Origin: an uncultured Bacteroidota bacterium
Lineage (GTDB): Bacteria > Bacteroidota > Ignavibacteria > UBA10030 > UBA6906
Length of the DNA stretch: 64,000 nucleotides
Reading direction: 5' to 3'
NCBI GenBank assembly: GCA_963700635.1
Contig: CAVOYH010000004.1
Location: 768,001 to 832,000 of the forward strand
Part shown: in pieces, positions 1-64,000 of the stretch
Layout of the letters: every line of letters starts with the position of its first letter
Position numbering within the stretch: the first letter of the stretch is position 1
Position numbers and translations under genes: made by a program
The notes under the pieces: model-generated
What the model saw: only the letters and a program-made list of their open reading frames with translations
What the model was told of the DNA's origin: nothing
The model's database searches: none

Positions 1-657
1 TTCCTGAAGACCAACAAGCTCAGCACCAACCAGCAGCAGGTCACAATGATCAAGACTGTGGGCGGGCGCATCCAGAAGGCCGTCGAGACGTATTTCCAGC
101 AAAAAGGTCTCAGCGACGCGCTCAAAGACTACCGCTGGGAGTACAATCTGGTGGAGAGTAAGGAAGTGAATGCGTGGTGTATGCCCGGAGGGAAAGTGGT
201 CTTCTACACGGGCATTCTGGATGTCACCCGGACAGAAGCCGGCGTTGCGGTTGTGATGGGGCACGAGATCTCGCACGCCATCGCCGAACACGGCAATGAG
301 CGGATGAGCCAGGGCATGCTCGCGCAGCTTGGCGGCATCGCGCTCTCAGAGGCGCTGAACAAAGAACCGCAGAAAACGAGAGACCTCTGGTTAACCGCCT
401 ACGGCATCGGCGCGCAGTACGGAGCGCTCCTGCCCTTCAGCCGGACCCAGGAAAGCGAGGCCGATCACCTCGGACTGGTGTTTATGGCAATGGCGGGGTA
501 TGACCCGAACGAAGCCGCGGCATTCTGGCAGCGGATGTCGGATCTGAAGGGCGGACAGTCACCGCCGGAGTTTTTGAGCACGCACCCCTCTGATGAATCC
601 CGGATCGCAAACATCCAGCGTCTTGTTCCGGAAGCGATGAAATATTATAAGCCGTAA
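1..657 (+). CDS. M48 family zinc metallopeptidase (5' truncated by window edge)
   Basis: NAWCMPGGK, GHEISH (HExxH) and SRTQESEAD...STHP motifs typical of Oma1/YfgC-like M48 peptidases; frame open from base 1. Confidence 0.9.
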   Translation, partial: FLKTNKLSTNQQQVTMIKTVGGRIQKAVETYFQQKGLSDALKDYRWEYNLVESKEVNAWCMPGGKVVFYTGILDVTRTEAGVAVVMGHEISHAIAEHGNERMSQGMLAQLGGIALSEALNKEPQKTRDLWLTAYGIGAQYGALLPFSRTQESEADHLGLVFMAMAGYDPNEAAAFWQRMSDLKGGQSPPEFLSTHPSDESRIANIQRLVPEAMKYYKP

Positions 658-665
658 GGAAACCG

Positions 666-1238
666 TCAGCGCCGCGGCGCGGTCCGGCCGAAGAGTAACC
701 GGTGCGCGGAAGAAAACACCAGGCCGCAGAGCAGCACGACAAGCAGCACTGCTATAAAGGGCGCCAGCAGCGACAGGACCGTCGTAATGACTGAACCGCC
801 CAGCTCCGCGGTCGCAAGGACAGGATTTCCGAATCCCGCCGTGGCCACCGATGACTTCGTCCTGAGAAGCACTGTCGCCCCTTGAATAAGTCCCGCAATC
901 CCGCCTCCCCCGATCAACGCCACAACCCACTTGATAAGGGGGGGAACTTCAAGTATCACGGATGCTGACACGACGGTCCCCGCTATTACGGCCGCAGGCG
1001 TCGCGATAAAATCCAGAATGTTATCCACCACCGGGATGTAGTAGGCCACGATCTCCAGCACTGTTGCCGTGCCGAAGGCCAGCAGGGCAGGCAACGTCCC
1101 GATCCAGGCGAATCCCGGCGACAGCTCCAGGATGCCGGTCATCCCTGCAATGCTGAGCGCAAGCAGCGGGACAAACACTCTGAATCCCACTGCCGCGCTC
1201 AAACCGATTCCCAACGCTATACTGACTGCAGCTTCCAT
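666..1238 (-). CDS. DUF4126-like integral membrane protein
   Basis: GIGLSAAVGFRVFVPLL and EIVAYYIPVVDNILD pattern; several hydrophobic helices. Confidence 0.75.
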   Translation of the reverse strand: MEAAVSIALGIGLSAAVGFRVFVPLLALSIAGMTGILELSPGFAWIGTLPALLAFGTATVLEIVAYYIPVVDNILDFIATPAAVIAGTVVSASVILEVPPLIKWVVALIGGGGIAGLIQGATVLLRTKSSVATAGFGNPVLATAELGGSVITTVLSLLAPFIAVLLVVLLCGLVFSSAHRLLFGRTAPRR

Positions 1239-1252
1239 AACAGCCTCCCGGT

Positions 1253-1846
1253 TCAGCCCTTCCGCGACTTGAACATCTTACCCAGAAATCCGCCGACATC
1301 GTCAATGATACTTCCGTCTTTGTCCTGGTCCAGCATGCCCAGCAGTGATCCCATGATGTCCGGTTGGGCCTGACTGGCCTGTTTTGCCTCACCCTGGAGC
1401 AGGTTGGTGAGACTGCCGGCGTCCAGACGGTCACTCGAGGACTTCTGGCCCAGTGCGCCCATGACCATGGGTGCGAGCATTTCGAGGATCTGGCCGGCCT
1501 GTCCCGGCTGAACGCCGGTGGTGCGTCCGAGTGTCTCCTGAACGGCGCCCTGGCGGTTGCCGAGGACATGGCGTAAGATACCCGCGCCTGGTCCCTGTTC
1601 GGACTTTCCGAGAAATCCCATCACGTCATTCAGGATGGAACCGTCGTGGTCTTTGGCGATCGCCTGCTGCAGGGCGTTTGCGCCGGTTGGGGTGGAAGAG
1701 TTGCGCGCCAGGGCGGTAATGAGCAACGGAAGCGCGGCCTGAACGATCTTGGTGGTTGTGGATGAATCAAGCTGGACCTTCTGGCTGATCTGGTTTACCG
1801 CTGCGCCGCCGAGAGCGGAGGCGAGAGTTTCGAGGATTGAGCTCAT
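1253..1846 (-). CDS. DUF937 family protein
   Basis: Helical protein with HDGSIL, GAGILRHVLG and LDQDKDGSIIDD motifs. Confidence 0.8.
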   Translation of the reverse strand: MSSILETLASALGGAAVNQISQKVQLDSSTTTKIVQAALPLLITALARNSSTPTGANALQQAIAKDHDGSILNDVMGFLGKSEQGPGAGILRHVLGNRQGAVQETLGRTTGVQPGQAGQILEMLAPMVMGALGQKSSSDRLDAGSLTNLLQGEAKQASQAQPDIMGSLLGMLDQDKDGSIIDDVGGFLGKMFKSRKG

Positions 1847-1962
1847 GAGGTTTCCCTTTGCGTAGTAAGGTGTGTTCTGAGGGGGGGAGTAGGGTTATAA
1901 TTCCCCGCGGATTGATATACATAAAGATACGAAATATGGGGAGAACAGAAAGGGGTTTCTCA

Positions 1963-2027
1963 CGGTGGCCGTCGGCCAGTGGCCGTCGGCCGGTGGCCGT
2001 CAGCCGGTGGCTGTTAGCCGGTGGCTG
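1963..2027. repeat. 14-bp (2x7-bp) tandem repeat, ~4.6 copies, overlapping the asd stop codon
   Basis: CGGTGGCCGTCGGC / CAGTGGCCGTCGGC / CGGTGGCCGTCAGC / CGGTGGCTGTTAGC / CGGTGGCTG read directly. Confidence 0.85.
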
Positions 2028-3048
2028 AGGCGCCGCGGAGGAGTCCGTCAGCCACAAGCCGTTCAGCGATCTGCACTGCGTTCGTCGCCGCTCCCTTGCG
2101 GAGGTTGTCGGACACAATCCACAGAGAGAGCCCATTGGGAACCGTCGGGTCCTTCCGCAGCCGCCCGACAAAGACTTCATCCTTCCCCTCAGCATCCCGT
2201 GGCATCGGATACCGGGAGTGCGCCGGCTCATCGACAAGCACGACCCCCGGTGCATGCCGGAGCAGATCTCTGGCCCGGCTGATGTCCACAGGTCTTGCGA
2301 ACTCGACGGTTACCGCCTCGCTGTGTCCGCCGGTAACCGGGACGCGGACGCAGGTTGCGGTGACACGGATCCCGGAGTCTCCCATAATCTTCACCGTCTC
2401 CCGCATCATCTTCAACTCTTCGCGCGTGTATCCGTCCGCTTCAAAGTCGTCGATGTGAGGGATACAGTTAAAGGCGATAGGATGCGGAAACTTCGGAATC
2501 CCGGCATCCCGCCCCTGCAGCTCGGCAATAAGCTGGTCGTATCCCCGCTGGCCGGCTCCGGTGACGGATTGATACGTTGCAACGACCACCCGGATTATCC
2601 CGAATGTATCGTGCAGGGGCTTGAGGGCGACGACCATCTGGATTGTGGAACAGTTCGGGTTTGCGATAATGCCACGGTGTTTCCGGAGGGCGTCCGGATT
2701 TACCTCCGGGACCACAAGCGGCACTTCCGGGTCCATCCGGAAGACGCTGCTGTTGTCCACCACAACAGTTCCGGTTGCCGCAGCGATGGGGGCATACTGA
2801 CGGCTGATGGCTCCGCCGGCGGAAAAGAGGGCAATCTGTGCTCCGGCTCCGCGAAGGCTCTCCTCCGTCAGAACCCTGACCGGCACGTCGGCTCCCCGGA
2901 ACCGGAGGCCCTTACCTGCAGAACGTGCGGAGGCAAAAAGCACAAGCTCCCGCACCGGGAACCGGCGGTCTTCCAGCACCTGTATCATGGTGCGTCCCAC
3001 CATCCCGGTGGCGCCCACCACCGCGACTGTATATTCTGGAGTGTTCAT
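2014..3048 (-). CDS. asd: aspartate-semialdehyde dehydrogenase
   Basis: VVGATGMVG Rossmann motif, DNSS, NPNCST catalytic Cys, DNLRKGAATNAVQIAE. Confidence 0.97.
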   Translation of the reverse strand: MNTPEYTVAVVGATGMVGRTMIQVLEDRRFPVRELVLFASARSAGKGLRFRGADVPVRVLTEESLRGAGAQIALFSAGGAISRQYAPIAAATGTVVVDNSSVFRMDPEVPLVVPEVNPDALRKHRGIIANPNCSTIQMVVALKPLHDTFGIIRVVVATYQSVTGAGQRGYDQLIAELQGRDAGIPKFPHPIAFNCIPHIDDFEADGYTREELKMMRETVKIMGDSGIRVTATCVRVPVTGGHSEAVTVEFARPVDISRARDLLRHAPGVVLVDEPAHSRYPMPRDAEGKDEVFVGRLRKDPTVPNGLSLWIVSDNLRKGAATNAVQIAERLVADGLLRGASATG

Positions 3049-4433
3049 CAGTGAAAGATTTCCTGGTACTGGTCCACGGTGTCAAAGAGTTCCGCGTGAA
3101 GCGCTTGAACGGTTGTTGCCACGGCATTTTCATCGATAACAAAGCTGAAATTAATTTCTGAAGCTCCCTGCGAGATCATGTTGATGTTCACGTGTGTGAT
3201 GGCGTTCAGGACGCGCGCGGCGATGCCCGCGCTGTTGCGCAGCTGGTCACCGACGACGCACACAATCGCCTTCCCGCGGTCCACCGTGACGGTGGCAAAC
3301 TGCTGAAGCGCCAGGACAATCTCGTCCAGGTGCGACGTGTCTTTTACTGTCACCGAGACGCTCACATCGGAGGTCGCCACCGTATGTACCACGGTGCCGT
3401 ACTTATGGAACACATCAAACACATTTTCCAGAAAGCCGTGAGCCAGGAACATTCTTGTGGACACGATGCTGATCAGGGTAATCCCTTCCTTGTACGCCAC
3501 CGACTTGACGATGCAGTGCTGGGTGGTGTGCGGTTCAGCCACGATGAGCGTGCCCTGAAAAGACGGCTTGCGTGAATTTAAGACCCGCACGGGAATCGCC
3601 TTCTGGATGGCCGGGAGAATCGTCTCCGGATGCAGTACCCTCGCACCGAAGTAGGCAAGTTCCGATGCCTCGCGGAAGGACATGATGCGGATACGGCGGG
3701 CGCCGGGCACAACCGACGGGTCTGCCGTGAGGATGCCGTCCACATCCGTCCATATCTGAATCTCATCCGCATCCAGGAGCGCCCCGATAAGCGCGGCCGA
3801 ATGATCCGAGCCACCGCGTCCGATGGTCGTGGTGATACCTCCGCGGGTGGCCCCGATAAAACCCTGGGTGACAACCACCTTGTGCTCGCGCAGCAGCGGG
3901 AGGGCAATCCGGTGCAGCCGGTGCCGGGTTTCAGCAAGATCCGGGACCGCCCGGGTGAACTCCGCGTCGGTGGTCATAAACGTGCGGGCATCCAGCAACG
4001 TGCTGGAGATGCCGGTGTGGCGGAGATACGATTCCAGAATCATGCTTGACAATCGCTCGCCATAGGATGCGAGGAGGTCAAGCGAACGGGGGGTGAGTTC
4101 GCCCAGGATGACTTATGCCGCTCACGAGCGCGAGCAATTCCGCGGCGGAGATATCGATCACGGATTGAACCGCTGCTCGCTCCGGATGGGGGAGGACGTC
4201 CTCGACGATCGTTGCGTGCTGCTGTGCGATCTGCATTACGAGGGCATTTGCCTCTTCGGCGCGCCCCTCGCCGGCCAGGGTCCCTATGTGCAAAAGTTGA
4301 TTGGTCACCCCCGCACAGGCGGAAATCACAACAAGCGTGGTATCGCCGGGGCTGTTCTTCACAATCTCTGCCACCCGGCGCATTGCGTCTCCGTTTTCCA
4401 CGGACGTGCCGCCGAATTTTGTCACAACGAGTT

Positions 4434-4437
<4 letters not shown>
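3048..4437 (-). CDS. lysC: aspartate kinase (apparent 1-bp frameshift near 4110)
   Basis: KFGGTSV N-terminus (ORF 4078-4437) continues in another frame into GRGGSD, WTDVDG, ELAYFGARVLHP and ACT domains (ORF 3048-4052). Confidence 0.9.
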
Positions 4438-7195
<2,758 letters not shown>

Positions 7196-7200
7196 ACATA

Positions 7201-7224
7201 CTGTATATTGTATACAATATACAG
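7201..7224. promoter_or_regulatory. perfect 24-bp palindrome, probable GntR operator
   Basis: CTGTATATTGTATACAATATACAG is its own reverse complement; the TTGTATACAA core matches FadR/GntR-type boxes; lies 10 bp before the gntR start. Confidence 0.8.
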
Positions 7225-7233
7225 AAAGGCCTT

Positions 7234-7971
7234 ATGGCGCGGAAAGCGGCAACAGAACGGAGCGTGGATCTGGGGTTTGACCGGGATGAAGTAAAGACCC
7301 TCCGGGACCGGATCGCGCAACGGATACGGGCATCGATCATTGACGGGCGGATCACGCCCGGGCAGCGGCTCGCGGAACCGGACCTGTCGCTGCAACTGGG
7401 TGTCAGCCGTACGCCCCTGCGCGAGGCGCTTCTGCAGCTTGATTCCGAAGGGTTTGTGCGCGTCACGCCCCGACGCGGGGCGGTGGTAAGCGCGCTTTCC
7501 CATGAAGATGCGCACGATACCTATCAGGTCAAAGGTGTGCTCGAGGCCTTCGCAGCGCGGCTGGCGTGCGAGCGGATGACTGCAGCCGAGCTGAAACAGC
7601 TGCGCGGGATCCACGACCATATGCGCCGCATCGCCGCGGCCCGCACAAAAGACGTCAAAGCCATCCTCCAGAGTAACGCAGAATTCCATCAGGCCCTCAG
7701 CGACGCGTCGGGGAACGAAAAACTTGCCGGCTACATCCGTTCATTGCGCAGCCAGGCACTCCGCTATAATTATATCTATCTGTCCGTCCTCTCACATCTT
7801 GCCACCTCGATGAAGGAACATGACCGTATCCTTGCCGCACTCCAGAAACGTGACGGTGCGGGCGTGGAACGCCTCGTGCGCGCCCACGGCGAAGCAGCAG
7901 GGAAGGCGCTCTGCGCCTACATCGACCGGCATGCGGGAGGGAACCATGTCAACGATCGTCACGGGAGTTGA
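7234..7971 (+). CDS. GntR family (FadR subfamily, FCD domain) transcriptional regulator
   Basis: PGQRLAE..LSLQLGVSRTPLREAL wHTH; NAEFHQAL...EHDRI FCD domain. Confidence 0.92.
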   Translation: MARKAATERSVDLGFDRDEVKTLRDRIAQRIRASIIDGRITPGQRLAEPDLSLQLGVSRTPLREALLQLDSEGFVRVTPRRGAVVSALSHEDAHDTYQVKGVLEAFAARLACERMTAAELKQLRGIHDHMRRIAAARTKDVKAILQSNAEFHQALSDASGNEKLAGYIRSLRSQALRYNYIYLSVLSHLATSMKEHDRILAALQKRDGAGVERLVRAHGEAAGKALCAYIDRHAGGNHVNDRHGS

Positions 7972-7973
7972 AA

Positions 7974-8897
7974 ATGAAAAAAATCCGGGTTGCGGTTGTC
8001 GGGTACGGTAATGTGGGCCGTTGCGCGGTGGAAGCTGTCATCTGTGAACCGGACATGGAGCTTGTCGGGATTGTCGAGGTGCCCGAGGTCGTCTCCAGAG
8101 ACTGTCCCTATTCCGAACGGGATCCCATCGTCCTGCAGCGTACGCGCATCGTCTCGGACGTCAAGGAGCTTTCCGGCATTGACGCGGCCGTGCTCTGCTG
8201 TCCGTCCCGCATCATCCGGGAATCGGCAAAGAAGATGCTCCGCCTCGGGATACGCACGGTGGACAGTTTTGATATGCACCATGAGATCCCCGCGCTCCGC
8301 AAGGAGCTGGACGCTGTTGCAAAGGAGTTTAACTCTGCGGCGATCCTCTCCGCCGGATGGGATCCGGGGATTGACTCGGTGATGCGGGGGTGGTTCCAGG
8401 CAATGGCACCGCGTGGCATCACCTACACGAACTACGGCCCGGGACTCTCCATGGGCCATTCGGTGGCTGTCCGGGAGATCCCCGGAGTGCGCAACGCCAT
8501 CTCCATCACCGTCCCTGTCGGGATGGGCATCCACCGCCGCATGGTGTATGTGCAATTGAAGGAAGGCGCCGAGTTCGAAGCGGTGGAAAAGCTCATCAAA
8601 AAAGATCCCTATTTCGAAAAGGACCGCACGTACGTCTATCAGGTGGAAGACGTCAGCTCGCTGATGGATACCGGTCACGGCGTGCTGCTCGAACGGAACG
8701 GCGTCTCGGGGATCACGCACAACCAGTCGATGCGGTTCCAGCTGAAGGTGAACAATCCGGCCCTGACGGCCCAGGTGATGGTGTCCGCCGCGCGTGCTGT
8801 CATGCAGCAGAAACCGGGATGTTACACCATGATCGAGCTTCCGGTGGTGGATTTTCTCCCCGGTGATGTGGACAGTTTTGTGACACGGTTTGTATGA
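7974..8897 (+). CDS. ddh: meso-diaminopimelate dehydrogenase family (D-amino acid dehydrogenase)
   Basis: VVGYGNVG, TVDSFDMH, SAGWDPG, YGPGLSMGHS, NNPALTAQVMV; resembles the short type-II DAPDH. Confidence 0.88.
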   Translation: MKKIRVAVVGYGNVGRCAVEAVICEPDMELVGIVEVPEVVSRDCPYSERDPIVLQRTRIVSDVKELSGIDAAVLCCPSRIIRESAKKMLRLGIRTVDSFDMHHEIPALRKELDAVAKEFNSAAILSAGWDPGIDSVMRGWFQAMAPRGITYTNYGPGLSMGHSVAVREIPGVRNAISITVPVGMGIHRRMVYVQLKEGAEFEAVEKLIKKDPYFEKDRTYVYQVEDVSSLMDTGHGVLLERNGVSGITHNQSMRFQLKVNNPALTAQVMVSAARAVMQQKPGCYTMIELPVVDFLPGDVDSFVTRFV

Positions 8898-9352
8898 GGA
8901 CGCCCATGAATGATCCCTATGCGCGAAAGCTGATCAACCGGAATTTTTTCTCGGCGAAGGCGGATGTCCATGGCCGCGTGCTTGTGGTGCTGGACGGGCT
9001 CCTGGAAAACCGGAGTCTGGATCTTATCACCCCGATCTCCCGCGCGTTTCCGGGCGGATCGATCATTGAACTGATCGGCACGGATGAAAAGGGAGCGGCA
9101 CCGGGGGAGAGCGTGCAGAAAATTTGTTACATCGCATTTGTGGAGCTGGACGAAGCCGGTGTGTTGCTGGCCGGCGATCCGGTTTCGATCAAAGGTAAAA
9201 ATGTCGGCACGATTGTCGGGTTCGACGATACGCACATGCCCAATCATCAGAATACGATTCTCCGTGTGGAGAAACGGATTTCGGGGGCGGACCTTCGTCT
9301 GAGTCCAGGCGATCCGGTCTGTGTTCACGGTTTTTCAACAACTCCATCCTAA
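8894..9352 (+). CDS. small beta-rich conserved protein (DUF6917-like)
   Basis: RSLDLI..ISRA, GVLLAGD, GFDDTHMPNHQN; family assignment from memory, unverified. Confidence 0.6.
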   Translation: MRTPMNDPYARKLINRNFFSAKADVHGRVLVVLDGLLENRSLDLITPISRAFPGGSIIELIGTDEKGAAPGESVQKICYIAFVELDEAGVLLAGDPVSIKGKNVGTIVGFDDTHMPNHQNTILRVEKRISGADLRLSPGDPVCVHGFSTTPS

Positions 9353-9366
9353 GAAAGGAAACATTG

Positions 9367-10833
9367 ATGGCAAAGCCAGAATTCAAATTTCAGATGTACA
9401 AACGACTGCAGGTGAACACACCCAAGATCTATGCAGACGCAAAAAAGGCCGCCGAAACGCTCAAGATGCCGGCCGAGCTCAAGGGAGTGATCGGTCTCAC
9501 CGGCGCAATCTCCGGATGCCCGTCCCCTCTGCGCGAAGATATTGAAAAGGTGATGGCGGTTGAATCCCGCAAGGTGGTGCCGCTGAACGTGTATGTGGAT
9601 CAGATCCGTGAAATTATCAAGGGCGCTTACGGCGACGACTATGACGCCGCCCCGGTGAATACGTGTGAAGGCGGGCTCTGGACAACATTTGACTGCCTCA
9701 TGACGCCGCCCATGCAGGGGCGTGGCGACAACTACCGCACGCGGTACATCACCCCGTACGAGCGCCACATCCACCATCACGGTGGATACGGACGCCCTTA
9801 CCCGCCCCGTTTTAAGGACATCCTTGCCGACCGGGGCAGCACGGCGGGGGAGCTCGGGTTCTACGGCAAGCGTCAGAACAACCTGGATACGGTGTTTGTG
9901 CCGCTTCCCGGCGCGACCTATCCTGTGCACGGCATCAACTATCACCCCGTACCGTTGTTGAAGAACGTGGACGCAAAGGCCTCGATCGCAGCATTACAGG
10001 CTGCGGCAAAGCAGCACGAACAGCTTCTGGCCGGCTTCGCCTCTCTCGGATATGACACCACCGGCTACGGTTACGGTAAAAAAGACGCTGATGGTACGCC
10101 CGTTCTTCTGAAAGGGATCGCCGGGATTGCCCGCTCGTACGATGTACCGTACGTCATTGACAATGCATGGGGAATGCCCATCATCGGCACCAGCATCAAA
10201 AAGGTGGGCGCCGACGTGATGATCTTCAGCATGGACAAGGCCACCGGTTCGCCGACCAGCGCGCTTATTATCGGGCGGGAAGAAGTTATGGTTCCCATCC
10301 GCCGGGCGCTTGGGTATCATGGCGCACGTTATGGCACCACTGCGTCGTATGGCAAAGCCGCCTACGTGACCATGGATCCGGGGAAGGAAGGCCTTTCGGG
10401 GCAGGTTGCAGCGCTGAAGGTGCTGCGGGACAAGCCCGAAGTCCTGAAAAAACCGATTGATGATCTGTATAAGATCGTGACGGAAGAGTTCCGGAAAATC
10501 GACAGCCGTATCCGTCCCTTCTTCAAGATCGAAAAGAGTTACAACTCGGGCGTGGTGGAAATTAATTACGAGGACAGCTGGAAGGGCGGGCGGCTGGGCA
10601 TTCCGATCTTCTCGATCGAAGACATGTACTCCGGCTCACACCTGCTGCAGGACGGGATGTCGCAGATGGGCATCATCCCGACGATCGCCTATGATGCGAA
10701 CATCTTCATCTCCCCCGGACTCGGCACCACGGATTCGCACGGCCAGGTGATCCCGGAACGGGCCCGGATGGTGGTACGCGGACTGGTGATGCTGATTGAA
10801 ATCGTCTGCGAACATGCCGGAATCTACGAGTAA
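9367..10833 (+). CDS. fold-type I PLP-dependent enzyme, SelA/DgaE-like
   Basis: VIDNAWG (PLP Asp) and FSMDKATGSPTSALIIGREEV (Schiff-base Lys; compare SelA FSGDKLLGGPQAGIIVG); AAGGA RBS. Confidence 0.75.
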   Translation: MAKPEFKFQMYKRLQVNTPKIYADAKKAAETLKMPAELKGVIGLTGAISGCPSPLREDIEKVMAVESRKVVPLNVYVDQIREIIKGAYGDDYDAAPVNTCEGGLWTTFDCLMTPPMQGRGDNYRTRYITPYERHIHHHGGYGRPYPPRFKDILADRGSTAGELGFYGKRQNNLDTVFVPLPGATYPVHGINYHPVPLLKNVDAKASIAALQAAAKQHEQLLAGFASLGYDTTGYGYGKKDADGTPVLLKGIAGIARSYDVPYVIDNAWGMPIIGTSIKKVGADVMIFSMDKATGSPTSALIIGREEVMVPIRRALGYHGARYGTTASYGKAAYVTMDPGKEGLSGQVAALKVLRDKPEVLKKPIDDLYKIVTEEFRKIDSRIRPFFKIEKSYNSGVVEINYEDSWKGGRLGIPIFSIEDMYSGSHLLQDGMSQMGIIPTIAYDANIFISPGLGTTDSHGQVIPERARMVVRGLVMLIEIVCEHAGIYE

Positions 10834-10838
10834 GCGCC

Positions 10839-11093
10839 ATGCGAGCACTGGATCATATCGTTGACGGCCTGGACATAGAAACCTACCTCGTCTGTTCCAG
10901 CGAGCGGGAAGGGAAGGACCTTGCCCTGCGTCTGGGGCAGGAGCTGCAGCTTGGTGAAGTGGATCTGATGTTCCAGGAATTTGACGGGTACGGGATGCGT
11001 GTGCGGATTCGTAAATACGTGCACAGGCCGGGCGACCCGTACCGCTGGCTCGGGGCTTTTGGCGGGGCGCAGGAGAAGGAGGAGGAAACATGA
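10839..11093 (+). CDS. 84-aa protein, possible stand-alone aminomutase dimerisation domain
   Basis: Tightly packed between operon genes (ATGA overlap with the next gene); pattern DG.......L....E....A..+..++.L.E recalls the KamE N-terminus. Confidence 0.6.
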   Translation: MRALDHIVDGLDIETYLVCSSEREGKDLALRLGQELQLGEVDLMFQEFDGYGMRVRIRKYVHRPGDPYRWLGAFGGAQEKEEET

Positions 11094-12898
11094 CTCCCCA
11101 CAACATCCTGTGTGTTCCGCTGGATCCGGTGCACGATGTCGGAATCAAGATCATCCGGAACGCTCTGGCCCGGAGGGGGCACACCACAGTGCTGCTCTCT
11201 CCGGACCTCAGCATGGAAGCTGTGGTCCGGCGGGCGGCGTCAGAGCATTTTGACGACATCCTTGTCAGCCGCACGCTCGGGTATGGTGTGGCGGAGCTGC
11301 TGGGGCGTTTTGTGGATCTGCTGGATGCGGCCGGTGTACGTTCGGGCAGCCGTGTGATTCTGGGGGGAAAGGCAATCACTCCGGAACTGGCTGCCGAGCT
11401 TGGCTTCGACCGTGGGTTCGACGAACATGCTGCCATTGAGGATATCGTGGCGTATGTGGAAGGGCGGCGGAGTGAAGCCGGAACCAGGGAGCGGGTGCGA
11501 GTAAAGCCGGATATCACTGCCGGGTACACCTATGAGGTCCATGATCCGGTCGTGCGTGAGTATCTGGATGAGATTGTTGCAAAACTGCTCCGATGGGCTG
11601 AAGGGAAGAGTACTCCCGGCGTCCGCCGGATGAAAGTACGCGAGGAACTTCTGAAGGCGCCCGATGCAGCCGCGGCGGAGCGATTGGAGAAAGAATACGC
11701 CTCGTACTGCGATCCCGTGATTCTCGAAGCGCGCCGGTCGGGCGTGCTTCCGAAGGGAGTGCGGAAGATAAACCCGCACGAACTTGAATCGGTGCGTGCC
11801 GGGCTCCGGACACGGAGTGCTTACAGGCCGGTTTCCATACGGCATCAGACGGAGAAGCCCCTGGTGTTCAAGTTTCTGGGGAGCGGTTGTCCGTTGATGG
11901 ATCTTGTGCACGGGAAAGTGTGTGAGCGGTGGGGGATAGACGGGTTTCTGGTGATCAATCCCTCATGGGAAGCGCGTTATGAAGGGTTGATGGATGGGTT
12001 GTTGACGCATGAGCAGGACGGCACGATAACTTCCTTTGAGAATGTCCGGTTGATGCGGGAGCTGTTGGATCCGGCAACCTTGCTCACTGTGCGAGCGCAC
12101 CGCGGGCTGAATACGCCCGAGACCGTACTGCTTGCGGGGAGTGCCGGTGCGGAGATGACGAAGATTGATCTGGTGTACGGCTCGCTCGGGGCCGGCACCG
12201 ACCCGGAGCGTCTGGCTGTGGACGGGATCGAGGCGATGCGTCTGGCGGCGCGGTTCGGTATGCCCTTTGATATACCGGGGAACGACGAACTCAGCGGCGT
12301 GCCTGCCTGGAAGACTCTTGCCGGGCTTCTTATTAATGTGCACCTGGGGCGTGCCCTTGGAGCGCGGCCCATACTAAAACCGCTGTTCTGTTACGGTCCG
12401 CACATCGTCATTAACGGACTGATGGATCAGAACTTTGTGGATTACAATACCGCGAAGATACGTGTGCTCCGGGCTCTTGTGGACTCTCCGATCTGGCCCG
12501 GGGAGCCCATTGCATTTATGACGCAGAGTGAAGACCGGGTACAATCGGCGAGTGCGACTGCCTTTCATGCTGCGCTTGCTGTGGCACTGGGTGTAGATGC
12601 CATCACCATCGCATCCACTGATGAGGCCTACTCGCGCGGACCGATATGTCTGGCCTCGCGGCTTGACAGTATTCAGGGTGTGCGCGAAGGAGCGCGGTTT
12701 CTGGGCGATGCATCGTTCACGCCGACTGCGGCATCGGAGCGTACGGCCGGGGAGATGACAGAGAAGATCCGGGAGACGCTTGACCGGGTGCGGCAGGCGG
12801 AGCATCTTCCGGCTGCCATCCATGCGGGTTTGCTGGGTGACAGTGAAGATGGGGCATATCCCGGGACATTCGGGAAAGGAACGGTTGTCGGGGCGTGA
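11090..12898 (+). CDS. cobalamin-dependent mutase-like protein (N-terminal B12-binding domain + TIM-barrel-like domain)
   Basis: DPVHDVG (His-on motif), LVSRTL, ILGGKAITPELAAELGFDRGF; C-terminal AVALGVDAITIASTDEA resembles the last barrel strand of glutamate/methylmalonyl-CoA mutases. Confidence 0.8.
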   Translation: MTPHNILCVPLDPVHDVGIKIIRNALARRGHTTVLLSPDLSMEAVVRRAASEHFDDILVSRTLGYGVAELLGRFVDLLDAAGVRSGSRVILGGKAITPELAAELGFDRGFDEHAAIEDIVAYVEGRRSEAGTRERVRVKPDITAGYTYEVHDPVVREYLDEIVAKLLRWAEGKSTPGVRRMKVREELLKAPDAAAAERLEKEYASYCDPVILEARRSGVLPKGVRKINPHELESVRAGLRTRSAYRPVSIRHQTEKPLVFKFLGSGCPLMDLVHGKVCERWGIDGFLVINPSWEARYEGLMDGLLTHEQDGTITSFENVRLMRELLDPATLLTVRAHRGLNTPETVLLAGSAGAEMTKIDLVYGSLGAGTDPERLAVDGIEAMRLAARFGMPFDIPGNDELSGVPAWKTLAGLLINVHLGRALGARPILKPLFCYGPHIVINGLMDQNFVDYNTAKIRVLRALVDSPIWPGEPIAFMTQSEDRVQSASATAFHAALAVALGVDAITIASTDEAYSRGPICLASRLDSIQGVREGARFLGDASFTPTAASERTAGEMTEKIRETLDRVRQAEHLPAAIHAGLLGDSEDGAYPGTFGKGTVVGA

Positions 12899-13962
12899 TC
12901 ATACTCGGGATTGCCGGAACCGCAAAGAACACGGGGAAGACCACCACGCTTGCCGCGTTGCTGGAAGAGGGGCGCCGGAGGGGGATACTGCCCGGTTTGA
13001 CAGGGATCGGGTATGACGGCGAAGAGCGGGACACAGTAACAAACCTTCCGAAGCCCCGGATTCAGGTCTATCCGGGCATGGTAGTAACCACCTCAGAACG
13101 ATGTCTGCATGTATCCACGGCACGCGGCGAGATCCTTTCGCGCACCGGTTTTTTTACGCCGCTGGGTGAGGTACTCATCCTTCGTATAACGAAGCCCGGG
13201 CTACTGGTAGTAGCCGGTCCGAATAAAACCGCGGACCTTGCGGCAGTATGTTCGGAGATGGAGGGGGCGGGAGCGGGGATGGTGTTGGTGGATGGATCGT
13301 TAAACCGGATAGCGCCGTTCAGCATAGCGCATGGTGTAGTGTTTGCCACCGGGGCTGCGCGATCGACGGATGTGGAGGTAGTGCGGAGGGAGGTCCTCGG
13401 AATAGAGTCTATTTTTTCGTATGGAACGGCATCAGTCAAGACTCCGGCGCACCGTGGGATCTGGATGGCAGGGGAAGAGGTCAGGGTACATCTGGCGGGG
13501 AGTGGAGTGCACGGGAGGGCGGACATCGAAAACGCGGTAGGCAAGTTGCCTGCTGGAGTCAGATCGATGGAGATATCGGGAGTTATAACAGAGGAAGGAT
13601 TGCGGGCGCTTGCGGGGACAGCGCAGCGTGGGGAGACAGGTGGGGCGTTGATACTGGACGATCCGATAAAGGTGTTGATTGGAGGGGATCCATCGGTAAT
13701 GGCGGGTCATCTTCGGGCATGTGCGGATGCCGGCCTGTCGCCATTGTACCGGGCCCGTCCGTTGTTATGCGGGATCACGGCCAATCCTTCGTACCCGTCG
13801 TTTGACGGGACAGTATATACTCCGGCCAGAGTTGAGGGTGAGGCATTTGTAGGGAGGATCAGGGAAGGTGTTGGGGTTCGTGTGTATGATCTGGTAGGGG
13901 AGGGTGGGGTTGGGGAGTTGTTTGATTCGTGTCTTTCTGCAGTGCAGTTTCCGCAACAATAA
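12895..13962 (+). CDS. KamB-like P-loop protein (putative B12-mutase reactivase subunit)
   Basis: GIAGTAKNTGKTTT, GLTGIGYDGEERD.VT..PKPRI, LVDGSLNR, FATGAA. Confidence 0.7.
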   Translation: MIILGIAGTAKNTGKTTTLAALLEEGRRRGILPGLTGIGYDGEERDTVTNLPKPRIQVYPGMVVTTSERCLHVSTARGEILSRTGFFTPLGEVLILRITKPGLLVVAGPNKTADLAAVCSEMEGAGAGMVLVDGSLNRIAPFSIAHGVVFATGAARSTDVEVVRREVLGIESIFSYGTASVKTPAHRGIWMAGEEVRVHLAGSGVHGRADIENAVGKLPAGVRSMEISGVITEEGLRALAGTAQRGETGGALILDDPIKVLIGGDPSVMAGHLRACADAGLSPLYRARPLLCGITANPSYPSFDGTVYTPARVEGEAFVGRIREGVGVRVYDLVGEGGVGELFDSCLSAVQFPQQ

Positions 13963-14853
13963 TCTTCTTGACAGTGTAACTCGCGTGCCGCAACCGGGCC
14001 TTCGGCGATGCCCATCCCATTCTGAGGTAGCAGCCAAGGGCTGGAAGGTGTCCACGCCGAACCCTACATTTTCCCCGTGTGGATGAGAACTGTGACAGAC
14101 AAACAGTGTCTGCCTTCGCTGCGGATCTCAGCTCACCCCGGCGGCTTGAGCCCCCCTGAATGCAAGTGTTGACAGTCCAAGCTAGACTCATTAAAGTTCC
14201 TTATAGCTTCAAAATTTACCCCTGATGGAGATCGGGATCTCGTAAGGATTTTGAAATCAAGAGTAAGCTCCGGTATATTATCAGTGTCTCATGTCATATG
14301 CGTGATGGTTCTTGGGTCAGAGGGGAACGAAAGTAGCACGCATAGTCTTTTCGGGACTTATAAGGAAGAAAGTTGCTCAAATTCTTGAGTACAAGGTGAG
14401 CATCCCCCCGTTCATTCGGTCTCCCCAAAAGGCTAATATATCCTGGGAGGCGGGTCCACATGGAAGAACATCGAGCGCGGCAGCGACTAGAACGGCAAAT
14501 CATCCATAATGCTGGGGGGCTATTAGCCTAAGAGTGTCGTAGTGAGTCGTCAGCGTGATGGGATCTGGACGTGGCTTCGTGCAACTCCATCGGTACGATC
14601 GGGAGTTTGCTGAGAATGTCGACCAAGCGTTTTCGGACAAAAGGAACCCTTCTGGTGAAGGAAAGATGAAGTACAATGCTATCGACATGTACCGGAACGA
14701 TCCATCAGCGCAGCTGGGAGGACGGGTCCGGCAGTATCCCGGAGTGGGCATTATGCGTGGCAGAACCAACGGGAAGGGAAAGGTTAGCTCGATGACTGGG
14801 TCGGCTGAGTGAGATTGATGTCCAGATAAAACCAAGGCGCTGGTTTAATCCTG

Positions 14854-14875
14854 TGGGTACACCCACTTTCTTTTG
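14854..14875 (+). terminator. possible weak intrinsic terminator
   Basis: GTGGG-TACA-CCCAC followed by TTTCTTTT. Confidence 0.35.
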
Positions 14876-15411
14876 CACTTTCTGATAAATGTGACTACAT
14901 TCGCGGTATCTGATATTTTGCCTCTATCGAGTGTTATTCCTTCGAGCCCAAGTTAGCCAAATGCAACGCATTAAGTAGACATCGACTTGGCTCGTTCCCC
15001 ATGAGAAGGAGAGAATGTGGCACATGTTGCCATCCCTCGCCTTGAACGTTCGAGACGAAGGTCTCCCGATGAACGCTCGCCTCCTAAACCGGCAGCACAA
15101 TAGTTTCAAGCTGATATCGGACCTCCGCTGCCAGTTGAAATGCACCACCCAGCATTGGCACAGGAGAATCCGCCACCTAGAAAGGGGAAAATCTTAAATT
15201 TTAGGTGCAATTGAATATTCACGCCGAGATAGCCCCAGTCGACAGACATTAGCCCAATTCCTCTATTCGGGCTCCCCAATCGGCTCTGATATTCGTAAAA
15301 ATCAGGAAACCAGTGTAAGATATTAGAAGGGGCGTTGATTTTTCCTCGGCGGATTGGGAGAGCTGTAATATTCGGTCACAGAATTTTCATCTGTCGATTG
15401 GGTCTTGGTGG

Positions 15412-15943
15412 ATGCGAAAAAGCGACCCGGATGTACTAGACACTTACGCAGACTTGATTGCAAAAGCCTATCGGCGCTACAAAGGCTTCTGGATCAATCT
15501 GGCGCGCACCTCCTTGGTAACCCAAGAGGATGGTGAAGATATTGTTCACGGGGTCGTTGGATCGATACTGGCGAGACGCGATATCGGCTTCGAATCGCTC
15601 GAACACGTCCGAAACTACGCTCGCGCGGTCTGTTTTGAACCGTGCCATCCAAATTAGGCAGAGGGCGGTACGAGTGTGTGAATTTGAAGAAGAAGTTTCG
15701 ATCGAAATTGCACCCTTGGAGCAGGTGGAGATTCTTGAGAGGCAGGAGGAGCGTGCTGCGTTACGGGCAGTGATTAATGGGTTGAGTCGACAGGACTATG
15801 AAATCATTAAATTGAGATTCTTTTCCGGACTTACATTTATCGAGATTAGCAGGATGCTTCAAAAGCCAGTATCGACCCTCAAAAGCAGGGAAGACGCTGC
15901 TTTGCGAAGGATCAGAAAGGATATGCAAAAGCGTGCCGGATAG
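15412..15943 (+). CDS. ECF-type RNA polymerase sigma factor (frameshift near 15620)
   Basis: Region 2 (EDGEDIVH...RNY|LARSVLNRAI) and region 4 (LSRQDYEIIKLRFFSGLTFIEISRMLQKPVSTLKSR) lie in different frames. Confidence 0.85.
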
Positions 15944-15980
15944 TAGCGTGGCCTTCAATCTTTGACCCGGAGTCTTCCTG

Positions 15981-16778
15981 ATGAAAAGACATGGCAAATC
16001 TGTTGTCAAGTCATATTCTCTTGTAGATTTTGCTCGCGGACAACTAACCTGCGAAGAATCTCTGGAAATTCTGGGAATTCTCGAGGAAGATTCGACTAGA
16101 TCAGAGGAGCTCGAAATTGTGCTCAGAATGCTTGAGCCCAATTCGGCTGTTGGGAGCTCGGTCATAACCGATGACGAAAAGAAGAAGGCAGGACGCAAGG
16201 CCGTCCGAGATCAGCATACTGGCTTCGAGGTAATAGTCCGTAGTGCTGCGCTCGCAATCCTCGTTGTGGGAACGGCGCTCTTGGCGCAGGAATTTGGAAA
16301 GCCCGAAGGGTTCAATCTTCTTCACGTAAATCCAAATGACATTGACATCAGAACCCGGGGTGAACCCGAAAAGATTGCAGAGATCGCATACGCCTTAATA
16401 TGCGAAGGTGAGAACAAGCGTGCTATGGAACTAGTCGATTGGAGTCTGAGTGCACTTCCGGAAGGTGATGGACGCGCCCATTCACATCTCTTGAAGGGCG
16501 GTCTATTGTTGATGAAGTCGGAAATCTATTACCTGGCAATTTTTTCCCATTTCGATTCGACGCTCGTGCGGCAGGGCTTAAACGAATTAGATCTCGCTCG
16601 CAGGATGTCAGGTCAGAGGAGAGTTATCGAGGGTGCAATTTGGTTGAGCATCAAAGGGAATCTGATGATTGGCGACAGATTCAAGGCGTTGGAACAAATC
16701 GAGGCGTTAGAGTCGAGTGGGGGTGTCCGACATGCGGAAGCAAGTCGGCTAAGGCACTTACTCGATGATTGGGAATGA
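15981..16778 (+). CDS. putative membrane-anchored anti-sigma factor
   Basis: Directly after the ECF; N-terminal LVDFARGQLTCEE helix bundle (degenerate zf-HC2-like, no HxxxCxxC), one TM (~aa 84-102), helical TPR-like C-domain. Confidence 0.65.
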   Translation: MKRHGKSVVKSYSLVDFARGQLTCEESLEILGILEEDSTRSEELEIVLRMLEPNSAVGSSVITDDEKKKAGRKAVRDQHTGFEVIVRSAALAILVVGTALLAQEFGKPEGFNLLHVNPNDIDIRTRGEPEKIAEIAYALICEGENKRAMELVDWSLSALPEGDGRAHSHLLKGGLLLMKSEIYYLAIFSHFDSTLVRQGLNELDLARRMSGQRRVIEGAIWLSIKGNLMIGDRFKALEQIEALESSGGVRHAEASRLRHLLDDWE

Positions 16779-16811
16779 CCACGTATTGAAAATCAGAAGG
16801 GTGCACTTGCC

Positions 16812-19800
16812 ATGAGGATCCCCTTAGCATGGGTCTGCCTAGTCCTCTCGGTTCAAATTGGTTCCGCAGCCAGCAAAATTGAGGCTGACCTACATGTTCA
16901 GCTTCGACGGATAATCGGAAAGGGTCATTACGATGAGGCTCTCCGACGTTGTATGAAACTCCTTATTCAACAACCCCAAACAGCTCAGCTCTATGAGATG
17001 AGTGCAGAGATTGGACAATACGGCGGTCAGTTGCCTGAGGTCAGCGCGTTTCTCAGAGAAAGAATTCGTGCCGGTCAAAACGTGCCATATGCATTGTTTG
17101 GGTGTGGGCAAGTCTATTTGAGGGAGGGAAAATGGTCCAATGCCATGCTAATGTTTGAAAGGGCGCAGTCGTTCGATTTGCAGATACCCTCTCTTTATGC
17201 AGGCATGGAACTAGCCTTCGAGAAACTCAACGGCGTGGATGCAGCGATTGAGTACTATCTCGCGTCTTCGCAGCGTGATCCGCGCAATGCAGGGATCTGG
17301 TATTCACTCGCCCTCGCTTATTGGAGCCGAGCCGATCCCGAAAATACTTTATCAGCAATCGATGAGTCCTTGAGACTTTCTGAAAATGAGCCAAGGTTTC
17401 GTCAACTTAAGGCTGGAGCCATGTACACTTGGTTGCTCGATGATCAATCCTTCAAAGCTGCTACCCACGAGATCCAGGCGGCGATAGCCCTTTGTGACTT
17501 CGATGGGGCTGAGTTTGTAAGGTGGTGTCTGGTAGACGGTTTGTCCTCGCAAGGAGAATGGGATCGGGCGTGTGCCATCGCGAAGGAAGCCAATAAGAGC
17601 GTTCGCGAATTCGGGCAAGTTAAGTGGACAGCGCATATCCACCTCGCGTTGGCGGTAAGAGAGCTAGCTCTGGGGGATCTCCATGGTTCATTAAATCATG
17701 CTGATTCTTCAAGTAAATATTTCAGTATGGTAAATGATGTCGATGGACTTCTTTCGAGTCGGGCCATTAAGATTGGAATACTTCGGGAATCTGGATCCGT
17801 TCAAACCGGACTGAAATACTGCTTCGAGGTATTCTCGGATCTTTCCGAAAGGAGCGACTCACGCCTTTGGGGCGGTGCATTCATCGACGCTGCATGGACG
17901 TTCGCTGAGATCGGAGCATTCCGGATCGCTTTGGCGATGGGTATAGAAGCCCAGCGAATTCTCCAGCGGTGTCTCTACGCAGATTATGATCAGGTTAGAT
18001 TGTACACTGCACTTGGACTGATTCACCAGAAAATCGGTAATCTGCCTCTCGCTATTCGATACCAGCGCCGGGCTCTCGGAATCGCCGAAGCTACCAATGC
18101 TCCACGAAATGCGCTATCTACCTGCGTAGGTCAATTGGCCGTCTCATTACTCTTGTTTGGAGACACGCTTGCTGCACGGACGCATTTTCGACGACAACTC
18201 AATCTTGCAAGAAAAGAGGGAGATCCAGGAGAAGAGAAGAAAGCACTGTATCATCTGGCAGAGCTAGATCTCGGGATGGCCTTGTACGGAGCCGCAAGAA
18301 GGAAAATCGAGACGGCCATGGACATTTCTCGAAAACAGAAAGACGATCGGACACTGAAGCAGTGTTACCTTCTCCTCGGCAGGATCGCGGAAAAGGAGGA
18401 AAAGAAGGGTGAAGCAATGTCGCACTACGGCCGCTCATTGAAGTATTTCAATGAGGAGAGAGGACGAAGACATCTCTTCATGATGACGGTGGAGATGAAG
18501 GAATGGTATCTCACTCAACATGAAGAAATAGTAAATGCACTCTGTCGAGTGGGTCTCATTGATGAAGCTTTTGCCTTGATTGAGAGTGTGCGCTGCGACG
18601 CTCAATACAGGTATCACTCTCGTTCATCTGAATCCAGGCGTGAACTTCGTCGTATTGAGGGCACTAGCGATGTAGAACTCATTATCTCCTCGTACAGGAA
18701 AAGTTGTCGCGACATTTCTACTAAAATGGAGGAAGACAAGATTGATTGGAGTCTACTTCTACCCGCGCTGAGGAAGAACCTTGCGATTGTTGACACACTT
18801 CACCAACTTGAAGAGGTGCCGGGTAGGATCCCAGAATTGCCTGCTACCAGAAACGACTCACGTGAAATCATCTCGCACATTCGGAATCGAATTCTGCAGA
18901 AGGGGGATGCACTTGTTGAGTTCTGGGTGGGGCATGTATCGACGGAGCGGTTTCTTTTGACTCGTGATACTCTTGTACATCATAGTTTGATGTTAGAGAA
19001 GGCGAAGTTGAATAAGTGGGTCATTCCCCTATTGGACCATTTTGGCGGAGAGGGGAGCATAAGCGATTCCTACCGAAGAGAGCGTCCCTCCGGGCAGTAC
19101 CAGGCGGAGCTTGTCGCTATTTCAGATTTGCTGCTGGGGGGTCTTCAGAACTTCCTTCTAGAAAAAGGCAACTTGATAGTGGTTGCAGGTCAGCCACTTG
19201 CGAGCTTGCCCTTCGAAGGAATGGTTTTGAGAACCGCGTCGGGGCTGAGGCAGTTGGTCGAAGAATTTGCGATATCGTATGCCCCGTGCATCTTTGCTTT
19301 GGAACCGCTTCCTGACTTGTCAACATTTGATCCAGCCGATCTTCTTGTGCTGGCTAACCCGCTGCCAGACAAGATCGTCGGAATAGATGCAATGATCCAA
19401 GCGGATTCAATTCGTTCGGGTGCTATGACCGATGGATATCGACTAGAACTGCCGGCAGCAGTAAGAGAGGCAGAGAGAATTCGCGCCGTGTTCGGATCTA
19501 CGAGTGTGATAAGGCTTGGACGTGAGGCCTCTGAAGGAGTCATGGCACGCGAATCAGCGCATTTTCGGATTATCCATATCGCTGCACATTCCACGTCACG
19601 CAAGAAGGTAAGCGATAGGCATGCAATCATCTTGTCTCCTGACGAAGAGAATGATGGGATCCTCGAATACAGGGAAATCGCAGCGCTGGATCTCAGAAGT
19701 GACTTGGTTGTGATCACAGGCTGTAGAGCAGGGGAGCCCAGCAGGGCGAACGATTGGGGAAGTCTCGCGGAGGCGTTCATTGAAGCTGGAGCCTCGAGTG

Positions 19801-20129
19801 TTATCGCGACACATTGGGATGTTGAAGATGTGGTTGCTGACAGGCTCTTTGGGCTATTCTACAGTTACCTAAGATCGGGAGAATCGCGTGCGCGCTCTCT
19901 CCAGTTGGCGAAACTATCTCTAATGAAGGATGGATTTACCGATGTGCGACTTTGGTGTGGTTTTCGACTATTCGGAAGGCATCACCCGATCGCTTGGTCA
20001 AAAAGGGATGACGGGGATGCTGTTGAATATCTTCACGCGGCTGCCGTCGCCTCTTTGCTGCTAATGATGGCCTCAGTGGTATTCTACTCGATCCGAAGAA
20101 AGAAAAGGAAATGTCCCTCGGCATCGTAG
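16812..20129 (+). CDS. TPR-repeat CHAT-domain (caspase-like, clan CD) protease with signal peptide and C-terminal TM anchor
   Basis: TPR helices, LASLPFEGM, IIHIAAHS (His), DGILEYREI, LVVITGCRAG (Cys), AGASSVIATHWDVED; C-terminal hydrophobic helix followed by RRKKRK. Confidence 0.9.
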   Translation: MRIPLAWVCLVLSVQIGSAASKIEADLHVQLRRIIGKGHYDEALRRCMKLLIQQPQTAQLYEMSAEIGQYGGQLPEVSAFLRERIRAGQNVPYALFGCGQVYLREGKWSNAMLMFERAQSFDLQIPSLYAGMELAFEKLNGVDAAIEYYLASSQRDPRNAGIWYSLALAYWSRADPENTLSAIDESLRLSENEPRFRQLKAGAMYTWLLDDQSFKAATHEIQAAIALCDFDGAEFVRWCLVDGLSSQGEWDRACAIAKEANKSVREFGQVKWTAHIHLALAVRELALGDLHGSLNHADSSSKYFSMVNDVDGLLSSRAIKIGILRESGSVQTGLKYCFEVFSDLSERSDSRLWGGAFIDAAWTFAEIGAFRIALAMGIEAQRILQRCLYADYDQVRLYTALGLIHQKIGNLPLAIRYQRRALGIAEATNAPRNALSTCVGQLAVSLLLFGDTLAARTHFRRQLNLARKEGDPGEEKKALYHLAELDLGMALYGAARRKIETAMDISRKQKDDRTLKQCYLLLGRIAEKEEKKGEAMSHYGRSLKYFNEERGRRHLFMMTVEMKEWYLTQHEEIVNALCRVGLIDEAFALIESVRCDAQYRYHSRSSESRRELRRIEGTSDVELIISSYRKSCRDISTKMEEDKIDWSLLLPALRKNLAIVDTLHQLEEVPGRIPELPATRNDSREIISHIRNRILQKGDALVEFWVGHVSTERFLLTRDTLVHHSLMLEKAKLNKWVIPLLDHFGGEGSISDSYRRERPSGQYQAELVAISDLLLGGLQNFLLEKGNLIVVAGQPLASLPFEGMVLRTASGLRQLVEEFAISYAPCIFALEPLPDLSTFDPADLLVLANPLPDKIVGIDAMIQADSIRSGAMTDGYRLELPAAVREAERIRAVFGSTSVIRLGREASEGVMARESAHFRIIHIAAHSTSRKKVSDRHAIILSPDEENDGILEYREIAALDLRSDLVVITGCRAGEPSRANDWGSLAEAFIEAGASSVIATHWDVEDVVADRLFGLFYSYLRSGESRARSLQLAKLSLMKDGFTDVRLWCGFRLFGRHHPIAWSKRDDGDAVEYLHAAAVASLLLMMASVVFYSIRRKKRKCPSAS

Positions 20130-20154
20130 GCTGACTCTGGGTATCCAGTTTCAC

Positions 20155-21103
20155 TCACCCCAGCCCAATCGTAAACGGCGCAAGGGCAAAGCCAACTACT
20201 AAGCATCCACAAACAAAACCACCCTACCTGCATCCGCGTGTGATCCAACGGCGCATCATCAGGCAATACCATCGCCCCACGCGTGCGCCGCTCAAAAAAG
20301 ATGAACAAGATCACCGCCCAGAATAACCAACCCGTCCAACCCCACTCGTCACTCATCCCGATCAACGGCAAAAAACCCAATAACCCCAATCCGGCTAACA
20401 CCCCGATCACCACCCGGCCTATGACCACCGACTTCCCCCCAAACATCGCCCGCACAATGTGACCACCATCCAACTGACCAACTGGTATCAAATTCATCGC
20501 CGTCACCAACAACCCGAACCACCCTACACATAAAAATGGATAATGATACATCTCGTTCATCGGCGGAATAAATGCACCGGGTGCCGGAAGGATCGCCTCC
20601 AACCCCGCATACACAAAGTTTCGCCCAAAAGCTAAACCCCCCGCCGGGATCTGACTCAATCCCACATACTCCGGATGTATCTCGTATAAATAGTCAATCG
20701 ATGGCAATGTCAGAAATCCGATCACCAGGTACGCAACACTCACAACAAAACCTGCAATCGGTCCGGCCGCGCCAATGTCCAGTAACGCCCGACGACTCTG
20801 AACCGGCGACCGTAACTGAATTACCGCCCCTAATGTGCCGAACGGAAAAAGACCCAAAACAAAAGAAGGGAAGGGAAGGAAATACGGCAGGGTGGCCTCT
20901 ACCCCGTGCCGCTTCGCCGCAAGATAATGACCCATCTCGTGACTCAATAACATCAATGACAACAGCACGGCGTACGAAATGCCGTACCCAAAATTTGTCA
21001 GCTCTATCGGATTTTTGTTCAACCACGCCACCCCCGCAAAAGCCATGGTCAGAAAGGTCAGAACAAAAAGAGAGGCATGAACAGCAATAGTTCTAATTCT
21101 CAC
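20155..21103 (-). CDS. site-2 protease (M50 family intramembrane metalloprotease); probable frameshift near 20200
   Basis: HEMGH, FGTLGAVI, DIGAAGPIAG, NLIPVGQLDGGH; the hydrophobic end VVGFALAPFTIGLG* is in another frame with a stop at 20155 (as-read ORF runs to 20084). Confidence 0.9.
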
Positions 21104-21125
21104 GTGCCCTGTAGTATACTGAGGA

Positions 21126-21204
21126 TAATAAAAGAGTAGACACTACGCATAAAGGAGAGACCGCCTTTTGAGCTTCTCATAACTTTCTGCATAGTGCCTA
21201 CTCT
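21126..21204 (-). terminator. long hairpin terminator downstream of the repeat-peptide gene
   Basis: Minus strand AGAGTAGGCACTATGCAGAAAG ... CTTTATGCGTAGTGTCTACTCT forms a 22-bp stem with two G-U pairs and one mismatch, followed by TTTATT. Confidence 0.75.
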
Positions 21205-21247
21205 ATGCCACTCACACCACCAAACAACGACCCGCCAGATAGTAGAA

Positions 21248-21508
21248 TTACGGGCGCGGCGAATCGGGGATTACTGGTACGCCGGAAGTGCGTGGGCGCG
21301 GGGAATCCGGAATCACGGGAACACCGCTCGTCCGCTCTCCAACCACCGGGCGCGGGGAATCGGGAATCACAGGCACTCCGCTGGTCCTTGGACGCGGGGA
21401 ATCGGGAATCACAGGGACTCCACTGGCAAACGCTATGGCTGCGTTTGTAGCGGCTACCGCCACTACTGTGATTACCAGTGAACGAAACCGACGAGCGGTC
21501 TTTGACAT
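21248..21508 (-). CDS. 86-aa secreted precursor with signal peptide and four SGVPVIPDSPRP repeats
   Basis: GGAGGAG RBS just before the ATG; MSKTARRFRS-LVITVVAVAATNAA-IAFA signal peptide; four aa-identical cores differing only by synonymous changes. Confidence 0.9.
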   Translation of the reverse strand: MSKTARRFRSLVITVVAVAATNAAIAFASGVPVIPDSPRPRTSGVPVIPDSPRPVVGERTSGVPVIPDSPRPRTSGVPVIPDSPRP

Positions 21509-21794
21509 AACTCCTCCGTGAAAGAGAAAAGTGACGCTTAGAAAAAAGGTTGATGTGAGTGGTCTTCGCATACCCAGACTCCGCCGCACAATGCGGATGT
21601 ACTCCACCTCAGTACAGGCCCCACCTCAAAATCGGGGACCCTCATAAGAGAGGTGCGTGACTCTGGTCTGTCAATGAAAAACAGGTTTGATGAGGTCAAC
21701 CGGTGAAGCAGGAATCAGAAAAGACACTCTCCCGAATGTCCTCCCCCCGGCTTGACTCATCTGGGGGTGTCTAATAACCTCCATCTGGGTGAGA

Positions 21795-21823
21795 AATATA
21801 GACAGGTCAATGTGCATTGTCAA
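21795..21823 (-). promoter_or_regulatory. sigma70-type promoter for the peptide gene
   Basis: TTGACA(21823-21818)-17 bp-TATATT(21800-21795) on the minus strand. Confidence 0.7.
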
Positions 21824-21884
21824 GTTTTTTTTACAGTTTCGCTTATTTTCTGCGTATAATCGAGGTCGTTTTGGGCGTTTTTTC

Positions 21885-21900
21885 TGGCACTAAGCTTGTT
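21885..21900 (+). promoter_or_regulatory. possible sigma54 -24/-12-like element
   Basis: TGGCAC-TAAGC-TTGTT; spacing is correct but the -12 is GT rather than GC. Confidence 0.3.
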
Positions 21901-21974
21901 ACCTGCCTAACCCTGCGATATCTGTGACCCAAAGCACAGCATTACGGTATTCAAAAAAATTTGCGGTTTTACTC

Positions 21975-22003
21975 TTGACAGGCACGAATCACCTGATTAT
22001 ATT
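21975..22003 (+). promoter_or_regulatory. sigma70-type promoter for the membrane protein/regulator operon
   Basis: TTGACA(21975-21980)-17 bp-TATATT(21998-22003). Confidence 0.75.
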
Positions 22004-22029
22004 GATCCACGTATTCTGACATATAGAAC

Positions 22030-23217
22030 ATGAACAGATTCTACATATCGGCTCGGAAGATCTTCTGGTTCTGGATCACCTTTGTGGCGATCTTCACCGG
22101 GGCGCTATGGTTCCTGCCGCATAGCAATTTGGCCCCGTCAGTTTTTACGAGTGTCGTCGCACAAGCGCTTCTCTTCCTGGTCGCTCTCGCTATTGTCCGG
22201 CATGAGAGCAACACTAAGAATAGATTCGTGTTTGCGAACTTTGCGCTTTTGTTCTCCGTTTCACTGGCTGCGGCTATCGCTCCCTTTATCGGACCAGGAT
22301 ACTCTCTTTTTACCGATTTACCTTATGCTCAATACTATTTTAACAATTACCTGCTGTTTGGCGCCTACGGCTTCCTTCTCGCGTTCGCAATAGTCTACCT
22401 CACCGTCGATGCGCTGTTCCGGGAATTTAAGACGGTCCAGAAATATCTCATCGCTTTCTCCATCGTGGGCATGTTCTTCGGACTCTATTTCCATGGCTTC
22501 CTCATCAACCCGAAGTACGCCTATACCACACAGGATGTCCTGGACTGGAAGACGATGGACAACGCTGCACGCATATATGAGGCGGAACACGGCGTAAAAC
22601 CCGATCCAGCCCAGCTTGCAGCCAGCACTGACATGTACGTCTGGAAGAACGGCTATTCGGTCGCTACGCTCCATCCCGATGCCAGAGATGCTCGCGTGGC
22701 TGAACTCTTTCCGTATCTGCACGACAAGAACTATAATGTGCTGCTCTCGAAACCCCTCATGTCCTACCTGATCTCAATGTCCGTGATCGGGATCGGCTTT
22801 ATCCTCCTTTTCTTCGGCTATCAGTACATGAAGGATCCGCCCCAGGGGGCGTATATCGAGAAGATGGTGTTCCTGTTCCTCCTCTTCTGCAGCATGGAAA
22901 TTCTCCATGGCTGGAGCGCCATCAACGTGCTCGAGTGGCAGTCGTTTTCTGAAATCGTGGGCGTCGGACAGTATGCTTCCGTCGGCGTCCTGCTCCTTAT
23001 CGCTGTTGTCTTCGGGCTCCGGCTCCGCTTTATCATGTCAGTCAAAGGGGAGTTCTACGAGCAGGAGCTCGAATCAAGTCCGACCGGCATTACCCGTTGG
23101 AGAGATGCGCTGGATACGATGGTTGTGGAAAGTTTCTTCAACCGAAAAGTCGTACACGGCCGCCTCTTTGCAACAACCGGCGGTAACAAGAACGATTCAA
23201 ATCCAACAACCAGGTAG
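22030..23217 (+). CDS. uncharacterised ~8-TM membrane protein with a large extracytoplasmic loop
   Basis: Eight hydrophobic segments; positive-inside loops (RHESNTKNR, REFKTVQK, RLR) put the ~85-aa loop after TM5 outside and the C-tail inside. Confidence 0.8.
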   Translation: MNRFYISARKIFWFWITFVAIFTGALWFLPHSNLAPSVFTSVVAQALLFLVALAIVRHESNTKNRFVFANFALLFSVSLAAAIAPFIGPGYSLFTDLPYAQYYFNNYLLFGAYGFLLAFAIVYLTVDALFREFKTVQKYLIAFSIVGMFFGLYFHGFLINPKYAYTTQDVLDWKTMDNAARIYEAEHGVKPDPAQLAASTDMYVWKNGYSVATLHPDARDARVAELFPYLHDKNYNVLLSKPLMSYLISMSVIGIGFILLFFGYQYMKDPPQGAYIEKMVFLFLLFCSMEILHGWSAINVLEWQSFSEIVGVGQYASVGVLLLIAVVFGLRLRFIMSVKGEFYEQELESSPTGITRWRDALDTMVVESFFNRKVVHGRLFATTGGNKNDSNPTTR

Positions 23218-23250
23218 GCGGAATACACCGCCCATACATGGGGAAGATAT

Positions 23251-24285
23251 ATGGATCCGAAAGAACATAAGAACAACGGCAACGACGGGGGGAAGGGGAA
23301 ACAGCAGTTTGAGTACCCTATCGTCGGAAAATCGCGCGCTGTTGACCAGCTTGTAAAACAGATCGCCGTCCTGGCGAAGTCACGCCGCGATATCGTGATT
23401 ATCGGCGAAGCCGGCATCGGCAAGGGCGCCGTGGCCAAGAATATCTATATCAACGGCAAGAATATCGGCCACGACGGACCGTTTATGTCCATCAACCTTT
23501 CGGTCGTGGATGACCGCGAACTGGAACTCCTGCTCTTCGGACAGGACCGGAACGGCCAGGGCGTCGAGCCCGCCGATACCCAGTCCGTCTTCGAACAGGG
23601 ACACCGCGGCACACTCCTGATCGAGGACCTGGAAGAAGCCAGCTTCCGTAATCAGATGAAAGTCCTGACGTTCATGAACGAACGGAAGGCCCGGAAGAAC
23701 AGGGGAGAGTCTGGCGGACCTATTGACCTGCGCCTGATCCTGACCATGAAGGGCGAGCCGTCTGTGCTCGTGGACCAGCGTACACTGCTGGATGAGCTCT
23801 ACGCCAAGATCAAGGACTTCGAAAAGATTGACATCCCCCCGCTGCGCCAGCGGCAGGAGGATATCCCGCTCCTTATCAAACACTTCACTTCCGAAATCTG
23901 CCGCGACCTCGGCGTCGCTGACCTTACGATCGATATCAACGCCGTGGATGTGCTCGTGCGACAGCCCTGGCGCGAGAATGTCCGCGAACTCAAAACCGTG
24001 ATCGATAAGTGCGTGCTCTTCTCCACCGACGGCCGGTTTATGCTCCCGCCGGAACTGGTTGACGAGAAGACGGAAGTCGTGAAGATGATCAACAATATCA
24101 AAGCCGGCCAGGAGTTTGTGCTGGACCGCTCTCTGGACGTGATCGAGAAGGGCATTATCGAACGGTCACTGGAGAAGTTCGGATTTAATCAGTCCAAAGC
24201 GGCGCAGTTCCTGGGCATGACGGAACAGACGTTCCGCTACAAACTGAAACGGCTGGGAATCGCAAGCGCCCGCGCGCGCTCGTAG
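23251..24285 (+). CDS. atypical NtrC/sigma54-interacting-family regulator (AAA+ and Fis HTH, no sensor domain, no GAFTGA)
   Basis: IVGKS, GEAGIGK, ELLLFG, IPPLRQRQEDI, WRENVREL, NQSKAAQFLG HTH. Confidence 0.88.
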   Translation: MDPKEHKNNGNDGGKGKQQFEYPIVGKSRAVDQLVKQIAVLAKSRRDIVIIGEAGIGKGAVAKNIYINGKNIGHDGPFMSINLSVVDDRELELLLFGQDRNGQGVEPADTQSVFEQGHRGTLLIEDLEEASFRNQMKVLTFMNERKARKNRGESGGPIDLRLILTMKGEPSVLVDQRTLLDELYAKIKDFEKIDIPPLRQRQEDIPLLIKHFTSEICRDLGVADLTIDINAVDVLVRQPWRENVRELKTVIDKCVLFSTDGRFMLPPELVDEKTEVVKMINNIKAGQEFVLDRSLDVIEKGIIERSLEKFGFNQSKAAQFLGMTEQTFRYKLKRLGIASARARS

Positions 24286-24360
24286 ACCGGCTGATAGACG
24301 CAGGCGCAGCTTTACGGATGGCGCAAAGAGAGGTTACCCTTTCTTTGCGCCATTCGCGTT

Positions 24361-25466
24361 CTAACCCTGCACCCGGCCTTTCCAGATTACCTTGCTGCCT
24401 GTCAGGACAATCGGAGGGAACACCAGCACGTAGAAGAAGTAGTAGAGTTCGTAAAACAGGAAACACGGGCAACAACCCCCACCGCCTGAATCGCGCGATG
24501 ATCGGCAGGCTCAGCAGCAGATCGGCCCCCACCTTCAACCCCAACGCGACCAGCACACCCTCTGTATTCATAGCCAGCCCCACAAGAATCAACAGATGGA
24601 ACAACCAGGCGCCGGCAAAGATGAGAATACTCCTGGCATCCATCCCCTTACCTCCCGTAAACCAGCGCTTCCGCTGACGGAACAGGTCCCTCCAGGTGGG
24701 ACAGGGTTCACTCTCCACAACGGTCGCAAGGTCCATCGGAAAACGGGCTTCGTACTTCGTGCGGGAGGTGACGGCGTGAAACAACGCGTAGTCCTCTGTG
24801 ACACTGAACGGAATACCATCGTATCCGCCCGACTGCATCGTAGGCCGCACGGCGGACCGTAAAATTTGTGCCGACAGCCGTGACCGGGATACCCAGCCGC
24901 GTGGTGGCCGAAGCAACGGAAAACAACACAAACCAGTCCATCGTCTGGATTGCTTCAAAAAGGTTCTTATACCTGATAGCGGTAAAGCCCGGAACAAGCC
25001 CGATGGTCTCATCAGTATAGTACTTTACCGTTTCCTCCACCCAGGCCGGCGGCACGGCGCAGTCGGCATCGGTCATCAACAGGATCTCTCCCGTGGAGGC
25101 GGCAATCCCCTGTGCAACGGCGTTCGTTTTGCCCATCAGGTGGCCCGTACCGGGGGTGGCATGGACCGTCCGGATCACCGGAAAACGGCCTGCATAGTCT
25201 TCAATGATTGCCGGCGTGGCGTCCGTTGAGCGGTCGTTGATGACGATCACTTCGAGCAAGTCACGCGGATAGGTCAGGCGCGAGATCGCATCCAGGCAGT
25301 TCCCGATGTTGGCTTCTTCGTTCCGTGCGGCGATGATCACTGAAACTTTAGGCCGGTATTTTCTGTTTTGTGTGTAGCGAGCAAACAACGCAACAACCGC
25401 AAGGGAAACCATCCCTGCGGCGTACAGAGTGCCGAGAATCAGAAGCACGACGTCAAGCACGGACAC
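24361..25466 (-). CDS. GT2 family membrane glycosyltransferase (apparent frameshifts near 24835 and 24452)
   Basis: SVIIAARNEE, NDRSTD, TDADC, TED, RQRKRW motifs and a terminal VIWKGR spread over three frames. Confidence 0.82.
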
Positions 25467-25622
25467 CTTACCGTTATTGAGGACAAAGGGGTAAAAAAGA
25501 ATACTGAATTCCCGTTCTGGAAGCAAGGCGGGGATTTTGCACTTTCCCGATGTTTGTGTATATTAAGGACATCGTTTTCCTGTCACCGGCACTAAAAATC
25601 CACAAATTCTCAAGGAGGACCC

Positions 25623-25988
25623 ATGAAACTATCATCATTATTCGCCCTCGCGGCGATGCTCCTCATCTCCACGGTTGCCTTCGCGCAGGTCGTGGAAGTG
25701 GGCGAATTTGCTGCAACCCCGGGGAGCGAAGGCTACTCGCTGCAGGGCGGAAAAGGCGAACGTACATTTATCTCGGTTGTTGGATTCGAAAAATCCTACA
25801 GCACCCCACCCCAGGTGGTCGTGTCTCTGGCCGGCTATGATGCCACCGCCGGAACCGACAACACCATCCGGGTGCAGGTGAGCGCGACAAAAGTCACGAA
25901 GGCCGGATTCGTCCTGCGCGTAAAAACCTGGGGCGATGGGAAGGTTGGCTCTGTGTGGGGGAACTGGGTGGCCGTGGGTGTGAAGTAA
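25623..25988 (+). CDS. secreted H-type lectin domain protein
   Basis: Signal peptide (AFA); FEKSYSTPPQVVVSLAGYD...VTKAGFVLRVKTWGD...WVAVG matches the discoidin/HPA H-type lectin pattern; GGAGG RBS. Confidence 0.8.
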   Translation: MKLSSLFALAAMLLISTVAFAQVVEVGEFAATPGSEGYSLQGGKGERTFISVVGFEKSYSTPPQVVVSLAGYDATAGTDNTIRVQVSATKVTKAGFVLRVKTWGDGKVGSVWGNWVAVGVK

Positions 25989-26026
25989 CTGTTGCGCGTC
26001 TCGCGCATACTGCAATGAGCATCATT

Positions 26027-26067
26027 CGTGCGGGCTGCCAGTGAACCGGGAGCCCGCACGTTTTTTT
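26027..26067 (+). terminator. intrinsic terminator between the lectin gene and purF
   Basis: CGTGCGGGCT / AGCCCGCACG 10-bp stem followed by TTTTTTT. Confidence 0.75.
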
Positions 26068-26084
26068 CCACCGGAGATCCTTCC

Positions 26085-27575
26085 ATGAGCGACCCTGATC
26101 TGGATAAACCGCGCTGCCACTGCGCCGTGTTCGGCGTGTTCGGCCACCCTGCCGCCGCACAACTTGCCTATTACGGCCTGCTGGCACAACAACACCGCGG
26201 ACAGGAAGGCTCGGGAATCGTGACGTGCGAATTCGACGAAACCAAACAGAAACACCGGTTCCACGTTCATAAAGACTTCGGACTCGTCAATGACGTCTAC
26301 CTGGACGAGCGAATCCTGACCGATACGCTCCGCGGATCGTCAGCCATCGGACACAACCGCTATTCCACCGCAGGGTCAGCCAATAACAAAGCAAACATCC
26401 AGCCGTTTACCGTGATGTACAAGGCCGGCAACCTGGCGATCGCCCACAACGGCAACCTGACAAACTTCCGGGAGATCCGGCAACGGCTGCAGGATTCAGG
26501 CACGATCTTTCAGACCACCTCCGACACGGAAATACTCCTCCACCTGATCGCACGCAGCGATAAGAAAGACCAGCTGGAGCAGATCCGGGATGCAATTTCC
26601 CAGGTGAAGGGCGCCTTCTCACTGGTGATCCTCACCGATAACCGGCTTATCGCTGCACGGGACCACCACGGCTTCCGCCCGCTCGCTATCGGAAAAAAAG
26701 GCGGCGCGTTTTTTGTCGCCTCCGAAACTGTGGGGTTCGATATCATTGACGCCGAATACGTGCGCGATGTGGAGCCGGGGGAAATTGTGGTCTTTGACGA
26801 GGCTGCCCTCGCCGCCGGAAAACCGCATTCGATGCGGATCGACGATCAACCAGCAGAGCCGCACCACTGTATCTTTGAATTTATCTACTTCTCACGCCCC
26901 GACAGTCAGATCTTCGGACATAGCGTGGACAAGGTGCGCCGGAAACTCGGGAAAACCCTCGCCATCGCCAGACCGGTAACACCCAAGGCGGAAAATGAAA
27001 AACAGATCGTGATCAATGTGCCCGACTCCAGCAATACCGCGACGATGGGGTTCGTGCAACAAACCAATAAAATGGGCGGCACGGCTAAACTGGAAATCGG
27101 ATTGATCCGCAGCCACTACATCGGACGCACATTCATCCAGCCGCGGCAGGAAGTGCGGCAGAACAAGGTGAAGACGAAGTTTAACATCGTGAAGGGCGTC
27201 CTGAAAGACCGCGTGGTGGTGATCGTGGATGATTCTATCGTACGCGGGACAACGTCCAGACAGCTTGTGCAGCTTGTAAAACAGGCCGGGCCCAAAGAAG
27301 TACATTTCCGGGTGACCGCCCCGCCAATTATGTACCCGTGCCACTACGGCATGGACTTCCCGACGCAGACAGAACTGATTGCCCATGAAAAAGACGGCGA
27401 TATCGACGCCATCGCCCGACAGCTCGGCGTGGATAGTCTGGGTTATCTGACCATCGAGGAAATGTTGAGCGCCGCTCCACACGATGCGGGGGAGAACTAC
27501 TGCACCGCCTGCTTCAGCGGGAAATATCCGGTTGCCGTGGACACCCGCCAATCAAAAGAAGAACATGAGGCCTGA
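26085..27575 (+). CDS. purF: amidophosphoribosyltransferase
   Basis: Propeptide then CAVFG, QHRGQE, GHNRYST, HNGNL, VDDSIVRGTT, CTACFSG. Confidence 0.97.
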   Translation: MSDPDLDKPRCHCAVFGVFGHPAAAQLAYYGLLAQQHRGQEGSGIVTCEFDETKQKHRFHVHKDFGLVNDVYLDERILTDTLRGSSAIGHNRYSTAGSANNKANIQPFTVMYKAGNLAIAHNGNLTNFREIRQRLQDSGTIFQTTSDTEILLHLIARSDKKDQLEQIRDAISQVKGAFSLVILTDNRLIAARDHHGFRPLAIGKKGGAFFVASETVGFDIIDAEYVRDVEPGEIVVFDEAALAAGKPHSMRIDDQPAEPHHCIFEFIYFSRPDSQIFGHSVDKVRRKLGKTLAIARPVTPKAENEKQIVINVPDSSNTATMGFVQQTNKMGGTAKLEIGLIRSHYIGRTFIQPRQEVRQNKVKTKFNIVKGVLKDRVVVIVDDSIVRGTTSRQLVQLVKQAGPKEVHFRVTAPPIMYPCHYGMDFPTQTELIAHEKDGDIDAIARQLGVDSLGYLTIEEMLSAAPHDAGENYCTACFSGKYPVAVDTRQSKEEHEA

Positions 27576-27605
27576 CCGGCCCGTGCCGGTTACCTTCAGC
27601 CGCCT

Positions 27606-28148
27606 ATGAAACGTGACCTGTTCACGATCCCGAACCTCCTCAGCGCTGTGCGTATGTTCCTTGCCGTTCCGTTTGCGCTGGTGATGACCTCCGAGATTGC
27701 CGGTGCCCGATGGTGGGGCGTGGGAATTATACTGGCCGGGATGCTGACCGACAAGCTGGACGGGGATCTGGCCCGCTACCTCCACTGCGAATCGGAATGG
27801 GGAAGGATCCTTGACCCCCTGGCCGACAAGGTGGCCGTCGCGACCGTTTCGCTCGTGCTTCTCTGGCTCGGGGTGGTGCCACTCTGGTTTGTGCTCCTGT
27901 TGATCCTCCGCGACCTGCTTATTCTCGCGGGCGGACTGTACCTAAAAAAACGGACGGGAGAAATTCTCCCCTCCAATACCGCCGGAAAGATTGCCGTCGG
28001 GGTGATCGCCGCGACATTACTTCTGGCTCTGATCGACAATACCATGCTCATCGTGACCGTGGGGCTCTGGTTGAGCGTGGTCATGGTTCTGGTTTCTACG
28101 GCCGGCTATCTGGGCCGGTTTCGTGCCGTTTTGCGCGAGGGAAGGTAA
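27606..28148 (+). CDS. CDP-alcohol phosphatidyltransferase (PgsA-like)
   Basis: TIPNLLS and DKLDGDLAR...GRILDPLADK signature. Confidence 0.9.
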   Translation: MKRDLFTIPNLLSAVRMFLAVPFALVMTSEIAGARWWGVGIILAGMLTDKLDGDLARYLHCESEWGRILDPLADKVAVATVSLVLLWLGVVPLWFVLLLILRDLLILAGGLYLKKRTGEILPSNTAGKIAVGVIAATLLLALIDNTMLIVTVGLWLSVVMVLVSTAGYLGRFRAVLREGR

Positions 28149-28154
28149 TACCGT

Positions 28155-29099
28155 ATGGGTTTGCTGGATAAATTCGGCATCGGAAAACTGAAGCAGGGGC
28201 TGACCAAAACTCGCGAGGGTCTGGTGGGCACGGTGACCCGGATCCTGACGGGTGCGCCGGCTATCGACGAAAAACTTTTTGAACACCTCGAGGAATCCCT
28301 GATCGCCGGGGATGTGGGGGCCGGCACGGCGGGTCAGATTATCGAAGGGCTCCGCCGCCGCATCAAGGAAACCCCGCCCGAGTCTGCCGCCGGGATCCTC
28401 CCGCTCCTGCAACAGGAGATCGCCGACCAACTCCGGACAACGGAAGGGAAAGAGCCCGCCGCACCATTCTCACTCCCGGCTGAACGTCCGTATGTGATTC
28501 TGGTGGTCGGCATTAACGGCGTCGGAAAAACCACGACCATCGGCAAACTTGCACACCGCTACACTTCGAACGGCAACAAGGTCTTAATTGCCGCCGCGGA
28601 TACGTTCAGGGCCGCCGCCGGTGAACAGCTTGAAATATGGGCGAAGCGCGCGGGGGCGGACATCGTTCAACAGAAACAGGGCGCCGATCCGGCAGCCGTG
28701 GCGTTTGACGCAGTCAAAGCCGCCGTTTCCCGGAAAAGCGACGTGGTGATCATCGATACAGCCGGCCGTTTGCATACGCGCGTGAATCTGATGGAGGAGC
28801 TGAAAAAGATCGGCCGCGTGATCGGGAAACAATTTCCTGCGGCTCCGCATGAAGTGCTCCTGATCATCGATGCGTCAACCGGTCAGAACGGACTCCAGCA
28901 GGCGAAGCAGTTCGGCGCCGCCGTGGGCGTGACCGGCCTGGTACTGACAAAACTTGATGGCACCGCAAAAGGCGGCATCGTGCTGGCCATCACCCGCGAC
29001 ATGAAGATCCCCGTCCGCTATATCGGCGTCGGGGAAAAAGTGGACGACCTCCAGCCGTTCAGCCCGTCGGATTTTGTCGAGGCAATGTTCCAGGCATGA
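28155..29099 (+). CDS. ftsY: signal recognition particle receptor
   Basis: GINGVGKTTT, DTFRAAA, DTAGR, TKLDGTAKGG. Confidence 0.97.
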   Translation: MGLLDKFGIGKLKQGLTKTREGLVGTVTRILTGAPAIDEKLFEHLEESLIAGDVGAGTAGQIIEGLRRRIKETPPESAAGILPLLQQEIADQLRTTEGKEPAAPFSLPAERPYVILVVGINGVGKTTTIGKLAHRYTSNGNKVLIAAADTFRAAAGEQLEIWAKRAGADIVQQKQGADPAAVAFDAVKAAVSRKSDVVIIDTAGRLHTRVNLMEELKKIGRVIGKQFPAAPHEVLLIIDASTGQNGLQQAKQFGAAVGVTGLVLTKLDGTAKGGIVLAITRDMKIPVRYIGVGEKVDDLQPFSPSDFVEAMFQA

Positions 29100-30937
29100 C
29101 TCCCGACCCCATCACACGCCGCCGCGTGGCGGTGCTCCCTGACCATCTCGCCAACAAGATCGCCGCCGGTGAGGTGATCCAGCGCCCGGAATCCGTTGTG
29201 AAGGAACTGCTGGAGAACGCGCTGGATGCCGGTGCGTCGACGCTGCAGGTGATTATCAAGGAGGGGGGGAAGGATTCTATTCAGGTCTCGGACGATGGCT
29301 ATGGCATGGATGAGCAGGATGCGGTGCTTTCGTTCCGCCGCCATGCCACGAGCAAGATCGCGACCTACGAAGAGCTTGAAGAAATCCGCACGTACGGGTT
29401 CCGGGGCGAAGCGCTTGCATCCATCGCTGCCGTCGCGCAGGTGACGATGAAAACCCGGCGTGAAGAGGATGAGATGGCTGTGGTCGTAAAAACCGCAGGG
29501 GAAGGGGAGCCGGAAATATCACGCGACGCCCGGGCACGCGGCACGACCGTCACGGTCCAGAACCTTTTCTTCAACGTCCCCGCGCGCCGCAAATTTCTGA
29601 AAACCACGAATACCGAGTTCCGCCACATCCACGACGTCGTGCAGCGTACCGCTCTCGCCCACCCGGAACTTTCGCTGGAGTTTGTGAGCGACGGCGATGT
29701 AATATTCCGCCTGAAACCGTCATCTCTGGAACAACGCCTGCTGGATGTGCTGGGCCAGCGTGCGTTTGACTCGATGATCCCCCTGCAGGAGCAGACTGAA
29801 TTCCTGTCAGTGACCGGGTACATCGGCAAGCCCCAGTTCGGACAGAAAACCAGAATGGGGCAGTACCTCTTTCTGAACGGCAGGTTCATCGTCAGCAAGA
29901 GTATAAGCCATGCCGTCCATAGCGCCTACGAGCACCTTCTTCTGAAGGGGAGTTTTCCGTTTTTCCTGCTCTTCCTGGAGATTGATCCGCGCAGAATTGA
30001 CGTGAATGTCCATCCTTCAAAGATGGAAGCCAAGTTTGATGATGAACAGGGGGTGCACCGTTTTGTGGCGTCCATTTCGCGTAAGGCGCTCGCAGAATCA
30101 GGAGCGGTGCCGGTTCTCAGCACTGCACAGGATGGCCTTCCGTCAGAGGGAATCGGGCTGCGCTTTACGGGACGTCAGCATGACTGGCAGACCGGAACGG
30201 GGCAGGGAAGCGCCCGGTGGGAATTCCCGGAACGGGGGCGTGTGGATCCGGAGACGGGCGAAGTGCTCCCACCACCGTCGGGCCTGAGCCAGGCCGACCT
30301 GCTGTTCGGCACACTCCCTCCGTCGGCCCAGATGCAATCGCATGACGGCGACCGTCCGGAAGCGGGCACGTCACAATTACTCTGGCAACTCCACAACCGG
30401 TACATCTTCTCCCAGATCCGCAACGGTGTGATGATTGTGGACCAGCACGTCGCGCATGAACGTATCCTGTACGAGCAGTCGCTGGACCGGCTGGACCGCG
30501 GCCTGCGGACCTCCCAGCAGCTGCTTTTTCCGGTGACGCTGGAGCTGACGCCGGGAGACGCGGCATTGTTCGAAGAGCTTATGCCGTACTTCGAGCAGCT
30601 TGGATTTGATGCAAAGCCGTTTGGGAAGAATACCGTTCTGATCCAGGGAGTGCCGCACGACGTGAAGTCGGGTCATGAAAAAAATATCATGCACGAGATG
30701 CTCGAACAGTACAAGGAATATCAGCAGCATGCGCCGACGGATGTGCGGGATAACATGGCCAAGGCCTTTGCCTGCAAATCAGCCATCAAGTCAGGCGATC
30801 CTCTCACGGAAACGGAAATGCGGTCGCTGATTGACCAGCTTTTTGCCACGCGTATGCCGTACGTCTGTCCGCACGGCCGCCCCGTCGTGCTGAGGATTTC
30901 CACGGATGAACTGGACCGGCGGTTCGGCCGGAAATAG
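29096..30937 (+). CDS. mutL: DNA mismatch repair endonuclease MutL
   Basis: IAAGEVI, GFRGEAL, DQHVAHERILYE, ACK, CPHGRP. Confidence 0.97.
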   Translation: MTPDPITRRRVAVLPDHLANKIAAGEVIQRPESVVKELLENALDAGASTLQVIIKEGGKDSIQVSDDGYGMDEQDAVLSFRRHATSKIATYEELEEIRTYGFRGEALASIAAVAQVTMKTRREEDEMAVVVKTAGEGEPEISRDARARGTTVTVQNLFFNVPARRKFLKTTNTEFRHIHDVVQRTALAHPELSLEFVSDGDVIFRLKPSSLEQRLLDVLGQRAFDSMIPLQEQTEFLSVTGYIGKPQFGQKTRMGQYLFLNGRFIVSKSISHAVHSAYEHLLLKGSFPFFLLFLEIDPRRIDVNVHPSKMEAKFDDEQGVHRFVASISRKALAESGAVPVLSTAQDGLPSEGIGLRFTGRQHDWQTGTGQGSARWEFPERGRVDPETGEVLPPPSGLSQADLLFGTLPPSAQMQSHDGDRPEAGTSQLLWQLHNRYIFSQIRNGVMIVDQHVAHERILYEQSLDRLDRGLRTSQQLLFPVTLELTPGDAALFEELMPYFEQLGFDAKPFGKNTVLIQGVPHDVKSGHEKNIMHEMLEQYKEYQQHAPTDVRDNMAKAFACKSAIKSGDPLTETEMRSLIDQLFATRMPYVCPHGRPVVLRISTDELDRRFGRK

Positions 30938-31024
30938 GAGCACGCGGGCGGAGCCGCTGCTCCCGATGCAAATAAGTTTGAAAGTGCGTATTTTACTGTG
31001 CAAGAATGAGGAGAAGAGGGGCTG

Positions 31025-32617
31025 ATGAAAAAAACGAAATTTACGACGGTGAGCGGTGAGCCGATCGCGCCGTTGTACACGCCCGGCGACGTGGCACAGA
31101 GTAATTTCCAGACGTCCATCGGACACCCCGGTGAGTATCCGTATACCCGCGGGATTCATGAGTCGATGTACCGGGGCCGGCTCTGGACGATGCGGCAGTT
31201 CGCCGGGTTCGGGGCTCCGGAAGACACCAATGAGCGTTATCACTATCTGCTGGGCCATGGCCAGACCGGCCTCTCGGTGGCATTTGACCTGCCCACGCTG
31301 ATGGGGAAAGACAGCGATGATCCGCTTTCTGAAGGAGAGGTGGGGATCTGCGGCGTGTCGGTGAGTTCGCTTGCGGATATGGAGATACTTTTCCAAGGGA
31401 TCACGCTGAACGACATCTCGACCTCCATGACGATTAACGCGCCCGCCGCGATGGCGCTTGCGATGTACGTTATCGTTGCCGAGAAGCAGGGCGCCCGCCC
31501 TTCAGATCTGCGCGGCACGATCCAGACCGATATTCTTAAAGAGTACATCGCCCAGAAAGAATGGATTTATCCACCGCGTCCCTCGATGCGGATTGTGACG
31601 GATATGATCGAGTACTGCTCGGAGGAAATGCCACTCTGGAATCCGGTGTCGGTGAGCGGGTATCATATCCGCGAAGCCGGTTCCACCGCCGTCCAGGAGC
31701 TGGCCTTCACACTGGCCGACGGGTTTGCGTACGTTGAGGCCTGCCTGGAACGCGGGATGGATGTGGATGCGTTTGCCCCGCGGCTGTCGTATTTTTTTAA
31801 TTCCCATCTGGACTTCTTCGAGGAAATCGCGAAGTTCCGCGCCGCACGTCGGATCTATGCCAAGCGGATGAAGGAACGGTACGGGGCCAAGAATGCGCGG
31901 TCCATGACGCTGCGCTTTCACACGCAGACCGCCGGATGCACGCTCACCGCGCAACAGCCCGAGAACAATATCGTGCGGACGGCCTTTCAGGCGCTCGCCG
32001 GAGTGCTGGGCGGAACACAGTCGCTCCATACAAATTCCATGGACGAGACGCTTGCCTTGCCGAGCGAAAAGGCAGTAAAGATCGCCCTGCGCACGCAGCA
32101 GATTATCGCGCACGAAACCGGCGTGATCAACACGGTTGACCCGCTCGGGGGAAGTTACTTTGTGGAAGCCCTGACCGACCGGATGGAACAGGGCGCGGAA
32201 GAGTACTTCAAGCGTATTGACGCGCTGGGAGGCGTGATCCCCGCAATCGAACAGGGGTTTTTCCAGCGCGAAATTGCCGATGCGGCATACCGGTACCAGC
32301 GGGAACTCGACGCCGGTGAAAAAACCATCGTCGGCGTGAACCAGTTTGTGGAAGAGGATGAAAATGTCACCATCCCGATTCTGACGGTTTCACCCGAGGT
32401 GGAGATCAAACAGCGCAAGCGGATTGCCGAACTCCGAAGCTCGCGCAATGGACAAGACGTGGAACAGGCACTGGCCTCGCTAAAACAGGCCGCAACGGAC
32501 GGCGCCAACCTGATGCCCCCGCTCCTTGTGTGCGCCCGCACGTACACCACGGTCGGCGAAATGTGCGCGACGCTGGCCGAAGTGTTCGGCGTCTATGAAG
32601 AGGTGTCGGTGTTCTGA
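31025..32617 (+). CDS. methylmalonyl-CoA mutase family, large (substrate-binding) subunit
   Basis: [44 protein letters not shown]; no B12-binding domain. Confidence 0.93.
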
Positions 32618-32696
32618 TGTTCCATGGCCCGGTGCCGGCACGGTGTTTTGTTCCTGACAGAAATGCACACTACGACGATATACCATTGAGGAATAC

Positions 32697-33805
32697 ATGA
32701 CCAGGTCAAAAGTTGCCGTTCTCAAAACCACTCCGAGACTGTCCTGCAGGACTATGCCCGGCTTGCAGAGCTTGCCGGAATGTCCGATGCGCTTGACAGA
32801 AATGCCACGACAATCCTCAAGGACAATATATCCTGGCACTATCCGTTTCCCGCCGCGAACACGACTCCCTGGCAGCTCGAAGGGACAGTTCTCGCACTGA
32901 AAAAGGCCGGCCTGAACGCGATCACGGCCGTTCAGAACAAAACCGTGGTCACCGATGCCTTCAAGGGGGAAGATCTTAACCGCTACGTTCCGATCTTCCG
33001 GAAGTATGACATCCCGGTCCTTTTTAACTTCCGCGAAACGGACATGAACTGGGTTCCGTACCGCCCTAAGAAGAAGATGCACGTTCTGGACATGATTTAT
33101 CCCGAGGGGATCACCATCCCGGATTACTTTGCCGGCAAAAACATCGTGCATCTGCCCACGGTAAAATGCCACATCTATACCACCACCACCGGGGCGATGA
33201 AAAATGCATTCGGCGGACTGTTGAACACCCGCCGCCACTATACCCATTCCTGGATTCACCGGACGCTTGTGGACCTGCTCGCCATACAGAAAGAAATCCA
33301 CACCGGCATCTTTGCGTTTATGGACGGCACAACGGTGGGGAACGGTCCGGGCCCGCGCACGATGTTCCCGGTCGTGAAAGACTATATCCTCGCAAGCGCT
33401 GACCAGGTGGCAATTGATGCGGTTGCGGCCAGGATGATGGGGTTTGATCCGATGTCGCTCGAATACATCCGGGTGGCCCACGAAGATGGTCTGGGAGTGG
33501 GGGATGTACGCGAGATTGAGGTGGTGGGTGCGGACGTCAGCAACGAATCGTGGGGCTTCCGGGTGGGGAACAACGGGGCAAGTATGTTCGGCAACCTCGC
33601 CTGGTTCGGGCCCTTGAAGTTTGCGCAGAATCTGTTCTTCCGCACGCCGATGGTCCATCTGTTCATCTTCGGGTCGGAAGCATATCACGACTACTACCGC
33701 TGGCCTTTGAAAGACCGGCGCGTGTTCGAGCAGTGGCGGGCGCAGACGCACTGGGGCAAGCTGTTTCAGACGTACGAACAACGTCAACCTGAACCTGTAG
33801 CATAA
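32697..33805 (+). CDS. DUF362 family protein (apparent frameshifts near 32735-32765)
   Basis: MTRSKVAVLKTTP start joins the ORF carrying LKDNISWH, LPTVKCH, TGAMKNAFG, DQVAIDAVAA. Confidence 0.75.
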
Positions 33806-33806
33806 C

Positions 33807-34694
33807 GTGACGAAGAAAACCCGGGCAGAGCTTGCTCTGCTCGCCATGACACTGATATGGGGCGGAACCTTCCCGACTGTCAAGATCGGGATGGAGTTCG
33901 TCTCGCCCATTCTTCTTATCGCCATCCGTTTTTCGATCGCTGCGATCCTCCTACTGCTGTTTGCGCGCAGACACATCTTCCCCCTGCCGCCGGGGAGCAT
34001 CGCAAAGGGATCGGTGCTCGCATTGTTTCTGTTCCTCGGATTTGTCGCCCAGAATATCGGACTCACCATCACCACCGCTTCAAAATCGGCATTCATCACA
34101 GGCCTGATGGTGCTCTTCGTGCCGCTCCTCCAGTTTGTGATTGAACACCGGGCGCCGAAGATCGGAAACGTGGTGGGCATTCTGGTCGTGCTGGTCGGAT
34201 TGTGGTTCCTGACCTCTCCGGAGGGATCAGCACTGAACGCGGGTGACGCCCTGACGCTGGTGTGCGCTGTGCTGTTTGCGGTGTATATCGTGTACCTGGA
34301 TGTCATCGCCAAGGACATGTCCGCCATACAACTGCTGTTCGTCCAGATGGCATCAACGTCCGTGTATGCCATCGCCACGACGGCGGCGTTTGAGTCGGTG
34401 TACTTCGTTCTGAACGCGAAGTCTGTAGGGTCTCTTCTGTACCTGACCCTGCTCGCCACGTTGCTGACAACATACGTACAGACACGATATCAGAAGGACA
34501 CCACGCCGACACGGGCGGTGGTGATTTTTTCCGTGGAACCCGTGATTGCAGCATTCCTTTCGTATCTGATGCTCGGGGAGTTGCTCGGCCCGCTGGGCGT
34601 GCTGGGGGGCGCTCTCATTATTACAGGCGTGTTACTGTCCGAACTTTCTGACGGGATCCCGCTGCTGAAGCGTTCACTCGGACCTTCTCCTTGA
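33807..34694 (+). CDS. DMT/EamA family transporter
   Basis: Ten TM segments; IWGGTF, SAFITGL, EPVIAA. Confidence 0.9.
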   Translation: MTKKTRAELALLAMTLIWGGTFPTVKIGMEFVSPILLIAIRFSIAAILLLLFARRHIFPLPPGSIAKGSVLALFLFLGFVAQNIGLTITTASKSAFITGLMVLFVPLLQFVIEHRAPKIGNVVGILVVLVGLWFLTSPEGSALNAGDALTLVCAVLFAVYIVYLDVIAKDMSAIQLLFVQMASTSVYAIATTAAFESVYFVLNAKSVGSLLYLTLLATLLTTYVQTRYQKDTTPTRAVVIFSVEPVIAAFLSYLMLGELLGPLGVLGGALIITGVLLSELSDGIPLLKRSLGPSP

Positions 34695-34735
34695 CTTTCC
34701 GGGAGAGCCGGCGTATGTTTACATGATAAATCTGA

Positions 34736-35008
34736 ATGGTGACGCGCGCGCATATTGTCGTTGAGGGACTCGTGCAGGGAGTCGGCTTCCGCTGGTTTAC
34801 AGCACGCCATGCGCACGGGATGGGGCTTAAAGGGCACGTGCGTAACCTGTTCGACGGGTCTGTGGAGGTGGAAGTGGAAGGGGACCGGTCGCTCGTCGAA
34901 GAACTCATCACACAGCTGAAGGTGGGTCCCCGATCCGCGCAGGTGCGCAACCTGCATATCGATTGGCGTCCACCCAGGAACGAGACAAAACCTTTTGAAA
35001 TCCGCTGA
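34736..35008 (+). CDS. acyP: acylphosphatase
   Basis: GLVQGVGFR and [12 protein letters not shown]. Confidence 0.93.
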
Positions 35009-35492
35009 AGATACCCTGCCGCGAACCGGCTTCGGATACGACGTCCACCGGCTTGTTGCCGGGCGGAAAATGATTCTGGGGGGCGTGGAGATTCCTTCGG
35101 AGAAGGGGCTCGACGGCCATTCGGATGCCGACGTGCTGGTGCACGCGATCACCGATGCACTCCTGGGCGCCGCGGCACTGGGGGACATCGGCAAACATTT
35201 TCCGAATACCGATCCGCAGTACCGTAATATCTCCAGTCTTGTCCTTCTCAAGCATGTCGGCGGATTGCTGGAGAGCCGGGACTTTGCCCTTATCAATGTG
35301 GACGCAACGGTGATTCTGGAAGAGCCCAGAATCCTTCCGCACGTTGACCAGATGAGGAAGAATATCGCCGGCGCGCTGGGTGTTTCACCGGATGTGATAT
35401 CCATCAAAGCGACCACGGGTGAACAGATGGGATTTGTCGGGCGGGGCGAAGGCGCCGCTGCCCATGCAGTCGCTACCATCGTGCGCTTCTAA
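34995..35492 (+). CDS. ispF: 2-C-methyl-D-erythritol 2,4-cyclodiphosphate synthase
   Basis: GYDVH, GHSDADV, GDIGKHF, KATT. Confidence 0.96.
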
Positions 35493-35521
35493 CTGTCCTT
35501 CAGCCACCCGGATCTGATTTC

Positions 35522-36139
35522 GTGGAAGAAATTTTCCAGTTCCTCAGTACCATCGATCCGCTCTACGTGTACGGCCTCGTGCTGGGGCTGGCCCTCGTGG
35601 AAAACCTCTTCCCACCCGCGCCAAGCGATGTGATGATCGTGGCGGCCGGCTCACTGATCGGGATGGGACAGGTCGGCTTTGTGGAGACGCTTCTCAGTGC
35701 CACCGCGGGGAGCACGATCGGGTTTCTGATCATGTACAAGATCGGCGACTGGTTCGGCGACCATATTCTGGAAAAAGGAAAGATCAAATTCCTTCCGGTC
35801 GAATCGGTCTATAAGGTGGAACGGTGGTTCAAAAAGTACGGATACACAATCATTGTCCTCAACCGGTTCCTGACGGGCACGCGTGCTGTCGTCTCGTTCT
35901 TTGCCGGCGTTTCCGAACTGAAAATTATCCCTACAACGCTCCTCTGTTTTGTGAGCGCCCTCTTATGGAACGCAATCCTGGTGCTGGGCGGAATGTACCT
36001 CGGCCAGAATTGGGATCGGATCACGTTCTACCTGACCACCTATAGCCAGGCCGTCACGGCGCTTGTGATCGTCGGCCTGCTCATCTGGGTGGCCCGGTTT
36101 ATCTATTCCAGAACCAACGGCGGCAGGAAGGCACGATGA
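35522..36139 (+). CDS. DedA family membrane protein
   Basis: ENLFPPAPSD, RFLTGTR...AG, SALLW. Confidence 0.9.
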   Translation: MEEIFQFLSTIDPLYVYGLVLGLALVENLFPPAPSDVMIVAAGSLIGMGQVGFVETLLSATAGSTIGFLIMYKIGDWFGDHILEKGKIKFLPVESVYKVERWFKKYGYTIIVLNRFLTGTRAVVSFFAGVSELKIIPTTLLCFVSALLWNAILVLGGMYLGQNWDRITFYLTTYSQAVTALVIVGLLIWVARFIYSRTNGGRKAR

Positions 36140-36753
36140 CGGAGTTCCTCTACGGACTGGATCTGGCTGTCTTTTCGTTTATCAACAGCGGACTCAGCAA
36201 CCCGATCGGCGATTTTCTCTGGCCGTTTATCACGGATTATGACCGGTATCTTCCGGTGCGTATCGTCCTGGTGATGGTGTGGCTCGGATTGATGATCAAG
36301 GGTGGGAAGAGGGGGCGGACCGTCGCCCTGTTGCTGGTTCTGGTGATTGTGTGCTCCGATCAGCTCAGCAGCTTCGTCATCAAACCGATGGTCCAGCGGC
36401 CGAGACCGTGCCATGTCGTGGACGGCGTCCAGGTGGTGGAACATGTCCATCTTCTCGTCCACTGCGGCGGCGGGAAATCGTTTCCTTCGTCCCATGCGGT
36501 AAATAATGTTGCCGTTGCGACACTGTTTGCCTTTTTCTACAGACGCTGGCTCTGGGCGTTTTTGTCATGGGCCGGCATCGTCGCGCTTTCCAGAGTGGCC
36601 GTGGGTGTCCACTACCCCTCGGACATACTCGGGGGTGCGATTATCGGCGCCTGCGTTGCAGGGGCCGTGCTCTGGCTGTGGAGCTTCGCCGGACGCACAA
36701 TCCTGCCGTGGCTGCGCCTGAACACGAAGGAGGTAGACCACCATGGCGATTAG
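36136..36753 (+). CDS. PAP2 family phosphatase
   Basis: KPMVQRPRP, SFPSSHA, SRVAVGVHYPSD. Confidence 0.93.
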   Translation: MTEFLYGLDLAVFSFINSGLSNPIGDFLWPFITDYDRYLPVRIVLVMVWLGLMIKGGKRGRTVALLLVLVIVCSDQLSSFVIKPMVQRPRPCHVVDGVQVVEHVHLLVHCGGGKSFPSSHAVNNVAVATLFAFFYRRWLWAFLSWAGIVALSRVAVGVHYPSDILGGAIIGACVAGAVLWLWSFAGRTILPWLRLNTKEVDHHGD

Positions 36754-38404
36754 CGAGTGGAGACGCAGACGCTTTATCCGTGTCCTGTTTGCCGTACTTT
36801 CCGGACTGATGCTGGGGTTCTCCTTCCCGCCCTATGAGCTCGGCATCCTCGCCTGTTTCGGTCTGGTCCCTCTGCTGGTGGTCCTGCACGGCGTCGAACG
36901 ATATGGTAATGCCTTCTGGTATGTCTATGTGACCATGTTCGTGTTCCACCTGATCAGCGTCAACTGGACAGGGGGATTTGTTCACGGGAACGATCCGTAT
37001 ATGATGATTGCGGGAAGCGCCACGATCATCATCCATCCGCTCTTCTATTTTCTTCCGATGGGGGTGTACCTGCTGGTTCGCCGGCACTTCAGCGAAACGC
37101 TTGCCGTCGCGCTGCTCCCGATTCTGTGGGTGGGATACGAGTACAGCCATTCGCTGAGCGAGTGGTCATTCCCCTGGCTCACGCTGGGGAACAGCCAGAC
37201 CTACAATCTTGCCCGGATCCAGTTCATCGAGTACACGGGGGTCTGGGGGCTTTCTTTCTGGATTCTCGTCATAAACGTCATTGCCTATCTGCTGTGCGTC
37301 CGGCTGGTCGAGCGCGGCCGGGGAATGTGGTCGCCCTCTGCACGCTGGCTTCTGGCTTCCCTCGTGGTGCTGTACGTCGCCCCGTCGGTCCACGGCTGGT
37401 TTGTGCTTAAGAATGCGCCGCCCTCAGAAACTGTAACAGCTCCGGCGCGTCCGGTGACCGTCGGGATGATCCAGGCAAATGTGGATCCATGGGACAAGTG
37501 GAAGGTGAAGGGGATCGAGACGTACACGCTGTATGTGCAACTCACGGGTTCGCTGCTCGACAGCGTCCGCCTGCCCCGTCCTGATATCGTGCTCTGGCCG
37601 GAAACTGCTTTCCCGTTCGACGTCATAAGCGATCAGAACCAGGAGCTGCTGGCGTCGCTCCAGGACCATCTGGCGGGATGGCAGATCGGGCTCCTGACCG
37701 GGCTGCCGCACAAGGTGGTGTATGAAGATTCAGCATCCGCGCCGCACAGTGCGCGGACGGACAAAACCACGGGCACCCGATTCGACTGGTACAATGCTGC
37801 GGCATACATCGAACCGTCCGGATCCACCCCGAAATGGTACGGGAAGATGAAGATGGTTCCTTTTGCCGAAAGGGTTCCCTACGCCGATCTCTTTCAGTTT
37901 GTGGATTTTCTCCGGTGGGATGTGGGCATCGGGGGATGGCAGATCGGACCTGATACAACAGTTTTCCAGGATGTCCGGACGGGCACCCGGTTCTGCACGG
38001 TGATCTGCTACGAGAGCACCTATCCGGGTTTTGTGGCGGAGTTTGTACGGAGGGGAGCGGAGTTTATCTCCCTGATCACGATCGACAGTTGGTGGGGGAA
38101 CATGTCGGGTGCTTTCCAGCACCAGCAGATCGCCGTGCTCAGGGCTGTGGAAAACAGGAGATGGATTACCCGGTGCGCAGTAGGCGGCATTTCGAGTTTT
38201 ATCGACCCGTACGGGCGCGCCCACGATCCCACCGAACTTTTTACGCAGCGGGTATTGAGCAGGACCATCGAACGAAGAAATGCCCTGACCTACTACACGG
38301 CGCATGGCGACCTGCTCGGTGAAATTGCACTCTGGCTCTCCGGCGCGTTTGCAGCGGCGGCGTTCGGCCAGATATTCCTGAAACGAAAACGGGCACTGGC
38401 ATGA
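36743..38404 (+). CDS. lnt: apolipoprotein N-acyltransferase
   Basis: FPWLTLG, WPETA, KMVPFAE, ICYES, RAVENRR. Confidence 0.93.
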
Positions 38405-39444
38405 CCGCCGAACTGATCGATCTTCGAAGCGACACGCTCACAAAACCCTCGCCCGCAATGCGGCGCGTGATGGCAGACGCGGAGGTCGGGGATGACGTGT
38501 ATGGCGAAGACCCGACTGTAAACCGGCTGCAGGGGCGTGTGGCGGAGATGCTGGGCAAAGAGGCGGCGCTGTTTGTGCCAAGCGGCACGATGGGAAACCA
38601 GATCTGCATCAAGACCCACACCCGTGCGGGAGACGAGGTGATCGCCGAGGCGGAAGCTCATGTGTTTTTCTATGAGACCGCGGGCGCAGCGTTTCTCTCC
38701 TCTGTGCAGATTTATCCGGTAAAGGGTCATAACGGCGTCTTGAAAAAAGAAGATGTCCGCCGTGTTATCAGACCCGAGATCTACTACATGCCCAGGACCC
38801 GGTTGTTGTGCCTGGAGAATACCCATAACCGGGCGGGCGGGGCGGTGTACCCGTTAGCGGAGTTTGCGGAGCTTGCCGGATTCGCCCACGAAGCCGGCCT
38901 CGCCGTTCATCTGGATGGTGCGCGGCTCTGGAACGCATGCGTGGCCACGGGTGTCTCACCTTCGGAATACTGCAGACATGTCGATTCGGTCTCCGTATGC
39001 CTCTCAAAAGGGCTCGGCGCCCCGGTGGGGTCGCTCCTGGTCTCGACAAAGGCATTTGTTGAAGAAGCCCGGCACTACCGGAAAATATTCGGCGGCGGAA
39101 TGCGCCAGGCCGGAGTTCTTGCCGCGGCGGGGCTTTATGCGCTGGACAACAATATCGACCGTCTCAGGGAGGATCACGAGAAAGCTGCTGCATTTGCGCA
39201 GATCGTCGGCGACCTGCCGGGAGTCAGGATCAAAAAAGAGACCGTCCAGACGAACATCGTGACGGTGGACTTTTCCGGCACAGGGAAGAATGCGGGGGAA
39301 TGGGGCGCGCGGTTCCGCTCAAAGGGCGTGAGTCTGGGGCAGTCCGGGGAATTTACATTACGGGCGGTGGCGCATATGGATGTTTCGATGGACCAGGTGA
39401 TGCATGCGGCCCGGAGTATCGAGCAGAGTATGAAGGGGGCGTAG
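38401..39444 (+). CDS. ltaE: low-specificity L-threonine aldolase
   Basis: [45 protein letters not shown]. Confidence 0.93.
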
Positions 39445-39479
39445 GAGCGAGCCCCTTTGCGGCAGGGGCTACATTTTAC

Positions 39480-39551
39480 TTGCTTTTTATTGGTGAAATG
39501 CCTATTATACTTCAGTTTGTAGAGATAGCCCGTAACGGGCTATTTTCATTT
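39480..39551 (+). promoter_or_regulatory. rimP-nusA promoter and leader hairpin (attenuator-like)
   Basis: TTGCTT-17-TATTAT followed by ATAGCCCG-TAA-CGGGCTAT-TTTCATTT; leader terminators are known upstream of rimP-nusA operons. Confidence 0.55.
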
Positions 39552-39569
39552 GCATCAGCCAGGAACTCC

Positions 39570-40022
39570 ATGCGTCTTCCGGAGCCCGTCCGCCAGCTTA
39601 TCGAAGAAAGTGTTTCCGAGAGCAAGGCCCAGGTCGTGGATATCGTGTTTCGTGGTCATTATCGTAAGCCGGTAATTGAAGTCTACGTCGATTCTCCGGG
39701 CGCGGTGACCACCGATCTGTGCGCCGAAATCAGCCGGCGGATCAGTGCCGGACTTGACGGCAAGAATCTCGTGTCGGCGGAGTACCGATTGGAAGTTTCG
39801 TCTCCGGGACTGGATCGTCCGCTGAAGTACCTGTGGCAATTCCGGAAGCATCTTGGCAAGCCGTTCCGCATTACGCCGGCCGCACCCGGGAAGGGTGATG
39901 TGCTGACGGCCACACTGGCTTCGGTGGAGGAGGACGTGCTGGTGTTGAAGACTGCGGGCGACGGTGAGACCCGCTTACGCTTTACGGATATCCGGGAAGC
40001 AAGAATCGTGTTGCCCTGGTGA
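39570..40022 (+). CDS. rimP: ribosome maturation factor RimP
   Basis: YRLEVSSPGLDRPL; first gene of the nusA-infB operon. Confidence 0.92.
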   Translation: MRLPEPVRQLIEESVSESKAQVVDIVFRGHYRKPVIEVYVDSPGAVTTDLCAEISRRISAGLDGKNLVSAEYRLEVSSPGLDRPLKYLWQFRKHLGKPFRITPAAPGKGDVLTATLASVEEDVLVLKTAGDGETRLRFTDIREARIVLPW

Positions 40023-40062
40023 CCACACCAGGCCGCACATGTAATCATTTGTGGAGGGAGTA

Positions 40063-41613
40063 ATGAATTCGGAAATCGTCGAATCGTTCGCGCAGATGGT
40101 CCGCGAGAAAGGGATCGACAAGGATATCCTCGCAGGGATTGTCGAGGATGTGTTCTCGATGATGGTCCGCAAGAAATACGGCCAGGAAGCCAAGTTCGAC
40201 GTCGTGGTGAACATGGACAAGGGCGACATCGAGATCTTCCTGGAACGGGAAGTTGTGGAAGTGGTCGAAGACCCGACGACGCAGATCGACAAGGAGATGG
40301 CGAAGGAGCTTTCGGGCGAAGATCTTGATGTTGGGGAAGACTATGTGGAGGTGGTGCCCCTGGCCACGTTCGGGCGGCGCCTGGTCGTGAGCGCAAAACA
40401 GAACCTGAACCAGCGCATCAAAGAGATCGAACGGGAACTGATTTACAATGAGTACAGCAATACGATCGGGGATATTATCGTGGGCGAGATCTATCAGATC
40501 CGGCGCAACGAGATCCTGATCAACCACAACCGGAATGAACTGATCCTCCCGAAAAACGAGCAGATGTTCAAGGAACGGTACAAGAAGGGTGATACGATCC
40601 GCGCCGCCGTGAAGGAAGTGCGGAAGAACAACGGCAACCCCGCGGTCATTGTTTCGCGCGCGGACCCGAAATTCCTCGCAAAGCTGTTTGAAATGGAAAT
40701 CCCTGAGATCTATGACGGGATCATCGAGATCAAGCGCATCGCCCGGGAACCCGGTGAACGGGCCAAGGTGGCGGTGGAATCACACGACGACCGCATCGAT
40801 GCGGTGGGCGCGTGTGTGGGGATGAAGGGCGTTCGGATCCATACGATTGTGCGCGAATTGAACAATGAGAATATTGACGTCATTAATTTTACCGATGTCC
40901 CGGAACTCTTTATCGCACGCTCCCTGGCGCCGGCAAAACTCAAAAGCGTGGAGGTGAACAAGGAAGACCGCACCGCCAACGTCCTTGTGGCTGCCGACCA
41001 GGTTTCCCTGGCCATCGGCCGCAACGGACAGAACATCCGGCTGGCGAGCAAACTGACAGAATACGAAATCAACCTGATCAAGGAGGGCGGCGACGAAGAC
41101 GAGTATGATATCGAGCTGGTGGATTTCAAACCCGAACTGGGCGCCGAACTGTACGACAAACTGATTACGGCCGGTCTTGAAACCGCCAAGGACGTCCTGA
41201 ATGCCACCATGGACTCCCTGCTGGCGATCGAAGGACTGGATGAAGCCAGGGTCAAAGAGATTCGTGACCTGATCCGCCGTGATCTTGAAGAAGCTGAAGT
41301 GGAAGACGAGGAACCGCAGGTGGAACCGGGGACACCGATTGCCACAGCAACGCCGGACGATCTGCCGCCGGGCGAGGCGGGTGCCGCACGCACTCCGAAC
41401 CCGACGGGTGCTCCTGTTCAGGCGCCGGACGCAACTCCCGCGAAAGACGCAACTCCCGCGAAAGACGCAACTCCCGCGAAGGACGCAGCTCCTGCGGAGG
41501 ACGCAACTCCCGCGAAGGACGCAACTCCTGCGGAGGACGCAACTCCCGCGGAGGACGCACCACCTGCGCCGGACGCAACTCCCGCGCCCGATGACGGTAC
41601 GAAGAACCCGTAA
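40063..41613 (+). CDS. nusA: transcription termination factor NusA with a repetitive C-terminal tail
   Basis: IAREPGERAKVAV, GACVGMKG, LAIGRNGQNIRLA. Confidence 0.96.
   Translation: MNSEIVESFAQMVREKGIDKDILAGIVEDVFSMMVRKKYGQEAKFDVVVNMDKGDIEIFLEREVVEVVEDPTTQIDKEMAKELSGEDLDVGEDYVEVVPLATFGRRLVVSAKQNLNQRIKEIERELIYNEYSNTIGDIIVGEIYQIRRNEILINHNRNELILPKNEQMFKERYKKGDTIRAAVKEVRKNNGNPAVIVSRADPKFLAKLFEMEIPEIYDGIIEIKRIAREPGERAKVAVESHDDRIDAVGACVGMKGVRIHTIVRELNNENIDVINFTDVPELFIARSLAPAKLKSVEVNKEDRTANVLVAADQVSLAIGRNGQNIRLASKLTEYEINLIKEGGDEDEYDIELVDFKPELGAELYDKLITAGLETAKDVLNATMDSLLAIEGLDEARVKEIRDLIRRDLEEAEVEDEEPQVEPGTPIATATPDDLPPGEAGAARTPNPTGAPVQAPDATPAKDATPAKDATPAKDAAPAEDATPAKDATPAEDATPAEDAPPAPDATPAPDDGTKNP
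41428..41589 (+). repeat. 18-bp in-frame tandem repeat x9 (DATPA[K/E/P]) in the nusA 3' end
   Basis: GACGCAACTCCCGCGAAA-like units read directly. Confidence 0.95.
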
Positions 41614-41622
41614 AGGAAACGC

Positions 41623-44427
41623 ATGGCTGAAACAGTAGCAAAGAAAAAGAAGGTCTACAAGGTTGCGACGGAACTCAACCTCTCACACGAGACGTTGATC
41701 GAGTTTCTCCGCAAGAAGGGGCATGAGGTCAAAACGCACATGTCGTCTGTGGACGACGACATGATGCGGGATATCCTCATCCACTTCAAGAAGGACAAGG
41801 ATGTTGCGGAGAAGCACCAGCGAAAGATCCAGGAAATCCGCGAGACGAAAAAGCGCGCGGAACGGAAGGCGATCGAAGAGCAGGCCGAACTGATCGGCAA
41901 ACCTGCGGCCGAGGCCGGAGAAGGCGCCGGCAAGTCCGAGATTCTGGAAGAAGCCGGCGACGTTGAAGTTGTAACGGCTGAAGCCGGAGAGACCGTCGAG
42001 GAGGTCGCGGAAGCCACACCCGCCGCAAGCGAAACAGGTGACGGCGCGCCCGACGCGGTGATGGCAGAGGAAATCGAGACTGCAGAGGAAGTGCCGGCCG
42101 CCGGGGAGGGGGAGGAAGAGATCGTCGTCGCCGAAGAGGCTGAAGAAGCCGTCGAGGCGGAAGAAACTGCGGCAGCAGAAGAAGAAGCGGCAAAGCCTGC
42201 CGAAGGGAAAAAAGGCAAAAAAGCCAGCGAGACAAAATCGCCTCTAGATCTCCAGAAAGACCGCCGCGGCAAGGTCGGACTTACCATCAAAGGGAAGATT
42301 GTGCTCGCGCCGAAAAAACCGGTGCTGAGCAAAGCCGCCAAGGCGGCTGCGGCTGCTGCAGCAGCGGCAGCAACCACAACGACAACCCCCGAATCCGAAG
42401 ACCACAAGAAAAAGAAAAAGGTCAAAAAGCGGGTCAAAGACGAGGTCGTCGAGACCAAAGCGCCCGATACCGAGGACGCCGACCGGAAGAAAAAGAAAAA
42501 GAAGAAACTCCGCCACAAGGAGGTCAATCAGACCGAAGTGCAGGCGGCCATCCGCAGAACGTTTGCGGCGATGGACGATGCTCCGGTCAGCGGCCGCACG
42601 TCATTCAAGAAGCGCAAACGCAAGGAACGGGAAGAAGAAGAAGCCCGTATGCAGGAAGAGGCACTCCGCGAGCAGGGCATCCTCCGCATCACGGAGTTTG
42701 CCTCGGTCAATGACATGGCCAACCTCATGCACGTGAATGTGTCGGATGTTATCAAGAAGTGCATGGAACTGGGAATCATGGTGTCCATCAATCAGCGGCT
42801 GGACAAGGACACGATCCTGCTGGTCGCCGATGAGTTCGGATTCCAGGTGACCTTTGCATCCATCGTTGAAGAAGAAATTGATATCCCCGAACCCGTTGAT
42901 ACGCCGGAGATGATGCAACGCCGTGCTCCGGTGGTGACCATCATGGGCCATGTGGACCACGGCAAGACGTCGCTGCTGGATTATATCCGGCGGGCGAATG
43001 TTGTGGCCGGCGAGGCGGGCGGAATCACGCAGCATATCGGGGCGTATGAGGTGACCACGGCGGCAGGACAGAAGATTACGTTTCTGGACACGCCCGGCCA
43101 CGAAGCGTTTACCGCCATGCGTGCCCGCGGCGCCCAGATCACCGATATTGTGGTGCTGGTCGTGGCCGCAGATGACAGCGTGATGCCCCAGACACTGGAG
43201 GCCATCAGCCACGCCCAGGCCGCTGCCGTTCCGATCATCATTGCCATCAACAAAATCGACAAAGCCGACGCCAACGTGGACCGGATCCGCCAGCAGCTCT
43301 CCGAAAAAAACGTGCTGGTCGAGGAATGGGGCGGAAAATATCAGTGCGTTGAGCTCTCCGCAAAGAGCGGCCTGAACGTGGACCTTCTGCTCGAGAAAAT
43401 CGTGCTGGAATCTGACGTGCTCGACATGAAGGCAAATCCTGACCGGCTTGCCGCAGGCACGATCGTGGAGGCGCAGCTGGACAAGGGAAAGGGGATCACC
43501 GCAACGGTGCTGGTGCAAAAGGGAACCCTGAACGTCGGGGATCCGTTTATCGCCGGTATTTACAGCGGCAAGGTCCGGGCCATGTTCGATGAACGCGGGC
43601 ACCGGGTTGAACGTGCAGGTCCCTCAACACCTGTTCAGCTCACCGGACTCGACGGCTTCCCGCAGGCAGGCGACACGTTTATTGTCGTGGATTCCGACCG
43701 GGTTGCGCGTGAAATCTCGCTGCGCAGGCAGCAGCTTAAACGCGAGCAGGATTTCCGGCAGATCCACCTTACCACACTCGACGACATCTCCCGCCAGATC
43801 AAAGACGGACAGGTCAAGGAGCTCGGGGTGATCGTCAAAGGCGACGTGGATGGATCCGTGGAAGCCCTTGCCGATTCGCTCATGAAGATTCAACACAAGG
43901 AAGTGAAGCTGAATGTGATCCACAGCGGCGTCGGGACAATTTCGGAGTCGGATATCATCCTGGCCACGGCGTCCAATGCGGTCATCATCGGCTTCCGGGT
44001 GCGTCCGAATCTTAACGCACGCCGCCTTGCGGAAAAAGAAAAAGTGGATATCCGGACGTACAACATCATTTACGACGCGATCGATGACATCCATAAGGCC
44101 CTGGAAGGGATGCTTTCTCCTGAAAAGAAAGAGGAGATCGTGGCCACGGTGGACGTCCGGGATGTGTTCAAGGTTCCCAAGATCGGGCTGATCGCCGGCT
44201 GCTACGTGCTGGACGGCAAGATCTCGCGCAACAACCGTGTCCGGCTTGTGCGGGATGGAATCCAGGTGTTCGAAGGGACAATCAGTTCACTCAAACGGTT
44301 CAAGGAAGACGTCCGTGACGTCGAGTCAGGGTTCGAATGCGGCATCGGACTCGAGAATTTTAACGATGTGAAGGTGGGCGATACAATCGAGGCCTTCAAG
44401 ATCGTTGAAAGCAAACGGAAACTCTGA
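41623..44427 (+). CDS. infB: translation initiation factor IF-2
   Basis: [20 protein letters not shown]; long acidic/basic N-terminal region. Confidence 0.98.
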
Positions 44428-44428
44428 T

Positions 44429-44800
44429 ATGTCGATCCGTACGGAACGTGTGGCCTCATTGTTGAAGGAAGAACTCGGTGCCGTCCTCGTCCGTGACTAC
44501 AGCGACCCGTCGTACGGGTTTATCACCATCACGGATGTCCGCGTCACCGGCGACCTGCGCATCGCCAAAGTGTATTTCAGCATCATGGGGGACGCAGAAA
44601 TCCAGAAGAAGACCATGGCCATGCTGGAGCGGGAGCGGTCTCACCTGAGGGGGATGATCGGGTCGAAACTCAGACTGCGGTTTGTGCCGGATCTGCACTT
44701 CTATCAGGATACGACCATGGAGCGGGTGCACCGGATCAATACGCTGATCAACGAGATTCACAAAGACGACGACAAAAAGGGTGACCGAAAAGAGGAGTGA
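44429..44800 (+). CDS. rbfA: 30S ribosome-binding factor A
   Basis: RTERVA...[18 protein letters not shown]...LRFVPDLHF. Confidence 0.95.
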
Positions 44801-45476
44801 GGCGGTTCCGGAGGCGGGGGAGATGCTGTTGGTGGACAAGCCGCCAGGGTGGACTTCCTTTGATGTCGTGAACAAAATCCGGCGCGCACACGGCGGACTG
44901 AAGATGGGACACGCCGGAACGCTCGATCCGATCGCCACCGGCCTCCTGATTCTCTGCACCGGACGCAAGCGGAAAGAGATTGACAGCTACATGGGGCTGG
45001 AGAAGGAATATGTTGCAGAGATGAAGCTGGGTATCCGCACGCCGAGTTACGATATGGAAACGGCAGTGACGGACGTGTCGCCTGTTGAGTCGATCACCGG
45101 AGAACAGGTGAGGAATGTGATGGGGGAGTATGTCGGGACCATACAACAGATTCCCCCGATGTGGTCGGCTGTGAAGGTCGGGGGGAAACGGCTTTATGCG
45201 CTTGCGCGCAAGGGTGTCGAAATTGAGCGCCCGTCCCGTGAAGTGCACATCTCCAGAATCCAGCCGGACCGGATTGATGTGCCGGTGGTTGTGTTTACCG
45301 TCGTGTGCTCGAAGGGGACGTATATCCGCACGTTGATTCATGATATCGGCGAGCAGCTTGGTTGCGGGGCGACGATGACGGCGCTGAGGCGGACGCGCAT
45401 CGGTCCGTACAACATTGCAGATGCATATAGTGTACAACAACTCGTGGAACGGGCCCAGGCCCAGCGAAGTGTATGA
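44781..45476 (+). CDS. truB: tRNA pseudouridine(55) synthase
   Basis: [28 protein letters not shown]. Confidence 0.96.
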
Positions 45477-46435
45477 ACGTTGTTCGTTCTTTAGATGAGC
45501 TGAAGCGCGACAAAAACTCCGTCGTGACGGTCGGCACCTTTGATGGCATTCATCGTGCACACCGGGAGATTATCCGGGAGGTCGTGCACCGCGCAAAAAT
45601 GCGGGAGGGTCGGAGTGTGGTCGTGACGTTCGATCCGCACCCAAAAGAAGTCGTGGCGTCGGAACGGGGCGCCGTTCAACTTCTTTCCACGCTCGACGAA
45701 CGAATTGTGCTTCTGTCCGCCCTGCACGTTGACACACTTCTCGTGATCCCCTTCACCTACGAGTTTTCGCGGAAGAGCGCGCTGGAGTTCTATACGGAAT
45801 ATGTGGACGGCGCTGTGGGCGTGAGCGAAGTGGTCGTGGGGTACGACCATACCTTCGGGAGAGACAGGGAAGCGGGCACTGCAGAACTGGTTTCGCTGGG
45901 CAGAGACCTGGACTTCTCGGTCTTTGCCGTTCATCCGCTCACAAGCGATGGGGACACGATCAGCAGCACCCGCATCCGGAAGACCCTGGCAGGGGGCGAC
46001 GTGGAACGTGCGGAGCGTATGCTGGGATATCCGTACCGGATGGCGGCGACGGTGATCGGCGGGGACCGCAGGGGAAGAACCATCGGGTTTCCGACTGCGA
46101 ACCTGGAGCCCCTGACAGCGCGGAAACAGGTCCCCGGAGACGGCGTGTACCTCGTCGCCGTTCAGATCGCGGGGATACAACGGTACGGTCTTATGAACAT
46201 CGGCCTGCGCCCGACAGTCAGTGCCGGTACGGCGCGCGTCGTGGAAGTACACATTCTGGATTTTTCAGAAAATATTTACAATGAACGGTTGGACGTCACC
46301 TTTCTCCGGCGCCTCCGCGATGAGAAGAAATTCGCCTCGATCGCAGACCTGGTGGAACAGCTTGGCAAAGACCGCGAGCATGCGCGTACCCTGATTTCTT
46401 CTCTAACATATTCTCCAACACAAACCAAGGAGTAG
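45473..46435 (+). CDS. ribF: bifunctional riboflavin kinase/FAD synthetase
   Basis: [27 protein letters not shown]. Confidence 0.96.
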
Positions 46436-46439
46436 CACA

Positions 46440-46709
46440 ATGGCCGTGACAAAAGAAATGAAGGCCGACATTATCAAGAAATACGGAAAGTCAGAGTCCG
46501 ACACGGGCATTCCAGAAGTGCAGGTCGCGTTGCTCACCGCGCGGATCAATGACCTTACACCGCACTTTGACAAATTTAAGAAAGATCATCACTCGCGCCT
46601 GGGGTTATTGAAGATGGTGGGTAAACGCCGCCGCCTGCTCGACTACCTGCGCGAAAAAGACGTTGAGCGGTACCGGAAGATCATTGAAGCACTGCAGTTA
46701 CGCAAGTAG
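46440..46709 (+). CDS. rpsO: 30S ribosomal protein S15
   Basis: [13 protein letters not shown]...[20 protein letters not shown]. Confidence 0.98.
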
Positions 46710-46747
46710 TACACCAGGGTCGAGAGAGACCAGAAAGAGTAAAACGT

Positions 46748-48934
46748 ATGAAAGTCACGAAAGAAATCGAAATAGGAGGTAAGACCTTTTCCCTCGAAAC
46801 CGGACGTTTTGCCAAGCAGGCAGACGGCGCGGTGATGGCTCGTTTCGGCGATACCATGGTGCTGGCCACCGTGGTGGCGAAGAAAGAACCGAAGGAGGGC
46901 ATGGACTACTTCCCCTTGCAGGTGGAATACCGCGAGAAAGCGGCGTCCGCCGGCAAAATTCCGGGCGGATTCTTCAAGCGCGAAGCCCGGCCGTCAGAAA
47001 AAGAGATCCTCTCGGCCCGTATTATCGACCGTCCTATCCGTCCCATGTTCCCGGCATGGTATCAATGCGAAACACAGGTTATCGTGACCGTCTATTCGTC
47101 CGACCAGCAACACGACGGGGATGTGCTGGGCGCCGTCGCCGCCTCCGCGGCCCTGATGATCTCCGATATCCCGTTCGAGGGTCCTATCGCTGAAGTGAGG
47201 GTGGGACGTATCAACGGAGAACTCATCATCAACCCGACGTTCACCCAGCTGGTGACCAGCGACATGGACATCACCGTTGCCGGCACCGATGATTCTATCG
47301 TCATGGTCGAAGGTGAAGCGCAGGAGATCTCCGAACAGGAAATGCTCGACGCCCTGGAATTCGCCCACGGATACATCCGCCAGATGTGCGCGTTACAGGT
47401 GACGCTCGCGAAGGAGTCCGGCAAAGCAAAACGCCCGACTCCGGGCGCGACGGGTGATCCGAGCCTGCAGGCGGAAGTGGAGCAACTGGCCGGGGAACGA
47501 ATCAGGGTCCTGGCTGCAACACCCCTGCTGAAGGAAGAGCGTGCCCAGAAAACCGCCGAACTGCAGAAAGAAGTACTCACTGCAATGGCGGAAAAATACC
47601 CCGAAGGCGAAGCGATCATCAAGGAGATGCTCCACGATATGGAGTATTCCGCCATGCGTGAGCTGATTCTCGCACACGGCAAACGCCTCGACGGCCGCGG
47701 GCTCCGGGATATCCGGCCCATCACCATCGAAGTCGGAATTCTGCCCCGGACTCACGGTTCGGCGCTCTTCCAGCGCGGCGAAACACAGAGTCTTACCACA
47801 CTGACGCTCGGCACCAAGCTGGACGAGCAGATCATCGACGGACTGCTTCCGGAATACTCCAAACGATTCATGCTCCACTACAACTTCCCGCCGTTTTCGG
47901 TGGGAGAGGTTGGCCGCCTTGGAACCACCGGACGCCGCGAAATCGGCCACGGGAACCTGGCAGAACGGTCGATCAAGATCATGATGCCCGATCAAAAAAC
48001 ATTTCCGTATACCGTGCGCCTGGTGTCCGATGTTCTGGAATCCAACGGTTCCTCATCCATGGCAACGGTCTGCGCGGCAACACTTGCCCTGCAGGACGGC
48101 GGAGCGCCGCTCAAGAAGGCGGTGGCGGGCATCGCGATGGGCCTTGTGAAGGAAAAAGACAGGGTGGCTATCCTGAGCGATATCCTGGGGAATGAAGATC
48201 ATCTCGGTGACATGGACTTCAAGGTCGCGGGCACAAAAGACGGCATTACCGCGTGTCAGATGGATATCAAGATCCGCGGAATCTCCATGCCGATCATGCG
48301 TGATGCACTTATGCAGGCGAAAGAAGGCAGACTGCATATACTCGGAAAGATGGAAGAAGCCATCCCGGGACCGCGGGCAGACCTTTCGTCATTCGCTCCA
48401 CGCCTCACGACCCTTATGATTCCCGTGGATATGATCGGTGCGGTGATCGGACCCGGCGGGAAGAACATCCGGAAAATCGTGAGCGAAAGCGGAGCGGAAA
48501 TCAATATCGAAGACGATGGATCGGTGGTTGTCGCGGCAACGTCAAAGGAGTCGGCAGACAAGGCCATCAGCGCCATCAGCCGGATCACCGAAGTACCGGA
48601 GGTGGGAAAAATATATTCCGCAACGGTGAAAAAGATCATGGACTTCGGCGTGTTCGTGGAATTCCTTCCCGGCAAGGAAGGTCTTGTCCATGTTTCACAA
48701 CTGGACGTCAAACGTGTCGCATCCCCGTCAGATGTCACAAAGGTGGGTGATGTGTTTGACGTCAAGATCGTGGACAAGGACGATCAGGGACGCTGGAAGC
48801 TGAGCCGGAAGGCCGTGCTTGCCCCGGATCAGCCTTACGAGCGTACGCCGCCGCGTGAAGGTGGTGACAGGCCGCAGGGCGAACGGAGATCACACGATGG
48901 TGGGTCCCGCCGCGGGGGAGACCACAAACACTAA
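46748..48934 (+). CDS. pnp: polyribonucleotide nucleotidyltransferase
   Basis: [41 protein letters not shown] and S1 domains. Confidence 0.98.
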
Positions 48935-48963
48935 TCCGGGCAGGCAAGTGCCGGAAAAACATT

Positions 48964-49005
48964 CAAGGGACGCAGAGAATTTTCCTCTGCGTCCCTTGTG
49001 TTGTA
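48964..49005 (+). terminator. hairpin terminator after pnp
   Basis: CAAGGGACGCAGAG-AATTTTC-CTCTGCGTCCCTTG (14-bp stem) then T-rich, between convergent genes. Confidence 0.8.
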
Positions 49006-49053
49006 TTCTGGCGTGGCCGCGTTAATCCGTGCGCCCGGCCGCGGGGTTTCTGA

Positions 49054-50694
49054 TTACAGCGAAAGGATCTGGTGTTTGAACCCGGTGATGTCCACTTCTC
49101 CCGGGAGCCACTTCATAAAGTCGGGACCGTACTTGTTCAAAAAATACACAACGCTCAGCTGGCGTTCCTGAAGAATTCCGCCCGGCAGCACTGACCCTAC
49201 TGCGCGTTCAATCTGCCTCACTGCAGTTTCATTCCGCCTTTTCTGCGCCGCCACGCTCTTATCCTTGAGCACGCCCAGGTTGATATCAGTCTTTGACGTG
49301 GCATTCTCCAATGCTCCGAGCAAGGTCGGATCGAGCTCCTTCAGTCCGAAACGGAGTTCCGTCAATAAAGCGTGGATACCCTTTGTTGTGCGAAGAAAGA
49401 GATCGTCCAGCTTGATATCGGAAATCTGTTCCATCACACGGGCCGTCAGCATTGAGTGATCTCCGAACAGCTCGCCAATCTGGAGATTGTACTTTTCGAG
49501 CACGCGCTGAACCCGCTCCTCCACAACCGTGGCGCTGGCCCGGGGGTAAAGCAAGGGCTGAGGTACCCCGAAGTGCGCATACAGTGGGGAGATCTGTGCA
49601 TGATAGGCAATCTCGGAAGGTCCTGCGATGTACGCCACCGTGGGCAGAAGTGTGTCCTGCGCAAGCGGGCGGAGCACCACATTGGGGCTGAGGAATTCAG
49701 GGGTATCGGTCGCGATCCGCTTGAGTTCCTCAGGCTCAAGAAAATGCCTGGTTCCACGAAGGCTGAAGTCACTCTCGCGCGGTTCGATGGGGTAGCGGCC
49801 ACCCTTGTGAAAGAGAAACAGGTTCACCGATTTTGGCTTTACCTGGGCATGGTAGGATTTTTCAAGCTCGGCGCTCTGCCCGATCACTATCTGTGATGAC
49901 GCAGGGAATTCCCCGATTTCACGCAAAAAGAGGGGTGAGAGGATACGTTTCAGGGCCGGATCATTAGCCGAGATGAACACGATCCCATCATCGGGAAAGA
50001 GCCGGTTCAGCCACCTGGCGAACGCCTCGTTGAATGAGACGCCGGGAGCATAACAGCCCCGGAGTGATTCCATCAACTCGGGGGTAAACTCGGTTTCCTG
50101 CAAGGCGTTTTGCAGCGCGGCAAGAGTCTCCTCGATGGAGCTCTCGAACCGGTGCTCCCCGACAGGCCCGGGGTTTCTGTCCGGCATCTCCCCCCCGGGA
50201 AGGTACTCGATGCGGGTCACTGCGCCGGCGGGGTCCAGAACCTGGGCATGATGCATCTCGGCGAAGTCGTGGTCCTCCCCTTCGAGCCAGAATACCGGGA
50301 CAAAGGAAAAGAGGGGGTACTTTTGTTTAAGACGATGGGCAAGCCTGATGGTTGTCAGCGTCTTCAGGACCGTGTAGAACGGCCCCCCGAAAAGCCCGAC
50401 CTGCTGACCGGTGACAACCGCGAACGTCGTGGGACTTTCAAGCGCCGAGATGTTCCCGAGGGTCTTCTTTGTTGAGCCATAGTGCTGGTTTTGTTCGCGA
50501 AGCACATGTGTGAGCACGGTCCGGTTGCGGGTCCATTCCTGCTGTTCCCGGATGACATGTTCGAACGAACTGTTCTCGCGGAAATTTAGCCGGTAGAAGG
50601 GGCGCGCGGTGTCGGTGCTTGCGAGGAAGTCAAAAAAAAGCCGACTGTATCCTCCCGCTGAGGGAGGGAGCTGGTTGTATTCTATCCATGTCAT
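49054..50694 (-). CDS. bshC: bacillithiol biosynthesis cysteine-adding enzyme
   Basis: VVTGQQVGLFGGP, FWLEGEDHD, SPNVVLRP, YIAGPSEIAY, LQER. Confidence 0.93.
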   Translation of the reverse strand: MTWIEYNQLPPSAGGYSRLFFDFLASTDTARPFYRLNFRENSSFEHVIREQQEWTRNRTVLTHVLREQNQHYGSTKKTLGNISALESPTTFAVVTGQQVGLFGGPFYTVLKTLTTIRLAHRLKQKYPLFSFVPVFWLEGEDHDFAEMHHAQVLDPAGAVTRIEYLPGGEMPDRNPGPVGEHRFESSIEETLAALQNALQETEFTPELMESLRGCYAPGVSFNEAFARWLNRLFPDDGIVFISANDPALKRILSPLFLREIGEFPASSQIVIGQSAELEKSYHAQVKPKSVNLFLFHKGGRYPIEPRESDFSLRGTRHFLEPEELKRIATDTPEFLSPNVVLRPLAQDTLLPTVAYIAGPSEIAYHAQISPLYAHFGVPQPLLYPRASATVVEERVQRVLEKYNLQIGELFGDHSMLTARVMEQISDIKLDDLFLRTTKGIHALLTELRFGLKELDPTLLGALENATSKTDINLGVLKDKSVAAQKRRNETAVRQIERAVGSVLPGGILQERQLSVVYFLNKYGPDFMKWLPGEVDITGFKHQILSL

Positions 50695-50905
50695 AGTGGC
50701 GGAATATCGGCAAAAAACCCGTTGCATTCAAGTCGAAAGTTTTGTAGCATTTATAAAGTTCTTAAAGCCGGAACGTTCCTGTCGAGTAGTTCATCTTGTG
50801 TTCCTTGCAACTTGTTGCTCTACCTATCTCTTTGTACCTCTGGCCGCATGGCCTTCCGCAGGAGTGTGTCCGGTTCCCCGTCGCGTCACCTGTCTCTGAG
50901 TGCCT

Positions 50906-51475
50906 ATGAAGAAGTCGCTGCTTGACTATACCCTGAAGATCCGGGTTCCGCTTGTTGTCTTCGTGGCAATTGGATCCTTTATCGGGACCTATTATTTATC
51001 GCGTGCGGAGCGGGATGGTGTCGGGTATGCTCCGGAACAACCCATCAACTTCTCGCACAAACTGCACGCGGGTGCCATGGGGATTGACTGCAAATACTGC
51101 CACACGGCCGTAACCTCGTCGCCGCACGCTACAATACCCCCGGCTGCGACCTGCATGAACTGTCACACCATCGCACGAAAAAACCGGCCCGAGATCATCT
51201 CACTTACGCGGTATTATGAAGAGGGAAGAGCCATTCCCTGGAAACGGGTCCACCGTGTTCCTGATTATGCGTACTTCAACCACAGTGCGCATGTGAATAA
51301 AGGGATTGATTGCGCGAACTGTCACGGAGCCGTGGAGAACATGGACGTTGTCGCTCAGGTGTCGTCGTTCACCATGGCGGCGTGTCTGGATTGCCACCGG
51401 ACAGCACCGGTGCGGCTCGCGTCTGTTGCAGGCATCACGCGCGGCCCCGAAAACTGTAACACCTGTCATCGGTAG
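50906..51475 (+). CDS. actA: alternative complex III pentahaem cytochrome c subunit
   Basis: N-terminal TM, QPINFSHKLHAG, five CxxCH motifs. Confidence 0.9.
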   Translation: MKKSLLDYTLKIRVPLVVFVAIGSFIGTYYLSRAERDGVGYAPEQPINFSHKLHAGAMGIDCKYCHTAVTSSPHATIPPAATCMNCHTIARKNRPEIISLTRYYEEGRAIPWKRVHRVPDYAYFNHSAHVNKGIDCANCHGAVENMDVVAQVSSFTMAACLDCHRTAPVRLASVAGITRGPENCNTCHR

Positions 51476-51484
51476 GAGAAGAGG

Positions 51485-51706
51485 ATGCCATCGTTATCGC
51501 CAGAGACTACCCGCCCTCGCATGCGCCGCCGCTCATTTGTCGTGAGAGTGGCTGCGGCAATTGTTGCCGGATTTGGTGCGGGGCATATCTTCCGCCATCT
51601 TACGCATTCCGCGCCGGCTCCGCCGGGAAGCAGTGCGACTGTGTCAGTGCGCCCTCATCCAGAAGCCGTTTCCCGAACACGTCCAAGGCCGCCGTCCCAT
51701 GAATGA
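51485..51706 (+). CDS. 73-aa protein with a twin-arginine-like signal/anchor inside the act operon
   Basis: GAGG RBS, RRRSFVV plus hydrophobic helix; its stop overlaps the actB start. Confidence 0.55.
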   Translation: MPSLSPETTRPRMRRRSFVVRVAAAIVAGFGAGHIFRHLTHSAPAPPGSSATVSVRPHPEAVSRTRPRPPSHE

Positions 51707-54700
51707 TCAGAAACACTGGCGCAGTCTCCGAGAAGAACAGAACGCGGATTCGGTTCAGGATCTGAAGGCCCATGAATTCATGGACGGCGTGACAGATACC
51801 TTTACGCCGTCGGATCTCTCTCCGCTCTCCCGCAAACAGTTTCTGGCTCTGATGGCAGCCTCCGCAGCGTTCGCTGCCACCGGGTGCACAAACTACCGGG
51901 ACAAAGGGGAGATCGTCCCGTACAATAAGAAGCCGGAAGAGGTTACTCCGGGAAACGCAAATCAGTACGCCTCAACCTGTACCTCATGCCCCCAGGCCTG
52001 CGGCATTCTCATCAAAACGCGGGAAGGACGTCCGGTCAAACTTGACGGCAACCCGGATCATCCCGTGAACAAGGGGCGTACGTGCGCCACCGGGCAGGCT
52101 GCGGTGCTTGCGTTGTACGATCCGGCGCGTATCCGCGCGCCATATGCCGGGGCCGCTGGTTCGCAGACAGGCGAGGTGACGTGGGAGCAGATCGATGCCG
52201 AAACAGTGAAGCAGCTCGCTGCCTGCGTGCGGGACGGGAAGCAGATCGTCCTGATGACTTCACCCCTGGCCTCCCCCACGGCACAAAAGGTTCTGACAGA
52301 GTTCCGTGCGGCGTTTCCTCTGACCCGGATCGTGGTGTACGATCGGCTTCATCAGGAGACCCGGCGGAGTGCGTGGAAACAGTGTTATGGTGATGCTCCT
52401 CTCCCGGCTGTGGCATGGGAGAATGCAAGGCTTATCGTCGCCCTCGAGGCTGATATTCTCGGGACAGAGGGGTTCACGATCGAACAGACTCGAGCGTATG
52501 CGGGAGCGCGGGATATCCTCGTGTCCGATTCGTTTGTACGCCTGTATTGCGTCGAAGGGAACATGTCTCTTACCGGCACGAACGCGGATTACCGTCTGCG
52601 CCTCGCTCCGGATGCCCAGCTGGAGTTCGTGGTTGCACTCACGAAGTCCATAGCAGCGCGGCTGAAGGTCCCTGCCGGCCCGCTTCCTGTAAGTGCGGAT
52701 CTCGCAACGCTTGCCGATCGGAGAGGTCTCTCCGGGGCGACGCTGGCGCACCTGACAGACGATCTTGTCGCCCATCGCGGCAGGGGAATAGTCTATGCGG
52801 GTTCGGCGCTTGGCAGGGATGTGCAGACTGCCGTGAATTACCTGAACGACCTGCTCGGAAACACCGCGCTGTATGCCTCGGGTGAGCCCGCATCCTCAAC
52901 GCCTATTACACCTGCAACGGAAATCTCCGCCCTCGTGGCCGACATGAAATCTGGAAAAGTCGGGTTTGTGGCCCATCTGGATGTCAACCCCGTGTTTCAC
53001 CTCCCGGGGAGTCTGGGGTATGCGGAGGCGCTCAAGTTTGTTCCCCTTACCGTCGCGATGACTTCCTCGGAAACAGAAACCGGCCAGCGGTGTACCTACG
53101 TCCTCCCGATCCATACCATGCTGGAATCCTGGGGTGATCACAGTGTGAGGGCTGGCATCACTTCGCTCCAGCAGCCCGTGATCGCGCCGTTGTATGCGAC
53201 CAGGCAGAAGGAAGCGATCCTCCTCCACTGGATGTCGGGTTCAAAAACGTTCACCGAATCGCTTTATCACGAGTATCTGAAAAAGCACTGGGCCAGCGCA
53301 CTTTTTCCGGCGCTGGGTCGGGCCACGGATTTTGGTTCATTCTGGTTCTCAGCTCTGCACGACGGCGTCGTGACAGCGCCCCCGGCGCCGCGTGCGCCAC
53401 TACAATTCCGGAAGGATGCCCTGGCATCACTGCGCCTTCCCTCGTACAAAAACACCTATACTCTGCTGGTAGTGCCCGCTCCGTATGTGGGTGACGGGAC
53501 CTGGGCGAACAATGGCTGGCTACAGGAACTTCCGCACCCGGTCTCCAAGATCGTATGGGATAATTATGCAGCTGTCTCTCCTGCGACCGCGCTTGCTCTG
53601 GGAGTCGAGACCAATGATCTGCTCGACGTGACCACGGGTTCGGGGAAGGCCACACTTCCCGTGTTTGTACAACCGGGTAATGCAGAATCTCTTCTCTGCG
53701 TGTCACTGGGGTACGGGCGCCGTAATGGGGGACCGGTGGGGACTGGTGTCGGGGTGGACATTACTCCGCTCCTCCCGGAGGAATTCCTTACCGGAGAACG
53801 GTGGCTCCATCTGTCGGCGGTGGTCAAGGCCGACGGCACGTATCCGCTTGCATCCACGCAGGAACACCACTCGCTGGACGATGCATTTGTAAAAGATCTG
53901 CATGTGAAGCGGAAGATTATCCGGGAAGGTGTCCTGGAAGAATTCCGGAATGATCCTCATGTGCTGGGCATTGAACGCGAAGAATACAAGAGTATCAGTA
54001 CCCAGGTGGAGTATCCGGGCGTGAAGTGGGCGATGGCGATCGACCTGAACAAGTGCACGGGGTGTAACGCATGCGTGGCCGGCTGCAATGTGGAGAACAA
54101 TATTCCGGTGGTCGGAAAAGAACAGGTGGCAGAGGGGCGTGAGATGCAATGGATCCGGCTGGACCGGTACTACAGCGGGACGCCCGCGGAACCGATCGCG
54201 AGCCATCAACCGATGTTGTGCCAGCACTGCGACAATGCGCCCTGCGAAAACGTGTGCCCTGTGGTGGCGACGAACCACAGTCCGGACGGCCTCAATCAGA
54301 TGATCTACAACCGGTGCGTCGGAACAAAATATTGCTCGAACAACTGTCCGTACAAGGTCCGCCGCTTTAACTTCTTCAACTTCAGGGCCGAAACCGCGGA
54401 CGGGTATTACGATCAGGAACCCATTCCGCTGATGCACAATCCCGAAGTCACCGTACGCTCGCGCGGCGTGATGGAAAAATGCACCTTCTGCGTGCAGCGG
54501 ATCATGGAGGCGCGGCAGCATGCCACCGAGGCGGGAGCGGCCTTTGACGGGAAGGGAGTGAAGACAGCATGTCAGGAAGCATGTCCGGCCCAGGCTATCG
54601 AGTTCGGCAACGCACACGATCCGGGTGCGAAGATCGGCCGCTATCGGAATCACGTTCTGGGGTATGATGTGCTCGGGGAGTTGAATGTGCGGCCGAACGT

Positions 54701-54749
54701 CACATACCTTGCACGGCTACGAAACATCCATTCGGAGAAAGACGCGTGA
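51699..54749 (+). CDS. actB: alternative complex III ActB (molybdopterin-oxidoreductase-like + Fe-S domain)
   Basis: HWRSL, SRKQFL Tat variant, lipobox-like [61 protein letters not shown]. Confidence 0.93.
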
Positions 54750-56122
54750 GCAATACTCTCGTCGATTACACCATCGAGGAGCCGGTTGTCACCGGAAGCC
54801 CGACTGCCTCAGAAATTGACGCGGTCGTCTCTGCTCCCCTTGATCAGTTCCCGACACGTACCTGGTGGATAACGTTCGCTGTGACGTCCACGATGCTGGG
54901 CATCGGCGCTGTCTGCGTCGGCGTATCACTCTGGTTCGGTCTGGGCATGTGGGGTGTGAATCAGCCGGTGTCGTGGGGCTTTGATATCGTTAACTTCGTC
55001 TTCTGGGTCGGCATCGGCCATGCAGGCACCCTGATTTCTGCGATCCTTTTCTTGCTGCGCCAGCGTTGGAGAAACGGTATTGCCCGCTTCGCCGAGGCCA
55101 TGACCATCTTTGCCGTCATGTGTGCGGGCATGTTTCCCCTGCTGCATACGGGCCGCCCCTGGCTGCCATTATACCTGATGCCGTATCCGAACCAGCACGC
55201 CTTGTGGGTCAATTTTACGTCGCCGCTTCTGTGGGATGTGTTTGCGGTCTCCACCTATTTTACGGTGTCTGCGGTGTTCTGGTATCTGGGGCTGGTGCCC
55301 GATTTTGCCACGCTGCGTGACCGGACGACACACCGGGTGAAGAAGGTGGTCTATTCCATCTTCAGTCTGGGCTGGCGGCACTCGAGCAGGCACTGGCAGC
55401 ATTTTGAACGCGCCTATCTTATCCTCGCGGGGTTTGCCACGCCTCTGGTGCTCTCTGTTCATACGATTGTAAGTTTTGACTTTGCCGTGTCGGTAATTCC
55501 GGGATGGCATACCACAATTTTTCCCCCGTACTTCGTTGCCGGGGCGGTGTTTTCAGGGTTCGCCATGGTGCAGAACTGCCTGATCGTCGTGCGGCACCTG
55601 TTCCATCTGAAGCACCTGATCCCCCTGGCAACGCTCGAGAAAATGAACAAGGTGATGATCGTTACGGGGAGCATGGTGGGATATGCGTACGGAATGGAGT
55701 TCTTTATCGCATGGTACAGCGGGAGCCAGTTCGAGACGTTTGTGTTTATCAACCGTGCTCTCGGACCGTATGCCTGGGCGTACTGGACGATGATCTCGTG
55801 TAATGTTCTGTTCCCGCAGTTGTTCTGGTTCAAGAAGGTACGCCGTTCGATACCCATGATGTTTGTGATCGCGGTGCTGGTAAACGTGGGGATGTGGTTC
55901 GAACGGTTCGTGATTATTGTGACGTCACTTTCCCGCGATTTTCTCCCCTCGAGCTGGGGGCATTATGTGCCGTCAATCTATGACATCGGGATTTTTGTCG
56001 GAAGTCTCGGGTTGTTCTTCACGTTGATATTGTTGTTTGTCCGTGTGTTGCCGGTCATCTCGCTCTCCGAAATCAAGTCAGTCATTTCGGGCGCTCAGCC
56101 GGAACAGCACACACAAAGTTGA
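54746..56122 (+). CDS. actC: alternative complex III ActC (NrfD/PsrC family)
   Basis: [39 protein letters not shown]. Confidence 0.93.
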
Positions 56123-57288
56123 GCACGGATTCATCCGGAAGACAGCGAAGTATGGAAAAGCCCTTGTACAGTCTGACCGCCCTGTTTGACTCCCCGGACG
56201 CGTTGTTGCGCGCGGCGGATGCTACGGTGAAGGCGGGGTACACGCGCTACGACACGCATGCACCCTATCCGGTGCACGGCATTGAGCGGTCGATGCGCCT
56301 GAAAACTTCGCCCCTCGGCTATTTTGCGATGGTCTTCGGTCTGCTCGGTGCCTTCGGCAGCGTGGGACTGATGACCTGGATCACTCTGGTGGATTATCCG
56401 CTTGTCATCGGGGGAAAGCCGTTCTGGTCATGGCCCGCCTTTGTGCCTGTTGCCTTTGAAGTGACGGTGCTTCTGGCTTCCGTGCTCACCGTGGTCGCCA
56501 TGATCGTGGTCTTCTTCAAATTTCCGAATAACAGTCATCCGTTGCACGATACGCCGTATATGAAGCGTGTCTCATCGGACGGTTTCGGAATCAGCATCGA
56601 GGCCGCCGATCCGCTGTTCGAGGAATCCCGCGTCCGGACCTTGCTGAGTTCTCTGGGTGGCAGGGAGATAGGACCGGTGTATTTTGACGTGGAGGACCGG
56701 AATCACGGGCAGAAGGTGTTTGACCTGAAGTTCGTCGGACTGCTCGCCGGTGTGGGAGTGGCTGTTGCGGGCGTCACGTATTTTTCGCTCAACGTCTTGC
56801 TGTATATGGAGCCGTTCTCCTGGATGATGCTTCAGGATAAGCTGAAACCGCAGGAGGCGAGTACGTTCTTCAAGGACGGTTTCGGGATGCGCCCCCCCGT
56901 CCAGGGAACGGTCGCACGGGGATTCCTCCCCTACGCATACAAGGGGCGGCCGGATGATGCGGGGAAGTATCTTGTCAATCCTCTTCCCGTGACCAAAGGG
57001 GTTCTGGATATGGGGCGTGAGAAGTACCTCACGTTCTGCAGCCCCTGTCATGGCAACTTCGGTCAGGCGGACAGCCGGCTTGCCGGTCAATTCCCCAATC
57101 CCCCGACCCTGCATACTGACAAACTCAGGAACTGGAGCGATGGCAGCCTCTATCATGTTATTACCGACGGGCAGAATGTGATGCCCTCGTACGCTGCACA
57201 GGTGAGCCGGGATGAGCGGTGGGCGATTGTGCACTATGTCCGCGTGCTGCAGCGCGCCCATCATGCAAAGGAGTCCGATCTGCAATGA
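56119..57288 (+). CDS. ActD (DUF3341)-ActE (monohaem cytochrome c) fusion
   Basis: [22 protein letters not shown] (ActD), then a [37 protein letters not shown] (ActE) in one ORF. Confidence 0.85.
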
Positions 57289-58469
57289 GCATCGACACAC
57301 ATACCACGTCGTCCGTCAGCAAGGCGCTCTCACCGGAGGTTGACCGGATCGGCCTTATTGTTCTCGGAGTGGGAATCGTGCTGGTGATCGCGGCCTACAT
57401 CTTTGAACCGGTAAGGGCTTCGTTCGATTCGGTTATTCTGTACCTCTTTATGGTCAGCCTGGCCGTGGGCGCGCTGTTCCTGCTGGCACTGGAGTATATC
57501 ACCGGAGCAGTCTGGAGTGTGCCGATGCGGCGGGTGACGGAGTTTCTGGCCGGACTCTCTCCCTTCCTGATTCTGCTTGTTTTGCCATTGTTCCTGAATC
57601 TGCATGACATCTTTCACTGGGCGGACGCCGAATCGGTCCGCCAGGACCCGCTTCTTCAGGCAAAAACACCGTATCTGAATGTGTCATTTCTTACAATCCG
57701 GACGCTGGTGTTCCTCGGAATCTGGATCGGGTTTTCGGCGCTGTTTGTGAGGAATTCAACGCAACAGGACGTCACCCGTGATCCCGCGCTGACCCGGAGG
57801 AATGTGCTCCTTGCAGCGTTCTTCCTCCCGCTCTTCGCAATCACCATCACCTTCACTGCGATTGATTGGGGGATGAGTCTTGACCCGCACTGGTTCTCAA
57901 CGATCTATGGCGTGTACTACTTCTCGGGAACTGTCCTTGCCGCCCTTGCAGCTGTGACGCTCATCGTCGTGCTGCTTCATGAGCGGGGTTATCTCCCCGG
58001 ACTCCGGCGGGATCATTTCTACAGTCTCGGCGCGCTGATGTTCGGATTTGTGAACTTCTGGGCCTACATTGCGTTCAGCCAATTTCTTCTCATCTGGTAC
58101 GCCAATCTCCCCGAGGAGACGTACTGGTTTATGGCCCGGTGGGAGAACGGATGGCAGTTTGTATCCGTGCTCCTGATCCTGATGCATTTTGCCGTGCCCT
58201 ACTTCGTGCTTTTGCCGCAGGAAGCAAAAATGGACACCCGCCGGTTGAAGGTCATGGCGGTGTGGCTCCTTGTGGCGCGTTTTCTGGATCTGTACTGGCT
58301 TGTGATGCCCACCCACAGCCACTCGGTTTCCTTCAGCTGGGTCGAGCTGGGTTTCCCGGTCGTTGGTGTGGGGATCGTTATCTTGCTCTTCTCCTGGAAG
58401 AGTAAACGATACAATCTTGTTCCTATCGGTGACCCGAAACTGAAACGCGGCATGGATTTCCATCTGTAA
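57285..58469 (+). CDS. actF: alternative complex III ActF
   Basis: DWGMSLDPHWFSTIYG, FSQFLLIWYANLPEET. Confidence 0.9.
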   Translation: MSIDTHTTSSVSKALSPEVDRIGLIVLGVGIVLVIAAYIFEPVRASFDSVILYLFMVSLAVGALFLLALEYITGAVWSVPMRRVTEFLAGLSPFLILLVLPLFLNLHDIFHWADAESVRQDPLLQAKTPYLNVSFLTIRTLVFLGIWIGFSALFVRNSTQQDVTRDPALTRRNVLLAAFFLPLFAITITFTAIDWGMSLDPHWFSTIYGVYYFSGTVLAALAAVTLIVVLLHERGYLPGLRRDHFYSLGALMFGFVNFWAYIAFSQFLLIWYANLPEETYWFMARWENGWQFVSVLLILMHFAVPYFVLLPQEAKMDTRRLKVMAVWLLVARFLDLYWLVMPTHSHSVSFSWVELGFPVVGVGIVILLFSWKSKRYNLVPIGDPKLKRGMDFHL

Positions 58470-58487
58470 CTCAACCAAGGACGCAGG

Positions 58488-59423
58488 ATGGATCAGCAGT
58501 CACACTATAAGGCAGAGACGGACTTCAGGGATCTTCTCCGTGCGCCGCACAGACTTTTCGGTTATACGTATTTGTATTTCCTCGGCGTCCTTGTGCTCAT
58601 CGGGGTTCTGTACGTGGACAACCTTACGGCAGTAGGACACAATACAGTGATGCCGGTCGTGCTCAAAGATTCGTCCGCATTCGTCCAGGATATCCCGTAC
58701 CAATCTCCCGGGGTGTTGCCCCCGGTGGACGTACGTGCCGCTGCCATTCCAACGGAGGCGATGATCACGCGGGGCAGGGAAGTGTACCGGGCGAACTGCT
58801 CATCCTGCCATGGTGAAAACGGCCAGGGTGATGGTCCCGCCGGACTCCTCCTGAACCCGAAGCCGCGTAATTTTCACGTGGCTGAGGGATGGACGAATGG
58901 TGCGACAATATCCGGGATCTACAAGACGCTTCAGGAAGGGATCATACGTAATGGCATGGCGTCGTACGGATATCTGCCCCCGGGTGATCGTTTTGCCATG
59001 ATCCACCTTATCCGCAAATTTTATCCTGCGCCGCCAGCTGATACCGAGCAGGAGCTCCTGCAGCTGGAAACGGTCTATCAGCTTTCGAAAGGGAGTGTCA
59101 TCGCCGCACAAATCCCGGTGCGTCTGGCTGCCCGACGGATCACTGAGGAGCAATCTGCCGGGGTAGCGGAGGTGGCAAAGGAAACCCGAAGATTGGCAAA
59201 CACGGAGAATGCCGCCGGCTCTCTTTTTGCGCGCGTTGCTGCGAATCCCAAACGGGTTCTTACGGCCATGCGCTCGGCAGAAAAACACATTTCTACGCTT
59301 GATGAATTTATCCGCCTTGTCGCACCCGATCCGGCCCAACTCGGTTTCCATGCCTCCGTCAATCAGCTGAACCGGGATGACTGGGCCACACTGTATCAGT
59401 TTATCCGAAGAGGGATACTATGA
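58488..59423 (+). CDS. membrane-anchored monohaem cytochrome c
   Basis: One TM, CSSCHG, PKPRNF, GMASY. Confidence 0.85.
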   Translation: MDQQSHYKAETDFRDLLRAPHRLFGYTYLYFLGVLVLIGVLYVDNLTAVGHNTVMPVVLKDSSAFVQDIPYQSPGVLPPVDVRAAAIPTEAMITRGREVYRANCSSCHGENGQGDGPAGLLLNPKPRNFHVAEGWTNGATISGIYKTLQEGIIRNGMASYGYLPPGDRFAMIHLIRKFYPAPPADTEQELLQLETVYQLSKGSVIAAQIPVRLAARRITEEQSAGVAEVAKETRRLANTENAAGSLFARVAANPKRVLTAMRSAEKHISTLDEFIRLVAPDPAQLGFHASVNQLNRDDWATLYQFIRRGIL

Positions 59424-60211
59424 AACGTCATGGAATGCGATTCCTGCTTCCGTTGGTTTTATTGTCGACATGTGTGCTGCGGCTCCACGCGCTGACGCCG
59501 GTTGATCCCGCGCCAGAAATCGGCATCATGGAAAAATTGGGGGATACTCTCCCGCTGCAGCTGGAAGTGTACGATGAACGCGGTTATCTCGTGCCGCTCA
59601 AGGACATCGTCAAACATCCTACGGTCCTGACCTTTGTCTATTTTCGATGCCCCAGTATCTGCAGTCCGCTCCTCACAGAGGTCGCACGGATCGTGGACAA
59701 ACTCGACCTAGAGGTGGGGACAGACTACCAGATTGTCACGCTGAGTTTCGACCACCGTGAAAAACCGGAGCTCGCAGCACAGAAAAAAGAGAGTTATCTG
59801 AATTCACTAAAACAGAAGATCGATCCGGATGGATGGCGGTTCCTTACCGCCGACAGCGCCACGATCCGGCAGATCACCGATGCTGCGGGATTTTACTTCA
59901 AACAGGACGGGAACGACTTTATTCATGCCGGGGCGTTGATTGTGATTTCGCCTGAAGGCAAGGTCACCCGCTACATCAATGGTATCCAGTATCTTCCGTT
60001 TGATGTTAAAATGGCGGTCATGGAGGCCGCGGAGGGACGTACCGGTCCGACAATCGCGAAACTTCTGAAGTTCTGCTACCGGTACGATCCTGAAGGCAAG
60101 ACGTACACGATGAATATCACGCGTGTCTCGGGAATCGTCGTGGTTCTCCTTGTTGGCGTATTTGCGGGCGTGTTCATCTTCCGTCCGCGGAAAAAGAAAG
60201 CTGAAAGGTAA
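59420..60211 (+). CDS. SCO family copper chaperone
   Basis: YFRCPSIC (CxxxC) plus conserved His (FIHAG); C-terminal TM. Confidence 0.9.
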   Translation: MKRHGMRFLLPLVLLSTCVLRLHALTPVDPAPEIGIMEKLGDTLPLQLEVYDERGYLVPLKDIVKHPTVLTFVYFRCPSICSPLLTEVARIVDKLDLEVGTDYQIVTLSFDHREKPELAAQKKESYLNSLKQKIDPDGWRFLTADSATIRQITDAAGFYFKQDGNDFIHAGALIVISPEGKVTRYINGIQYLPFDVKMAVMEAAEGRTGPTIAKLLKFCYRYDPEGKTYTMNITRVSGIVVVLLVGVFAGVFIFRPRKKKAER

Positions 60212-60218
60212 GACCTTT

Positions 60219-61865
60219 ATGGAACAGGTAACTGTGTCCGGACAACCGGGCACCCGTGGATTCTACGCCGAACCGGGGAGATTTACGGGCATCCGGGGGT
60301 GGATTTTCAGTACGGACCACAAGCGGATCGGCATGTTGTATCTGGTGTCGATGGCAGTCTTCTTTCTGGTGGCGGTCACGTTCGGATTTATTATGCGTCT
60401 GGAGATGCTGACGCCGGGGGAGACCGTTATAGAGGCGCAGACGTATAACACCTTCTTTACGCTGCACGGCATCATGATGATTTTTCTTTTTATTATTCCC
60501 GGGTTGCCGGCAGTGTTCGGAAATTTCTTCCTGCCCCTTCTGATTGGAGCAAAAGATGTCTTCTTTCCACGGCTGAATCTTCTCTCGTGGTGGCTCTTCA
60601 TCACCGGCGGTCTCCTTGCCCTGGTGTCGGTGTTTCTTCCGGGCGGAGCTGCGGATACGGGCTGGACATTTTACGTCCCGTACAGCGTGCGCACCTCTAC
60701 GAATGTTTTGCCGGCGCTCGTTGCGGCCTTTATCCTGGGATTCTCGTCGATACTCACCGGCCTGAACTTTGTCACCACGATCCATCGGATGCGGGCACCC
60801 GGCATGACATGGTTCCGGATGCCGCTCTTTGTCTGGTCACTCTACTCCACCGCCTGGGTTCAGGTCCTGGCCACACCCATCATCGGAATCACGCTGGTGC
60901 TTGTGATCCTGGAACGGTGGTTCGGGGTCGGGATTTTTGATCCTGCACTGGGTGGCGATCCGGTCCTGTACCAGCACCTGTTCTGGATCTATTCCCACCC
61001 AGCAGTGTATATCATGATCCTGCCGGGACTTGGCATCGTCTCGGAGATTCTTCCGGTTTTTGCGCGGAGGACGATTTTCGGGTACAAATTTATCGCATTC
61101 TCGAGTGTGGCCATTGCGGGACTGGGATCGCTGGTCTGGGCACACCACATGTTCACGGTAGGGATGAGTGACACCGGAATGTTTGTCTTCTCCCTTCTGA
61201 CGTTTCTGGTTTCCATTCCCAGTGCGATCAAGGTCTTCAACTGGGTCGCGACGCTCTACAAGGGGTCCATTGTGCTTGAGGTCCCCCTGCTCTTTGTCCT
61301 CTCGTTTATAGTCCAGTTTTCCATCGGGGGCTTTACCGGTTTGATGCTGGGCGCCCTGGCGGTAAATATTCACGTCCAGGATACGTATTTTGTCGTGGGA
61401 CATTTTCACTATGTGATGTTCGGGGGGACCGGATTCGGTCTTTTCGCGGCCATGCACTACTGGTTCCCGAAGATGTTCGGAAGGATGTACAAGCAGGCGC
61501 CGGCCATGATTGCATGGTTGCTCACGACGATCGGGTTTAACCTGTTCTATTTTCCATTTTTCTTTCTGGGATATTTCGGGATGCCCCGGCGGTATTATGA
61601 CTACCTGCCGGAGTTCCAGACCTATCAGGTTGTTGCGACCGTCGGATCGTGGATCCTCGTGCTGGGAATTCTCGTGATGATCGTAAATCTCCTGGTATCC
61701 TTAAAGCGCGGAAAACCCGCGCCGGCGAACCCATGGGGTGGCCGCACGCTGGAGTGGACGGTTTCATCCCCACCGCCCATGGAGAATTTCCACACCATCC
61801 CGACGGTGACCACCGGTCCCTACGACTATTCGGAGTACGAACAACGATCAACGGAGCACTCGTGA
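60219..61865 (+). CDS. ctaD: cytochrome c oxidase subunit I (A2 type)
   Basis: TDHKRIG, HGIMM, YSHPAVY (YS motif), WAHHMF, HFHY, GMPRRY. Confidence 0.95.
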   Translation: MEQVTVSGQPGTRGFYAEPGRFTGIRGWIFSTDHKRIGMLYLVSMAVFFLVAVTFGFIMRLEMLTPGETVIEAQTYNTFFTLHGIMMIFLFIIPGLPAVFGNFFLPLLIGAKDVFFPRLNLLSWWLFITGGLLALVSVFLPGGAADTGWTFYVPYSVRTSTNVLPALVAAFILGFSSILTGLNFVTTIHRMRAPGMTWFRMPLFVWSLYSTAWVQVLATPIIGITLVLVILERWFGVGIFDPALGGDPVLYQHLFWIYSHPAVYIMILPGLGIVSEILPVFARRTIFGYKFIAFSSVAIAGLGSLVWAHHMFTVGMSDTGMFVFSLLTFLVSIPSAIKVFNWVATLYKGSIVLEVPLLFVLSFIVQFSIGGFTGLMLGALAVNIHVQDTYFVVGHFHYVMFGGTGFGLFAAMHYWFPKMFGRMYKQAPAMIAWLLTTIGFNLFYFPFFFLGYFGMPRRYYDYLPEFQTYQVVATVGSWILVLGILVMIVNLLVSLKRGKPAPANPWGGRTLEWTVSSPPPMENFHTIPTVTTGPYDYSEYEQRSTEHS

Positions 61866-62491
61866 GCAGCACTGTCCACGGCGCTGCCGCCGGAGCGCAC
61901 GCTCATCGTGATGATGTCGGGTCGCGCCTCGGCATGTGGCTTTTCCTCTTTACGGAGTTGATTCTCTTCGGCGGGCTTTTTCTGGTCTATGCGGTGTACC
62001 GGTTTGTTCACCCGGACGCATTCCATCTCGCTGCCTCAGAACTTGATACCTTCGTGGGGATGGCAAACACCATCATTCTCCTTACAAGCAGCCTCACCGT
62101 CGCGATGTCGATCACGGCGATACAGGATGGAAAGAAACAACTCGCGCTCGCGCTTGTGGGTTTGACTCTCGTGCTTGCCCTCGCATTTCTGGTGAACAAG
62201 TACTTTGAGTGGGACCACAAGTTTGCGGCGGGACTGTATCCGGGCGCGCCCGAGCTGCTCGCCCAACCGCAGGGTGTGATTCTCTATTTTGGATTGTATT
62301 TTGTGATGACCGGACTTCACGCACTCCACGTCGTTATCGGCATGGGCGTGCTTGTGTATGACTTTCTGGCCATTCGGAGCGGCACCATCCATGCGACTTC
62401 GTTCGTCCGGCTGGAGTCCGGGGCACTGTACTGGCACCTGGTGGATATTATCTGGATCTTTCTTTTTCCCCTGTTCTATCTGCTGCACTGA
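61862..62491 (+). CDS. ctaE: cytochrome c oxidase subunit III
   Basis: GMWLFLFTE, TGLHALHV, LYWHLVDIIW. Confidence 0.93.
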   Translation: MSSTVHGAAAGAHAHRDDVGSRLGMWLFLFTELILFGGLFLVYAVYRFVHPDAFHLAASELDTFVGMANTIILLTSSLTVAMSITAIQDGKKQLALALVGLTLVLALAFLVNKYFEWDHKFAAGLYPGAPELLAQPQGVILYFGLYFVMTGLHALHVVIGMGVLVYDFLAIRSGTIHATSFVRLESGALYWHLVDIIWIFLFPLFYLLH

Positions 62492-62500
62492 GGATCGACC

Positions 62501-62806
62501 ATGAATCAGAACACCACAACACATGACACGGTGACGCCCCACCGGATCTCGTACGGACAGTACATCCTGATCTGGTTCGGACTCCTGGGACTCACAGCAC
62601 TCACGGTATCCCTTGCCGGTATCGAGCTGGGGCGCTGGGTCATTATCACCGCAATGACCATCGCCTCGATCAAGAGTCTGCTGGTATTGAACATCTTTAT
62701 GCATCTGCGCTTTGAAGAGAGGATATTCCGGATCTTCGCGCTTGTTGCGCTCGTTACGCTGGTGGTCTTTATCGTGCTGACGTTTTTCGACTATGCCTTT
62801 CACTGA
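62501..62806 (+). CDS. cytochrome c oxidase subunit IV family
   Basis: Three TM, KSLLVLNIFMHLRFE. Confidence 0.85.
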   Translation: MNQNTTTHDTVTPHRISYGQYILIWFGLLGLTALTVSLAGIELGRWVIITAMTIASIKSLLVLNIFMHLRFEERIFRIFALVALVTLVVFIVLTFFDYAFH

Positions 62807-62833
62807 CAGCCGGTCTGTCCGGAGAATGCACTC

Positions 62834-63493
62834 ATGTTTACAGGTTCATCACCTTTTGCGGATTACGTAGATACCACGTTTCTGGTTATCACGGGAATCT
62901 CCGCCATTGTCCTGATCGGATTAATGGCGGCAATGATCTATTTTGTGATCCGGTACAGCCGGAAGAGAAATCCACACCCCACCAATATTGAAGGGAATGT
63001 CCCTCTCGAGGTGGCCTGGACGGTTATCCCGCTGGTCCTGTTCCTTGGGATGTTCTACATGGGGTGGGAGGGATACAAACAGATGTCTGACGTGCCCGAC
63101 GGAGCAATTCCGATCAAGGTCACCGCGCGCATGTGGTCCTGGACATTTGAGTATCCGAACGGCCTGCAGACCGACACGCTCGTTGTGCCCGTGAAAGAGC
63201 CGATCAAGCTCACGCTCATATCGCAGGATGTCAATCACTCCATGTACATCCCTGCATTCCGGATAAAAAAGGACGCGATTCCGAACCGGGAAAACACGAT
63301 GTGGTTCAGCACGCCGGAAGTGCAGAGTTATGATATTGCATGTGCGGAGTACTGCGGGTTGCGCCATGCATACATGTACACGAGGCTGATTGCCCTTGAG
63401 CATTCAGCATTCGAACTGTGGTACCGGGAACGATCGGGCAAGGAGGCGAAGCCCTACACGCCGCTCACGGCTGGCCTGCCCGAGTCCCGATGA
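62834..63493 (+). CDS. ctaC: cytochrome c oxidase subunit II (no fused cytochrome c)
   Basis: LEVAWTVIP, WSWTFEY, DVNHS, CAEYCGLRHAYM CuA motif. Confidence 0.95.
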   Translation: MFTGSSPFADYVDTTFLVITGISAIVLIGLMAAMIYFVIRYSRKRNPHPTNIEGNVPLEVAWTVIPLVLFLGMFYMGWEGYKQMSDVPDGAIPIKVTARMWSWTFEYPNGLQTDTLVVPVKEPIKLTLISQDVNHSMYIPAFRIKKDAIPNRENTMWFSTPEVQSYDIACAEYCGLRHAYMYTRLIALEHSAFELWYRERSGKEAKPYTPLTAGLPESR

Positions 63494-63557
63494 GGAAGTA
63501 CCAGGTCCCGCGTAGTGTGGCACAATTTCTCAGTCCTGAAACGAGGATCCGACAGGT

Positions 63558-64000
63558 ATGGATGTTCTGAACAGCATAGCGCTGCCTCAATCGACGGAGC
63601 ATTTTCATCTGCTTCTGTTCGTGTATAACCTGGTGATGCTCATGGCGATGCCGTATATCGCCCTGCTGACCGGGGCTCTTGTGCTGGCGGTGTGGGCTGA
63701 CAGGAAGAACCAGATGGGCGCCGACCCCTACGGCAGGCACCTCTCCCGCACGATCGTCCACGCAGTGCTTCCGTCAAAGTCGGTATTCCTGTATATGGGC
63801 ATATTGCCGTCACTGTCGATGGTCTTTGTGTACGCACAGCTCCTGCAGGGTACGCCCGCGCTGGCGACCGGCTTCGCAGCACTGGGAGTGCTCCTCCTCC
63901 TTTGTGCCGGTATTGCGGGGTTCTTTTTCCAGTACACATTTCGGATCGAGGACGTCCTCGCGCACATAGCAAGAGCCAAGACTCCGTCTGCCGAGGTGGT
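63558..64000 (+). CDS. polytopic membrane protein (3' truncated; not in the ORF track)
   Basis: ATG at 63558 opens MDVLNSIALPQSTEHFHLLLFVYNLVMLM...; frame open to the window end with several hydrophobic helices. Confidence 0.7.
   Translation, partial: MDVLNSIALPQSTEHFHLLLFVYNLVMLMAMPYIALLTGALVLAVWADRKNQMGADPYGRHLSRTIVHAVLPSKSVFLYMGILPSLSMVFVYAQLLQGTPALATGFAALGVLLLLCAGIAGFFFQYTFRIEDVLAHIARAKTPSAEV

Follow-up and report, generated by a model that had tools for sequence, protein, structure and literature searches.

We identified a seven-gene operon that we judge, with somewhat better than even confidence, to be an accessory, repressor-controlled amino-acid catabolic module organized around a two-subunit adenosylcobalamin (AdoCbl) radical isomerase. 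The genes occupy positions 7235–13962 of the window (the whole stretch of 64,000 nucleotides that was analyzed), all on the plus strand and downstream of a perfect palindrome. In order, they encode a GntR regulator with an FCD domain (7235–7971), an enzyme of the meso-diaminopimelate D-dehydrogenase (DAPDH) family (7974–8897), a DUF6917 protein (8894–9352), a 488-amino-acid fold-type-I PLP enzyme (9367–10833, counted from its ATG), an 84-amino-acid protein (10839–11093), a 602-amino-acid B12 enzyme (11090–12898) and a KamB-like P-loop protein (12895–13962). The dehydrogenase likely starts at the ATG at 7974 rather than at the TTG at 7968. Three junctions consist of 4-nucleotide overlaps (ATGA at 8894, ATGA at 11090 and GTGA at 12895), and the remaining intergenic gaps are 2 to 14 nucleotides. 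An initial annotation of the sequence had described seven tightly linked, partly overlapping genes behind a perfect palindrome, and both features are present as described.

The operon is conserved in other organisms, as that annotation had required of it. Gene order is identical in all 12 genome loci, as far as each contig reaches. Nineteen metagenome loci extend 8 kb or more to either side of the PLP enzyme gene; of these, 18 carry the B12 enzyme gene, 17 the DUF6917 gene, 17 the gene for the 84-residue protein and 15 the KamB-like gene. The DUF6917 protein, the 488-residue PLP enzyme, the 84-residue protein, the B12 enzyme and the KamB-like protein are encoded together both in Bacteroidota/Ignavibacteriota-type and in Bacillota-type contigs. 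Within the phylum, the B12 enzyme gene is present in 10 of 401 sampled genomes and DAPDH in 16. All ten carriers of the B12 enzyme gene also have DAPDH, in nine cases on the same contig and a few kilobases away. Since 391 of the genomes lack the B12 enzyme gene and 385 lack DAPDH, the cluster is not a housekeeping one.

A promoter-like site, recognized by consensus match only, is located at 7167–7195 on the plus strand (sigma-70-like, TTGACT-17-CATATT, TG-extended). The predicted operator, CTGTATATTGTATACAATATACAG (7201–7224; 24 bp, 12+12), begins 6 nucleotides downstream of this site and presumably belongs to the FadR/GntR-type T.GT...AC.A kind. By our own arithmetic, the chance expectation of a perfect 24-bp palindrome in 64 kb is about 0.004. 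Its 16-bp core, ATATTGTATACAATAT, lies upstream of the regulator gene in all nine related loci examined, whose regulators are only 35–59% identical. The regulator combines a winged-helix GntR domain (PF00392, 67.4 bits) with an FCD domain (PF07729, 95.4 bits) and has the inverted-repeat operator that is a feature of the FadR-type group. We placed its start at the ATG at 7235, which is preceded by a GAAAGG ribosome-binding site, because the listed TTG start at 7186 would take the palindrome into the open reading frame. FCD regulators are found in both cluster types. Judging from its domains, the protein is likely the repressor of the operon; it would cover the transcription start by occupying the palindrome and be released by the substrate or an intermediate.

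The 602-residue protein consists of an N-terminal Rossmann B12 domain (PVHDVG, with His15), a helical linker and a C-terminal KamD-like TIM barrel. The cobalamin-binding domain originally proposed is supported by the generic B12-binding family PF02310 (36.7 bits against a cut-off of 32.1), and all 20 sequences compared share P13, V14, H15, D16, V17 and G18. The Asp of the cobalt-ligand motif is located at His-3 rather than His-2, giving D-P-V-H-D-V-G in place of the canonical DxHxxG. Among solved chains, the B12 domain is nearest to KamE (profile E 1.3e-14), followed by OraE (1.2e-9). An AlphaFold model of the protein (pLDDT 83.8, pTM 0.80) has KamD as its best Foldseek match (1xrs_A, E 5e-19, TM 0.62 by target; 8t0v_A, 6.2e-18), followed by OraE (3kp1_A, E 2e-11) and then by glutamate mutase and acyl-CoA mutases. 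By sequence the barrel is only weakly similar to KamD (E 4e-4 with a profile). However, its R-G-L-N-T-P-E aligns to KamD S238-G-L-C-M-P-E, and Y363, a Tyr invariant in the family, aligns to KamD Y263, which we take to be the residue stacking on PLP.

These comparisons suggest that the protein is a rearranged relative of the lysine and ornithine aminomutases with its B12 domain fused before the barrel. It shares with KamD/KamE and their reactivase (1xrs, 8t0v, 9q1a) the Rossmann B12 domain with its His ligand and a G-G-x-x-T-x-E-L-A-x-E-L-G-x-D-x-G-F stretch, the TIM-barrel fold with S/R-G-L-x-x-P-E and Y-G motifs, and a KamB-like gene directly downstream. In contrast to that system, a single chain holds both domains and begins with the B12 domain, a predicted small subunit of 84 residues is encoded separately, the cobalt-ligand motif is altered, and there is neither a KamC-type partner nor a KamA, Kdd or Kce context. 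OraE differs in that its own B12 domain is C-terminal (matched at 625–740).

The residues that hold PLP in the aminomutases are another difference. The spacing between the cobalt-ligand His and the PLP-anchoring Lys of these enzymes is, we assume, 11 residues. At this distance from His15, Leu26 is invariant in the family, and positions 23–29 contain no conserved Lys. Where the aminomutases carry a Ser for the PLP ring nitrogen (Ser238 alpha / Ser162), the invariant Arg338 is aligned. In published work, KamE Lys144 and OraE Lys629 on the B12 domain are reported to form the internal aldimine with PLP (PMC9105233, PMC4413051), and Ser238 of KamD hydrogen-bonds the PLP ring nitrogen (PMC9105233); its identity in Y-C-S-G-L-C-M-P was confirmed against a mutagenic primer quoted in the latter. 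Because equivalents of the Lys and of Ser238 are absent, the B12 enzyme may be something other than a PLP aminomutase. It could instead be a carbon-skeleton mutase that works without PLP on a free amino-dicarboxylate, in the manner of glutamate mutase, with a PLP lyase following. The structural matches of the model include glutamate mutase E (E 7.8e-10), and the PLP enzyme of the operon would take the role of the ammonia-lyase that acts after glutamate mutase. However, both domains are nearer to KamDE and OraE than to any skeleton mutase, and the Tyr aligned with the presumed PLP-stacking Tyr263 is invariant, so that we regard such a mutase as rather improbable.

The B12 domain weakly matches corrinoid proteins of the MtgC/MtmC type, which together with the KamB-like neighbor might point to a methyltransferase system with a corrinoid protein or to a normal copy of the KamDE genes of lysine fermentation. 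We consider either highly improbable. The cluster gave no match to a corrinoid cap domain or to any family of methyltransferases, the B12 domain begins as early as residue 5, and AdoCbl isomerases are the best structural matches of the barrel. The protein matches no characterized mutase or corrinoid methyltransferase, a match that would have refuted the initial annotation, and only the generic B12-binding Pfam family reaches its cut-off. The other curated scores, those of the KamD, KamE and OraE models included, fall far below theirs (PF09043, 14.9 against 25; KamE NF052385, 41.2 against 280; OraE NF040743, 15.3 against 800; MtgC, 28.5 against 370). In addition, the genome yielded neither Kce nor a gene of the KamC/MutL type, and it gave no match to PF09043, a weak blank given that the control matched nowhere either.

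The 84-residue protein, with a conserved core of about 70 amino acids, is encoded immediately upstream of the B12 enzyme in all 59 loci that hold both genes. A complex model of the two proteins scored 0.77, a mark attained by 116 of 157 solved complexes and by 2 of 215 mismatched pairs, whereas the best of three controls scored 0.00. Contacts agree between the model runs to 84% or more, and the pLDDT of the partner is at least 82. The modeling thus supports binding of the 84-residue protein to the 602-residue protein as a predicted small subunit, for which no counterpart was detected in the KamD/KamE system.

The KamB-like protein carries the P-loop motif G-T-A-K-N-T-G-K-T-T and may reactivate the B12 enzyme or act as its chaperone. 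Its gene lies at most 400 nucleotides downstream of the B12 enzyme gene in 33 of 40 loci, and it is the single KamB-type helper in the operon. A Bacillota-type orthologue (L017) exceeds the NF052386 cut-off of 210 with 220.1 bits; the copy in the window falls below it, with 189.7 bits over the full length.

The dehydrogenase had been called DAP-dehydrogenase-like. The relationship is correct but the wording is too weak, since the protein belongs fully to the meso-DAPDH family (TIGR01921, 303.7 bits against a cut-off of 180.6). It is similar over its full length to the Symbiobacterium thermophilum enzyme 3wb9 (E 6.7e-120), whereas the ornithine-pathway Ord model reaches only E 5.7e-4. Of the ten meso-DAP contact residues given in PMC7424261, nine are retained (Asp92, Trp121, Ser151, Met152, Gly153, Thr171, Arg181, His227 and Asn253) and one is changed (Phe146 to Tyr). 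Those kept include Thr171, Arg181 and His227, which hold the distal L-amino-acid end of meso-DAP. This favors DAP among the two substrates suggested initially, DAP and a D-amino acid. Our tentative best guess is meso-DAP or its oxidation product, L-2-amino-6-oxopimelate/tetrahydrodipicolinate. The kept contacts are no proof of DAP, since DAPDHs of the S. thermophilum type also accept other D-amino acids. The S. thermophilum enzyme sits in the lysine pathway, whereas the gene described here belongs to a B12 cluster and most relatives lack it.

The same machinery could act on a basic D-amino acid (D-lysine, D-ornithine) or 2,4-diaminobutyrate, with the B12 enzyme shifting the terminal amino group like KamDE and OraSE and DAPDH serving as a broad D-amino-acid dehydrogenase. 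The nearest relatives of both B12 enzyme domains act on D-lysine and D-ornithine, and a ProC-like reductase, encoded after KamB in six Bacillota-type loci, could reduce a cyclic imine. However, the retention of all three distal-end contacts speaks for meso-DAP, the KamDE/OraSE mechanism needs the PLP-anchoring Lys that is absent here, and the transporter of the Bacillota-type loci was likened by Atlas to DcuC/YfcC/NhaC carriers. On this evidence we find a basic substrate unlikely.

The oxidoreductase differs by cluster type: meso-DAPDH is present here, and a FAD oxidoreductase with a RidA-like protein in the Bacillota type. Of the 80 loci, 14, all type A, contain DAPDH, and the FAD oxidoreductase (31 loci) and RidA-like gene (34 loci) are confined to the 66 loci without it. 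RidA-like proteins are imine deaminases and fit imine-releasing flavoenzymes. Their occurrence with the flavoenzyme and not with DAPDH would fit oxidative deamination by both oxidoreductases.

The PLP enzyme has an invariant S-x-D-K lysine (K291) and is distantly SelA/DgaE/sulfhydrylase-like. The proposed SelA/DgaE resemblance stands for the lysine region, which aligns, but not for family membership, as the curated scores are far below their cut-offs (TIGR01437, 27.8 against 385.3; TIGR00474, 17.3 against 267.9). Only about 60 residues align with DgaE (D-glucosaminate-6-phosphate ammonia-lyase)/SelA-like enzymes (7lc0), and the protein exceeds them by about 120 residues and has numerous invariant positions peculiar to it. 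None of its eight weak NCBIfam matches is an ornithine-pathway model. The DUF6917 assignment is correct (PF21891, 138 bits). This protein is all-beta, with an invariant D-T-H-x-P-N-H-x-N motif, and no clear structural relative of its model (pLDDT 91) was found. Neither it nor the 84-residue protein matches NCBIfam at E 0.01 or better.

These parts are consistent with the logic proposed initially, namely a mutase, a deaminating oxidoreductase, a PLP enzyme and a reactivase. OraS/OraE, Ord and OrtA/OrtB share this logic, comprising a small and a large B12 subunit, a deaminating dehydrogenase and a PLP enzyme with a small companion. Gene content, family and fold kinship, joint conservation, the exchange of the oxidoreductase and the conserved operator are shown by the data; the AdoCbl cofactor, the sequence of reactions, their direction toward breakdown and the identity of the substrate are inferred. 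The 84- and 602-residue proteins would form a radical isomerase from the lysine 5,6-/ornithine 4,5-aminomutase lineage, kept charged with active cofactor by the KamB-type helper, that shifts the amino group or rearranges the skeleton of the substrate. The dehydrogenase, or in the Bacillota version the FAD oxidoreductase with the RidA-like imine deaminase, would take the amino group off a D-alpha center. The PLP enzyme, possibly with DUF6917, may then catalyze a further elimination, transamination or C-C cleavage. A PduO-type adenosyltransferase in the genome could supply the cofactor, and a methylmalonyl-CoA mutase is encoded in the same window.

DAPDH is a biosynthetic enzyme in some Bacteroidota, and the cluster might instead make tetrahydrodipicolinate/meso-DAP, or a D-amino acid, for the cell wall or lysine, with DAPDH aminating. 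The genome has no other DAPDH homologue, and neither DapL model reaches its cut-off there. The genes asd, aspartokinase, metX and metY adjoin the operon and could hint at an anabolic link. However, these genes are encoded on the opposite strand, downstream of a SAM riboswitch of their own, DapF is above its cut-off in this genome, and the Bacillota-type flavoenzyme and RidA-like pair suits oxidation rather than reductive amination. Uptake transporters likewise suit catabolism: 15 Bacillota-type loci encode one with about 12 transmembrane segments and five type-A loci an NhaC-family transporter after KamB, although the copy in this window has none. Because the cluster is rare (10 of 401 genomes), has an FCD-type repressor and often includes a transporter, catabolism fits better than biosynthesis, and we hold an anabolic or salvage role to be quite improbable.

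A link of the catabolic module to peptidoglycan breakdown is thin. Of 80 loci, 4 have a NamZ/amidase gene in the vicinity and 7 a gene for a LysA-like decarboxylase, 4 of the latter apparently through lineage synteny. The operon is real, widely conserved and unstudied, a search of one paper library having found no description of it, and its probable function is the degradation of an amino acid of the cell-wall type, diaminopimelate for example.

The seven genes previously annotated as one operon are indeed closely packed on the plus strand at positions 7235–13962, where three junctions overlap by 4 nucleotides and the remaining intergenic gaps are 2–14 nucleotides. They encode a regulator, in which a domain search found GntR and FCD domains, a meso-diaminopimelate (DAP) dehydrogenase (DAPDH), a DUF6917 protein, a 488-aa PLP enzyme, an 84-aa protein, a 602-aa B12 enzyme and a KamB-like protein. 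The predicted operator is a perfect 24-bp palindrome at 7201–7224, ahead of the regulator ATG (7235) and just downstream of a promoter-like site (7167–7195). Its 16-bp core is kept upstream of the regulator gene in all nine related loci examined, despite regulator identities of only 35–59%. On the best-supported reading, the operon is an inducible catabolic module built around a new isomerase that uses AdoCbl and stems from the aminomutase lineage, together with a PLP enzyme and a deaminating oxidoreductase.

An anabolic role might be read from the divergent minus-strand genes, in which a metY-like gene (within 5571–7151) is followed by a metX-like gene, aspartokinase (3048–4052) and asd (2014–3048). 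We consider this role unlikely, and read the adjacency as unrelated because these genes lie on the opposite strand with their own SAM riboswitch (RF00162, 75.6 bits; 6985–7098, minus strand) ahead of the metY-like gene. The host genome has DapF above cut-off and LysA; two DapL models both scored below cut-off there, so that its own DAP route is only partly traced.

Co-conservation of the genes is borne out. The order DAPDH, DUF6917, PLP enzyme, 84-aa protein, B12 enzyme and KamB is found, as far as each contig reaches, in all 12 genome loci, which come from metagenome-assembled genomes named Bacteroidetes/Bacteroidota and Ignavibacteriae/Ignavibacteria/Ignavibacteriota. A further scan, started from a Bacillota-type homologue of the PLP enzyme, gave 80 metagenome loci. 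In 19 of these the contig extends 8 kb or more to either side; the B12 gene occurs in 18 of the 19, DUF6917 and the 84-aa gene in 17 each, and KamB in 15. Of 401 genomes sampled from the phylum, 10 carry the B12 gene (in 6 of 179 genera) and 16 carry DAPDH, which the other 385 lack. All ten carriers of the B12 gene have DAPDH, in nine cases on a shared contig at a distance of a few kb. The B12 cluster is thus accessory rather than housekeeping.

The 602-aa protein begins with a Rossmann B12 domain (residues 5–125) carrying an invariant P-V-H-D-V-G motif. A family profile of this domain searched against solved chains matches KamE of lysine 5,6-aminomutase best (E 1.3e-14), then OraE of ornithine 4,5-aminomutase (1.2e-9), with corrinoid proteins and glutamate mutase S ranking behind them. 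In the structural model a helical linker follows and then a barrel, whose top Foldseek matches are KamD chains (1xrs_A, E 5e-19; 8t0v_A; 9q1a_C), followed by OraE (2e-11) and then glutamate mutase E and acyl-CoA mutases. A barrel-only profile also matches KamD (E 4e-4). Judged by sequence, the family has many but closely similar members: 1061 proteins match at E ≤0.001 in a collection clustered at 90% identity, and among the matches listed (120, query included) identity is 62–100%. Among 1.84 billion representatives at 50% identity there is one other full-length relative (45% identity), the other matches being fragments or bare B12 domains. No fused form was seen among proteins of 1055–3010 aa, which is weak evidence. 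One odd repeat protein of 4358 aa (P0151) has 15 separate stretches that match residues 220–315 at 26% identity.

The profile alignment pairs R338-G-L-N-T-P-E of the barrel with S238-G-L-C-M-P-E of KamD, and Y363-G with Y263-G; this residue mapping rests on KamD only, since residue numbers in the OraE chain did not agree with those published for Lys629 and Ser162. In PMC9105233 and PMC4413051, Ser238 is described as hydrogen-bonded to the PLP nitrogen, and Lys144 (KamE) or Lys629 (OraE) as the residue that holds PLP while the enzyme is at rest. The 602-aa family differs at both sites, with an invariant Arg at the Ser238 equivalent and, where the PLP lysine would stand 11 residues downstream of the His ligand, an invariant Leu. 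Its invariant lysines are K20, K358, K408 and K456. K358 and Y363 share a strand, with K358 five residues ahead, so that a PLP anchored inside the barrel is conceivable. A PLP-free skeleton mutase is a live alternative reading of the B12 enzyme.

The 84-aa protein, conserved over a core of some 70 residues, has no Pfam or NCBIfam match, and the best hit of its profile against the PDB (E 0.11) is an unrelated stretch of AhpF. Its gene ends between 12 nucleotides inside and 74 nucleotides before the B12 gene in all 59 metagenome loci that have both. A complex model of the two proteins scored 0.77, a level reached among solved complexes by 116 of 157 and among mismatched pairs by 2 of 215; the best of three controls scored 0.00. 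The runs share at least 84% of contacts, with a partner pLDDT of at least 82, and the modelled contacts fall on conserved barrel loops (265–273, 306–308, 481–483 and 511–522). The modelling supports binding of the 84-aa protein to the B12 enzyme, as a putative small subunit. The B12 gene occurs without the 84-aa gene in three loci, one of them cut by a contig end. In L065 (11509–13293) and L066 (3151–4443) it comes straight after the PLP gene with no 84-aa gene detected, so that these are either variants without the small subunit or encode it elsewhere.

The dehydrogenase, initially described as merely DAP-dehydrogenase-like, belongs to that family and is a true meso-DAP dehydrogenase by its match to TIGR01921 (303.7 bits; cut-off 180.6) and to the S. 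thermophilum enzyme 3wb9 (E 6.7e-120). Of the ten meso-DAP-contacting residues listed for the S. thermophilum structure in PMC7424261, nine are identical and Phe146 is replaced by Tyr. The dehydrogenase retains the meso-DAP site, and on this ground DAP, or the cyclic form it takes once oxidized, leads the candidate substrates, although we put its likelihood clearly below even. Given the kinship of the B12 enzyme with lysine and ornithine aminomutases, a substrate of D-Lys or D-Orn type is a live alternative.

The metagenome loci fall into two types, 14 of 80 with DAPDH (type A) and 66 without it (type B). Genes found in type B loci instead encode an FAD oxidoreductase about 430 aa long (31 loci), a RidA-like protein whose gene lies between those for DUF6917 and the PLP enzyme (34), an HTH+FCD regulator (26) and a transporter of about 12 TM segments with no Pfam family (15), which Atlas likens to DcuC/YfcC/NhaC carriers; an NhaC-family transporter follows KamB in five type A loci. 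The RidA-like gene accompanies the flavoenzyme and never DAPDH, which suggests that the two arrangements serve a common step of oxidative deamination. RidA hydrolyses imines, and the flavoenzyme would release an imine for it to hydrolyse.

Several loci have further features. One (L041:922–8040) has two DUF6917 and PLP-enzyme pairs ahead of a single 84-aa and B12 pair. In some Bacillota-type loci a gene for a PyrK-like FAD/NAD-binding protein (PRK05802-type; L017:12872–13849 and L021:12925–14028, both minus strand), possibly an electron-transfer partner, sits between the FAD oxidoreductase and 84-aa genes. A fused NamZ exo-muramidase/MurNAc-L-Ala amidase gene adjoins the cluster in L068, L072 and L076, upstream of the regulator, and in L054, and three of these four also have an adjoining LysA-like decarboxylase. 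These neighbours are a thin hint of peptidoglycan salvage, which we set aside because too few loci have them.

The PLP enzyme was proposed to be SelA/DgaE-like. A remote fold-type-I relationship holds, with the alignment restricted to the region around the PLP lysine: only the stretch surrounding the S-x-D-K motif, whose lysine is invariant in the family, aligns to sulfhydrylases, DgaE, SepCysS and SelA-like chains, and for this reason the reaction type cannot be read from solved structures. The family is extremely conserved (78% mean column identity, in an alignment of sequences from named Bacteroidota, Ignavibacteria, Longimicrobiales and Bacillota records). Close homologues of the PLP enzyme occur in Thermanaerosceptrum fracticalcis and Desulfovirgula thermocuniculi. 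The DUF6917 protein (138 bits to its family) is modelled as all-beta (pLDDT 91), with invariant D-P-Y, S-R and D-T-H-x-P-N-H-x-N motifs in the alignment. It lacks a clear structural relative: Foldseek against the PDB gave none at E ≤0.001 (best 0.25), and the best VIA-align wide matches (Z 4.2) are generic beta-barrel domains. The likeness to KamB extends over the whole length of the last protein, with a score (189.7 bits) under the cut-off of 210.

One speculative scheme, which we regard as improbable overall, makes the B12 enzyme a PLP-free aminomutase. DAPDH, or the flavoenzyme with the RidA-like protein, would oxidize the D-centre of meso-DAP, and the oxidized product would cyclize to the ketimine tetrahydrodipicolinate. 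In the radical 1,2-nitrogen shift that the B12 enzyme would perform, the C=N bond built into this ketimine would stand in for the PLP aldimine, and the ring would contract to 5-(carboxymethyl)-pyrroline-2-carboxylate (open form, 3-amino-6-oxopimelate). Loss of the beta-amino group and cleavage of the beta-keto acid, into acetate and 2-oxoglutarate for instance, would then fall to the PLP enzyme and DUF6917. Arginine is a carboxylate binder, and such a route would account for the lost PLP lysine, for the change from Ser238 to Arg and for the pairing of a strict DAPDH with the mutase.

The host genome has a PduO-type adenosyltransferase, and the window holds a second AdoCbl enzyme, the methylmalonyl-CoA mutase large subunit (31025–32617; PF01642, 745 bits); therefore the organism uses AdoCbl. 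Canonical lysine fermentation was rejected for this genome, in which searches for Kce, a PF09043 protein (a weak negative) and MutL/KamC-type proteins found none. The metX-like gene (within 4434–5922, minus strand) and the adenosyltransferase gene (contig C4, 310877–311367) are each split over two frames, and lysA (contig C3, 916011–917258) has one in-frame TAG, which may reflect assembly indel error rather than biology. Immediately after the operon G+C falls from about 0.59 to about 0.50 (14000–22000), in a region that encodes a 1105-aa TPR and CHAT-domain protein (16812–20129) and is possibly a foreign island.

To our knowledge, decades of work have characterized just two aminomutases that depend on AdoCbl, the lysine 5,6- and ornithine 4,5-enzymes. 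Our literature search, which covered sources other than subscription journals, found no description of this cluster or of DUF6917. The B12 enzyme would represent a third aminomutase branch, almost alone in sequence space among the 1.84 billion representatives, in which the architecture is permuted, the small subunit is new and activation of the substrate nitrogen may proceed differently. Should DAP or another cell-wall D-amino acid prove to be the substrate, the module would define an anaerobic route by which the necromass of bacteria is recycled in soils, sediments and digesters, and both DUF6917 and an unnamed, very conserved PLP family would acquire a function.

Follow-up and report, generated by a model that had tools for sequence, protein, structure and literature searches.

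The 602-amino acid protein encoded at positions 11090-12898 is a member of the lysine/ornithine aminomutase superfamily, but it constitutes a separate family. Both of its halves are aminomutase-like, a KamE-type Rossmann domain and a KamD-type barrel, and they are fused in a permuted order. The reading that we favor, with moderate confidence, assigns this protein the role of catalytic chain in an AdoCbl radical isomerase of the aminomutase superfamily acting within an amino acid catabolic operon. The family comprises more than 1000 sequences distributed in two clades. A literature search at the level of search listings found no published description of it; it also returned no paper on a fused aminomutase of this type, none on a cobalamin-dependent aminomutase of Ignavibacteria, and no relevant work on aminomutase reactivases or on genome mining for AdoCbl enzymes.

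The mutase gene and its operon

The window, i.e., the whole 64-kb stretch of DNA that was analyzed, includes the following genes around the mutase.

7186-7971, plus strand: GntR/FCD-family regulator, first gene of a tightly packed seven-gene unit (Pfam GntR, 67 bits; FCD, 95 bits)
7968-8897, plus strand: homologue of meso-diaminopimelate (DAP) dehydrogenase, of the Symbiobacterium thermophilum DAPDH type (TIGR01921, 303.7 bits, cut-off 180.6)
8894-9352, plus strand: DUF6917 protein, 152 amino acids (Pfam PF21891, 138 bits)
9364-10833, plus strand: novel fold-type-I PLP enzyme, 488-489 amino acids (weak family matches, AF2 fold)
10839-11093, plus strand: s84, 84 amino acids, unassigned to any family and predicted to be the small subunit of the mutase (gene position, complex model)
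11090-12898, plus strand: B12 enzyme of 602 amino acids, stop codon included in the coordinates (Pfam, NCBIfam, profile and fold evidence)
12895-13962, plus strand: KamB-like protein with an N-terminal P-loop-like GxxxxGKT (NF052386, 189.7 bits over the full length, cut-off 210)

The open reading frame of the mutase is real, as had been proposed in the preliminary description, and it overlaps stop or start codons of both neighbors. Gene order was identical across 12 genome loci as far as the contigs extend, with the GntR/FCD gene upstream in 11 of them and the remaining locus ending before it. All five mutase-positive relatives carry the DAPDH homologue and the PLP enzyme, both adjoining the mutase in four and the DAPDH lying on another contig in the fifth, and none of five mutase-negative genomes of the same family carries either gene; these ten genomes are kin and do not count as independent samples. 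In the distant clade, which may belong to the Bacillota, RidA and GntR/FCD genes are found upstream of the s84, mutase and KamB-like genes, and 5 of the 24 loci, many of them short, have DUF6917 and/or the PLP enzyme in the vicinity. In the family as a whole, DUF6917 and the PLP enzyme usually accompany the mutase; the clades differ in that DAPDH has been added in one and RidA in the other.

Directly downstream, and overlapping the stop codon of the mutase, comes the KamB-like gene, which occupies this position wherever the flank is long enough, in both clades. Its product was aligned to a KamB with an hhalign probability of 98.8%, and the model that it resembles, NF052386, is named by NCBIfam as a lysine 5,6-aminomutase reactivase subunit. 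A search for KamC in the genome, which is 97% complete, found none, the only matches being ORFs of MutS size, and this counts against the favored reading. The DAPDH homologue, the sole copy in the genome, scored 403 bits to PDB 3wb9, a true meso-DAP dehydrogenase. Meso-DAP could not be fitted into a simple pathway scheme, and this likeness also counts against the favored reading.

The DUF6917 gene is conserved beside that of the PLP enzyme in both clades, and the literature search found no paper on DUF6917. The PLP enzyme gave only weak Pfam and NCBIfam matches (SelA, DgaE and Cys-Met enzymes), all far under the cut-offs. Its AF2 model (pLDDT 76) had SelA, Cap15, GABA aminotransferase and SepCysS as best Foldseek matches at about 1e-10; these are generic fold-type-I neighbors, and the fold search pointed to no specific neighbor or reaction type. 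Almost all sources of its 1145 homologues (E<=1e-20) name them 'hypothetical'; Thermanaerosceptrum fracticalcis and Desulfovirgula thermocuniculi are among the organisms with a homologue. In the ESM Atlas it matched only unnamed 'aminotransferase class V' clusters. The Schiff-base lysine is likely K292, judging from its place in the invariant S289-M290-D291-K292. Rfam detected no cobalamin riboswitch in the 64-kb window, the only hit being the SAM riboswitch of the neighboring met genes, and promoter and terminator scans gave no usable result.

Architecture of the 602-amino acid protein

The AF2 model of the protein (pLDDT 82.9, pTM 0.84), together with profile alignments, divides it into four regions.

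11102-11458, plus strand: residues 5-123, KamE/OraE-type cobalamin-binding Rossmann domain, with the His15 codon at 11132-11134 (Pfam, KamE profile, hhalign, AF2)
11459-11854, plus strand: residues 124-255, low-confidence linker followed by helices that align with the N-terminal accessory region of KamD (hhalign of residues 136-250 to KamD 1-143, an alignment broken by large gaps; modelled helices 153-240)
11855-12649, plus strand: residues 256-520, KamD-like TIM barrel in which the cofactor site has been rebuilt, at N290-A295, R338, K358, Y363 and G364-T370 (Foldseek, residue mapping, conservation)
12650-12895, plus strand: residues 521-602, C-terminal helices aligned with the C-terminal part of KamD (hhalign of residues 521-602 to KamD about 420-501; helices 521-578 in the model)

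The preliminary description had placed an aminomutase-type B12 domain at the N-terminus, and this assignment held. The Pfam B12-binding model matches residues 13-114 at 36.7 bits, above its cut-off of 32.1, the nearest solved relatives are KamE (profile E 1e-14) and OraE (2.4e-9), and the domain aligned with OraE residues 595-732 with an hhalign probability of 95%. The unusual histidine motif that had been read there, DxxHxxG instead of DxHxxG, is D12-P13-V14-H15-D16-V17-G18, in which Pro13 occupies the site of the canonical Asp and an Asp stands one residue before it. The canonical D.H..G was present in none of 121 family members and DP[VM]HD[VIA]G in 119 of them; H15, D16 and G18 were invariant in all 144 distinct sequences. 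In the favored reading, His15 would ligate the cobalt (His-on).

In KamE, Lys144 of the beta subunit forms an internal aldimine with PLP, and Lys629 of OraE also forms an aldimine. The loop carrying this lysine had been described as missing, and the alignments agree. In the hhalign comparison with OraE, precisely the 4 residues I-K-H-G of OraE have no counterpart in the query, and the KamE stretch '...AIMNMKGYAGHYGLE' could not be aligned to the B12 domain by HMMER, the domain alignment beginning only past this stretch. The positions facing the KamE Lys144-beta loop are R23, N24, A25 and L26, with no conserved Lys. If PLP is used, it would then not be tethered to the Rossmann domain. The replacement of the canonical Asp by Pro13 and the missing lysine loop both count against the favored reading.

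The barrel and its remodelled cofactor pocket

The C-terminal 470 residues are KamD-like and form a TIM barrel, the fold on which the preliminary description had made its proposal depend in advance. The best Foldseek matches were KamD structures (1xrs_A, E 3.6e-18; 8t0v_A; 9q1a_C; TM 0.64 normalized to the target), followed by OraE (2.5e-10), GlmE (2e-8) and, later, acyl-CoA mutases. The family profile aligned with KamD/OraE with an hhalign probability of 91% and E 1.2e-7 (query 136-602, KamD 1-501). The idea of a hybrid with an MCM-like barrel did not survive this comparison. A match by eye had been reported to the MCM of the window (31025-32617); a single BLASTP comparison aligned residues 490-512 with 319-341 at 9 of 23 identities and E 1.4, which is not significant, and this result and the low rank of the acyl-CoA mutases led us to reject the MCM-like barrel.

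The motifs 'GL..PE', 'FMT' and 'Y[DE]GL[IL]EG' are common to the family and KamD/OraE. The pocket residues are another matter. Section 4.1 of the review PMC3958899 names R184, G187-S189, S238, Y263, R268 and N299 in the PLP pocket of KamD, and the review gives E341 as the Glu proposed for the adenosyl ribose. Mapped through low-identity alignments (about 17-21%), R184 corresponds to N290, G187-S189 to W293-E294-A295, S238 to R338, R268 to A368 and N299 to E400; Y263, the stacking Tyr (Y187 in OraE), is the only one kept, as the invariant Y363. E341 was aligned with C434. The PLP-phosphate motif of KamD and OraE, R-T-x-G-Q-S, is N-P-S-W-E-A in the 602-amino acid protein, and R[ST].GQS was found in all of 120 KamD homologues but in none of 121 family members. 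With R268 the second phosphate Arg is lost, and at S238 an Arg has taken the place of the Ser in contact with the ring nitrogen of PLP. The changes at the phosphate motif, R268, S238 and E341 count against the favored reading.

The proposal of a new AdoCbl-type subclass, either PLP-independent or anchoring PLP differently, therefore stands in part: the family is distinct, conserved and devoid of the PLP-tethering Rossmann lysine. The replacement of both the PLP-phosphate motif and the ring-nitrogen Ser gives this pair of options a better foundation. If PLP is used, the rebuilt pocket might be made up of the stacking Tyr363, Arg338 in place of the ring-nitrogen Ser, the Gly-rich loop 364-370 and possibly the invariant Lys358.

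A predicted small subunit

The s84 gene lies immediately 5' of the mutase at each locus with available flank in both clades. Its product had no Pfam or NCBIfam match and no usable match in the ESM Atlas. A model of the s84-mutase complex reached an ipSAE of 0.85, the best of three controls being 0.00, and the runs agreed on at least 86% of contacts with a partner pLDDT of at least 85. Among 80 solved complexes 58 attained this mark, as did 2 among 110 mismatched pairs; these counts apply only approximately to the present complex because self-made alignments were used. The modelled interface joins invariant residues of s84 to barrel loops 265-273, 306-308, 480-483 and 511-522, and s84 is thus predicted to clamp the loops at the active-site face of the barrel. 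No similarity was found to OraS (hhalign probability 0.3%), nor homology to the N-terminus of KamE, where the best hhalign match fell elsewhere at 17.8%.

Proposed reaction

The fold, the resemblance of the B12 domain to KamE and the presence of a KamB-like gene next to the mutase lead us to infer that AdoCbl is bound and that substrate radicals are formed. The catalytic chain would place a His-on KamE-type Rossmann domain before a KamD-type barrel, the reverse of the OraE order, and would work with the s84 protein encoded upstream; the KamB-like protein encoded downstream would exchange damaged cofactor. Homolysis of AdoCbl would generate a 5'-deoxyadenosyl radical that takes a hydrogen from an amino acid substrate, the class of substrate we infer, inside the barrel. 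A 1,2 shift would come next, most likely of an amino group, and the reaction is most likely that of an aminomutase. The fold-type-I PLP enzyme and DUF6917 would process the rearranged product, in a putative pathway order, and deamination to a 2-oxo acid might be finished by the DAP-dehydrogenase homologue in the clade of the host or by RidA in the other. The operon, probably devoted to amino acid breakdown, would be controlled by the GntR/FCD regulator. To our knowledge, an amino shift in the absence of PLP has no precedent except adjacent to a hydroxyl group, and the reaction may therefore not be an amino shift.

A bolder form of the proposal, which we advance only tentatively, is that the family is a third B12 aminomutase-type family that lacks the lysine-tether lock, holds PLP within the barrel or uses none, and serves a new amino acid degradation pathway. 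PLP in the barrel would form an aldimine with Lys358, with Arg338 facing the ring nitrogen and the Gly-rich loop binding the phosphate, in a pocket like that of alanine racemase. As an alternative, the amino acid radical chemistry might proceed entirely without PLP. The pathway would consist of the mutase, the 84-amino acid subunit, DUF6917 and the new PLP enzyme, and would occur in Ignavibacteria-like Bacteroidota and in the second clade.

We know of only two AdoCbl/PLP aminomutases characterized at the molecular level, and in both the resting form is locked by the bond between a Rossmann lysine and PLP. Since the 602-amino acid family has kept the scaffold and lost the lock and most of the PLP contacts, it is a natural test of their roles, and it may uncover a new substrate or novel B12 chemistry. 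Three proteins of unassigned function, the 84-amino acid protein, DUF6917 and the 488-amino acid PLP enzyme, acquire a functional context through the operon, which also suggests a catabolic role for the DAP-dehydrogenase homologue, which is absent from relatives that lack the operon. Should the enzyme act on a common diamino acid, the pathway would be an additional, B12-dependent way for Bacteroidota of soils and sediments to recycle nitrogen and carbon.

Alternative explanations

An unlikely but substantial alternative is that the aminomutase scaffold now supports a PLP-independent AdoCbl reaction and that the B6 chemistry of the pathway falls entirely to the neighboring PLP enzyme. Of the five PLP contacts that were tested, four have been lost (the Lys loop, R-T-x-G-Q-S, R268 and S238), W293 and E294 (G294 in the distant clade) stand at the backbone site where KamD binds the phosphate, GlmE is the third-best fold match, and a separate PLP enzyme is co-conserved. 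The protein could then be a carbon-skeleton mutase resembling glutamate mutase or an eliminase resembling ethanolamine ammonia-lyase whose substrate would be an amino acid with a vicinal amino alcohol, for example 5-hydroxylysine, converted to 2-amino-5-oxohexanoate and ammonia; these candidate substrates are guesses that gene content does not support. Against this alternative, the stacking Tyr is invariant in its D/N-x-x-Y-G context, the Gly-rich loop after it, G-S-L-G-A-G-T, is likewise invariant and resembles a phosphate binder, and KamD and OraE are clearly nearer than GlmE. An Arg facing the PLP ring nitrogen is known in TIM-barrel PLP enzymes such as alanine racemase, so that R338 has a precedent that also speaks against PLP independence. 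A function as a methylcobalamin corrinoid carrier for a methyltransferase system, in place of a radical enzyme, is hardly credible. The core V-H-D-V-G is like that of corrinoid proteins, and there are weak matches to MtgC (28.5 bits), MtbC (15.1) and pyl-type (20.4) models and to PDB 1y80, 3ezx and 7xcn, but these scores lie far under the 310-370 bits required by the matched models. The domain has KamE as its best solved relative and a KamD-like TIM barrel as its fusion partner, a KamB-like reactivase gene adjoins, and Pfam and NCBIfam found no methyltransferase genes in the operon.

It is also quite improbable that the protein is a divergent orthologue of D-ornithine 4,5- or lysine 5,6-aminomutase, with a known reaction and pathway and the usual PLP binding behind an unrecognizable sequence. 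The fold is nearest to KamD and OraE, and the gene order mirrors that of the ornithine cluster, whose canonical form (ord-ortA-ortB-oraS-oraE-GlmL-like) is present in a genome from this class. In both, a dehydrogenase gene is followed in turn by those of a small protein, a PLP enzyme, a second small protein, the mutase and a reactivation factor, a parallel that also speaks for the favored reading. DAPDH does match the N-terminal NAD domain of Ord (hhalign 91%), but the parallel with the ornithine pathway is positional only, because s84, DUF6917 (hhalign probability 0.5% to OrtA) and the PLP enzyme (0.2% to OrtB) have no detectable homology to OraS, OrtA and OrtB. OrtB itself matches models of the cysteine-/threonine-synthase type and not fold type I. 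The canonical cluster also provides a reference for orthologues in this lineage, and it speaks against the orthologue reading. The equivalogs were missed widely (OraE NF040743, 15.3 bits for a cut-off of 800; KamE NF052385, the beta model, 41.2 for 280; the KamD alpha model NF052384 unlisted at E<=0.1), and Pfam Lys-AminoMut_A scored 14.9 bits with a cut-off of 25. Each PLP-phosphate and lysine motif of KamD, KamE and OraE has been swapped for another that is equally invariant. Searches of the genome found no Kce, a downstream gene of the lysine pathway, and no Pfam KamD or OrtA match; the last two negatives are weak, as their controls matched nowhere.

Comparison with known B12-dependent systems

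Corrinoid methyl carriers of the MtaC/MtbC/MtgC type scored 15-28 bits with cut-offs of 215-370, and in the AF2 model the Rossmann domain begins at residue 5 with no N-terminal helical cap and is fused to the TIM barrel. The AdoCbl mutases IcmF and MCM resemble the 602-amino acid protein in combining a TIM barrel with a Rossmann B12 domain, and IcmF offers a precedent for the N-terminal location of the latter, with positions 15-96 of the 1076 in the NCBIfam model matching residues 15-97. However, the barrels of IcmF (E 5e-8, TM 0.33) and HcmA (5.7e-5), with TM 0.33-0.38 for these matches, are far less close than that of KamD, and no G-protein chaperone domain or gene, as in the IcmF/MCM systems, accompanies the 602-amino acid protein. 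GlmS/GlmE, which needs no PLP for its amino acid substrate, shares the combination of B12 Rossmann domain and TIM barrel, but as separate subunits that are less similar than KamD/OraE; its accessory protein is of the GlmL type, that found here is of the KamB type, and the operon has no methylaspartase.

OraS/OraE (PDB 3kow-3kp1) resembles the system in having barrel and B12 domain fused and a small second subunit, and OraE shares the Y[DE]GL[IL]EG and A-W-K motifs and the stacking Tyr. In OraE, however, the barrel is N-terminal and the B12 domain C-terminal, and the 602-amino acid protein has the reverse order, lacks the 4-residue PLP-lysine insertion and has another phosphate motif. Its operon differs as well, with an s84 unrelated to OraS, partner enzymes unrelated to OrtA/OrtB and a KamB-like rather than GlmL-like factor. 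Compared with KamD/KamE (PDB 1xrs, 8t0v, 9q1a), the system consists of a single fused chain at about 17-19% identity in which the B12 domain precedes the barrel. It lacks the N-terminal domain of KamE, the Lys144-beta loop and KamC, has other residues in place of R184/G187-S189, R268 and S238, and has a predicted 84-amino acid subunit in addition. Yet KamD/KamE shares with it the TIM barrel with accessory helices, the Rossmann B12 domain with its His, the stacking Tyr, 'GL..PE' and 'FMT', and an adjacent KamB-like gene.

Domain architecture and fold of the mutase

At both ends the mutase ORF overlaps a neighbour, its start running into the stop codon of the 84 codons that encode the small protein s84 and its stop into the start of an ORF of 355 codons.

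10839-11093, + strand: s84, 84 residues
11090-12898, + strand: mutase, 602 residues
31025-32617, + strand: 530-residue protein, named methylmalonyl-CoA mutase in the preliminary description and used as BLASTP comparison

Residues 13-114 of the mutase matched the Pfam B12-binding domain (36.7 bits, cut-off 32.1) and residues 224-392 matched the D-lysine 5,6-aminomutase alpha barrel below its cut-off (14.9 bits, cut-off 25). All NCBIfam matches were weak, the best being to the KamE model (41.2 bits, cut-off 280). When a profile of 30 family members was run against the sequences of solved structures, it matched KamE (E 1e-14), OraE (E 2.4e-9) and KamD (E 0.019), and corrinoid proteins scored weaker than KamE and OraE. 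In the AlphaFold2 model, built from a 30-sequence alignment (pLDDT 82.9, pTM 0.84), residues 5-123 form a Rossmann domain, which an ill-defined linker joins to helices at 153-240; from about residue 258 onward beta strands and alpha helices alternate in a barrel. Comparison of this model with the PDB by Foldseek placed KamD first (1xrs_A, E 3.6e-18, then 8t0v_A and 9q1a_C; target TM 0.64), followed by OraE (E 2.5e-10), GlmE (E 2e-8) and IcmF (E 5e-8, TM 0.33). The family profile aligned by hhalign with the fetched KamD/OraE sequences at 91% probability (E 1.2e-7), pairing query residues 136-602 with KamD 1-501. Because of the KamE profile match, the KamD fold ranking and the hhalign result, both halves are aminomutase-like: the mutase is a KamE Rossmann domain fused N-terminal to a KamD barrel.

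The preliminary description had already likened the N-terminal B12 domain to KamE/OraE. It had also joined this domain to a mutase-like barrel, on a resemblance seen by eye to the methylmalonyl-CoA mutase encoded in the window. That match is the best local BLASTP alignment of the two proteins, but it has 9/23 identities and E = 1.4; with KamD as the best structural match and IcmF reaching only TM 0.33, an aminomutase/MCM hybrid was rejected. IcmF already provides a precedent for placing the B12 domain N-terminally, positions 15-96 of its model matching mutase 15-97. The original observation was largely right, its hybrid interpretation was wrong, and the PLP question has been sharpened.

The His motif and the putative PLP site

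A DxxHxxG motif in place of DxHxxG and the loss of the lysine-bearing loop, both proposed earlier, were borne out. The motif reads D12-P13-V14-H15-D16-V17-G18; the string D.H..G was found in 0/121 family members and DP[VM]HD[VIA]G in 119/121. Across the two clades, 144 distinct sequences all keep H15, D16 and G18, and every ungapped row (142/142) has P13. In an hhalign alignment with OraE a four-residue gap in the query lies opposite I-K-H-G of OraE from a same-class genome. HMMER left the KamE stretch '...AIMNMKGYAGHYGLE' unaligned, and the mutase domain aligns only downstream of it. Judged from these alignments, the PLP-lysine loop is truly missing. K20, five residues past the His, matches the lysine of V-G-L-K in OraE and, since this counterpart exists, is not the PLP lysine.

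An excerpt of a review (PMC3958899) gives the PLP contacts of lysine 5,6-aminomutase (5,6-LAM): Lys144 of the Rossmann domain makes an imine with PLP, Ser238 touches the pyridine nitrogen, Tyr263 stacks onto the ring, Asn299 touches the phenolic oxygen, and Arg184, Arg268, Ser189 and the Gly187-Ser189 amides bind the phosphate. The same excerpt describes these contacts as highly conserved in D-ornithine 4,5-aminomutase (OAM). For the mapping, hhalign was combined with the 1xrs_A and 3kow_A alignments, in which these residues carry the same numbers as in the review; local alignments were anchored on both sides by the common strings Y[DE]GL[IL]EG, GL..PE and D..YG.

Counterparts of KamD residues in the mutase family
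R184-T-T-G-Q-S189: N290-P-S-W-E-A295
S238: R338
Y263: Y363
R268: A368
D298-N299: D399-E400

The string R[ST].GQS occurs in 120/120 KamD homologues, a narrow set (identity at least 74%, one outlier at 57%), versus 0/121 family members, while [ND]PSW[EG]A and YG[SA]L[GA][AG]G[TS] each occur in 121/121 family members and 0/120 KamD homologues. OraE from a same-class genome likewise carries R-T-M-G-Q-S. The substitutes are just as invariant as the residues they replace: W293, R338, K358 and Y363 each occur in 144/144 family sequences, and the loop 364-370 is nearly invariant. K358 stands at the end of the strand preceding Y363, aligned with OraE His182, which contacts the substrate carboxylate according to the same excerpt (PMC3958899). 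This pattern would fit PLP held another way within the barrel, possibly with K358, PLP bound without an aldimine, or a mutase that does not use PLP.

Operon and partner proteins

The mutase belongs to a unit of seven genes that overlap or lie no more than 11 bases apart, in the order GntR/FCD regulator, DAP-dehydrogenase (DAPDH) homologue, DUF6917, 488-aa PLP enzyme, s84, mutase and KamB-like protein. An identical order was found at 12 genome loci, as far as the contigs extend. In the distant clade of the family, 24 metagenome loci retain s84-mutase-KamB-like wherever the flank is present, with RidA/YjgF-like and GntR/FCD genes upstream; DUF6917 and/or the PLP enzyme are close by in 5/24, and no DAPDH was seen. 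In one distant-clade locus (L021) the operon is flanked at 3048-4772 (+) and 12109-14252 by genes for a 574-aa Amidohydro_3-type amidohydrolase, a second class-V aminotransferase-like protein and an SDR, a single observation that could bear on the substrate.

In the taxonomic family to which the window's genome belongs, 5/5 mutase-positive genomes searched have both DAPDH and the PLP enzyme, and 0/5 mutase-negative genomes have either one, a comparison among kin and therefore not a statistical test. Both lie beside the mutase in 4/5 positives; in the fifth (G069) DAPDH is on another contig. The window's genome has no second DAPDH. Owing to this co-occurrence and its single copy, DAPDH belongs to the accessory unit and not to housekeeping lysine synthesis, despite scoring 403 bits against a solved meso-DAP dehydrogenase.

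Upstream, and transcribed divergently, lies a distinct unit of methionine type, with genes for a Cys/Met PLP enzyme (preceded by a SAM riboswitch), an alpha/beta hydrolase, aspartokinase and aspartate-semialdehyde dehydrogenase.

6985-7098, - strand: SAM riboswitch RF00162 (75.6 bits), inside the 5' part of the next ORF
5571-7151, - strand: Cys/Met-metabolism PLP enzyme (PF01053, 465 bits); the true start must therefore be downstream of the riboswitch
4434-5922, - strand: alpha/beta-hydrolase domain over two overlapping ORFs in different frames (PF00561 positions 1-103 in 4813-5922, 108-241 in 4434-5093), suggesting a frameshift or sequencing error
14001-22000: G+C drops from about 0.59 to about 0.50
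15530-15943, within the low-G+C stretch: sigma-70 region-4 protein
15981-16778, same stretch: 265-aa ORF without Pfam matches
16812-20129, same stretch: 1105-aa ORF

A complex model predicts that s84 binds the mutase. It scored 0.85 against 0.00 for the best of three controls, where the score mark is reached by 58/80 solved complexes and 2/110 mismatched pairs (counts that apply here approximately, since own alignments went into the model); runs shared at least 86% of contacts, with partner pLDDT of at least 85. The predicted interface sets the invariant s84 residues (D9, D12, E14, D42, E47, R56, R58, Y60, P64, Y68) against mutase helix 230-241 and the post-strand barrel loops 265-273, 306-308, 480-483 and 511-522. 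No lysine is invariant in s84, and no relation of it to OraS was detected. The KamB-like protein matched the KamB model over its full length, slightly below threshold (189.7 vs 210 bits); MutS-like KamC, present in a canonical cluster fetched for comparison, was not found in the window's genome. The PLP enzyme, of fold type I, lacks a close neighbour among solved structures; it is highly conserved, with 66-69% identity to Bacillota proteins.

Proposed pathway

A complete cluster for oxidative ornithine degradation, of canonical type, was found in a same-class genome (L047, G004:C6:22000-34000), with ord, ortA, ortB, oraS, oraE, the GlmL-related Or-4 and orr; the scan covered all but the small ORFs, and every gene scanned was above its NCBIfam cut-off. 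The mutase operon presents the same sequence of functional types as ord-ortA-ortB-oraS-oraE-GlmL-like-orr, in proteins that are unrelated or very distant. On this analogy it would most likely be a pathway parallel to ornithine degradation. In such a pathway s84 and the mutase would rearrange an amino acid by a radical 1,2 shift, with the KamB-like factor maintaining activity, the PLP enzyme and DUF6917 would convert the product, and the remaining nitrogen would leave as ammonia through DAPDH or RidA. The link to RidA suggests an enamine or imine as the product of the PLP enzyme, in line with an elimination of the beta- or gamma-amino group that the putative shift would make. This elimination, the substrate and any use of PLP by the mutase are inferred.

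Distribution and relation to known aminomutases

A word-indexed protein search returned 1061 proteins. The best 120 of these all have a length of about 600 aa and an identity of 62% or more, and their sources give them no other names than "cobalamin B12-binding domain protein" or "MCM cobalamin-binding subunit". An exhaustive search of 50%-identity representatives added a single full-length cluster (P0121, 45% identity), besides fragments and unrelated B12 domains, which makes the family compact and isolated; neither search revealed a split form. The mutase occurs in 7/301 sampled genomes of the phylum, confined to a single class and scattered unevenly through its families; canonical KamE is present in 2 of these genomes and OraE in 1. 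Two copies look interrupted, one broken at residue 137 by a single TGA (G229:C8:1522328-1524125) and one with an in-frame TAG (G053:C84:506-2296). Full-text searching of the literature library found no paper on the family.

The mutase has its fold in common with KamDE and OraSE but stands apart from them in scores, domain order, lysine and PLP pocket. It is best described as a distinct variant within the AdoCbl aminomutase-type superfamily.

Follow-up and report, generated by a model that had tools for sequence, protein, structure and literature searches.

Do the seven genes of a low-GC block in the genome of an uncultured member of the Ignavibacteria form one complete peptide-signaling locus, or do units of separate history lie side by side there? 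The block spans positions 15412 to 24285 of the window, by which we mean the whole 64,000-nucleotide stretch of contig CAVOYH010000004.1 that was analyzed (assembly GCA_963700635.1, positions 768,001 to 832,000, forward strand), and all coordinates are positions in that window. A preliminary description had set out the gene order and read the block as a single system; the order, the orientations, and all open reading frames (ORFs) with their domains are confirmed here, and the features are as follows:

15412-15943, plus strand: ECF-type sigma factor gene (TIGR02937 6.6e-13, Sigma70_r4 2.2e-09)
15981-16778, plus strand: presumed single-pass anti-sigma factor, 265 aa, with one hydrophobic segment at about residues 88 to 108
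16812-20129, plus strand: TPR-CHAT caspase-like protease, 1105 aa (CHAT 2.9e-39, TPR_12 4e-14)
20084-21103, minus strand: PDZ-less M50 site-2 protease (Peptidase_M50 1.1e-21)
21251-21508, minus strand: secreted repeat peptide precursor, 86 aa, a signal-like leader followed by four copies of SGVPVIPDSPRP
21509-21794, minus strand: long 5' UTR of the peptide gene, with a sequence shared across the genus
21795-21823, minus strand: sigma-70-type promoter of the peptide gene, TTGACA-17-TATATT, near consensus (11/12 matches)
21975-22003, plus strand: sigma-70-type promoter of the 8-TM/regulator operon, near consensus (11/12 matches)
22030-23217, plus strand: 8-TM membrane protein of a new family, no Pfam or NCBIfam match
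23251-24285, plus strand: AAA+/Fis-HTH regulator of the NtrC/PspF family (Pfam Sigma54_activat 1.8e-22, HTH_8 2.4e-12)
24185-25526, minus strand: family-2 glycosyltransferase (GT2) gene, a flank outside the system

The lower GC content of the block is real, at 0.47 to 0.53 over approximately 13.5 to 23 kb versus 0.56 to 0.60 in the flanks, with the regulator gene already at 0.56. In this assembly an additional base in the T-run near 15633-15636 breaks the ECF sigma gene into two frames, whereas the gene occupies a single frame in three relatives (G002, G003, and G005); since the GT2 gene is frameshifted as well, indels in the assembly are likely. The reading of the 9-kb block as one complete peptide-signaling locus is not supported: the block is a composite of three evolutionary units with different distributions, namely, the ECF/anti-sigma/TPR-CHAT genes (unit A), the M50 gene (unit B), and a triad of repeat peptide, 8-TM protein, and AAA+ regulator (unit C).

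The proposed tie between the repeat peptide and the 8-TM/AAA+ pair was borne out, in that the three genes co-occur and are lost together. We surveyed 72 species-level loci, counting ratios among loci with room. In 65 of 65 loci, the gene immediately 3' of the 8-TM gene is the regulator, and a leader-plus-repeat peptide ORF is recovered by rule divergently upstream of the 8-TM gene in 51 of 57; on inspection of the six misses, two copies proved to be frameshifted, one has a damaged leader, two are variants with a single copy, and one locus is rearranged. Of 41 relatives, 29 have the 8-TM gene and 29 the regulator, with absences falling largely in the same genomes. In families f6 and f7, four genomes retain the M50 gene and have neither the 8-TM gene nor the regulator; three of these have upstream sequence, in which no repeat-peptide ORF was found, and the contig of the fourth ends there. 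None of the three triad genes occurs at the M50 locus in 12 sampled genomes of other orders, and the 8-TM profile matches 15 of 151 genomes of the class. The triad is invariably at the same chromosomal place, so its genes have not been seen moving together to new contexts, but regulator-like and 8-TM-like paralogues cluster in another context, beside lon and dnaX, which gives an independent adjacency of the two families; no peptide gene is found beside these clusters. The neighborhood check suggested in the preliminary description, anchored on the 8-TM gene, thus came out in two parts, with peptide and regulator co-occurring and the M50 gene and the ECF/anti-sigma/CHAT module distributed separately.

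The M50 protein carries HExxH at residues 55 to 59 and an LDG motif, and the 3' end of its gene overlaps the CHAT gene by 46 nt; the source genome has three M50 genes, one of which encodes an RseP-like protein of 471 aa. Of 151 genomes in the phylum, 111 have an orthologue of the M50 gene in the block. In other families this gene leads an M50-X-Y-Z1-Z2 operon, and in all 12 genomes sampled from other orders the GT2...M50-X-Y-Z arrangement stands with no triad; GT2 adjoins M50 in genomes lacking the triad, and synteny of GT2, M50, and X-Y-Z runs across the class, with an amidotransferase gene included in close relatives. At three triad loci the M50 gene is missing: the peptide-side flank has changed and the triad is intact. 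The position of this gene is ancestral synteny and not specific to the peptide system, and its assignment to that system is not supported.

Nor is the ECF/anti-sigma/CHAT module part of a complete locus; it is a patchy add-on, present in 8 of 40 loci with room and, since it is absent from the other 32, not needed by the triad. The ORF at 15981-16778 has no Pfam or NCBIfam match, has orthologues at the same place in seven relatives, and is presumed to be an anti-sigma factor from its position and its one hydrophobic segment. The TPR-CHAT protein should face the periplasm, in line with the earlier idea of periplasmic sensing, because it has a signal-like N terminus and a C-terminal membrane anchor, and its catalytic residues H922, H926, and C971 are invariant in 11 orthologues. 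All placeable full-length CHAT orthologues adjoin the M50 gene and the triad (10 genomes, one from another family), with three further matches on contigs too short for placement. Identity to G002 is 46% for CHAT and 50% for the anti-sigma factor, versus 79 to 88% for the 8-TM protein, the regulator, and the M50 protease. The ECF genes showed no common promoter motif in their upstream regions.

An AlphaFold2 (AF2) model of the TPR-CHAT protein (pLDDT 80) had as its best Foldseek matches DdvA 8rw5 (1.6e-16) and 8rot_A (9.9e-16), followed by separases and Csx29. DdvS-DdvA of Myxococcus xanthus consists of an ECF sigma factor and a transmembrane anti-sigma factor carrying a periplasmic TPR-CHAT, and DdvA-like proteins are reported only in Myxococcota and one Comamonas (PMC11506125). 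Like that system, unit A combines an ECF sigma factor with an anti-sigma factor in the membrane (presumed here) and a TPR-CHAT that has a His-Cys dyad and is predicted here to face the periplasm, and a site-2 protease is involved there (RseP) and adjacent here (M50). It differs in having two genes, for an anti-sigma factor of 265 aa and a TPR-CHAT of 1105 aa with its own C-terminal anchor, and in its host, which is an ignavibacterium. The window's CHAT protein has no sequence-level match to DdvA, and TM-scores are low (0.24 to 0.30); the two therefore share fold type and architecture only. Among the ORFs of the block, we saw neither CBASS nor CRISPR genes. The view that no system of this composition has been described stands for the triad, of which our literature search found no description, but not for the ECF/TPR-CHAT part, which has a counterpart in DdvS-DdvA (PMC11506125).

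The repeat peptide gene is not a chance ORF; in support of the first description, it encodes a real, conserved, secretion-type precursor that is kept in relatives. Its leader of 28 aa ends in A-F-A, the four SGVPVIPDSPRP copies are separated by RT, VVGERT, and RT, and the ORF stops exactly at PRP. It is unique in the 4.2-Mb genome in having at least two identical 8-mers ending in P[RK]P behind a secretion-type leader; a leader of this kind is missing from the one other ORF with repeats (508 aa, on C5). The repeats are identical within species, vary between species, and nearly always end in P-[RK]-P. In 44 precursors the copy number is 1 to 9 (mode 3 to 4). Compared pair by pair, their leaders are on average 0.42 identical and their repeat bodies 0.21, versus 0.92 for the terminal P[RK]P, which forms the exact last residues of 30 of 57 peptide ORFs. 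The first copy abuts an S/A-x-A leader site and the last reaches the stop codon in many species, which suggests the unit boundaries of the cores; the spacers are non-uniform across species (K, RT, KT, D, SSL, and others), and no single processing rule is evident from them. The leader is better conserved than ordinary signal peptides, with an invariant Asn. RNAalifold proposes pairing of the 5' segment of the 5' UTR with the ribosome-binding region, but its covariation term of +0.6 means that this pairing lacks covariation support. The divergent promoter architecture of the triad is conserved, with the peptide promoter kept in 7 of 7 aligned relatives and a promoter pattern 26 to 71 nt ahead of the 8-TM start in 42 of 58 loci, versus a shuffle mean of 0.26. 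These near-consensus promoters fit constitutive or repressed expression better than simple auto-induction.

The 8-TM protein, introduced as an orphan, indeed belongs to no named family, but it is not alone, as 194 cluster representatives among 1.84 billion match it at E <= 0.001. In the AF2 model (pLDDT 85, pTM 0.82), TM2 to TM8 form a 7TM bundle with its N terminus outside and its C terminus inside, preceded by one extra N-terminal helix, and residues 160 to 234 make an outward loop of 75 residues. The best 50 VIA-align matches are all GPCR-type 7TM chains, led by 8wr3_B (Z 14.9, rmsd 3.7, 222 residues aligned), a match of a size that often arises among helical bundles from arrangement alone; Foldseek returned no match at E <= 0.001. 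Cytoplasm-facing segments have an identity of 0.57 (0.85 for residues 265 to 278) and outward-facing segments 0.34, and the polar residues D127, K138, H293, and R331, in or near the helices, are invariant. Peptide-body distance tracks the distance in TM1-5 once other regions are removed (partial r 0.36, permutation p 0.001), a post hoc result for one of four regions from a partial Mantel test that is inflated by shared ancestry. The large outward loop, earlier put forward as a site of peptide contact, shows no such correlation (partial r -0.04, p 0.70).

The regulator is degenerate, as reported: GAFTGA is replaced family-wide (66 sequences), the Walker A motif is GKG, and Walker B is ED or EE, in alignment with NifA 9qq6_C. 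Its sequence matches include PspF chains (e.g., 5nss_F, 6e-25); it has no receiver domain, only approximately 23 residues ahead of the AAA+ domain, and an almost invariant Fis-type HTH. Without the GAFTGA loop it is expected to be unable to drive sigma-54 and should therefore act as a classical DNA-binding regulator. PspF of Escherichia coli keeps GAFTGA, activates sigma-54, and is controlled by PspA/B/C. The two are alike in lacking an N-terminal sensory domain and, by analogy, possibly in being controlled in trans by membrane proteins, but the triad regulator family has lost GAFTGA throughout, its partner is an unrelated 8-TM protein, and no PspA-like gene is present at the triad locus. Rhodobacter capsulatus NtrC and TyrR are NtrC-family regulators without GAFTGA that act with sigma-70; they share with this regulator a sigma-54-interaction-type AAA+ domain lacking the sigma-54 contact loop and a Fis-type HTH, whereas here a receiver, ACT, or PAS domain is lacking, the Walker motifs have changed, and a membrane protein is the partner.

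Two known kinds of peptide signaling resemble the triad in part. The yeast alpha-factor precursor, which works with the Ste2 receptor, and fungal Kex2-processed repeat proteins with KR spacers have, like the precursor here, a signal peptide followed by tandem identical short peptides with short spacers, and the candidate receptor here is modeled with seven helices in a GPCR-type arrangement. This bacterial system has no G proteins, however, and its output would be a directly associated transcription factor; its spacers are mostly single K or R, or non-basic, rather than KR, and its candidate receptor carries one more helix at the N terminus. We do not claim common descent. Peptide quorum sensing in Firmicutes (Agr, Com, and RRNPP), where the M50 protease Eep serves enterococcal and streptococcal pheromones, likewise places a small exported-peptide gene beside a presumed sensor and regulator, with an M50 gene nearby in the present case. 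The locus differs in lacking a histidine kinase, response regulator, cytoplasmic TPR receptor, AgrB-like protease, and ABC exporter, its precursor is multi-copy, and its M50 gene is not system-specific.

The best overall explanation, which we hold tentatively and at slightly less than an even chance, is a composite of three units in which the triad comprises a secreted multi-copy peptide, a 7TM-like receptor, and a PspF-like regulator. Sec would export the precursor, signal peptidase I would probably cleave it behind the conserved S/A-x-A, and periplasmic proteolysis would free tandem cores of 9 to 14 residues, each ending in P-[RK]-P. The peptide would bind the outward-facing, fast-evolving half of the 8-TM protein, with TM2-TM8 as the receptor-like bundle, and the conserved cytoplasmic face (loop 265-278 and C-terminal tail) would hold or release the regulator, which, without a sensory domain of its own, may activate or repress through its HTH. 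The M50 protease would be an ancestral neighbor that may share a transcript with the peptide gene, and unit A would be a split, DdvS-DdvA-type proteolytic anti-sigma switch inserted beside it in a subset of genomes.

The triad could instead be a real module in which the peptide is an output or a co-regulated envelope protein, with the 8-TM protein sensing another cue (membrane or envelope state, or a small molecule) and controlling the regulator in trans as PspB/C/A control PspF, while the proline-rich repeat protein stays in the periplasm or on the membrane. The PspF-like architecture, the paralogous clusters without a peptide gene, the lack of co-variation between large loop and peptide, and the unusually conserved leader with its invariant Asn, a leader that could be an uncleaved anchor, fit such an arrangement; yet repeats identical within species and different between them, with the first copy abutting S/A-x-A in many species and the last reaching the stop codon in many, suit released units better than a structural protein, and a near-consensus promoter is unusual for an activator-dependent output gene, so we consider it unlikely. 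In another reading, the repeats would be the cores of a bioactive peptide that the cell secretes, for example with an antimicrobial, adhesive, or nutritional role; the 8-TM protein would then serve in processing, export, or immunity and the regulator would only control expression. Some ribosomal natural products typically come from precursors with several identical cores, PRP is a recurrent motif of proline-rich antimicrobial peptides, and the invariant polar residues of the 8-TM protein would agree with this, but the locus has no conserved modifying enzyme, ABC exporter, or immunity-type gene, the peptides are short, roughly neutral, and not cationic, and the best-conserved parts of the 8-TM protein are cytoplasmic, which is unexpected for a periplasmic processing enzyme; we regard it as distinctly improbable.

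An integrated scheme along the lines of the preliminary description but restricted to genomes with unit A, in which the CHAT TPR domain binds the peptide, CHAT makes the site-1 cut in the anti-sigma factor, M50 makes the site-2 cut that frees the ECF sigma factor, and the 8-TM/regulator pair acts in parallel, is improbable. The constant placement of CHAT beside M50 and the triad, its invariant catalytic His and Cys, its predicted periplasmic topology, and the rapid evolution of CHAT and anti-sigma factor favor it, as does the precedent of DdvA, a periplasmic TPR-CHAT that can gate RseP-dependent ECF sigma release (PMC11506125). Against these stand the 32 loci without the module, the phylum-wide M50 that holds its place without either module, the RseP-like M50 that could serve the anti-sigma factor, and the ECF genes without a shared promoter motif; adjacency inside one clade may also reflect a single inherited insertion. 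That there is no functional link at all, only synteny frozen in a slowly rearranging region and a small ORF for a lineage-specific secreted protein of unrelated function, seems very improbable: the class-wide synteny of the neighborhood and the single chromosomal site of the triad would allow it, but the three genes appear and disappear together between flanks that are retained, remain intact in the three loci with a changed peptide-side flank, keep their divergent promoters, and have 8-TM-like and regulator-like paralogues adjacent again elsewhere. The conserved three-gene set, found only in one lineage of uncultured Ignavibacteria, looks like an undescribed peptide-sensing circuit.

We mapped the genes between positions 15412 and 24285 by ORF listing and family scans (Pfam and NCBIfam), and the resulting map and gene order are those given in the preliminary description, which had proposed the whole 9-kb block as one complete peptide-signalling locus.

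Genes of the block (window coordinates, strand, assignment)
15412-15943, +, ECF sigma factor gene (TIGR02937, 6.6e-13)
15981-16778, +, single-pass protein of 265 aa, presumed anti-sigma factor (no family match)
16812-20129, +, TPR-CHAT protein of 1105 aa (CHAT, 2.9e-39)
20084-21103, -, M50 protease (PF02163, 1.1e-21)
21251-21508, -, repeat-peptide precursor of 86 aa (leader plus repeats)
22030-23217, +, membrane protein of 395 aa with eight transmembrane helices, here the 8-TM protein (no Pfam or NCBIfam match)
23251-24285, +, AAA+/HTH_8 regulator of 344 aa (PF00158, 1.8e-22; PF02954, 2.4e-12)

The low GC content noted for most of this block was confirmed as well, with values of 0.47 to 0.53 at ∼13.5 to 23 kb and 0.56 to 0.60 outside. 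Two genes are broken in the window but intact in relatives: the ECF gene is frameshifted by one extra base in a T-run near 15633-15636, and a flanking family 2 glycosyltransferase gene (GT2; 24185-25526) has a frameshift within 24708-25012. Because the relatives have intact copies and the genome (4.2 Mb) is an assembly of 6 contigs, these are probably assembly indels rather than pseudogenes; two frameshifts less than 10 kb apart, the first in a T-run, also call for caution in reading any further broken gene of this genome. The CHAT and M50 genes are convergent, and their 3' ends overlap by 46 nt (20084-20129). Elsewhere in the 64-kb window, the sole Rfam match at the gathering threshold is a SAM riboswitch at 6985-7098 on the minus strand (RF00162; 75.6 bits; E value, 6.2e-16).

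The peptide gene, the 8-TM gene, and the regulator gene form a conserved set of three genes, hereafter the triad. This conclusion is well supported by comparison of 20-kb neighborhoods in 20 relatives and of 72 species-level loci, the relatives found in the related-locus search all being metagenome-assembled genomes. The regulator lies directly 3' of the 8-TM gene in all 65 of the species-level loci with room for it, and a divergent ORF with a leader and repeats or P[RK]P lies upstream of the 8-TM gene in 51 of the 57 loci that have at least 700 nt of sequence on that side. Inspection of the six misses identified two frameshifted repeat peptides, one broken leader, two single-copy variants, and one rearranged locus. 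The 8-TM gene is present in 29 of 41 relatives and the regulator likewise in 29, and the two are mostly absent from the same genomes; in a sample of 151 genomes across the class, the 8-TM gene was recovered in 15 and is limited to a few families. A profile of the 8-TM protein retrieved 194 cluster representatives (E ≤ 0.001) among 1.84 billion, mostly of 370 to 400 aa. Four complete genomes of two families (f6 and f7) retain the M50 orthologue and lack both the 8-TM gene and the regulator, and the three of them with upstream sequence yielded no repeat-peptide ORF. None of the three triad genes occurs at the M50 locus in 12 genomes of other orders of the class and 6 of other classes. The triad has been gained and lost as a set. 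This comparison, anchored on the 8-TM gene, upholds the proposed single locus as far as the triad is concerned; the M50 gene and the upstream genes for the ECF sigma factor, presumed anti-sigma factor, and TPR-CHAT protein (module A, 15412-20129) proved to be separable units, with module A present in only 8 of the 40 loci with room for it.

Two genomes carry paralogous clusters (L136, 6483-9818, and L137, 6278-9561, both on the minus strand) in which a regulator-like AAA+/HTH gene precedes two 8-TM-like genes. On the upstream side of the cluster lie lon and dnaX, on the downstream side an outer-membrane-barrel-like gene, and neither cluster includes a repeat peptide gene. That these clusters join the two families supports the 8-TM/regulator pairing and shows that the pair also occurs where no peptide gene is adjacent. 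One further relative (G039) carries tandem second 8-TM/regulator pairs. Apparent 8-TM/regulator fusions in 3 to 4 loci were rejected, since translation gives an in-frame stop between the genes, and none was found among longer proteins (693 to 2000 aa), a result that the search tool itself describes as weak evidence.

The precursor in the window has a K/R-rich start and a hydrophobic stretch ending in A-F-A, followed by four copies of SGVPVIPDSPRP separated by the spacers RT, VVGERT, and RT, with the stop codon immediately after the last PRP; it is the sole ORF in its genome with such repeats behind a leader. The same organization of a K/R-rich start, a hydrophobic stretch, and S/A-x-A (a signal peptide as judged by eye, without a predictor) precedes 2 to 9 repeats in 50 of 57 loci. 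P[RK]P is contained in 44 of these 57, and in 30 the ORF ends exactly at this motif. Repeat bodies vary between species, for example SGVATTPDAPRP, DGGVEIPIPPRP, and TLDPNNPIYGSPRP, but are identical or near-identical within one precursor. In a separate comparison of 44 precursors, with copy numbers ranging from 1 to 9, the leader has a mean pairwise identity of 0.42 and the seven-residue repeat body one of 0.21, against 0.92 for the terminal P[RK]P. A signal-type leader followed by tandem identical cores is also the layout of alpha-factor and KEP-like precursors; unlike those, the precursors described here have no dibasic KR sites between the cores, their spacers being K, RT, KT, TK, D, SSL, and others.

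An AlphaFold2 model of the 8-TM protein built with 13 homologues (pLDDT, 85; pTM, 0.82) shows eight membrane helices and a C-terminal tail, with a beta hairpin in the 75-residue loop that joins TM5 to TM6. Basic-residue-rich segments are placed in the cytoplasm by the positive-inside rule, and our own reading of their distribution suggests that the N terminus, the loops at residues 56-66, 130-139, and 265-278, and the tail at residues 337-375 are cytoplasmic, with the large loop outside. Mean identity is 0.57 for the cytoplasm-facing parts (0.85 for residues 265-278), 0.41 for the membrane helices, and 0.34 for the outward-facing parts. Foldseek recovered no match to the model in the PDB at an E value of ≤0.001, and an Atlas search with the protein gave no usable match. 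In a VIA-align comparison with 48,161 chains, the best 50 were all of the GPCR-type 7TM fold, covering TM2 to TM8 (model residues about 32 to 340); because helical bundles attain such values by arrangement alone, we treat these scores (best match 8wr3_B, Z of 14.9, rmsd of 3.7 over 222 residues; Z of 11.0 at rank 50) as a lead and not a classification.

The regulator has an AAA+ sigma-54 interaction domain (PF00158, with AAA_lid_14 at 4.1e-14) and a C-terminal Fis-type HTH (PF02954), and its top PDB sequence matches are NifA, ZraR, NtrC, and PspF. The GAFTGA loop, which contacts sigma-54, is absent from all 66 aligned family members and reads NGQGVE in the window protein when aligned to NifA (9qq6_C). 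The regulator also departs from bacterial enhancer-binding proteins in lacking the canonical Walker A (GxxGxGKE) and Walker B (hhhhDE) motifs, which read GEAGIGKG and LLIEDL in the window; the family Walker B consensus is LIEEIEE. These changes justify the preliminary label of a degenerate NtrC-type regulator. Although rpoN is present in the genome, the protein should, judging from its motifs, be unable to activate sigma-54. With only ∼23 residues ahead of its AAA+ domain, the regulator lacks a built-in sensory domain, and its C-terminal ∼75 residues (the HTH region) are >95% conserved across the family.

Both divergent promoters, that of the peptide gene at 21795-21823 and that of the 8-TM/regulator pair at 21975-22003, are near consensus (TTGACA-17-TATATT), and the 8-TM promoter pattern is found in 42 of 58 loci. 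A look-up of sequencing runs listed a single match, a DNA run sharing 0.05 of the sequence words, and no RNA run. The peptide mRNA would have a 5' UTR of ∼285 nt (21509-21794, minus strand) with sequence blocks conserved within the genus and predicted pairing of its 5' segment with the ribosome-binding region; all pairs are invariant, and the fold is thus without covariation support. Enumeration of 5+5 palindromes with gaps of 0 to 12 in 58 upstream regions recovered no class-wide operator for the conserved HTH, and the one site it yielded, GTGAT-N4-ATCAC in 10 of these regions, is of the CRP/FNR type. A CRP/FNR-type palindrome, TGTGA-N6-GCACA, lies at ∼21923-21938 on the plus strand, ∼107 nt before the 8-TM start, and recurs in 9 of 58 loci. 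The same intergenic region contains a sigma-54-like TGGCAC-N5-TTGT at ∼21885-21899 (plus strand, ∼145 nt before the 8-TM start). We rejected a sigma-54 promoter for the 8-TM gene, as TGGCAC-N5-TTGY occurs in near relatives only (3 of 58 by the strict pattern).

The M50 gene encodes the expected catalytic motifs, H55-E-M-G-H59 (HExxH) and NLIPVGQLDGGH (the NxxPxxxLDG motif). No match to RseP-type PDZ domains was found in the protein, which has only a 25-residue match to TIGR00054, and its only PDB match by sequence is MJ0392 (0.0018). It is one of three M50 genes in the genome, another being a 471-aa RseP-like one on contig C3. Of 151 genomes sampled from the phylum, 111 have an orthologue of the PDZ-less M50, at 40 to 47% identity in other classes, and in most families the gene heads an operon, M50-X-Y-Z1-Z2. 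Here X is a protein of ∼295 aa without a family, Y is a protein of ∼520 aa with BNR/Sortilin-like and FlgD_ig matches, and Z1 and Z2, of ∼300 to 350 aa each, have weak UPF0164/TraF_2 matches. The arrangement is shared throughout the class and by part of the phylum (L016, L021, L023, L026, L028, L105-L108, L115-L132); X and Y of the window's own genome have been relocated to another contig (G000:C5:197034-199729). The GT2 gene lies on the opposite side of the M50, and the order GT2...M50-X-Y-Z is found with or without the triad in between.

We considered the protease as a dedicated, Eep-like enzyme for the peptide, and here co-occurrence fails: besides being so widespread, it stands without the peptide gene in families f6 and f7 and in all 12 of the genomes from other orders. 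Conversely, in the three loci of 52 that have no M50 beside the triad, the triad is intact, with PdxA- and FtsE-like genes beyond the peptide gene. Because the M50 is phylum-wide, syntenic without the triad, and separable from it, there is no specific comparative support for it as the peptide-processing enzyme, and on this evidence it is an ancestral neighbor and a bystander. The lack of a terminator-like site between the peptide gene and the M50 makes their cotranscription possible, and the protease could still process the peptide.

Full-length orthologues of the CHAT protein were identified in 10 of 41 genomes, the window's own included, and all 10 lie beside this M50, one of them in another family; three more N-terminal matches fall on short contigs, and the weaker matches elsewhere, to CHAT only, belong to paralogues. 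All 11 orthologues aligned retain the catalytic His-Cys dyad, H926 and C971. The signal-like N terminus of the protein and its C-terminal hydrophobic helix followed by basic residues imply that the TPR and CHAT domains should face the periplasm. A search by sequence alone with this protein recovered only TPR proteins, and the two best Foldseek matches of its AlphaFold2 model (pLDDT, 80.4) are to the transmembrane anti-sigma factor DdvA, 8rw5 (1.6e-16) and 8rot_A (9.9e-16), followed by separases and then CRISPR-associated Csx29, with low TM-scores of 0.24 to 0.30. Scanning of ORFs within the block and next to it gave no cas domain, which bears on the comparison with the type III-E Craspase. The 265-aa anti-sigma-like ORF has no family match and no H-x3-C-x2-C motif visible in its N terminus, and no common motif was found upstream of 9 ECF genes.

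As reported in PMC11506125, DdvA is a periplasmic TPR-CHAT protein fused to an anti-sigma domain, and its CHAT is proposed to act as a site-1 protease. This part of the block has a described counterpart, DdvS-DdvA, which qualifies the remark in the preliminary description that no system of the block's composition was known to it. The likeness lies in an ECF sigma gene together with a periplasm-facing TPR-CHAT protein that has a His-Cys dyad and DdvA as its top structural match; the difference is that DdvA is one polypeptide, whereas the anti-sigma factor and TPR-CHAT are two ORFs in the window and its relatives. We regard module A as a split DdvS-DdvA-like switch, which may or may not receive the peptide as input. 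The split pair takes the DdvA type of proteolytic sigma switch into another phylum, its second, and with protease and presumed substrate on separate genes, the proposed site-1 cleavage becomes directly testable in trans. Compared with the nearest relative (G002, locus L013), the TPR-CHAT protein has 46% identity and the anti-sigma factor 50%, while the M50 has 85%, the regulator 88%, the 8-TM protein 79%, and the peptide 95%; set against the 79 to 88% of its neighbors, the pair evolves fast. Directly upstream of the ECF gene is a stretch of 1.45 kb (13963-15411; GC content, ∼0.50) without an ORF of >111 aa. A tblastx comparison with relatives gave no match, its 10 small ORFs had no Pfam match, an Rfam scan was also empty, and only one direct repeat was found, a weak one of 16 nt; this gap could be a scar left by the insertion of module A.

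No HisKA, HATPase_c, or Response_reg match was found in any ORF of the block, and its sole TPR protein is extracytoplasmic, leaving no two-component or RRNPP parts. The most economical reading of the triad, to which we would give nearly even chances, is that an exported multicopy peptide acts on a 7TM-like sensor that in turn controls a domain-less AAA+ transcription factor. The large outward loop had been suggested as the peptide site, but after correction for the remainder of the protein, peptide-body distance shows no correlation with it (partial r = -0.04, P = 0.70). Distance does track TM1 to TM5 (partial r = 0.36, P = 0.001), in one of four post hoc partial Mantel tests of a kind known to be inflated by shared ancestry. 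Complex prediction with the 8-TM alignment and precursor residues 29-86 gave no answer for or against binding (score of 0.00 in two runs, without controls). A broader and rather unlikely reading would make the system a bacterial counterpart of eukaryotic peptide-hormone signalling, in which a Sec-exported propeptide with identical 9- to 14-residue cores ending in P-[RK]-P is cut into species-specific "dialects" and read by a GPCR-type seven-helix receptor directly gating a domain-less, sigma-54-independent AAA+ transcription factor, with the split DdvA-like switch coupled to it in some genomes.

Signalling between cells by peptides has ample documentation in Firmicutes but is rare in Gram-negative bacteria. 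Full-text literature searches returned no description of the triad gene set or of such a system in Ignavibacteria, in keeping with the preliminary description, which knew of no described system with the composition of the block. The triad is small, with three genes and two strong promoters, which makes it testable by heterologous reconstitution with synthetic peptides, and the species-specific repeats would supply ready orthogonal signal/receptor pairs. On the broader, peptide-hormone reading, no peptide pheromone system would have been described before it in the Bacteroidota/Ignavibacteria group, and all its parts would be foreign to known quorum-sensing systems. If the sensing model is true, the triad would provide the first bacterial multicopy signal precursor with a 7TM-like sensor. 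It would also bring a new receptor family, of eight transmembrane helices, without a Pfam model and with so few cluster representatives worldwide, and a new mode of control for an NtrC-family regulator.

What the first reader, a model, noticed from the sequence alone, without database searches (positions are those of the whole stretch)
21248..21508. Secreted multi-core peptide precursor: four identical SGVPVIPDSPRP cores preserved by synonymous divergence
Seen: the 86-aa ORF is a 28-aa Sec signal peptide (ends A-F-A) followed by SGVPVIPDSPRP-RT-SGVPVIPDSPRP-VVGERT-SGVPVIPDSPRP-RT-SGVPVIPDSPRP-stop. The four 12-aa cores are identical in protein but differ at many third positions (Ser AGT/AGC/AGC/TCC, Gly GGA/GGA/GGT/GGC, Val GTC/GTG/GTT/GTA, Pro CCT/CCT/CCC/CCA), including an AGY-to-TCN serine switch. 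This points to purifying selection on the exact peptide rather than recent slippage. Every internal junction ends in RT, the signal-peptidase site yields the same SGV N-terminus, and the last core ends at the stop. Known: signal peptide plus repeated cores is the design of yeast alpha-factor, cyanobactin/dikaritin precursors and some duplicated Bacillus Phr peptides. Inference: this is a prepro-pheromone or secreted bioactive peptide of a type I do not recognise in Gram-negative FCB bacteria.
Basis: partly seen in the sequence, partly recalled or inferred. Interest (0 to 1): 0.93.

Follow-up and report, generated by a model that had tools for sequence, protein, structure and literature searches.

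The report
Exported multi-copy peptide precursor family
A small exported protein carrying four identical 12-residue peptides belongs to a large, undescribed family in Ignavibacteria-like bacteria that always sits beside a receptor-like membrane protein and a transcription regulator, which makes it a good candidate for a peptide signal in Gram-negative bacteria.

Summary
Window 21248-21508 (minus strand) encodes an 86-aa protein: a 28-aa leader ending AFA, then four identical SGVPVIPDSPRP cores, ending at the stop. The cores differ by at least 16 substitutions, all synonymous (p about 2e-9).

It is a real gene and a member of a large unannotated family. A profile search gave 143 hits among cluster representatives. 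The family has a conserved leader and 2-7 near-identical cores that mostly end P[RK]P, usually at the C-terminus. In 60 of 60 genomic homologues the cores differ synonymously (1332 synonymous against 56 nonsynonymous codon differences). One orthologue has switched Val5 to Ile in all four cores.

The context is conserved:
- The peptide gene lies divergent from an 8-helix membrane protein of no known family in 61 of 64 loci.
- That membrane protein is followed by an AAA+/HTH regulator lacking GAFTGA in 79 of 79 loci.
- An extra M50 intramembrane protease lies downstream of the peptide in 56 of 59 loci.

Best reading (0.45): a secreted multi-core peptide signal with its receptor and regulator. 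Export, cleavage and sensing are inferred, not shown. No expression data were found.

The parts
21248..21508 (-). Gene for the 86-aa multi-core precursor (stop TAA at 21248-21250)
   Evidence: ORF and translation. There are 35 close homologues, 143 profile hits, and dN/dS about 0.02-0.05 against orthologues.
21425..21508 (-). Leader, aa 1-28. It has a basic n-region (KTARRFR), a hydrophobic stretch, a conserved T-N, and a c-region ending A-F-A.
   Evidence: Read from the sequence. R9, N22 and A24 are at least 90% conserved in 44 family members. No signal-peptide predictor was available, so assignment as a Sec type I signal is by rule of thumb.
21389..21424 (-). Core 1, SGVPVIPDSPRP
21347..21382 (-). 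Core 2, SGVPVIPDSPRP (preceded by spacer RT, 21383-21388)
21293..21328 (-). Core 3, SGVPVIPDSPRP (preceded by spacer VVGERT, 21329-21346)
21251..21286 (-). Core 4, SGVPVIPDSPRP (preceded by spacer RT, 21287-21292). Its Ser is a TCC codon, and the core ends at the stop.
   Evidence: The TCN serine codon of copy 4 is kept in orthologues L071 and L072.
21513..21517 (-). Shine-Dalgarno GGAGG, 4 nt before the ATG
   Evidence: A purine-rich SD precedes the same ATG in all 16 genes printed.
21795..21823 (-). Sigma-70-like promoter TTGACA-17-TATATT facing the peptide gene, which implies a 5' leader of about 280 nt
   Evidence: 11 of 12 consensus positions. A like element lies 204-286 nt upstream of the peptide ATG in 10 of 16 loci, and 60-85 nt upstream in 2 more. 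This is a consensus match only.
21975..22003 (+). Sigma-70-like promoter TTGACA-17-TATATT facing the membrane-protein gene
   Evidence: A like element lies 12-89 nt upstream in 14 of 16 loci.
20084..21103 (-). Peptidase M50 (site-2-protease family), 339 aa, 144 nt downstream of the peptide gene on the same strand with no terminator-like site between them
   Evidence: Pfam PF02163, E 1.1e-21. HEMGH and NLIPVGQLDGG align to the catalytic motifs of MjS2P 3b4r. No terminator-like site. Adjacent in 56 of 59 genome loci. The genome also has an RseP-like M50 elsewhere.
22030..23217 (+). 395-aa polytopic membrane protein of no known family. The model has 8 long helices plus a domain of about 80 aa between helices 5 and 6 and a conserved C-terminal tail. 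It is the proposed receptor.
   Evidence: No Pfam or NCBIfam match. At least 442 homologues, all unnamed. AF2 model with pLDDT 87 and pTM 0.83. No significant PDB fold match. A peptide gene lies divergent from it in 61 of 64 loci.
23251..24285 (+). 344-aa AAA+ (sigma-54-activator type) plus HTH_8 regulator. It has no N-terminal sensory domain and no GAFTGA loop.
   Evidence: Pfam PF00158, PF25601 and PF02954. Alignment to NifA shows NGQGVE where GAFTGA should be, and IED for the Walker B DE. Orthologues show the same. It lies directly downstream of the membrane protein in 79 of 79 loci.

Best explanation
The ORF is the precursor of a secreted, multi-copy peptide signal, and it is the ligand component of a conserved four-gene cassette.

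Proposed path:
1. The conserved leader takes the protein across the inner membrane by the Sec route (inferred).
2. Signal peptidase and/or the co-transcribed M50 intramembrane protease free the repeat region and dispose of the leader (inferred).
3. Periplasmic or extracellular endo- and exopeptidases cut the short spacers, which mostly begin with K or R. This yields several identical peptides of about 12-13 residues. Their prolines, and above all the C-terminal P-R-P, protect them from further trimming (inferred).
4. The peptide is recognised by the divergently encoded 8-helix membrane protein (inferred).
5. The conserved cytoplasmic loops and C-terminal tail of that protein control the co-operonic AAA+/HTH regulator. 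The regulator lacks the sigma-54 contact loop, so it probably acts at the sigma-70-type divergent promoters (inferred).

The two or three variable residues in the middle of the core set specificity and drift between lineages, with all copies changing together, as in pherotypes.

Shown here: the gene is real, every copy is under very strong purifying selection, and the cassette is conserved. Not shown: export, cleavage, binding and the regulatory output.
For: Reality and selection
- The start has an SD in all 16 genes printed.
- Against orthologues, dS is 1.2-1.4 and dN 0.03-0.06. In the cores, window against L071 shows 26 synonymous and 0 nonsynonymous differences.
- Within the gene there are at least 16 substitutions, all synonymous.
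- Across 60 of 60 genomic homologues the units differ synonymously: 1332 synonymous and 56 nonsynonymous out of 3290 codon comparisons, with position 1/2/3 differences of 131/60/1335.

Each copy matters
- Orthologue L072 has Val5 to Ile in all four cores (GTG to ATC three times, GTA to ATT once). The copy-4-specific TCN serine codon 12 nt upstream is retained in all three orthologues. The copies were therefore not simply overwritten as whole units.

Family design
- A profile search gave 143 hits. Of these, 130 carry the leader and 108 have at least 2 units. All units are identical in 70 of the 108, and all but one are identical in 18 more. 83 of 118 proteins end exactly at the last P[RK]P.
- Copy number is 2-7 and the modal period is 13 aa. 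K or R follows 288 of 467 internal P[RK]P motifs.
- Cores differ strongly between lineages while the leader is conserved.

Context
- The peptide gene is divergent from the membrane protein in 61 credible cases out of 64 loci.
- The regulator follows the membrane protein in 79 of 79 loci.
- M50 follows the peptide in 56 of 59 loci.
- The same order is seen in 15 loci from several families of the class.

Receptor-like traits
- The membrane protein's conservation is highest on the predicted cytoplasmic side (0.79), against 0.63 for the helices and 0.53 for the predicted periplasmic parts.
- The regulator has no sensory domain of its own.

Precedents
- M50 proteases mature peptide pheromones in Firmicutes (search listing and abstract starts of PMC10202637, PMC3150281 and PMC11323143).
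- Tandemly duplicated pheromone propeptides exist in Bacillota Rap-Phr systems (abstract of PMC11343458).
Against: - There is no direct evidence of transcription, export, cleavage or secretion.
- No conserved processing site exists. Spacers vary from 0 to more than 10 residues, and the residue before the core can be K, R, T, D, A or S.
- The membrane protein has no recognisable ligand-binding or signalling domain, no significant structural match (best Foldseek E 0.05, TM at most 0.37), and no fused forms (weak evidence).
- Core divergence did not track the predicted periplasmic part of the membrane protein once overall divergence was controlled (partial r 0.10, p 0.24). It tracked the helices instead (partial r 0.56, p 2e-4), which may only reflect phylogeny.
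- Three loci keep the peptide without an adjacent M50, so M50 is not obligatory in cis.
- Identical repeats with divergence between species would also be expected for an uncleaved multivalent ligand.
- The topology of the membrane protein is my reading of the model plus the positive-inside rule, not a tool result.
Confidence: 0.45

Rival explanations
1. The protein is not cut into peptides. It stays whole, either periplasmic or tethered by an uncleaved leader, and acts as a multivalent proline-rich ligand or co-regulator of the 8-helix membrane protein. The M50 protease removes it by regulated intramembrane proteolysis. On this view the cassette is an envelope-stress or cue-sensing switch rather than cell-to-cell signalling.
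For: - The leader is unusually conserved (R9, N22 and A24 at least 90%).
- Its hydrophobic stretch with c-region is about 19 residues and carries a conserved Thr-Asn, a feature I recall as typical of site-2-protease substrates (recall, not a call).
- A dedicated extra M50 is co-oriented directly downstream with no terminator.
- There is no conserved inter-core cleavage motif.
- Identical repeats would suit repeated binding to identical sites.
Against: - The protein nearly always ends exactly at the last P[RK]P (83 of 118). The first core is often preceded by the same K-containing spacer as the internal ones. Both fit excision of equal units better than a folded or tethered repeat.
- Copy number varies from 2 to 7 among close relatives, which matches dosage of a released product.
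- The cytoplasmic N-terminus is only about 9 residues, so proteolysis would release no regulatory domain.
- Three loci lack the adjacent M50.
Confidence: 0.25
2. The cores are released but act as interference or antimicrobial peptides against competitors, in the manner of proline-rich peptides. The membrane protein would give immunity or export, and the regulator would control production.
For: - Multi-copy precursors of proline-rich antimicrobial peptides exist in insects (recalled, not from a call).
- The PRP triplet recalls such peptides. The only literature hits for PDSPRP were unrelated, one being a paper on designed proline-rich antimicrobial peptides (listing only).
- Rapid diversification of the core between lineages also fits an arms race.
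Against: - The core is short and has one acidic and one basic residue (SGVPVIPDSPRP), so it is about neutral. I recall known proline-rich antimicrobial peptides as strongly cationic (recall, not a call).
- No transporter or recognised immunity gene lies in the cassette.
- The cassette is vertically conserved in all 8 of 8 sampled genomes of the family, unlike typical accessory bacteriocin loci.
- The membrane protein is most conserved on its cytoplasmic face and tail and is always paired with a regulator (79 of 79). That is a signalling pattern rather than an immunity pattern.
Confidence: 0.08
3. It is a RiPP-type precursor. The cores are chemically modified, for example by proline hydroxylation, glycosylation or cyclisation, by enzymes encoded elsewhere or by the nearby GT2 glycosyltransferase. 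The active product is the modified peptide.
For: - A conserved leader plus several identical cores is the layout of multi-core RiPP precursors (established knowledge).
- A family-2 glycosyltransferase lies near the regulator in 13 of 15 loci.
Against: - No recognised RiPP maturase is among the window neighbours scanned: sigma factor, CHAT-TPR, M50, AAA+ regulator, GT2, H-lectin.
- The GT2 drifts away from the cassette in more distant loci and is frameshifted in this window.
- No Ser, Thr or Cys is invariant in the cores across the family.
- The leader looks like an export signal rather than a cytoplasmic recognition leader.
Confidence: 0.07
4. It is not a functional gene: a chance ORF, an antisense-strand gene, or a young slippage repeat.
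For: - The antisense wobble-matched frame is open in this window and also repeats.
- No Pfam or NCBIfam match.
- No RNA data.
Against: - The antisense frame has stops in 7 of 18 homologues.
- The sense frame is conserved at dN/dS about 0.02-0.05 with saturated dS.
- An SD and ATG are conserved.
- Hundreds of homologues share the same architecture and synteny.
- No DNA-level tandem repeat is detectable.
Confidence: 0.01

Closest known systems
Rap-Phr (RRNPPA) pheromone propeptides with tandemly duplicated pheromones in Bacillota and their phages (PMC11343458, abstract read)
   Same: A Sec-type leader is followed by several copies of a short unmodified peptide in one propeptide. Maturation is by extracellular proteases, and duplication is linked to diversification of peptide-receptor specificity.
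   Different: Phr pheromones are 5-6 residues long, are re-imported by Opp, and bind cytoplasmic TPR receptors. Here the units are 10-20 residues, proline-rich and P[RK]P-terminated, and the host is a diderm of the FCB group. No TPR receptor or Opp is linked. The linked partners are an 8-helix membrane protein, an AAA+/HTH regulator and an M50 protease. There is no sequence relationship.
Eukaryotic multi-copy secreted peptide precursors: yeast alpha-factor, insect apidaecin, plant multi-domain CLE/CEP precursors. The first two are recalled. For CLE only the search listing was seen, e.g. PMC2254619.
   Same: A signal peptide is followed by several identical short peptides separated by short spacers, with the last copy at or near the C-terminus. 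The copies are identical in protein and differ in codons. The cores are proline-rich and about 12 residues long, as in CLE peptides.
   Different: Those precursors use defined dibasic or subtilase sites and eukaryotic secretory-pathway enzymes. Here no uniform site exists. There is no homology, and the resemblance in design is most likely convergent.
Eep/RseP-type M50 proteases in pheromone maturation in enterococci and streptococci (PMC10202637, PMC3150281, PMC11323143; search listing and abstract starts only)
   Same: An M50 intramembrane metalloprotease is functionally tied to production of a small exported peptide signal.
   Different: In those systems the housekeeping RseP homologue is used and the pheromone is the hydrophobic leader or C-terminal fragment itself. 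Here an additional PDZ-less M50 is encoded next to the precursor, and the variable, repeated part is not hydrophobic.
Agr-type and ComCDE-type peptide quorum-sensing cassettes (established knowledge, recalled)
   Same: The four-part logic is the same: precursor, membrane protease or processing protein, polytopic membrane sensor, and transcription factor. The transcription units are divergent and the peptide sequence is lineage-specific.
   Different: There is no AgrB, no histidine kinase, no response regulator, no thiolactone and no double-glycine leader or ABC exporter. The sensor candidate has no kinase domain, and the regulator is an AAA+ protein.
PspF-like and TyrR-like members of the bacterial enhancer-binding protein family (PspF structures listed; TyrR recalled)
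   Same: The regulator consists of an AAA+ domain plus a Fis-type HTH without its own N-terminal sensory domain, so it is controlled in trans by a partner protein.
   Different: The GAFTGA sigma-54 contact loop is replaced (NGQGVE here, GVEGLPYT in most orthologues) and the Walker B DE is ED or EE. The partner would be a polytopic membrane protein rather than PspA.

Membership tests
Sec-dependent type I signal peptide | Basic n-region, hydrophobic h-region of about 7-15 residues, and a polar c-region with small residues at -3 and -1 | tested here: inconclusive
   Read by eye: n = MSKTARRFR, h = SLVITVVAVAA, c = TNAAIAFA, with A at -3 and -1. An A-I-S/A-x-A pattern is conserved in the family. 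No predictor such as SignalP was available. A signal-anchor reading is not excluded.
Tat signal peptide | An invariant twin arginine in an S/T-R-R-x-F-L-K motif | tested here: not met
   The window has RRFRSL, but most relatives have K-R or K-K at these positions. Only R9 is nearly invariant.
Bacterial lipoprotein | A lipobox with Cys at +1 | tested here: not met
   There is no cysteine in the 86-aa protein.
Rap-Phr / RRNPPA peptide signalling | A cytoplasmic TPR receptor gene adjacent to the phr gene, with a mature peptide of 5-6 residues | tested here: not met
   The conserved neighbours are M50, an unknown membrane protein and an AAA+/HTH regulator. The only TPR protein nearby is a CHAT protein with a signal peptide, present in just 3 of 15 loci. 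Units are 10-20 residues.
Kex2-type multi-copy prohormone (alpha-factor design) | A uniform dibasic (KR/RR) cleavage site before every copy | tested here: not met
   Spacers are RT, VVGERT and RT here. Across the family the residue after an internal P[RK]P is K in 48%, R in 14% and S in 13%, with others beyond. Dibasic pairs are not the rule.
Multi-core RiPP precursors (cyanobactin, microviridin and similar) | A co-located maturase (protease/macrocyclase, YcaO, ATP-grasp, radical SAM and so on) and conserved recognition sequences flanking each core | tested here: not met
   No such Pfam domain was found in the nine neighbours scanned. The conserved cassette holds none. Enzymes encoded elsewhere in the genome were not searched for.
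Double-glycine-leader peptides (ComC / class II bacteriocins) | A GG/GA leader end and an adjacent C39-peptidase ABC exporter | tested here: not met
   The leader ends AFA, or ISxA in relatives. No ABC transporter lies among the neighbours.
Proline-rich antimicrobial peptides | A strongly cationic peptide (several Arg/Lys) with PRP-type motifs | tested here: not met
   A PRP motif is present, but the core has one Asp and one Arg and so is about neutral. The defining features are recalled, not taken from a call.
Peptidase M50 / site-2 protease (neighbour 20084-21103) | HExxH and NxxPxxxxDG catalytic motifs in membrane helices | tested here: met
   Pfam PF02163, 77.7 bits against a cut-off of 27.2. 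HEMGH and NLIPVGQLDGG align to the motifs of 3b4r. It falls far below the RseP equivalog cut-offs, so it is not RseP itself.
Sigma-54-dependent enhancer-binding protein (neighbour 23251-24285) | An AAA+ domain with a GAFTGA loop that contacts sigma-54, and an intact Walker B DE | tested here: not met
   The AAA+ and HTH_8 domains are present. GAFTGA is replaced by NGQGVE and Walker B reads IED. Twelve orthologues show the same. No conserved -24/-12 promoter lies upstream of the peptide gene. The genome does encode sigma-54.
7TM receptor folds (GPCR-like, 7TMR-DISM) for the 395-aa membrane protein | A significant sequence or structure match to a known 7TM receptor family | tested here: not met
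   No Pfam or NCBIfam hit. The Foldseek top hits are GPCRs, but with E 0.05-0.3 and TM 0.21-0.37, and none reaches E <= 0.001. The ESM Atlas gave no usable hit.

The most novel reading that the evidence does not exclude
This is the ligand of a previously unrecognised peptide-based cell-cell signalling system of diderm FCB-group bacteria (Ignavibacteria and relatives). A Sec-exported multi-core precursor yields identical proline-capped peptides of about 12 residues. These are read by a new class of 8-helix membrane receptor, which signals directly, without phosphotransfer, to a GAFTGA-less AAA+ transcription factor. The hundreds of lineage-specific core sequences would be pherotypes that co-evolve with the receptor, and selection forces every copy in the precursor to switch together.
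Probability: 0.4. Interest if true: 0.9.

Novelty: new variant of a known kind. Interest (0 to 1): 0.8.

Why it matters
From my own knowledge, not tested here, ribosomal peptide signals are the hallmark of Gram-positive quorum sensing and are nearly unknown in Gram-negative bacteria.

If these cassettes are signalling systems, the consequences would be:
- Peptide communication would extend to a widespread, mostly uncultured environmental lineage. The record titles of the 80 listed of 124 related genome loci are all MAGs.
- A new receptor family with no known domains would be defined (at least 442 homologues).
- A new way of controlling an AAA+ transcription factor would be defined.
- A large natural library of probably orthogonal peptide-receptor pairs would become available.

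Independently of function, the family is an unusually clean natural case of selection keeping several copies of a peptide identical while their DNA is saturated with synonymous changes. It includes a coordinated amino-acid switch in all copies. That makes the question of how repeated signal peptides co-diverge with a partner directly testable.

Tried and rejected
- Complex prediction of the membrane protein with the mature repeat region gave no verdict (score 0.21 against a mark of 0.32). It is not evidence either way.
- Expression: no RNA holder was listed for window 20084-23300.
- Sigma-54 promoter upstream of the peptide gene: no conserved TGGCAC-N5-TTGC was found in 16 loci. The idea of a sigma-54-driven autoinduction loop was dropped once the regulator proved to lack GAFTGA.
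- Rfam scan of 20000-23000 gave no match.
- The ESM Atlas gave no usable hit for the membrane protein.
- Foldseek against PDB gave only non-significant GPCR-like hits. I do not claim a GPCR fold.
- Longer or fused forms of the membrane protein: none found (weak evidence).
- Co-evolution test on 16 loci (partial Mantel) was inconclusive. Core distance follows helix distance (partial r 0.56, p 2e-4) and not the predicted periplasmic parts (0.10, p 0.24), which is likely phylogeny.
- An apparent fragmentation of M50 in L032, which I first read as joint decay with a degenerate peptide, is a run of N in the record and was discarded.
- G138 hits of the peptide profile (L014/L037, L020) are unrelated low-complexity repeats and were dropped.
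- Of the 143 profile hits, 13 without the leader or longer than 230 aa were dropped before the counts. L092 was dropped as a spurious ORF.
- Some ORF starts are internal starts chosen by my script, for example L082, L086, L103 and L104.
- The window for one search is anchored on a repeated 6-mer, which biases it towards identical residues.
- CHAT-TPR protease as the processing enzyme was considered. It has a signal peptide and clan-CD proteases often cut after K/R (recalled), but it is linked in only 3 of 15 loci and so is not part of the core system.
- Literature: searches for Ignavibacteria with peptide, precursor and tandem and for PDSPRP found nothing on this family. I know of no description of it, but that rests only on these two searches plus the Pfam, NCBIfam and PDB look-ups. 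Supplementary files were not consulted.
Full report
**1. The observation**

On the minus strand of the window, an ORF runs from ATG at 21508 to TAA at 21248-21250. It encodes 86 residues: a 28-residue leader (MSKTARRFRSLVITVVAVAATNAAIAFA), then SGVPVIPDSPRP four times with spacers RT, VVGERT and RT, and the last core abuts the stop. A GGAGG lies 4 nt before the ATG.

Twelve of the 36 core columns vary, ten of them at third positions. The other two make the AGY-to-TCC serine switch in copy 4. At least 16 substitutions separate the four copies and none alters the peptide. None of 200,000 simulations with 16 random substitutions kept four identical peptides, and the analytic estimate is about 2e-9. 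Tandem Repeats Finder sees no DNA repeat.

One caveat had to be settled. The antisense frame whose wobble positions coincide with those of the sense frame also reads four identical units here. In homologues that frame has stops in 7 of 18 genes and loses repeat identity where the sense frame keeps it. The sense frame is therefore the selected one.

**2. It is a gene family**

A word-indexed search found 35 proteins of 54-124 residues with E-values down to 3e-41, unnamed except as 'hypothetical protein'; one carries an Ignavibacteriae MAG label. A profile of 44 members, searched against 1.84 billion cluster representatives, found 143 proteins at E <= 0.001. The counts from that set are:
- 130 are at most 230 aa and carry the leader.
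- 108 have at least two P[RK]P-terminated units.
- In 70 of these 108 all units are identical over the last nine residues, and in 18 more all but one are identical.
- 83 of 118 proteins end exactly at the last P[RK]P.

Over 229 distinct sequences, copy number is 2-7 with a mode of 4. The modal unit period is 13 residues. The residue after an internal P[RK]P is K in 48%, R in 14% and S in 13%.

The leader is conserved (K-R-F-R-S-L-x-I-T…T-N-x-A-I-S-x-A; R9, N22 and A24 at least 90%), while the cores differ widely between lineages. Examples are SGVGTVPDAPRP, RSIGSLPNPPRP, TLDPNNPIYGSPRP, SFAADATIYQPAPRPS and DGGVEIPIPPRP. Neither Pfam nor NCBIfam has a model for the family.

**3. Selection**

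Two metagenomic orthologues (L071, L072) are 95% and 93% identical in protein but saturated at synonymous sites, with dS 1.2-1.4 and dN 0.03-0.06. In the 48 core codons, the window and L071 differ by 26 synonymous and 0 nonsynonymous changes. The leader shows 12-15 synonymous changes against 0-1 nonsynonymous.

In 15 genomic homologues fetched with flanks, every gene shows cores that are identical or nearly identical in protein and differ at many synonymous sites. In a second, larger set the same holds in 60 of 60 genes: 1332 synonymous against 56 nonsynonymous differences in 3290 codon comparisons, and differences by codon position of 131/60/1335. That window is anchored on a repeated hexapeptide, which favours identity.

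The most telling case is L072. Residue 5 of the core is Ile instead of Val in all four copies (GTG to ATC three times, GTA to ATT once). The copy-4-specific TCN serine codon, four codons upstream, is kept in all three orthologues. The copies were therefore not overwritten wholesale. The same amino-acid change was fixed in each copy, either by parallel mutation or by very short conversion tracts.

Among eight close relatives the leader is almost constant, while core residues 5-6 read VI, II, ML, IL, MI, AI and TT, always in all or nearly all copies. Intermediates exist, such as P0003, P0006, P0010, P0019 and L089. L134 carries two alternating core types, and in L024 two units are identical at DNA level. 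Unit birth-and-death therefore also contributes. Whatever the mechanism, selection acts on each copy and favours copies that match one another.

**4. Context**

In 15 loci from several families of the class the order is the same: peptide then M50 protease on one strand, and divergently an unknown 395-aa membrane protein followed by an AAA+/HTH regulator. A scan of one genome per species found 124 loci with the membrane protein, and the 80 listed are all MAGs labelled Ignavibacteriota, Bacteroidota or similar. The linkage counts are:
- Of 64 loci with at least 700 nt upstream, 62 have a leader-bearing small ORF on the opposite strand within 900 nt, and 61 of these are credible.
- The regulator follows the membrane protein in 79 of 79 loci.
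- M50 follows the peptide in 56 of 59 loci. The three exceptions form one subgroup.

In samples of the class and phylum, the peptide profile hit 17 of 301 genomes, one of which (G138) I dropped as spurious, and the membrane protein hit 19 of 401. All 8 of 8 other sampled genomes of the window's own family were hit. Outside that family the membrane-protein hits lie in three other families of the same order; the peptide profile also hit two genomes of other families in the class (G010, G294), whose loci carry the cassette.

Distant paralogues of the membrane-protein/regulator pair (about 30% identity) occur without M50 or a multi-core peptide. The CHAT-TPR protein and ECF sigma factor next to the cassette in the window are linked in only 3 of 15 loci.

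**5. The partners**

*M50.* Pfam PF02163 matches at E 1e-21. HEMGH and NLIPVGQLDGG align with the catalytic motifs of the M. jannaschii site-2 protease. There is no PDZ domain. The genome has a separate RseP-like M50 and a third copy, so this one is a dedicated extra. No terminator-like site separates it from the peptide gene.

*Membrane protein.* It has at least 442 homologues, none with a Pfam domain or a name. The AF2 model (pLDDT 87, pTM 0.83) shows eight long helices, a domain of about 80 residues between helices 5 and 6, and C-terminal helices. Foldseek against PDB lists only GPCRs, at non-significant scores (best E 0.05, TM at most 0.37). With a topology inferred from the model and the positive-inside rule, conservation is 0.79 on the cytoplasmic side (loop KDPPQG invariant, tail GEFYEQE…TRWRD…FFNRK), 0.63 in the helices and 0.53 on the periplasmic side.

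*Regulator.* It has an AAA+ domain of the sigma-54-activator type, a lid and HTH_8, and only 23 residues precede the AAA+ domain. GAFTGA is replaced (NGQGVE here, mostly GVEGLPYT in orthologues) and Walker B reads ED or EE. The genome has rpoN, but no conserved -24/-12 element precedes the peptide gene. Instead, divergent TTGAC[AT]-17-TATATT elements are conserved. One lies 12-89 nt before the membrane-protein gene in 14 of 16 loci. Another lies 204-286 nt before the peptide ATG in 10 of 16 loci.

**6. Most likely mechanism**

I read the cassette as a peptide signal with its processing protease, receptor and regulator.
1. The precursor is exported through its leader.
2. The repeat region is freed, with M50 either releasing it or clearing the leader.
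3. The spacers are cut and trimmed back to the proline-bounded cores.
4. The identical peptides act on the 8-helix protein, whose conserved cytoplasmic face and tail control the sensor-less AAA+/HTH regulator at sigma-70-type promoters.

Multiple copies raise the yield per translation. The variable mid-core residues set specificity. Every step after 'the gene exists, is constrained and is linked' is inference. I put this reading at 0.45.

The main rival (0.25) is an uncleaved, possibly tethered, repeat protein turned over by M50 in an envelope-sensing switch. It is favoured by the conserved leader and the lack of a uniform cleavage site. It is disfavoured by the exact C-terminal ending at PRP, the K-spacer before the first core, the variable copy number and the tiny cytoplasmic stub. 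An interference or antimicrobial peptide (0.08) and a modified RiPP (0.07) are less likely. A non-gene is excluded.

**7. Comparison with known systems**

By design it works like multi-copy secreted peptide precursors:
- Tandemly duplicated Phr propeptides of Bacillota (PMC11343458, abstract read).
- Yeast alpha-factor and insect apidaecin (both recalled).
- Multi-domain plant CLE precursors (search listing only).

Its cassette logic resembles Agr or ComCDE (recalled). The M50 link has a precedent in Eep-dependent pheromone maturation (listing and abstract starts of PMC10202637, PMC3150281 and PMC11323143).

It is a member of none of these families. There is no TPR receptor, no Opp, no dibasic sites, no maturase, no double-glycine leader, no kinase, and no sequence or significant fold match (membership table). 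Two literature searches aimed at the family itself found nothing.

**8. Verdict**

The pheromone reading is the best available but is unproven. It is best described as a new variant of a known kind: peptide signal cassettes with multi-copy precursors, built here from unrecognised parts in a diderm lineage. Interest is high (0.8) because of the size and coherence of the family, the unusual evolutionary signature, and the prospect of a new receptor class. The decisive experiments are simple: peptidomics, and a reporter assay with synthetic peptide.

**Limits**
- No expression or peptide data were available.
- Complex prediction gave no verdict.
- No signal-peptide or topology predictor was available.
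- Supplementary files were not consulted.

Noticed in passing
window 24185-25526 (-): The family-2 glycosyltransferase next to the regulator is split into two overlapping reading frames (24708-25526 and 24185-25012), and its C-terminus diverges again. In relatives it is one ORF of 367-430 aa. It carries one or two frameshifts, so it is either a pseudogene or an assembly indel error.
   Followed up: partly
window 14000-22000: G+C drops to 0.50-0.51, against 0.58-0.61 on both sides. The stretch holds an ECF-type sigma factor fragment (15530-15943), an unknown 265-aa protein (15981-16778), and a 1105-aa TPR + CHAT protein with a signal peptide and a C-terminal membrane helix (16812-20129). This block is linked to the cassette in only 3 of 15 loci.
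   Followed up: partly
window 23251-24285 (+) and orthologues: A whole subfamily of sigma-54-activator-type AAA+ regulators has GAFTGA replaced (NGQGVE, GVEGLPYT) and Walker B DE changed to ED or EE. They are always paired with the unknown 8-helix membrane protein (79 of 79 loci).
   Followed up: partly
window 21509-22029 and 15 related loci: Divergent near-consensus TTGAC[AT]-17-TATATT elements are conserved. The one facing the peptide gene implies a 5' leader of about 200-290 nt with little sequence conservation and no Rfam match.
   Followed up: partly
L064, L065, L066, L067: Distant paralogues (about 30% identity) of the membrane-protein/regulator pair occur, sometimes as two tandem membrane genes, without M50 or a multi-core peptide. 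In L067 a divergent 92-aa ORF (7294-7572) has a leader resembling the family's but no repeats.
   Followed up: partly
L134 (and L141, L130, L117, L124): Some precursors have 6-7 units. L134 alternates two different core types (…TMFQPAPRP and …CNYQWAPRP) in one protein, as if a two-unit block had been duplicated.
   Followed up: no
L110, L120, L142: One subgroup keeps the peptide, membrane protein and regulator but has other genes where M50 normally sits. Whether M50 is encoded elsewhere in those genomes was not checked.
   Followed up: no
window 25623-25988 (+): A 121-aa secreted H-type lectin domain protein (Pfam PF09458, E 1e-16) lies between the glycosyltransferase and purF. It is conserved in the two closest relatives (L027, L030).
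   Followed up: no
P0035: One homologue keeps the leader and the first residues of a core, then continues in what looks like a shifted frame with repeated RRPDDP-like units. It is probably a frameshifted copy.
   Followed up: no
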